NCBI GenBank assembly: GCA_003344405.1
Contig: NOWV01000131.1
Span: 186,001-212,989 of the forward strand
Direction of reading: 5' to 3'
DNA from: Trichoplax sp. H2
Taxonomy: Eukaryota
Length of the DNA stretch: 26,989 nt
In this document: positions 1-26,989 of the stretch, in pieces
Layout of the letters: every line of letters begins with the position of its first letter
Position numbering within the stretch: position 1 is the first letter of the stretch
Made by a program: the position numbers and the translations under genes
Notes under the pieces: generated by a model
What the model was told of the DNA's origin: nothing
What the model saw: the letters and a program-made list of their open reading frames with translations, nothing else
Database searches by the model: none

Positions 1-1077
1 TATGCCATGTGGTAATCCGTTAAAACTATTGAAGGAAAGCGTTCCATCATCTTTAGTTATACCTGTTAAAACTTTTATCTTCTTATTAAACGAGTTATTA
101 TTCAATAAGGTAACCGGATTATCTGGCAGTAATACCATATCGACAACTGGTTTAAAGGCAAAAAAGCTCGCTTTTAAGAGTATTAATTGAGCATTGAGTA
201 ACTGTTCAGTTGATAATTCCTTAATACATGTAGAACTAAGCTGGGTGGAACTTCGACTACAATTCGTTACTTGCGCTAACAGATTAAACTGTGCTTGAAC
301 TTGCAATAGCGTATAGCTTCCAATATCTAATAGTAATGGACCACTTTGTATAATTACTGCACGATAATATGGAAAGCTACTGGGCATGATAGTATGGTAA
401 GCCACAGAGAATGCGCCAGCAGAATTACCAGCAATCGTTACTCTTTTTGGATCGCCACCAAATCGTTGAATATTTTTAGCTACCCATTTTAGAGCTAATT
501 GCTGATCCAAGAGACCATTATTAGCCGCAAATTCTCGTTGCGTTCCACTTTCACCACTTGACATAAATCCAAAAATGCCTAACCTGTAATTTAATGTTAC
601 AACAACAATATTCTCCGAAGCGGCTAGAGTTTGGCCTTGCCACCATGCCCCAGAACCTACAATTAATCGACCACCATGAATCCAGACCAGGACAGAGAGA
701 TTGCCATCAACACTAGGCTCTGGCGTAAACACATTTAAATATAGGCAGTCTTCATTAATTTGAGATGATGAATCTTGTTGATCTAGCCAAGATATAGGTG
801 TCTTTTGCGGGCAAGATGCTGAATATTGGCTAGCATTTTTAACACCAGTCCAATTCATACGCAATTCGTTTGGTGGTTGAAATCGCCTTTCATTAATAGG
901 GGGCATAGCATAAGGTATGCCCCGATATATATAAATATCTTGTCCATATAAATTTACTATTGTTCCAATAACTTGTCCACGATCGGTGTTGACAACGATA
1001 TTACTTAAAGTAAAATTCGGCCAAAATAATACCAAAAGGAATGAACAAATGAAATAATGGATAGCAAAAAGTCTCAT
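1..1077 (-). CDS. G1: type-B carboxylesterase/cholinesterase-fold protein, exon 1, 3'-partial (continues past window start)
   Basis: Hand translation from the ATG at 1077 is open for 359 codons down to position 1. It reads MRLFAIHYFICSFLLVLFWPNFTLS (signal-peptide-like), RGIPYAMPP..RFQPP, NEDCLYLNVFTP, VWIHGGRL, NYRLGIFGF, NNGLLDQQLALKWV..NIQRFGGDP..TIAGNSAG (Ser codon 421-423), IIQSG and GITKDDG. It is probably missing from the ORF track because its stop lies outside the window. Confidence 0.95.
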   Translation of the reverse strand, partial: MRLFAIHYFICSFLLVLFWPNFTLSNIVVNTDRGQVIGTIVNLYGQDIYIYRGIPYAMPPINERRFQPPNELRMNWTGVKNASQYSASCPQKTPISWLDQQDSSSQINEDCLYLNVFTPEPSVDGNLSVLVWIHGGRLIVGSGAWWQGQTLAASENIVVVTLNYRLGIFGFMSSGESGTQREFAANNGLLDQQLALKWVAKNIQRFGGDPKRVTIAGNSAGAFSVAYHTIMPSSFPYYRAVIIQSGPLLLDIGSYTLLQVQAQFNLLAQVTNCSRSSTQLSSTCIKELSTEQLLNAQLILLKASFFAFKPVVDMVLLPDNPVTLLNNNSFNKKIKVLTGITKDDGTLSFNSFNGLPHGI

Positions 1078-4000
1078 ATTGGAATCTCTAGTAGTAAGAA
1101 AGTTAAGGTTTAAAACTCAAATGATACATATAGACACTTTAAAGATTTTATTAATTAGCTAATAAGCTTTATCGAATTGTTTACCAATAAGATTCTTATT
1201 TCTACAAACAAATCCTTATAGATGATGGCGACAAGAGAGCCCTGGATTAGCTAAATGCCTAACATGATATTAACGGTTGATGCGTTAAGCTAAATGAAAT
1301 ATTACAGTCGTGAGCTACATAGACGTATTGGTAGTTGTGCAGAGTCATTAAAGTTCTTAATTTTAGCTTAATTAATTTCAGACTGGTTGATTATTCAAAA
1401 TAATGACGCAATTAATTTATGATAATGTTTGTTCATTTAAGTATTTATACGTTCTAGTGCTTAAAATTAAAACGGATGAAACGTGACATATTGGTAACTT
1501 ATTGAATCACAAAGCAACTTATGTATAATATCTACAAAACTTAACCATAGTCTAGTGTAGGAAGCTTAATTTAGGAAAATTATCTTATTGCATGAAACAT
1601 ATATTTTATTTATGCAGTAGTAACAATGTAATATTGATTTGTTGTAAGTCTAAATCTTATAGCTATGTCATTTTCTACGCCGGATTTCATTCTTAAGGCA
1701 AAATGCTCATAGTCGGTCGAAAAATACAGTTTTATCTAAAATAAATTCGTCAGAACGATGAAGCGCTCTAGCTAGAACCTACTCAGGTCTATTTTTACTC
1801 GTCTTCTTCCTTAGCTGTTTGAGGCATTCTCAGCAAGCAATTGATTATGGATCATTGATCTCACTTATCTTTATTCCTTTAATCTGAGTTTTATTTGGTA
1901 TTATTATATTAAAATTTGATCGTATAATTGCAAGCATCAATTATATGATTATTGCTACCAACGATTGATAGAATATGAGAAAATGACTTGCAAACAATCT
2001 AATCCTATGGAAATCTTAATTTTCAATTAGAAATGAAAACGATAGGGCTATACATGTCATTTTTTTTTAAATCTATCTGCATTCGTATACGCATAACTTT
2101 GGTATGTCGAGAATAATATTTCTGGGTAACTCAACCAGTTAAATTATATTTACTAGTTTGAATCACGGAAACATATACATTACCACTATTGGCTCTATCG
2201 TTATTGCAACTACATTAATCTTTTCCAGCTATACTAATTAATTATTAAGGTAGGTATCTTTAAACAAAAATAATATGGTATCAATTTAGCAAACTCGAAA
2301 ATTTTATAGTAGCAACATTAATGATTAATTAAAAACACCTCCCGATTATTATGAATTGTTCATCCTGAAAAGTTAATATGGCTATTTAAAATGTACTCTC
2401 AATAATATACTTACAATTTTGGAAAATTAGAAAACAACTGATTGCAATAATAAGAGCGATATACTGCGGCTAGATGATACTATTTTACTATTTTCTAATA
2501 GATCGGTAAAAGTTCAAAAATCACGAGATCGCTTTACTAATAATCTCAATCGTCAAGTCGTTTCACACGATTTGTTGATTCTAACTTCATTAATTTTATA
2601 ACTACTATTATTGTCTATTATCCAGCTCAATGTAAAATCAATTACAATTTATGCAGAATTTAATGAATAAAAACAATGAAGGTAGGGGTATTTTTAATTA
2701 CCGGTAATTTAATACTTATGGAATGACATCGTTGAAGATAGAATAATTATGATAAGAGACAATTAGGTTAGATGTCTAAGACTTATCGAAATAATGTAAC
2801 TAACGATGATAAATTAAAATACTAAAGGGATACTTGGCGATGTCGGCAACATGATCAGCTATTGTTCGATCGATTTATGCAAATCAAGGTGAGTAATGGA
2901 ATGTAAAGTTGAAACATAAAGGTTAGATTAATTAATAGCTCGGTCCTAAAGATAGAAGGTTCACATATATGATAAGTAAACATGTTATCATTGATATTAG
3001 CACCTACCCATACTTGACTGCATCAGACCATAGAGCAAAATTTAATAATTTGTATGTACATCTTACTATATATGTTATATATAATTACACCGTTTGATCC
3101 ATAATTACAATGTTAAGTTTATGTAAATATTAATTTCGAATGTAACCCATCCTAGTTGGATAGATAACACTATTTAAAACAATATACCGGTAGAAGCAGA
3201 GAAGTAGATTTTAGCATTATTACATTTTATCGCGTAGATTAAAATAAATTTTCTAGTTACATATAATTAATTATTTGGATAATTAATATTAATATTAACT
3301 TCATAATTAGTGATACATAAAACGTCAAATATTTTGCTTTTCTTAAAAGATCAGCAGAATAATATAAAGCAAAATGAGTTACAAAACTAGAATTTAGAAA
3401 ATTTTCTAAGCATTCTAACATACTGTACCGGCGGATTAAGTGATCTATAAGGATTATATCATCCTGTTGATAAATTGTTGTATTGCGAATTAGGAATATT
3501 ATTACACGAGAATGCAATGATATTTGAAGATTCCACATCCTTAATTAACCATATATGCCCTAACTTTTCTCGCCAGCTATCAGTTACCTGCACATAAGCT
3601 TATCAAGTGTTACATGTAATGACAAATACTAAAATAATAATAGGAAACTTTTAGCGATGTCCCGCTATTTATGCTGTTTGGGTCATCCAGTCCTTAATGT
3701 AGACTGCAACTAAAGAGGATATCAATATCAAATTTATTTAGACTACTGATAGAGATAGTGCAATTAAATTAATCAGTTCGAGTTAACTAATCAGCCTAGA
3801 TTAAGGCATTAATCATAAATATTATTGTGCTATATTAATCTTCTTAAGTTATATAAACTTTACTCATTAATTCTTTCTTCATTCTGTGCTATCATCATTT
3901 TTTAATATTTTTGAGTAGGCAATATTATAATAATTGCTATAATTCTAGTACTATAGCAAGAAATTAATAGAATAAATTTCATTACTTAAGATTATTTTCG

Positions 4001-5648
4001 TTAAGACTTAAATTACTGAGAATATATCGACTGCGAGATTACTGTTATATTTTTACGCTAGTAAATGTAGAGTTTACTAATTTTTTGCGTCATTTACTTG
4101 AAATAAATAAGCAAAACTGAGATTTGCATTAAAACCATTATCTCTAATAAAAATTTTTAGTGTTTATCTAACAAGGATATATTCTGTAATGAATTAAAAG
4201 CTGGCTAACAGTAAATTATCATGGTAGCTATTATTTAGTTTACCAATAAAGTATTGATATGCAGGATAAATACAAATATTAAGTATAATTATGACCGGAT
4301 CTTCCGTGGAGTTTTAATTTGCGTAATGTCAATTGGTAATAATAAATCAAACATCAATTATTGCACACTCAATGGTAAATTAATTCGTTTCTGTTATTAG
4401 TCGCTATAAAGCTAATCATCTCAATCATTGCTTTGAATTTAAACCACAAAATATTTCTGATTTCTCTTGAATCAACTGTCCTGCTGGCCCTGAATTGATG
4501 GATGCATATAATTCTGATGAAAAGGCCAGAGAATAAGCTGCTTTCATTTTTAATATCAAATTTTAAAGGAAACAATTAAGTTACAGCGATAAAACGTATT
4601 AAACTATCTATTTATCTCCTGTTATTCAATAATATCATAATTTTATGTATCGCAGATTTGGCTAGTAGGACATTAAAAGCTGATTAATTCTTAATTAAAC
4701 AGGATGAGGGTGACTCCTCTTGGAATTATTTATTAGTTATATAACGAGAAGTCAATAGATTGCGCAGGTAGTTTATATGATTCTCTTTTAGCTAATTGAT
4801 CATGCACGCATTACATATTCCGAGATTATAAATTTGTCATAAATATCAATTTTGGCCTTTAATTAAGTTTAATGTCATGGTAGTTGGAAATACACGTTGA
4901 TGAAATATCTTAATTAGCTACAGCACAAATGAAAATATCACATTTGAGTGGCATGGATCTGCGCTACCATTCAGTAATGCTTCTAGTAGAGAAAAGAATT
5001 CAAGAAATAGTACATAGATCGGATTATTGCCAATGATATGTTAACGACTGTTGATACCGTATAGAGCTTATAGCTATAAGTACGCGCTGAGTTCTATTAT
5101 AGAATAATCAAAATTATTAAAATGCAGTTTCCTCGTATCATAATATTGAAGCACTATAGCAGTCATTACGGAAGGATTTAAACTAATAACGAGATCATTA
5201 ATAAATCACTCATTCAATTTGCACCACAACATCATAGGACTTCAATGCCCAGATAATTTTCGGTATATAGGTTTATCGATGTCATTAACCTAGCATTGTC
5301 CATTCTATAATTGCACTTTTTTTCATACCTACAGATCTACTTTTAGCCGCCTAAACTACTGTTATACTGTAGAATTGGTCTAAGGTATATTTATTGTTAA
5401 AAAAATACAATGTTTTGTATCATATCGAATATCATGGAATATAGATCTCCGTTCATCTCTGTGAAACTGCTTTATAAACGGTGCGGTTTCAATTTCATTG
5501 CACAATATATAAATCTAAATTTGTAATGAGAAAAAAATTGAACTATTCCAAATACTAACACTACTTCAGGTTTGTTCTTCCCGACATTTACCAACCTACA
5601 CTACGACAACACCAACAGTCTCTCTTTTAGACAAAGCTGAACCCAAAC

Positions 5649-5654
5649 TTTATT
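5649..5654 (-). promoter_or_regulatory. Candidate polyadenylation signal for the RDH-like gene
   Basis: AATAAA on the minus strand about 220 nt past the stop. Confidence 0.35.
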
Positions 5655-5874
5655 AAAAGTCAGTCAGTTTATAGTAAATCGATATAAACATAAATTATCA
5701 GTATTAAAACTTGTAAAACGTGATAGATAAAAAATTAATATTAATAATTATAATTACTAATGCATTGCTAGATAAGACTAGGTATTTTATCTTATGGAAA
5801 CTTCTGGTATGATTCGATAGCTATGTAAAAGTTACTCCTTAATACCATTATTTATGAGAGTTATATAAAATTTT

Positions 5875-6846
5875 TCATTTTAAACCTGTTAACTCTTCAC
5901 TGATATCCCAGAGTTTGTTCCCTGCTTCCTCATCGAGAGCGTGATCTTGTAATTTTTTAATCTGACAGTCTACAAAGTACTGTCCAGTAATTCTTTCAAC
6001 TTCCTCTGAAACAGCAAGGTGTATCGTCGTTTGGGCACCTTCATGACTTGATTTGAAAAATATAAATGCAATGGGATAAATGACCAGCCTGGCCCAAAAG
6101 TACTTTAAAATATTTACACCTCGCCATATTTCAGTTCTAACAGCTCCAGGATGTAAAGCGTTTACCGTAACATGGGTGTCCTTTAATTTTTTGGCCAGTG
6201 AACGTGTAAATAATATATTAGCTAATTTGCTTTGAGAATAGACATTAAAATTGTTAAAATTTTTCTCGTTTTGGATATCATCAAAATTGATTGATTTTAC
6301 AAAAGCATAGACCGAAGAGGCAACATTAACAATCCTACTTGAAGCGCTTTCCTTAATTTTAGGGAGTAAAAGGTTGGTGAGTAGGAAATGACCAAAATGG
6401 TTGACACCCATGATCATTTCCAGCCCATCCTCAGTCAATTTTCTATCGCAAGCTAGTCCAGCGTTATTAACCAATATATCAACGCTTTTTTCATTGGTTA
6501 TAATCTCCTGAGTAAACTTGCGAATGGATTTAAATGAGGCTAGATTAAGATGCATGTAGATAACGTTGTTGTTACCAGTAGCGCGGCGAATATCTTCCAT
6601 GGCAGCTTCACCTCGGGATTGATCTCTGCAGGCTAAAATAACGCGACCACCACGTCGAGCAAAATCTTGAGCAGCTTCTCTCCCAATACCACAATTGGCA
6701 CCAGTGACAATGACAACTTTGCCTTCCAGGCTGGCTCGGCTACGACATACTCCACCAGCGTAATACCTTTTAACGACATATAAACCCGTAGCAAGTGATA
6801 CTGCAACGGCAGTCCAAATTTGATGGCCAGACAACGATATCTCCAT
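5875..6846 (-). CDS. Retinol dehydrogenase-like classical SDR (RDH11/12/13/14 group), 323 aa, intronless CDS
   Basis: N-terminal hydrophobic anchor, TGANCGIG Rossmann motif, ILACR (basic residue typical of NADP(H) preference), NNAG, VNHFGHFLLTNLLL, NVAS, catalytic YSQSK, HPGAVRT, and C-terminal EGAQTTIHLA..GQYF.DC..LWDISEEL typical of this group. The exact paralogue cannot be assigned by eye. Confidence 0.95.
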   Translation of the reverse strand: MEISLSGHQIWTAVAVSLATGLYVVKRYYAGGVCRSRASLEGKVVIVTGANCGIGREAAQDFARRGGRVILACRDQSRGEAAMEDIRRATGNNNVIYMHLNLASFKSIRKFTQEIITNEKSVDILVNNAGLACDRKLTEDGLEMIMGVNHFGHFLLTNLLLPKIKESASSRIVNVASSVYAFVKSINFDDIQNEKNFNNFNVYSQSKLANILFTRSLAKKLKDTHVTVNALHPGAVRTEIWRGVNILKYFWARLVIYPIAFIFFKSSHEGAQTTIHLAVSEEVERITGQYFVDCQIKKLQDHALDEEAGNKLWDISEELTGLK

Positions 6847-7593
6847 GATGACTACGTTAACAATTATGATACACAGTTTCTGCTGACGTTCAGTGATTAT
6901 ATAATTAATTGCTTATTGAAAGCCAGTAAGTTGTGTGCAAGCCAGGACGATGTCAACTCAATAAAATGATGATTGTTCCACAATGACTGCAGATACATAT
7001 AGACAAGACTACACCTGAGTAATAGTTAGTTCATTACCGAATGGATTGTGTTCTAATTTAATAGTATTGAGAATAAACCTTGAATAAAATGTGATGTAAA
7101 AGTTGAGGATGGAAAGCAAGACGTCGATTTCGTTGCCAAAGGCTTTTGCTTTACCAGACACCTTCGCCAATTGAAGATAGGAAAAGGTGTCGAGGATAGC
7201 TACTAATACCGAGTTTCCAGTAGTCTCGATAGAAGCGTGATTGTCACTTTCTGCCTAGTAGCTATAGCTGGTATCATAGGGACAGCAGAATGAAAGATGA
7301 CCATTATACTGTACACTGTAAACTACAATACATACTACTGTACTCTACAACTGGTTGATAGCTGTCGACAGTTGTTTCGCTCAAGCGTAGTGTAGCCGTT
7401 ACAGTACTGTATACTGTACACGACTATAGTGTAGCCATTATAAGGGCTATACAGTACGATGACTTCACTGAACAACTACACTATGACGATTATACTGTAT
7501 GCGGTGTGTACAGTACAACCGGTTGAAAGCTTTTGACAATTATTCAGCTCTGTCATAGTGCAGCCATTACAAGGGCTTCACCATGACTATAGT

Positions 7594-8547
7594 GAACAAC
7601 TATAATTTAGGTCTTTGAATTTGATGCTAAAATTTCACAAATACAGATTACTACAACTTGGAGTCATTGGCACTTGATATTTTTAAACATTTTTACTGCA
7701 TTATTGAGTTACTTTATTTCTTTTAAGCCCTTGTAATCATAAGAGCTACACCAATGGGCTGAACTGAACAACTAGAATTAGGTCTATGAATTGGAAGGCA
7801 TTGACTTTGAATGGAGCTAAAATTTCACAAATACAGATTACTACAACTTTGAGTCATTGGCTCTTTTAAGCCCTTATAAGGGCTTAAATATGACTGAACC
7901 GATCAACTAGAATTAGGTCTATGAATTGGAAGGCATTGACTTTGAATGGAGCTAAAACTTGACAAATACAGATTACTACAACTTTGAGTCATTGGCTCTT
8001 TTAAGCCCTTATAATCATAAGGGCTTAAATATGACTGAACTAATCGACTAGAATTAGGTCTATGAATTGGAAGGCATTGACTTTGAATAAAGCTAAAATT
8101 TGACAAATACAGATTACTACAACTTTGAGTCATTGGCTCTTTTAAGCCCTTATAATCATAAGGGCTTAAATATGACTGAACTAATCGACTAGAATTAGGT
8201 CTATGAATTGGAAGGCATTGATTTTAAATAAAGCTAAAATTTGACAAATACAGATTACTACAACTTTGAGTCATTGGCTCTTTTAAGCCCTTATAATCGT
8301 AAGGGCTTAAATATGACTGAACCGATCACCTAGAATTAGGTCTATGAATTGGAAGGCATTGACTTTGAATGGAGCTAAAATTTCACAAATACAGATTACT
8401 ACAACTTTGAGTCATTGGCTCTTTTAAGCCCTTATAATCATAAGGGCTTAAATATGACTGAACTAATCGACTAGAATTAGGTCTATGAATTGGAAGGCAT
8501 TGACTTTGAATGGAGCTAAAACTTGACAAATACAGATTACTACAACT
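7594..8547. repeat. 141-bp tandem satellite (about 5.5 near-identical units plus a degenerate leading unit)
   Basis: The anchor CTAGAATTAGGTCTATGAATTGGAAGGCATTG recurs at 7772, 7907, 8048, 8189, 8330 and 8471 (spacing 135, 141, 141, 141, 141). A degenerate copy starts near 7594. Confidence 0.95.
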
Positions 8548-9608
8548 AGTTGACTCAATTCCTAGACACGACACAGACAAGCATTTGGATAACATACCAT
8601 GTTGATAATTTGTAATCTATGATTATAATTATTAGAACTTAGAACTTCTCTATCATAATTATAATTATCAGACATGACATTACGCTACGGTTCGGACTTA
8701 GTGTACTAGTGTAACGCTACACATATTTTAATGATTGTGCGCGACAAGAAAAGCACATCACCATGGCTAGACAAGGCATAATTTTATTCCAGCAATTCGT
8801 TCCATATCAGTGACGACAGTGCCAGTCTGTCCATTTAATTTAAAAGATAGCATTTCTTCTGAAATTAATCAACAAGACCAGATAGAAAACGCCTATACAT
8901 TTATTCTGTCACTTATAACGAATCCTTATTTAAGTTTATGCCTTATCATAAGTAAGTAAGATAATGCAGAGATTTTATTGAGATACTGCATGACCGGCAT
9001 ACGAATATGAAGATACGTTAAAAGATAGCCTCATACTACTGCACAATGTACATGCATTCTCTCGCTTATATCAAATCGCTATGGAAGCCTATGCCTTACC
9101 GTAAGTAGGTAATGCGCGATACGCATTCGAATACAAAGATGTGAAATACGTTAAAAGCCTAGCATAGTACATGTGAATACAAACGAAAATTGTGAAATGC
9201 CAACATTATCTTTAGGTATTGAGCTATGGAGGACTAGTTGTCATATATCTGAATCTTAGCCTTGATTAATGTTAGTACACGAAAATACACAACACTAGTT
9301 ATTCAATTAGCAATGCAATTCATACAGTTTACTACCGAAATAACGCTTGACAAGGATACGGTATCGTATCTGTTGCAAATCTTATTTCTAGGTAGTATTC
9401 CAATTCATTGCAAGTGTACACATTGTTCTGGCAAATTACCATAATAACTAACTAAAATCCTGCAATCTTACTTACTTAGGACTACATTAACATTAAAAAT
9501 ACTCGCATATACTATAAGTTAAGTTATAAACTTAAATTACTGTCCTCAGTCTTTTCCCTAGATAGAGTTACAGAGTTGGCTAAAATTGAAATATCTATAA
9601 TATATCGA

Positions 9609-9951
9609 TTAATTTTTATGGCTACCACCACCCCGACAATACGTAAAACACAAAATAAAGATAAGGAGAAGCAGAGCAGCACTAACACCAATCATAACAA
9701 ATGCTACAACTCTAAAGGTAGATTCTTGAACTACAGTTCCATTTGTAGTGAACATCATCGTTGGCTGAAATGTAACTGAAGTGGTGATGTCGAAAGGGGG
9801 TCCAAATTGAGGTGTCATATATTGATTGAAAAAGGCGATCTTATTACGTTTATAATTCGTAACAGCTTTCATTGATTGAAGACTAATATTTAAGCAATTG
9901 GGATTGCTAGAATTATACTGAGGCCAAGTCACTTTCGATGTAGAAGGATCT
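9609..9951 (-). CDS. G2 exon 2: end of esterase domain, Thr-rich stalk, transmembrane helix, short tail
   Basis: Acceptor tattgtcAG|A GAT CCT restores G|DPSTSKVTWPQY in frame after a phase-2 intron (9952-10467, 516 bp). TM segment VVAFVMIGVSAALLLLIFILCF; protein ends RGGGSHKN*. Confidence 0.9.
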
Positions 9952-10467
9952 CTGACAATAGAGTAATTATAAGAATATGTTATAGAAACAGTTTATTGTA
10001 CATCTTTTAAATTCAGTACTCTACACGTAATTTATTCGACAGATTCTAAGTAGGCTATATTGTAAGAGGGCAGTATTATAAGGAAAGAGGGAAGCAGTAA
10101 TTCTGTATTATGGTGTAAATAAAATGCTAGCAACATATCCTTTTATCAAATATTCTATTTATGTATACAAGATAGTGGTGGACTACCTTTGGAGACTGCC
10201 TTTTATTAAACTGACCGTTGTAGATTTAGGCTGTATCTACGGCATGATCTTGTTTTGGTAGTGTACTTTATTTTGTCGTTGACATTTACTATTATTACTT
10301 TAAACCTTAAATTATAATTTACTTTTATTTATTTTATGTCTACCTTATTGTATACTCTTTTAACGCATAAATACAGCTTGATCTTGTTGCATACTGTAGC
10401 ATTATTCGCATCTAGTCATAATTAGAGTGGGAGTGTTGAAAGTTTCAGACCATTAAAGAAAACTTAC

Positions 10468-11921
10468 CCTGTATGAATAAAATTTCCCCACATCTTCATG
10501 GAATCTCTACTTAGTTGCGCTTCAGCAGTAGTAAAATTAGTTAGATAATAAGCAGGTTTTTGGACTGGGTAGCCGTAAAAATATGGTACATCCATACTAT
10601 GAGTTACACCCATATAAGCTGGCAAATATATATCTTGCTGTGTATGATAAGTCCAAACATAATTATATGTTGGGGCATGTTTAGAATATTTTTGGGCCAT
10701 GAAATCAGAAGTTGAAAGAAATAGAGCATCATTGGATAGTTCGCCTAACTTCATTCTATTAACGGTTGGCGAGTCGATATTAGTATAATCAGTATATCTA
10801 TTAATAACGGAAGCTCTAGCCGATGGAGGATATTCCCTAAACCAATTACTGACATAACCCAAGAATACTTGTCTAGTGACTAATGGAGGAATAAAAGAGT
10901 AACCGTCTTGTAAAGTTGTTCCGATCAAAAGTCGGCCTTTAAAAAAGCGACCATCCTGGAGTAATTTCCTAGGATTTTCATTAAGAAATCGACCATCGAT
11001 GACAAGACCAAAATTTGCAGGATTTTCTCTCAACAACGCAAATTGAATTTGTAACAGTATTGTAGAATTGTACTTATTGATGCATTGATAAATTGCACGG
11101 AGGTTGGAAGTATTACATTGACCTACTTGGCCAATTCTTAGAAAAGTAGCTCGTGCTTCTGCAACGGATCTACCGTCAAGGATAGTTCCGCTTTCCATGA
11201 TTGCATAGCGATATAATCCACTACTACTAGGCGCTACTAGATGTATTCCAACAGCGAATGAACCAGCAGAGAAACCAGCTAAAGTTACAGCATCCTTATT
11301 ACCGCCAAATTGCTCGATATTATTTTGTACCCATGCCATTGCTAGTTGCTGATCTAAAAAGCCAAGGTTGGCTTGGATAGAACGGCTATTTGCATTGGCT
11401 TCTCCTGAAGTCGTGAAACCGAATATACCCAATCTGTAATTCATGGTAACTACAACAATATCTTCCATTACTGCTAATGTTTGCGGCTGCCAATTAGCAC
11501 CACTTCCACCTATGTAGCCACCACCATGAATCCAAACCATGACGGATTTATTGCCAGCTATACTTGGCGCAGTAGTAAAGACATTTAAGTATAAGCAGTT
11601 TTCATTAATGATACTTTCTGGAGCTGTAAGTGGCGATCTGAAGACTGGAACAAATTGAATACATGAACTGCTATACTTTGTGGCATTTAATACACCGGGC
11701 CATGAGGAATTTAACGGCCGAGATGGCTTAAAACGATTCACACCGATGGGAGGTTCAGCAAAAGGAATTCCCAAATATTTATGTAAAGTTGTTTGACCAA
11801 CCAGTTCCGTTGTGCCCCTAACAAGTCCTTTATCGGTGTTAACGATTATTTGACCGATTGAATTCGATGTTAAAATTCCCAAAATAATAAAAATGGAGGC
11901 ATGAAAACAGTAGTAAGCCAT
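10468..11921 (-). CDS. G2 exon 1: carboxylesterase/cholinesterase-fold catalytic domain (spliced protein 598 aa)
   Basis: Signal peptide, LGIPFAEPP, NENCLYLNV, WIHGGGY, GFSAG (Ser 11268-11270), MESG, GTTLQDG (Asp 10905-10907), GVTHSMD (His). The exon ends WGNFIHT-GG|GTAAGT, so the ORF-track stop lies inside the splice donor. Confidence 0.95.
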
Positions 11922-14688
11922 TTTCCTTTTTACTCAGTTAATTACTGGTATAGGGAATAAAACAAGTACTTAAAATTGTAATAAAATTAACAACAACTTG
12001 TCTTAATTAGCTAATAGTTCATCAATAAACAGCCAAAAACAACCTGTTGAAAATTCACTACCACACACCGTAGACGTTTCTTTTATCTTTTTGTTTGTGG
12101 TAACTAAAGCTTTGGAAGTTCTATGTATTGACTACTGAATAGCACTTACTATAATTACCATATCTTTTCCAGGCGGTCTACCAATGAGATGTAACGCTGA
12201 TGTAGTTGCTTTTGTGATACCTTCCTTTCATGGGATATCTAAATTATTCTTACTCTAAGAATAATTATAGGACATACTATTATATACTTTCCGTTATGAT
12301 CATCACAGTAAATTACCATCAGCATAAATTCAGTAAACTGGCTGATTAATTAGCAAACTTCACGTGACACCATCATTTTATTGCTTGTAGAAAAATTTTA
12401 AGCTATGATATGAATATTCCAAGAGCACAGTATACTATGACACTTATATTATTAATTTTACAATTACTATATATATAAAGAGATAGTAGTCTTGATTCGA
12501 GTTGAGAAGACGAGGATTATGTCGGTATTAGGATCGCCAACCTTAATAACATACGGCTTAGGTTAGGTTATAATATCGAATAGATTTACGATAAGAATTG
12601 GCCTTTGATATACTGTAATGCTGATAAAGATAATTTCGGGACAATACAGGGTGTGGAAAGGCGGATATAACAAAATAAGTTTCAGCAAATACAAGCAAGT
12701 AACGTACTTATAACCAATCATTAATTTGTTAATTGTTGCTATCTGAAGATCGAATTTTTTTGATTATCATATATAATGACTCCGTTATACAGTTTAGAAC
12801 GTAGAACTTCGTTAAACAAATGAATAACGAGCTCAAATGCTCAATATATACTATACTACGACATGTGTATATTGAATTTTAAATGCTTATTGTCGAGCAA
12901 AAATAGAGTTATATAATTTAAAGTTTTTAATGCAAAAATTAATTTGATTTATTCGAAGTAGAAATAGCCATATCACGTTATTCGGACTTTCCTACAGTAA
13001 AGTACAGGTTACTACTCTTGTTTAATAGCTTACATATACGATAGAATTATATGCGTATCTAGTATTCATTCTTACATCTATGATTTTTTGAGATTATGAT
13101 TCTACTTATAGACTGATTTAATTTTATAGTTATTTTAATGAGGCTAAAAGTCAGTAAGAACTACAGAAGTTTTTTTCCTAATATCGTATGACTAGATCAG
13201 TAAACTACTCTACTAGAGAAACAGCATCAATTAATTTTCAGGAGTATTTAATACAGGTTGCTGGGAGGTAGATAAAAGCGAGGTATTATTATATTTCGGG
13301 AGGATTTTTTAAAGAAACATAAGCTGCCGGAAGTAATTGCCCTACTATCAAAACAATTAACAGCCAATAGTTATATAATTACTAGCATTTTAATGGATGC
13401 TAAAATGAATTTATATCATTTTAGTGACTCATATTTCGTTAAGTACCGCCCTTGTATTCTTTTTACAACAGCTATTAGCAATAAAGATTATCTCATATCT
13501 TTCACTCTGATGTATAGTATTAATATCCTACTTTCAAACCGATATGAAAGCAACATTAATCTTAGTAGGTTGAGATTAAAATCAATTTACTAATCCTTGC
13601 TGGCCTATTTCACAATTTTAATTGCGCTGTTATACCTGCTGTACGCCTTTAAAACTATATTTTATTACTAATGTACAGCGATACTATTCTTTTGTTAATG
13701 ATTCAAGTAATTAATAGTTTCTTTCCGCTCATCTTAGCGATAACGCCATGATATAACATATACTAGCAGTTAAAAAATTTCCTATCGCTGAAACACTATA
13801 ATTATTTATCATATCAATAATGAAGCACAGTAAGATACCCTAATTTAGAACAATTTATTTGTTCCAGATCTTAGGTTGCTAATCCGCTTAATATGCAACA
13901 AAGCTGGTAAGAAGTTGCTTAAATGAGATTAAGCGCATGTTTCCACCAAAAGTGAAATATTTAATTGAACTGCTACTAATCAAGATTACTTATAAATCAA
14001 AAAAGTACTTTCTAATATCAACTAATTTAATAGCCCCAGGACGAAACTATATTTTCTTAGTAACTTAGCATAATTAATATAAGCTATTTATTAATTAATA
14101 GGTACTCAATATCCATACAAATTGATCCACAAATTCATTTTACTGTTATAAAGTGTACTGTATGATTGTAAAAACTTTCTTATTATTAAAAGTCAACTTT
14201 TATAAAGCATGATATGGTTATACTGAGAAATTAGGTAAATAACCATACCAAAACATGCATGCAAGATTTTAATGTCATTTATTAGGTCATCTGCGACTAA
14301 ATCGCATTTTTAAGTGTAGGAAAACTTTACGCAATCTTTCAAGCTAACACTTTTATTAATGCTACACGATAGATTATAAATTATCTAGAAGTGAAATCTT
14401 TACACACAAAGTCATGTCGTCTTAATCTTCTCAGTGATTGTAACTTATCTGAGATTGGACCAGAGCTTTAGAACAATCTTATGAAAACTTAAAAAGCAGT
14501 TTTTTAATTTCTGCATCATCTTATTATACTTATTAACAGACAATTATGTTAAAAATCCTACAATGCCACGCTAAAGCTAATACTCAGCATTTTCCCATTT
14601 AACGGTATAATGAATAGTGCATTATGACAATAGTAAAATAGTATCTTAACGAGGTCGATTATATAATTATGAATTCAACTTTAAATTT

Positions 14689-15031
14689 CTACGCAGCATA
14701 TTGCTCTTTGCCTTTGTTTAATTTGCAAAGTAGGATAATTACAATAAGCAATAATAATCCAGTAACACCTGCTAAAACATACGTTGAAATCATATAGGTT
14801 GATTCCAATGAATTCGATACTGTAGAAGCCATTGTTGATTTGGAAGTTGTAAGTGGAGGTGTATTTGTATTTGTGAGTGTAGCAAGTTGGGGAAGATATT
14901 GATTCCAAAAGGCGAATGGCTTACTATAGTAATTCTTTGCAATTGCCAATTTAGGTGCAATCCACATGTAGTCTTTGCTGGTTTCTCTATATCTTGGCCA
15001 AGCTGGTGAAGAGCTTAAATCTGACGGATTT
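14689..15031 (-). CDS. G3 exon 2: end of esterase domain, Ser/Thr stalk, transmembrane helix, short tail
   Basis: Acceptor ataatttAG|A AAT CCG gives G|NPSDLSSSPAWPRY after a phase-2 intron (15032-15301, 270 bp). Contains AFWNQYLP, stalk TNTNTPPLTTSKST and TM VLAGVTGLLLLIVIILLC; ends KLNKGKEQYAA*. Confidence 0.9.
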
Positions 15032-15301
15032 CTAAATTATCGTAGTAAAGGGAGTTAACTATTTCGTGATTGACCTTGTATCATTATATATATATCATTA
15101 TACATTGTATAACAGTCTAGCTAGCTCTAGATATTAATTAATAAACAAAATTTAATTCATGCTTAATATTTTTGTCTGCCTTAGTTATTACCAAGTTGTA
15201 ATGTAAAACTTATAAATTATTAATTATCGCAATTCTTAATCTAGTTTACAACCATATGCGGGTATTTACACGTATATAGCAATTGCTGAAAGACTACTTA
15301 C

Positions 15302-16797
15302 CCTTGACGAATAAAGTTACCCCAGTATGCCATAACCTGTCGGCATACTTGTCGATCGGTATCATCAAATTTGTCTGGAAAATTTGCAGGTGGATCTAAT
15401 GGATAGCCAAAAACATATGGGATCTCTATAGTATGCACTGCCTTAGCAAATGAAGGCATCGCGGTTCCTGCAGTGCGATGAGCAAATATGTAGGTATAGG
15501 TTGGTACATATCGAGAAAGCGCATCTGCATAATTTTCGTTAGGTACACTAAAGCGATAATCATTGAGCATATCGCCATACTGATCTCTATTAACGCTTGG
15601 TGAGCTAACATTGGCCCAGTTAGTATACTGATATTGGATAGAAAGTTTTACACGTTGATTTGCTGCTGGAAAATTACCATTGACATAATTTTTAAACTGA
15701 TTTTGTGAAAGTCCTTGAGATATATTTGGCATAAGTAATAAGAAAAAATAGCCATCATTCAACATCGTGCCTATCATGATGTCGGCCTTATTAAACTTTC
15801 CTGAAATTATAGCTTTGTAAGATGATTCTGGTAGTATATCGCCATCAACAATGGGTGAATATGGATTAGTTCCAAGGAATCTCATTTGAAGTTGTACCAA
15901 TTGCTGGGCTGGTAGGGTTCTTAGACAATTTACAGTCTCTGTTGTGATGTTTTTGTAACATCTAGCTACCGTGCTATACTGTACAAAGAAATTTTTAGCA
16001 TCAGATAGTGTGAACTCGGTCGTCAATTTAGCTTTCTGATAAGATGGGAAATCTCCAAAAATACCACTTTGTATGATAGCGCGGCTAAATAATCCTTTGC
16101 TAGATGGCATAACCAGGTGATTGGAAACAGCAACTGCTCCAGCTGAGTTACCTGCTATTGTAATTTGATCTTTATTACCTCCGAAATTTTCGATATTCTC
16201 TCTAACCCATTTCAAGGCCAAATTTTGATCTTGTAAAGCTAGATTTGCTGGAATAGTCCTTTGATTGGCATCCTTTTCACCTGACGTCATGAAACCAAAG
16301 ATTCCAAGTCGATAATTTATTGTAACAACAACGATATTTTCGTTAGCAGATAAGACTTGTCCTTGCCACCATGCGCCAGTTCCATAAAGGAATCCACCAC
16401 CATGTATCCATACGAGTACTGACATATTCCCGGCTTTGCTAGGGTTAGGTGTAAAAATATTAAGGTAAAGGCAATCTTCACTGACTTGTATTTTATGCGA
16501 ATTTTGACTTAAAGGGCCTACGAGATTCGGTTGAGAACAATCTTTTTGATATTCAGTAGCATTTAGAACACTAGACCATTGCTCTTTGGGTACTGGCGGC
16601 TTAAATCGTAGCTGACCTACGGGAGGCTGAGCGTAAGGAATGCCGAGATAGGCAAACTGATCAGTACCATTAGTATTTACTATTTTACCACTAACTGAAC
16701 CAGCTGTAGTAGAAATGATTAGTTGAGCTTTAGAATAAGGTAATAATGCAATAGTTAATATTACAATACAGCTTGCGGTAAATCTTTCCAAAGTCAT
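15302..16797 (-). CDS. G3 exon 1: carboxylesterase/cholinesterase-fold catalytic domain (spliced protein 612 aa)
   Basis: Signal peptide, LGIPYAQPPVGQLRFKPP, SEDCLYLNIF, WIHGGGF, GNSAG (Ser 16144-16146), IQSG, GTMLNDG (Asp 15754-15756), AVHTIE (His). Ends WGNFIRQ-GG|GTAAGT. Confidence 0.95.
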
Positions 16798-18086
16798 AGT
16801 ATTGCTTTAGATTAATCTTCCTTAATAAGTTCGGTATTCTTCTTAATAGTGAAAGAAGTTGAAAGAAACGTTGAAAAGGATTTAGCTTAAATGTACAGAA
16901 TTAAAGGTTTTCCACCAACGATACGAGTACAACCTAAACTTCTTGAGGTGTTACAGCGCTAGCGTTTATATATATAATCTGGATCGAATAAAGCTGTCCT
17001 AAAGAGCTCTAGTAAAAAATATTTTAAATAACTTAATTTCATAAGATTATGAAAAGGTCACCCATCCTATGTAAATAAGAATATTAGTATTATTTAGATG
17101 TGACTTACATGACCATCCAGTAACCGTACGGTCTATTGAAGGGACTACTGCACTAAAAAAGAAAAAGAGGGACCTTATAAGCATGCAGCTAAGTTGGTTT
17201 TGTTCAGTATGATATACGATTTCATTGGTATCGTATAATAGAATGGCCGGGAAAATGATAGGCCTCCACATTATTTTGCATATCACCTCCCTTTTTCTTT
17301 TCTACGACGAGAACAATAATTACTGTCTTATTTCCATGACATAAGGTGTTATTAATATATCACCATGGTATCCATGTATTATATTTACCGTTAGTAATTG
17401 AACACTTGTTTGATGTTAACAATTACAATTTATACCGGTTCAAACTTTAAGAAAGTTATGTGCATTATAGTTGTTGACAATGGCATCTTTTGAAGAGATT
17501 TGCATGCTTAATAATACCCTAATATGGCTAAAAACCTGATTACAGTACTGTAATGAATCTTATTTTCTCCGCATTTAGTCTGAATGGACCATGAATGGAC
17601 GGACCATCTTTATTATTGATCCAGCGAAAGCTCTTAAAATCGGTGTAAATCAGAGTCCTGCAAAGCTACAATTACGCTTGACTGTCTTAAGTAATCGAAG
17701 TGAATACTGCGCATTACTATTACTGTACTACAGTATCCTTAAATGGAGTAAAAACGCAACCTGAACCCGATCAAATTGTAAGCCGAAAATGAGTGCAATC
17801 GCTATGCTAACTCTGTATTGCCACAGAAATTCTTAACCGGAATCCCGTCCTCGAGTCGGGTTTCGGGGTTAACTTTTAAAGGACACTGCTTGAGCCTTTC
17901 CATATTGGTGAATGATTAATGTAATAAATCTCATGTTATCCAGATATGGTCAAAGGAACAATTTGCATCATTAACTGATTGATAAATACAGTACACTTGA
18001 TTATCTTGAGGCATCGTCAATTGTCATAGAAGTAACAGAAAAAATAAAAATTTGGTGTACGGTCAGTAGACACTAAGTAATAATAA

Positions 18087-18160
18087 TCTATACGGCGAAG
18101 CGTGCTGAGCAAAAGCTGGATTCGACAGTACCCGTTTTACAACGGGTATTACCAAACTAG
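18087..18160 (+). mobile_element. Candidate 74-bp non-autonomous Helitron
   Basis: Starts A|TCTATAC, has the subterminal hairpin TACCCGTT-TTAC-AACGGGTA (18129-18148), and ends 8 nt later in CTAG|T. It is GC-richer than its AT-only flanks and has no target-site duplication. Confidence 0.6.
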
Positions 18161-19895
18161 TATATTATAAATCTTCTTATTGTGCAGCCGCTTATCGATT
18201 TTGCAATTAGCACGGTTGCAATCCTTGATCCAGACCAAGAAAATTGACTATTAAATGACTTCAACTCGAACAAATGCGTATTACAAGCAAAAATAAAATA
18301 TGATTACTCTATAGCTTGTTTTCTGTATCCTATTATATCGTCAAATTTCGAAAATAAATTAGCATCACACAAACCTACGAGTATATTATGATACACTAAA
18401 TTCTTACACGTTTAAACTAATCTAGACGTCGTTCTTCTCAGTCTCTCTGTTCACGTAAAGAAATTAATTATCACTGGGGTTAGAACTACTTTCTTCTCAT
18501 AATTATCAATGAATAAGCATAGAGGTCAGTCATTAAATAAATAAATTATAATTATTACCACACATCACATGTCAATGCTGTACGCAGGGCATAATAGCTA
18601 GCAGTCGATGTTTAATAGTGTAGCATTAGCTACAGGTGTTGGATAGCTAACAGGTCAAAATGGTGATCAATATTTTCCCAACCAATTGCTCTAATAATTA
18701 ATCGTCTAAAAGTAGATTGAGTTCTGCTTTAAAGCTATACAAGATATATAATTTCAACCTGATTGATCAGGGTAATTATTTGTCCATACATCTGCATGAT
18801 GAAATCAAATTCTTACGGTAAAGTGGTAGAAAGGTTATACATATTTATTTTAATTTTGCAAATACAATCGAGATTTAAATCGTTCGTTTGAAATTTTCAA
18901 CGATTAATTAAACTGTAGTAATTAGTCTTAGAATTCATCTGAGGTAAGATAAGGGTGGTTAGTGCCAGCGTTGATTGCAACAGTTATAGAATAAGTTACA
19001 CAGCATATAGTAGCAATGTAGAAATGTGCTAAAGCTTGATTTTAGGCTTTTCTTGCATATGTCCATTAGTTCAGGTTATATATCTACTATACAAGATCTC
19101 ATTTAAATCTTTTTTACTATACAACATGTTTTAGTATCTATTAACTACCGTCTAACTGTCCAAGCTAATCATCACCTAGATAGACGAAAATATATCGAAA
19201 TGTAGAAAAGAAATGGTCTACTTAAGACCAAAAACATCTCACGTTTGGATGTGAATATCTCACTTGAGTATAATACGTAACTGAATATTTTAGTCTCCAA
19301 ATTCTGATTCAACGTAGCCTGCAATGGAATACGCGTAGGCGCACAATTGCACAGCAAATTGAAATTTGGAGACCCTACGCGTGCTTTGTCTTCCTGCGGC
19401 AAAACAAGAATTAAAAGATATCTGCAATAAAATAAATCTTTACAAGTATGCAATATGTTCGCAATGAACTTTTATTTTATACTTATTACTATTTAAAATT
19501 TTAGTTTGGATACTATAATGTTGTTGACCATCGGGCTTATGAACTCTAGTAGGTGCCTTCGTGGATGGAAGCTTTGGTTAAGGATCCGTTATAGATGTTT
19601 AGGTACGGACGATCAAATAACAATATGGGAGGGGAATAGAAGTACTTTGTTAAGAAGGGAAAGAGTAATAACAGATTCCTATCAACTTCGCACGTCTCGG
19701 GTTATAACTTATAATCATCTGCGAGAGCTAGCAACAATTAAGACTTAATAGAAAGATAGGAAGTGAAGTAAAGTATGCAGCGCAAAGTAACAAATCCGGA
19801 AGCTGGATTCTACTAGGATAAAGAATAGCCATGTAATAGTATACCGTAATATATGCTCTACAGTGTACAGCTAAAGAAGTAGCGAGAATAAATAT

Positions 19896-19901
19896 TTTAT
19901 T
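19896..19901 (-). promoter_or_regulatory. Candidate polyadenylation signal for G4
   Basis: AATAAA on the minus strand about 140 nt past the stop. The hexamer is common in AT-rich DNA. Confidence 0.35.
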
Positions 19902-20040
19902 TAATACTACGAAGAGGGCTTAAGTAAGGCAAGTAACCTGCAAGTATACTTTCAGCAGTACAAATCTCAAAATGATACGATATTGTTATAATTATATTAA
20001 TTAACAATTAACTTCAAATTCCGTATACTTGCTGATGAAG

Positions 20041-20383
20041 TTAGACCAACACTTCTTTACCTCGTCGACAGCGCATAGCAAGTAAGATAACCACAATGAT
20101 AAATAAAGCTGCACTCACTCCAATCAAGGCGTAAGTAGCAACCTTGAAAGTCGAACTCTGTGTAACAGAGCCAGAGGGAGTAGTTACGGATTGAGTCGGA
20201 GGTTGAGTGCTAGCGGTAGGATTATTAGCTAACGTAAATTTTACATTTAACAAATTATTAAAGAAAGCAATTTGATTACGCTTGTAATTGGTTACAGGAT
20301 TATAGCCTTTGGCTGTAATAGTCAAGTAGTAAGTATTGGTATTTGTGTATTCTGGCCAAGAAATCCTTGTAGTGGATGGATCC
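20041..20383 (-). CDS. G4 exon 2: end of esterase domain, Ser/Thr/Pro stalk, transmembrane helix, short tail
   Basis: Acceptor atcttaAG|G GAT CCA gives G|DPSTTRISWPEY after a phase-2 intron (20384-20636, 253 bp). Aligns without gaps to G2 exon 2 (VTNYKRN.IAFFN, IGVSAAL); ends RCRRGKEVLV*. Confidence 0.88.
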
Positions 20384-20636
20384 CTTAAGATTTAAGTAAA
20401 AAAGTCGAAATAACTCTTAGTTAGATATCTCAAGGTTCTAATACTGATGTAACTCTACTTGGACGATTTAATTTCTATTCATCGAGTTTTAAATAATCTG
20501 AACTGTATACTAGTATAGTTATATTTTATGTACAGCATTACTGAAGTCGATCAACTAGTGAGTTTTTCTTTTAAACACTACAAGATATTAATCATTCTAG
20601 CTGTAAGGTAGCAGGATTACATTGTCTAGTTCTTAC

Positions 20637-22102
20637 CCAGTGCGTATAAAACTTCCCCACATAGCCATCATATCTTTACTCAAATCAATTTCTGCTGAAG
20701 TAAAATTTGATAAAAAGCCGGAAGGTTTATTAACTGGATAGCCAAAGACATAGGGTAATTCTGCACCATGACTCACACCAGTGTTAGGCATTAAATAAGC
20801 TGATTGATTTGTTCGATGAGAGAAAACATAGGTATAGGTAGGAGAATAAATAGAATGATATCCAGCAACGAAATCCGCTGGTGCAACGAAGAGTGAATCG
20901 GTAGATAATTCTCTTAGCATATGCAAATTACTTGTTAGAGAGTTGATGTCATTATAGTTTGTATATCTGCTAATAATAACATCTTGACCTAAATCATTAT
21001 ATATTCTATTAAACCAGTATTTTATAAAGCCTAAATAAGCTGGCCTAGTTACTTGAGGAGGTACGTTTACGTAGCCATCTTGAGCTGCAATTCCCATTAG
21101 TAGGTTGCCTTTCTTAAATCGACCTGCTGCCCAAGCTTTTCTAGGATTCTCTACAATTAATTTACCGTCTACCGTAACACTAAAGAATCCGAAATCTTGA
21201 AGCAACATTGAAGAGGATGCTTTTAAAATTATTGCCACACTTAAACTACGTACACACTGAGTCACAGTAGCAACAGTAGTGCCATTACATCCTGCTTGTT
21301 TACCAAACTTCAGGAAAGCTTGACGAGCTTCTGCCATGGATTTGTAGGTATGACTATCGAATACGGCTCCACTATGCATAATAGCATAACGAAATAATCC
21401 GTAACTGCTAGGTGCTAATACGTGAATACCTACAGAGTACGCACCAGCTGAGAATCCAGCAATAGTAACTGCTTCTTTATTACCACCAAAGTTTTCAATA
21501 TTATCTTATACCCACTTTAAAGCCATTTGTTGATCGAGTATTCCTAAGTTAGGTTGAATAGCATTATTACCGGGATTATCTTCACCAGAAGTTAGGAAAC
21601 CAAACGCACCCAATCTGTAGTTCATGGAAACGACAACGATACCTTCTTTAGCTGCTAGTGTTTGCATCTTCCAACCAGCTCCAGTACCAACAATAAAACC
21701 GCCACCATGAATCCATACTAGAACGGACATGTTAGCAACAGCGACTGGTTTTGTAGTAAAAACGTTAATATATAAGCAATCTTCATTGATTTGATGTTCT
21801 GGTGTATTAGGTTGTGTTCCACCAACAGGTGTAAATTGAGGGCAAGAATTTTTATATTGGCTTCCGTTTAAAACGCCAGACCAGGCCGATGTTAACGCTT
21901 TCGGTGGCATAAAGCGTAGTGAACCGATTGGAGGTTGAACGTAAGGAATGCCCAAATAAGAATGCACTGTTGTTCCATCAATAATATCTGACTTTCCACT
22001 GATGAGGCCATTATCTGTTCTAACAGTGATTTGGCCGGAATTATTAGGCACGAATAATGTTAAAACTAATGCTAAAAGAATCCATGAAAGATGTACTGCC
22101 AT
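20637..22102 (-). pseudogene. G4 exon 1: carboxylesterase domain interrupted by one in-frame TAA (21506-21508); recent pseudogene, null allele or base-call error
   Basis: ORFs 21506-22102 and 20633-21379 share one frame. Read-through gives [59 protein letters not shown] and GVSHGAE are intact. Ends WGSFIRT-GG|GTAAGA. Confidence 0.88.
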
Positions 22103-22556
22103 CCTCGTTCTATCTCAAGCTTTATCTACTAAGAATCATCTGCGACTATTTTAGATATTTATTTGAGGAATAAAATTGATGTCAGTTTATTTATTTTATT
22201 TGATTGAAATTTGTTGTTGATGCCAACGCCTAATTTGGATGTCTCTATTATAGTCTCATCTCGACTCTTTCGAAAACCACACAAGTATTCATGTTATCGT
22301 TGATGCCAGTATGGCTTATGCTACTATACTGTACTGTACTGAAAAGGAAGCAGTGGCTAAGATAGAGGAGTTTCTTGATCCTTTAGGTCCTTATAGGAAA
22401 TGAGACTATCTCTCTAGTATTCTCATGAGAAATAGTATGCTAAAAGGATAAGGCAATTAGGGCATTGATAGTATTACGTGTAAGAATAGGAAAGGAAATG
22501 TATTTATGGCCCGAACCGCGAACCCAGACAGTGATATTAAACAAGTCGGGATTAGC

Positions 22557-22859
22557 GGTCAGCAAACTAGTAGAGAAGCTCGAGTGGAATATATAGTACT
22601 AATATTCATTTTTAGGTGATAAAGTTGTTTTTAAACGTTCTTTCAAGTCCCTTTCACTGTAAGTCAGAATGAGCTAGTACATTTGATTACTTCTATGCTG
22701 GTGATTGGGTAAAAAGGTGGTATGACAAGAGTACAAGGTCAGCTAACTAGTAGAGAAGCTCGAGAGTAACATATAGTACTACTATTCTTTTTAAATAATA
22801 AAGTTGCTTTTAAACGTTCTTTCAAGTCCCTTTCACTGTAAATCAGAATAAGCTAGTAC
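22557..22859. repeat. Imperfect direct repeat, 2 x about 124 bp, period 180
   Basis: GGTCAGC(A/T)AACTAGTAGAGAAGCTCGAG...TTTTAAACGTTCTTTCAAGTCCCTTTCACTGTAA...AGCTAGTAC occurs at 22557-22680 and 22737-22859. Confidence 0.9.
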
Positions 22860-23403
22860 GCTTAATCACTGTATTTATTACAGTCCTGTTCATACTATTT
22901 TTGTTTATATTTTACTTCATTTGCTTCTATGCAAGGGTAGTAACTTTCAGTACGGTCGGTGCCAGGTATGGGTCAAGAAGTCCTGCTGACTAGAGGTAAA
23001 GGAAAAAGAGTTCCGTTGATCGATGATGTCATCGACGCCACTTGAACATGACGTAATTCCCTCTGCATTTTGCAAATCACCAGCGGGCTGCGGTGAACCC
23101 GCGTGCTATTCTGGTATACTCTACTGTATAACGCAATATCGGTGAGAATATCCCGGGGAATAGACCACTAGAAGTATACCTGGACTGGAACTCTCCTCGG
23201 GTGGATGGACTTTTCATACTACAGGCCGCCGAAAATGTCGAAAAATAGTTACTGAGTATGGATCTTCCCGCGTCTGTTTTCTAAATCACTCGTATCAATT
23301 GGAAATAACATTCATGATCTAAATTGACTGCTTCCAAGCAGAGCTTCTCAGATATTTCAATAAAAGTATTAATGAAATTGATTGCTATCTATAGAACCAT
23401 TTT

Positions 23404-23705
23404 TATCATACAGTTAACTATACATACAGTATACTGTCCATACAGTTAACTGAAAGATTACTTCAAAAATCTGCTTATATGCTAGATATCGGTAAAGTAT
23501 CAATAAATTGATATCTTACCTATACAAGCATTTTAATACATACAGTTAACTGAAAGATTACTCCAAAAATCTGCTCATATGCTAGATATCGGTAAAGTAT
23601 CAATAAATTGATATAAGTTGATACTTTACCTATCCATTTTTATACATACAGTTAACTGAAAGATTATTCAAAAAATCTGCTCATACAGCATGCTAGGGGT
23701 CGGTA
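23404..23705. repeat. About 100-110 bp satellite, left copy (2 full units plus a partial)
   Basis: ACAGTTAACTGAAAGATTA occurs at 23442, 23542 and 23648. Confidence 0.92.
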
Positions 23706-24042
23706 TAAAATACAGTACAGTATTTGCTTGTTAGTTTTAGTTACATTTTCTCCCTTTTAAAGCGTCTAAAACGAAATAAAAGACGCGGTATACCAGATCA
23801 CAGGTTCTATCTTCAGAGACCATGACAGACTTTATAATGCAATTTACAACAGTATTTTCGTATTGAGTAAAGTGTTACTCCCAGCCAGGCAACAATATTC
23901 CGCGAGCATCAGTAAAGACATTTAGTAGTAATAAAAATATTATTAAAACAGGTCATCCATGAGACGTTTTTGATACTACCATATGCTATTGAAGTAAGCA
24001 AAACGATTCCTCTTTATGAGTAGCAAATATACAAATTATCTA

Positions 24043-24062
24043 NNNNNNNNNNNNNNNNNNNN
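24043..24062. other. Assembly gap (20 N)
   Basis: Run of 20 n characters. Confidence 1.
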
Positions 24063-24690
24063 TATCATACAGTTAACTATACATACAGTATACTGTACAT
24101 ACAGTTAACTGAAAGATTACTCCAAAAATCTGCTTATATGCTAGATATCGGTAAAGTATCAATAAATTGATATCTTACCTATACAAGCATTTTAATACAT
24201 ACAGTTAACTGAAAGATTACTCCAAAAATCTGCTCATATGCTAGATATCGGTAAAGTATCAATAAATTGATATCTTACCTATACAAGCATTTTAATACAT
24301 ACAGTTAACTGAAAGATTACTCCAAAAATTTGCTCATATGCTAGATATCGGTAAAGTATCAATAAATTGATATAAATTAATATTTTACCTATACAAGCAT
24401 TTCAATACATACAGTTAACTGAAAGATTACTCCAAAAATCTGCTCATATGCTAGATATCGGTAAAGTATCAATAAATTGATATAAATTGATACTTCACCT
24501 ATACAAGCATTTTAATACATACAGTTAACTGAAAGATTACTCAAAAAATCTGCTCATATGCTAGATATCGGTAAAGTATCAATAAATTGATATAAATTGA
24601 TACTTTACCTATACAAGCATTTTAATACATACAGTTAACTGAAAGATTATTCAAAAAATCTGCTCATACAGTATGCTAGGTATCGGTATA
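24063..24690. repeat. 100/110-bp satellite, right copy (5 full units plus a partial)
   Basis: ACAGTTAACTGAAAGATTA occurs at 24101, 24201, 24301, 24411, 24521 and 24631. The 110-bp units carry an extra ATAAATTGAT-like decamer. Confidence 0.95.
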
Positions 24691-25118
24691 AAATACTGTA
24701 TTTGCTTGTTAGTTTTAGTTACATTTTCTTCCGGTTTAAGCGTCTAAAACGAAATAAAAGACGCTGTACACCAGATCACAGGTTCTATCTTAAGAGACCA
24801 TGACAGACTTTACAATGCAATTTACAACAGTATTTTCGTATTGAGTAAAGTGTTACTCCTAGACAAGCAATAATATTCCGCGAGTATCAGTAAAGACATT
24901 TAGTAGTAATAAAAATATTAAAACAGGTCATCCATTAGACGTTTTTGATACTACGATATGCTATTAAAGTAAGCAAAACGATTCCCTCTTTATGAGTAGC
25001 AAATATACAAATTATCTACTGTATCACCAATGAGAGTACTCCGTGTAGTGCATTCGGCAATGAGCCAGCCGAGAATCCAAGAGGTTGAAGTACGCAATGA
25101 AGAAGTCAGTTCGAGAGA

Positions 25119-25414
25119 AATAGTCTTACTTATTTTAAGGAGTACTCGCGAGCATAAGAGTAGTGTAAAAACTGTTTGATTAATTAGATATAACTACAGG
25201 ATACCTTTAGCTTACTGTATACAGTAAGAAGTATGTGGTAGCGTTACAACATAGAGCGATTACCTTGGTAATAGTCTTACTTATTTTAAGGAGTACTCGC
25301 GACCATAAGAGCAGTGCAACAACTGTTGGATTAATTATATATAACCACGGGGTAGCTTTAGCTTACTTAGTAATAAGCATGTGGTAACGGTCAATACAGA
25401 ACGATTACCATGGT
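25119..25414. repeat. Imperfect tandem duplication, 2 x about 150 bp
   Basis: AATAGTCTTACTTATTTTAAGGAGTACTCGCGA occurs at 25119 and 25270; both copies end CGATTACC(T/A)TGGT. Confidence 0.9.
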
Positions 25415-25559
25415 GCTCGTCTATTCAAATACAACACTAGCGTTATTTTCGAGGGAAGACAGTGGTACTATCGCTCGTTATCCTTCGTGTACTTAGTTAT
25501 TGGAGTACATTACATTACTTGTATTTTTTTATACTTTACTGTACAACATTATATGTACT

Positions 25560-26400
25560 GTTGTTTATTGACAAGATAACCAAAAACAGAAGGTATTTCC
25601 ATAGTGTGAACTATTGTATCTTCAGATAAGAGTAGTACAAACTCCCGTCGCTTTGCTGACGGTTTACGATAATGTGCTCATTTATTAATAATTAACTGAT
25701 AGTATTACCATTTGATAGACCTGTCAGATAACAACCGTTATAAGAAAATGTAACAATCAAAATGGCTATGTAGAAAACTCTATAAAGATTCTATGTTTAT
25801 TTAATTTTTATCAGAGTATTACATGAAATCAAAATTTAAAGGCCCAGTGGCCACCCTTAGCGATATAACGAATACCATTTCAATAATCAGTACTATGCAG
25901 AAATTACTACCTTAGAGCTATTCGTTTTACGTAAAGAAATCTTTAGGCAAAAAGTACTGTAAGAATCTTATACTGACCTATTGAAATGAACCCATAATCA
26001 GATGGATGATCGGCTTGTGCCACTAGTACGATGAGCAAATATATAGTTACATGTCGGCACATGTCTAGAAAATTGATCCACGTAATACTCATTAGGTATA
26101 GCAAAGACGAAATGGTCAAATAATTCTCTATCTTGATCTAAATTCAATATCGGTGAATTAAAACTAGTCCAACTTGTATATCGATATTGTGTAGATATTT
26201 TTACGCGATGACTTGTAAAGGTTAAGGCATTATTAGTAATAGGTATGAAAGCATGACGTGCTATTCCACTTTTCAACACTTGAAGAACTGAGTAGAAAAG
26301 CGAGACCGAAATAGCCATCATTCAACTAGAAATCTTTGCGATAGTATGGCTGTATATGCGCCTTCTTGTATAGTACTACTATCAGGAATAGGAATGCTAA
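25560..26400 (-). pseudogene. G5: decayed carboxylesterase fragment, most similar to G3
   Basis: Frame-shifted pieces match G3. PIPDSSTIQEGAYTAILSQRF vs PIVDGDILPESSYKAIISGKF; LNDGYF (about 26308-26325); RVKISTQYRYTSW..PNEYYVDQFSRHVPTCNYIFAHRTSGT vs RVKLSIQYQYTNW..PNENYADALSRYVPTYTYIFAHRTAGT; and VHTMEIPSVFGYLVNK (25564-25611) vs VHTIEIPYVFGYP. It carries a deletion, frameshifts and an insertion. It may extend weakly to about 26560. No N-terminal half or exon 2 was recognised. Confidence 0.88.
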
Positions 26401-26642
26401 GGGCAGGATCATTTGGTCGCTAAATAATGTTCGTCTTATCAACTTGTAGTAAAACATTGTTGAAAAGATGCCTGTATTGTAATACACGTGTAAGTGCACT
26501 GTATATTGGTATATGAAAAGATGTTCGATAAACTAGTTACTGAATTGCACGAAAGAGATCTAAAAACAAGATAGAAATCTTTAATTTAAATAGAGAGGAG
26601 ATCACGATTACGGTTTAATTTTGATATTAAAAAATACATTTA

Positions 26643-26930
26643 TTTTGTAAACCTTCTACAAGTTATCAAAAATAATTTCTAACGCTAAAATAAGGAAAAA
26701 GACAAGTTCCTTCATACATATTTAACTATGCAACACTCAAAATTATATTGTCTTTTTGTAAACGGTTAAAAAAAGGAAAATTCCCCTTAGGACATTTAAC
26801 TATGCAACTGTTAAAATAGTATTATCTTTGCAAACGTTTAAAAAGGTATCAAAAATAAATTTCTAACACTACAAAAAGAAAAAAGACAAGTTTCTTCAGT
26901 GACGTTTAATTATGTAGCTCTTAAAATTAA
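26643..26930. repeat. Degenerate A-rich tandem repeat
   Basis: TATCAAAAATAA(A)TTTCTAAC..AAAAAGACAAGTT.CTTCA occurs twice (near 26664 and 26847), and TTTAA(C/T)TATG(C/T)A three times. Confidence 0.7.
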
Positions 26931-26989
26931 AGTAGCACCATCTCTTATTAAACATTCGATCTTGCTCCGAATGAGTGATTTGGTATTTA

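What the first reader, a model, noticed from the sequence alone, without database searches (positions are those of the whole stretch)
9609..22102. Array of catalytically intact esterases with neuroligin-type membrane architecture
Seen: after splicing, G2, G3 and G4 each encode signal peptide, cholinesterase-like domain, Ser/Thr-rich stalk, one TM helix with a juxtamembrane Cys, and a tail of about 10 aa. All keep GxSAG, an acid residue and His. Known: this layout is that of neuroligin and gliotactin (cholinesterase-like adhesion molecules), which have lost the catalytic Ser; active relatives are mostly secreted, ER-retained or GPI/partner-anchored. Inference: this is an expanded family of cell-surface ecto-esterases that could resemble the enzymatic precursor of neuroligins, or a convergent surface digestive/signalling system. 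The ORF track hides it because the TM exons appear as separate small ORFs.
Basis: partly seen in the sequence, partly recalled or inferred. Interest (0 to 1): 0.8.

Follow-up and report, generated by a model that had tools for sequence, protein, structure and literature searches.

The report
Membrane-anchored active esterase genes in Trichoplax
This stretch of a Trichoplax (placozoan) genome carries a tandem row of expressed genes for carboxylesterases that keep their catalytic residues and end in a membrane anchor, a layout that is real but also occurs in nematodes and other animals, so it says little about the origin of neuroligins.

Summary
The window is Trichoplax DNA. G2, G3 and G4 are minus-strand, two-exon type-B carboxylesterase genes. 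The exon joins I predicted are found exactly in RNA-derived contigs of public runs. Each protein has a signal-like N-terminus, a complete COesterase domain with Ser/Asp/His and HGGG, a 30-35 residue Ser/Thr-rich linker, a 23-26 residue hydrophobic helix with a Cys at or just after its end, and an 8-11 residue basic tail.

One correction: the two G4 ORFs are separated by an in-frame TAA (21506-21508), not an intron. All four runs laid read mainly CAA there.

Active esterases with this layout are already known: 17 of 33 C. elegans CEST enzymes (PMC12931606). I also found them in a hemichordate, an amphioxus and a chiton. Public Trichoplax models of paralogues already include the anchor.

The placozoan genes form their own well-supported clade on an unresolved backbone. 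A clade with neuroligins is neither supported nor rejected (p-AU 0.353).

Verdict: a real, expressed, lineage-specific family; a new member of a known kind.

The parts
1..1077 (-). 5' part (first 359 codons) of a further COesterase gene (G0) that runs off the left end of the window
   Evidence: Pfam PF00135, E 4.2e-99. 356 of 359 residues identical to stored protein P0010 (633 aa), which has a C-terminal hydrophobic helix and a 10-aa basic tail.
10468..11921 (-). G2 exon 1: signal-like N-terminus and COesterase profile positions 3-472. Ser218 at 11268-11270, Asp339 at 10905-10907, His441 at 10599-10601.
9952..10467 (-). G2 intron, 516 nt, GT..AG, phase 2 in a Gly codon
   Evidence: Predicted. 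One X5 contig of 2586 nt joins 9951|10468.
9609..9951 (-). G2 exon 2 with stop codon: end of the COesterase domain, 35-aa linker, hydrophobic helix (9636-9710), 8-aa tail
15302..16797 (-). G3 exon 1: signal-like N-terminus and COesterase domain. Ser218 at 16144-16146, Asp348 at 15754-15756, His455 at 15433-15435.
   Evidence: 529 of 533 aligned residues identical to TRIADDRAFT_1836.
15032..15301 (-). G3 intron, 270 nt, GT..AG, phase 2
   Evidence: The join 15031|15302 is present in X12 (RNA on record) and X5.
14689..15031 (-). G3 exon 2 with stop codon: end of the domain, 30-aa linker (13 Ser+Thr), helix (14725-14802), 11-aa tail
20637..22102 (-). G4 exon 1: COesterase domain. Ser218 at 21449-21451, Asp342 at 21077-21079, His445 at 20768-20770.
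21506..21508 (-). In-frame TAA at codon 199 of G4, in place of Gln. It is not an intron.
   Evidence: Read mainly as CAA in 4 of 4 runs laid. P0013 has Gln there.
20384..20636 (-). G4 intron, 253 nt, GT..AG, phase 2
   Evidence: The join is present in X12 and X5 (listed as 20382|20636, cut +1).
20041..20383 (-). G4 exon 2 with stop codon: end of the domain, 35-aa linker (14 Ser+Thr), helix (20074-20142), 10-aa tail
18824..20040 (-). Probable G4 3' untranslated region, about 1.2 kb
   Evidence: One X5 contig covers 18824-20138 on the minus strand, with a loose run of T before 18824. This is inference from a single contig.
26004..26446 (-). Degenerate fragment of another COesterase of the G3 subclade (matches residues 282-437 of P0005 in three pieces)
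   Evidence: tblastn: 68% identity over 91 aa, plus two shorter pieces in other frames. ORF 25998-26321.

Best explanation
The region is part of a placozoan-specific, tandemly duplicated family of type-B carboxylesterases. In the window this is G0, G2, G3, G4 and one decayed fragment.

Each protein most likely enters the secretory pathway through an N-terminal signal peptide. It folds as a glycosylated alpha/beta-hydrolase with a working Ser-Asp-His triad and oxyanion hole. A flexible Ser/Thr-rich stalk and one C-terminal helix then hold it on the lumenal or extracellular face of a membrane. A basic stop-transfer tail of 8-11 residues follows, and its Cys may be palmitoylated.

The proteins would hydrolyse, or transfer, carboxylic esters close to the membrane. 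They are not cholinesterases and not neuroligins. The closest known counterparts in architecture are the membrane-anchored CEST carboxylesterases of C. elegans.

Shown here: gene structure, transcription and splicing, domain, catalytic residues, the hydrophobic C-terminal segment and monophyly of the placozoan clade.

Inferred: type-I topology, enzymatic activity, palmitoylation, and where the proteins sit. A plausible role is tethered digestive or detoxifying esterases, either on the feeding epithelium or in endolysosomal or secretory-granule membranes. Substrate and location are unknown.
For: - Trichoplax origin: best hit 99% identical to TRIADDRAFT_1836.
- PF00135 hits at E 1e-110 to 1e-126 for exon 1 of G2 and G3. 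PDB acetylcholinesterase at E 1.7e-87 over residues 23-499 of G3, with Ser, acid and His aligned.
- Ser/Asp/His and HGGG are present in G2, G3 and G4.
- Exact splice joins in RNA-type contigs of two runs. Exon 2 completes Pfam positions 473-515.
- Best 19-residue Kyte-Doolittle windows at the C-terminus score 2.85-3.01 in G2-G4. Hydrophobic runs are 23-26 aa and tails carry 2-4 Lys/Arg.
- By contrast, eight homologues whose hydrophobic end lies 0-7 residues from the C-terminus score only 2.05-2.38. They include an Anopheles acetylcholinesterase.
- The placozoan clade is starred in three trees.
- The same layout is reported for 17 of 33 CEST enzymes.
Against: - No activity, topology or localisation data exist for any of these proteins.
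- Signal peptide and TM calls are heuristics of my own, so a GPI signal is not formally excluded.
- The residue before the catalytic Ser is Asn or Phe, not the usual Glu, and the acid is Asp. Activity is therefore assumed, not known.
- Truncated CEST-9.2, the only CEST enzyme purified, showed no activity in vitro (PMC12931606, abstract and passages). The nematode analogy therefore gives no firm biochemical precedent.
- G4 as written in the window carries a premature stop.
- Contig depths cannot rank expression.
Confidence: 0.7

Rival explanations
1. Proto-neuroligin reading. These are surviving representatives of the enzymatic, membrane-anchored ancestor of neuroligins, or they already act as adhesion or signalling partners of placozoan neurexin-like proteins.
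For: - Same gross order of parts as neuroligin: signal, COesterase domain, stalk, TM.
- Neurexins are reported in Placozoa, while neuroligins are listed only down to Cnidaria (PMC10084454, table passage).
- A clade of placozoan genes plus neuroligins is not rejected (p-AU 0.353).
- PMC11294457 (passages) speaks of neuroligin homologues in ctenophores and sponges. It says putative neurexin partners of Trichoplax are expressed in epithelial, lipophil and some peptidergic cells. Its supplements were not seen, so I do not know whether these genes are meant.
Against: - No tree puts them next to neuroligins. In some searches neuroligins sit with vertebrate CES rows (82, 87), together with cnidarian and deuterostome rows; they stand alone on the open backbone.
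- Cytoplasmic tails of 8-11 aa have no conserved end motif.
- The catalytic Ser is retained.
- TM-anchored active esterases occur in several separate places of the tree and in nematodes, so a membrane anchor is not a neuroligin-specific trait.
- Alie and Manuel 2010 (PMC2824662, passages) count neuroligin as a eumetazoan gain.
Confidence: 0.07
2. GPI-anchor reading. The C-terminal hydrophobic segment is a GPI attachment signal that is removed, so the mature enzymes are lipid-anchored like the H form of acetylcholinesterase.
For: - The hydrophobic segment lies near the C-terminus and follows a stretch rich in small residues (Ser, Gly, Asn) that could hold an omega site.
- GPI anchoring is common in this family. 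Eight homologues have GPI-like ends.
Against: - Every placozoan full-length protein examined (9 of 9) has 2-5 Lys/Arg in a tail of 8-11 aa directly after the helix.
- Their hydrophobic runs are 20-27 aa. The seven scanned score 2.57-3.01 on the best 19-residue window.
- The GPI-like rows have 0-7 residues after a weaker segment (2.05-2.38).
- The Cys at or just after the end of the hydrophobic run is found in G2-G4 and three paralogues, and would have no role if the segment were cut off.
Confidence: 0.12
3. Internal-organelle reading. Like C. elegans CEST enzymes, the proteins sit in lysosome-related or secretory-granule membranes. There they build or trim small-molecule esters, rather than acting as ecto-enzymes on the cell surface. 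This is a variant of the best explanation that differs in location and chemistry.
For: - The architecture matches the CEST enzymes, which are predicted to be lysosomal and are linked to ascaroside and glucoside modification (PMC12931606).
- Short tails are typical of resident lysosomal membrane proteins (recalled, not tested).
Against: - No Tyr-x-x-hydrophobic or di-leucine sorting motif is conserved in the tails (my reading).
- Relatedness to CESTs was not tested, because no CEST sequence was on hand.
- No localisation data exist.
Confidence: 0.25
4. Cholinesterase reading. As some automatic names suggest ('Acetylcholinesterase', 'Cholinesterase' in Trichoplax sp. H2), they would hydrolyse acetylcholine in a non-neuronal cholinergic system.
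For: - The best solved-structure matches are acetyl- and butyrylcholinesterases.
- Automatic names.
Against: - The column of the choline-binding Trp holds Trp in 0 of 19 placozoan rows, against 48 of the 123 rows in all.
- The motif is GNSAG or GFSAG instead of GESAG, and the acid is Asp.
- The Cys of the third disulfide is missing.
- The cholinesterase clade excludes them in three trees.
Confidence: 0.03

Closest known systems
C. elegans CEST carboxylesterases (e.g. CEST-9.2, CEST-1.1, CEST-2.2)
   Same: Signal peptide, a COesterase domain with a Ser/acid/His triad (named for CEST-9.2), an unstructured linker (shown for CEST-9.2), one C-terminal TM helix, and a multigene family. 17 of 33 have the signal peptide and TM (PMC12931606, section 7 and Table 1).
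   Different: CEST-9.2 has Glu as the acid, while the placozoan genes have Asp. Common descent of the anchor was not tested. CESTs are tied to nematode pheromone chemistry, for which nothing comparable is known in placozoans.
Neuroligins and other cholinesterase-like adhesion molecules
   Same: Same order of parts outside the cell: signal, COesterase domain, glycosylated stalk, single TM.
   Different: The five NLGN4 rows have Gly in place of the catalytic Ser (GSGAG) and about 120-160 residues after the helix. Here the Ser is kept and the tail is 8-11 residues. No supported sister relation was found.
Acetyl- and butyrylcholinesterase
   Same: Best sequence matches among solved structures (E about 1e-87 to 1e-80). 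Same fold, oxyanion hole and first two disulfides.
   Different: No choline-binding Trp, no Glu before Ser, Asp instead of Glu in the triad, and no third disulfide. Cholinesterases are anchored by GPI or partner proteins rather than a TM helix of their own (PMC12931606 introduction).
TM-anchored, triad-intact COesterases of Ptychodera flava (P0229), Branchiostoma (P0238) and the chiton Liolophura (P0116)
   Same: Full COesterase domain (Pfam), Ser/acid/His intact, strong C-terminal helix and short tail of roughly 15-24 aa.
   Different: Glu as the acid. They lie elsewhere in the tree: the two deuterostome genes pair with each other (89) next to cnidarian genes, and the chiton gene is unplaced. 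All are uncharacterised automatic models.
Public Trichoplax models of paralogues (TRIADDRAFT_32073; Trichoplax sp. H2 RDD37467.1, RDD37473.1, RDD41637.1)
   Same: Same family and the same C-terminal helix and tail, already joined in the deposited models.
   Different: They are paralogues of the window's genes, 41-78% identical. The deposited model of G3 itself is partial and ends before the helix.

Membership tests
Type-B carboxylesterase/lipase (Pfam PF00135 COesterase) | Profile match above the curated cut-off over the whole domain | tested here: met
   370-422 bits against a cut-off of 27 for exon 1 of G2 and G3, profile positions 3-472. Full-length paralogues cover 3-515 of 515.
Type-B carboxylesterase/lipase (Pfam PF00135 COesterase) | Nucleophile elbow G-x-S-x-G, acid, His, and the HGGG oxyanion hole | tested here: met
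   GFSAG (G2, G4) and GNSAG (G3); Asp; His; HGGG at residue 132.
Cholinesterase (AChE/BChE) | Choline-binding Trp of the omega loop (feature recalled; column taken from the BChE and AChE rows) | tested here: not met
   Trp in 0 of 19 placozoan rows. G2, G3 and G4 have other residues in a shorter loop.
Cholinesterase (AChE/BChE) | GESAG motif, Glu as triad acid, and third disulfide | tested here: not met
   Asn or Phe before Ser, and Asp as acid. The Cys column of C-x-F-W holds Ile, Phe, Ile.
Cholinesterase (AChE/BChE) | Falls inside the cholinesterase clade | tested here: not met
   The cholinesterase clade (support 92, 97, 96) excludes the placozoan clade.
Neuroligin | Catalytic Ser lost | tested here: not met
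   Ser218 is kept in G2, G3 and G4. NLGN4 rows read GSGAG.
Neuroligin | Long cytoplasmic domain with a C-terminal PDZ ligand (feature from PMC10084454 passage) | tested here: not met
   Tails of 8-11 aa with unlike ends in 9 of 9 placozoan proteins.
Neuroligin | Single TM after an O-glycosylated stalk | tested here: met
   Hydropathy and Ser/Thr counts. Heuristic only.
Neuroligin | Sister to or inside the neuroligin clade | tested here: inconclusive
   Not recovered in any tree, but not rejected: lnL difference 6.3, p-AU 0.353 (37 rows, LG+G4). The same test under the mixture model did not finish.
Neuroligin | Binds neurexin LNS domains | not testable with these tools
Nematode CEST-type membrane carboxylesterases | Signal peptide, intact triad, unstructured linker and C-terminal TM | tested here: met
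   compared with PMC12931606 Table 1 and Figure 3 legend.
Nematode CEST-type membrane carboxylesterases | Common descent with CEST genes | not tested
GPI-anchored esterases | Hydrophobic signal at or within a few residues of the C-terminus, with no basic cytoplasmic tail | tested here: inconclusive
   Leans against. Tails are 8-11 aa with 2-4 Lys/Arg and the helices are stronger than in eight GPI-like homologues. No validated GPI predictor was available.

The most novel reading that the evidence does not exclude
Membrane anchoring came before loss of catalysis in the lineage that gave rise to neuroligins. On this reading the placozoan proteins are living examples of that stage: active ecto-esterases that also engage the neurexin-like proteins of an animal without synapses. 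My data do not exclude this (p-AU 0.353 for a placozoan + neuroligin clade). Nothing positive supports it beyond the shared order of parts.
Probability: 0.06. Interest if true: 0.75.

Novelty: new member of a known kind. Interest (0 to 1): 0.3.

Why it matters
If the reading holds, placozoans keep a dozen or so membrane-tethered, probably active carboxylesterases with an unusual Ser-Asp-His triad, and at least four lie in this window. These animals digest food outside the body beneath a flat epithelium, so enzymes fixed to the membrane would not be lost to sea water. That makes the genes reasonable candidates for digestive or detoxifying surface enzymes, and good markers to look up in placozoan cell atlases.

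For synapse evolution the result is sobering. A membrane anchor on a cholinesterase-like domain is widespread and scattered in the tree. It cannot by itself mark a neuroligin ancestor.

In six full-text searches I found no open paper that describes these placozoan genes. Lenfant et al. 2014 (J Mol Neurosci), which may treat them, is not held; I saw it only as a reference entry.

Tried and rejected
- Whole-genome access: none is held for this window, so the full size of the array and family could not be counted on the genome.
- AU test under the site-heterogeneous model with 66 rows: it did not finish in three runs. I replaced it with 37 rows under LG+G4, a weaker model.
- Earlier notes of this scan, searched by place, sequence and words: nothing.
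- Literature: Trichoplax + neuroligin + cholinesterase gave 0 papers. The placozoa + cholinesterase and placozoa + carboxylesterase lists and Trichoplax + esterase + digestive held nothing on these genes. PMC8961645 says nothing on placozoan cholinesterase. A search for the ESTHER and Lenfant work was swamped by unrelated 'Esther' papers.
- A tiny intron at the G4 stop: rejected. The only GT..AG there spans 7 nt and would shift the frame, and contigs run straight through with C in place of T.
- TAA read as Gln by the organism: rejected. G2 and G4 end in TAA and G3 in TAG at the expected protein ends.
- Intron cover in X1 and X4, and parts without cover in X12 and X5, are not used as evidence either way.
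- Joins 17008|17117 (X5, four extra letters) and 21347|21422 (X12, not canonical on the minus strand, 74 nt) remain unexplained.
- Not done, for lack of sequences given by a tool: placing CEL, gliotactin, neurotactin, nematode CESTs, and sponge or ctenophore genes in the tree; comparing neurexin-contact residues.
- No structure prediction or complex prediction was run. The fold is clear from sequence, and I claim no binding.

Full report
**What the window is.** The window is AT-rich eukaryotic DNA (GC 0.27-0.40). Exon 1 of G3 is 99% identical to 'TRIADDRAFT_1836, partial [Trichoplax adhaerens]', and the next hits are further Trichoplax proteins from the same 1.2-Mb contig. G3 differs from that protein at 4 of 533 aligned residues, and G0 from stored protein P0010 at 3 of 359. 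The window is therefore Trichoplax adhaerens or a very close relative, but not the same assembly. No whole genome is held.

**Gene models.** All genes found lie on the minus strand.
- Pfam finds COesterase (PF00135) in ORFs 1-1077 (G0, which runs off the window), 10467-11921 (G2), 15301-16797 (G3), and 21509-22102 plus 20636-21505 (G4).
- A short-chain dehydrogenase lies at 5878-6846.
- Each long esterase ORF ends at ...GG|GTAAG.
- 253-516 nt downstream, an AG is followed by an ORF that continues the frame through the split Gly codon.
- This gives G2 = 10468-11921 + 9609-9951 (598 aa), G3 = 15302-16797 + 14689-15031 (612 aa) and G4 = 20637-22102 + 20041-20383.

**Transcription and splicing.** I laid the contigs of four public runs on 9500-22200. 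They join 9951|10468 (X5), 15031|15302 (X12, on record as RNA, and X5) and 20383|20637 (X12 and X5). These are exactly the predicted points. X1 and X4 do not show the joins; X1 also covers the introns and intergenic DNA. Exon 2 is also needed for the fold. Exon 1 alone stops at position 472 of the 515-position Pfam profile, while full-length paralogue models reach 515.

**The G4 stop codon.** They are adjacent in one frame with TAA at 21506-21508, where G2 has Gln. The only GT..AG there spans 7 nt.
- In all four runs the T of this codon is read mostly as C: depth 224.2 of 287.8, 8.3 of 8.3, 194.7 of 208.1 and 586.8 of 586.8.
- Stored ORF protein P0013, from the 1.2-Mb contig, has Gln there and is otherwise identical (488 of 489).
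- The window's TAA is thus a minority allele, a strain variant or an assembly error. The gene is intact in most public data.
- The organism does not read TAA as Gln in general: G2 and G4 end in TAA and G3 in TAG at the expected places.

**Catalytic machinery.** Against solved structures the best matches are acetylcholinesterases (E 1.7e-87 over residues 23-499 of G3). The nucleophile Ser, the acid and the His align, as do the oxyanion-hole glycines and the Cys pairs of the first two disulfides.
- In a 123-row alignment, G2, G3 and G4 read GFSAG/D/H, GNSAG/D/H and GFSAG/D/H (codon positions).
- Asp as the acid is a mark of the placozoan clade. All 19 placozoan-clade rows have Asp at the acid column. 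Outside that clade only one of the remaining rows does.
- They are not cholinesterases in the strict sense. The choline-binding Trp column has Trp in 0 of 19 placozoan rows, the residue before Ser is Asn or Phe, and the Cys of the third disulfide is missing.
- The role of that Trp, and the statement that bile-salt-activated lipase also uses Asp, are recalled knowledge and were not tested here.

**The C-terminal part.** After the last helix of the domain come the following parts:
- a linker of 30-35 residues with 11-14 Ser+Thr and 3-4 Pro;
- an uncharged run of 23-26 residues, whose best 19-residue Kyte-Doolittle mean is 2.85-3.01;
- a tail of 8-11 residues with 2-4 Lys/Arg;

The N-termini have a hydrophobic core followed by small residues at -3 and -1 before a conserved Gln (my reading).

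**TM helix or GPI signal.** I had no predictor. Eight homologues whose hydrophobic end lies 0-7 residues from the C-terminus, including an Anopheles acetylcholinesterase, score only 2.05-2.38. The placozoan proteins score 2.57-3.01 and always carry a basic tail. I read this as a stop-transfer membrane helix (about 0.85) rather than a GPI signal (about 0.12).

**Family and phylogeny.**
- The window holds four esterase genes plus a decayed fragment at 26004-26446.
- Named T. adhaerens relatives are TRIADDRAFT_1836, 2392, 32073, 34819, 32071 and 1914. With P0010, P0013 and G2, the family has at least nine genes. At least six of the stored proteins come from one 1.2-Mb contig.
- G2, G3 and G4 are 40-49% identical to each other, so the duplications are old.
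- In a 66-row tree (LG+C20, quick search) the 16 placozoan-type rows form one clade (SH-aLRT 100). G3 groups with TRIADDRAFT_2392 and 32073, and G2 and G4 with 32071.
- The backbone is a polytomy. Neuroligins sit with vertebrate CES (82), and cholinesterases form their own group (92).
- Smaller LG+G4 trees agree.
- Holding placozoan rows and neuroligins together costs 6.3 lnL units, p-AU 0.353, so this is not rejected. The test under the better model did not finish.
- The sample lacks invertebrate neuroligins other than amphioxus, and also gliotactin, CEL, nematode CESTs, sponges and ctenophores.

**Is the layout special?** No.
- A 2026 paper on C. elegans CEST-9.2 tabulates 33 CEST carboxylesterases. 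Seventeen have a signal peptide and a C-terminal TM, and all 17 are predicted to be lysosomal.
- CEST-9.2 has a Ser/Glu/His triad and an unstructured stretch before the helix (PMC12931606; I read the abstract, passages and section 7 with Table 1).
- The 120 hits included a chiton protein (P0116) with an intact triad, a strong C-terminal helix and a short tail.
- Among 82 single-domain-length proteins out of 140 new ids, the same layout turned up in a Ptychodera flava protein (P0229) and a Branchiostoma protein (P0238).
- In the tree the two deuterostome genes pair with each other next to cnidarian genes, far from the placozoan clade. The anchor is scattered across the tree.
- Deposited models of Trichoplax paralogues (TRIADDRAFT_32073; three Trichoplax sp. 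H2 proteins) already include the helix and tail. The model of G3 itself is partial and stops before the helix.

**How it most likely works.**
- Shown: expressed two-exon genes encode a complete COesterase domain with all catalytic residues and a C-terminal hydrophobic segment.
- Inferred from general knowledge of secretory and type-I membrane proteins: co-translational entry into the ER; N-glycosylation (6-9 sequons); retention in the membrane by the helix with the tail in the cytosol; the catalytic domain on a roughly 30-residue O-glycosylated stalk facing the lumen or the outside; possible palmitoylation of the Cys.
- The enzymes would act on carboxylic esters near the membrane.
- Whether they sit on the feeding surface, where tethering would keep digestive enzymes from diffusing away, or in endolysosomal or granule membranes as in the nematode case, cannot be told from sequence.

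**Literature on the neuroligin question.**
- Alie and Manuel 2010 count neuroligin as a eumetazoan gain, absent from the ancestral animal set (PMC2824662, passages).
- A 2022 review lists neurexins in Cnidaria, Placozoa and Porifera but neuroligins only in Cnidaria (PMC10084454, passages).
- A 2024 paper says neuroligin has homologues in ctenophores and sponges. It also says putative neurexin partners in T. adhaerens are expressed in epithelial, lipophil and some peptidergic cells (PMC11294457, passages).
- Six searches found no open paper describing placozoan carboxylesterases as such.

**Verdict.** Three of three genes share intron position, phase and C-terminal design, and the joins are seen in RNA. 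The exception is the G4 'splice', which is a stop codon. The family is a lineage-specific expansion of a known kind of protein. The link to neuroligin ancestry stays open but unsupported. Interest is modest.

Noticed in passing
window 5875-6846 (-): Complete single-exon gene for a 323-aa short-chain dehydrogenase/reductase (adh_short, E 1.4e-39). It has a hydrophobic N-terminus and sits between esterase genes G0 and G2.
   Followed up: partly
window 26004-26446 (-): Decayed fragment of a fifth COesterase gene. It matches residues 282-437 of TRIADDRAFT_32073 in three pieces in different frames, so the array continues to the right as a pseudogene.
   Followed up: partly
window 7719-8547: Tandem repeat of 141 bp x 5.9 copies (92% matches). 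It produces spurious repeated ORFs on the minus strand (7903-8616).
   Followed up: no
window 23407-24668: Two arrays of a related 100-110 bp tandem repeat (23439-23685 and 24096-24668). Each is preceded by a 16-bp repeat, and they flank a 20-N assembly gap at 24043-24062.
   Followed up: no
window 17132-17979: Contig depth about three times that of neighbouring bins in run X1, with many loose ends at 17736-17862 in X1, X4 and X12. This is probably a dispersed repeat between G3 and G4.
   Followed up: no
window 17008-17117 and 21347-21422: Two unexplained joins in contigs. 17008|17117 (X5, with four extra letters) lies upstream of the G3 start and could be a 5'-UTR intron or a variant. 21347|21422 (X12, 74 nt, non-canonical ends on the minus strand) lies inside G4 exon 1, and X5 has matching loose ends.
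   Followed up: no
proteins P0121-P0133 and others: The top representatives are very long proteins with 2-7 separate COesterase stretches, for example 3380 aa with 7. They are probably tandem esterase arrays merged into one gene model in other genomes.
   Followed up: no
window 9730-14418 versus runs: Runs labelled organism A (X1, X5) carry many single-base differences from the window in G2. Runs labelled organism B (X4, X12) match G2 contigs with 0-3 differences. The window's haplotype is therefore closer to organism B there.
   Followed up: no
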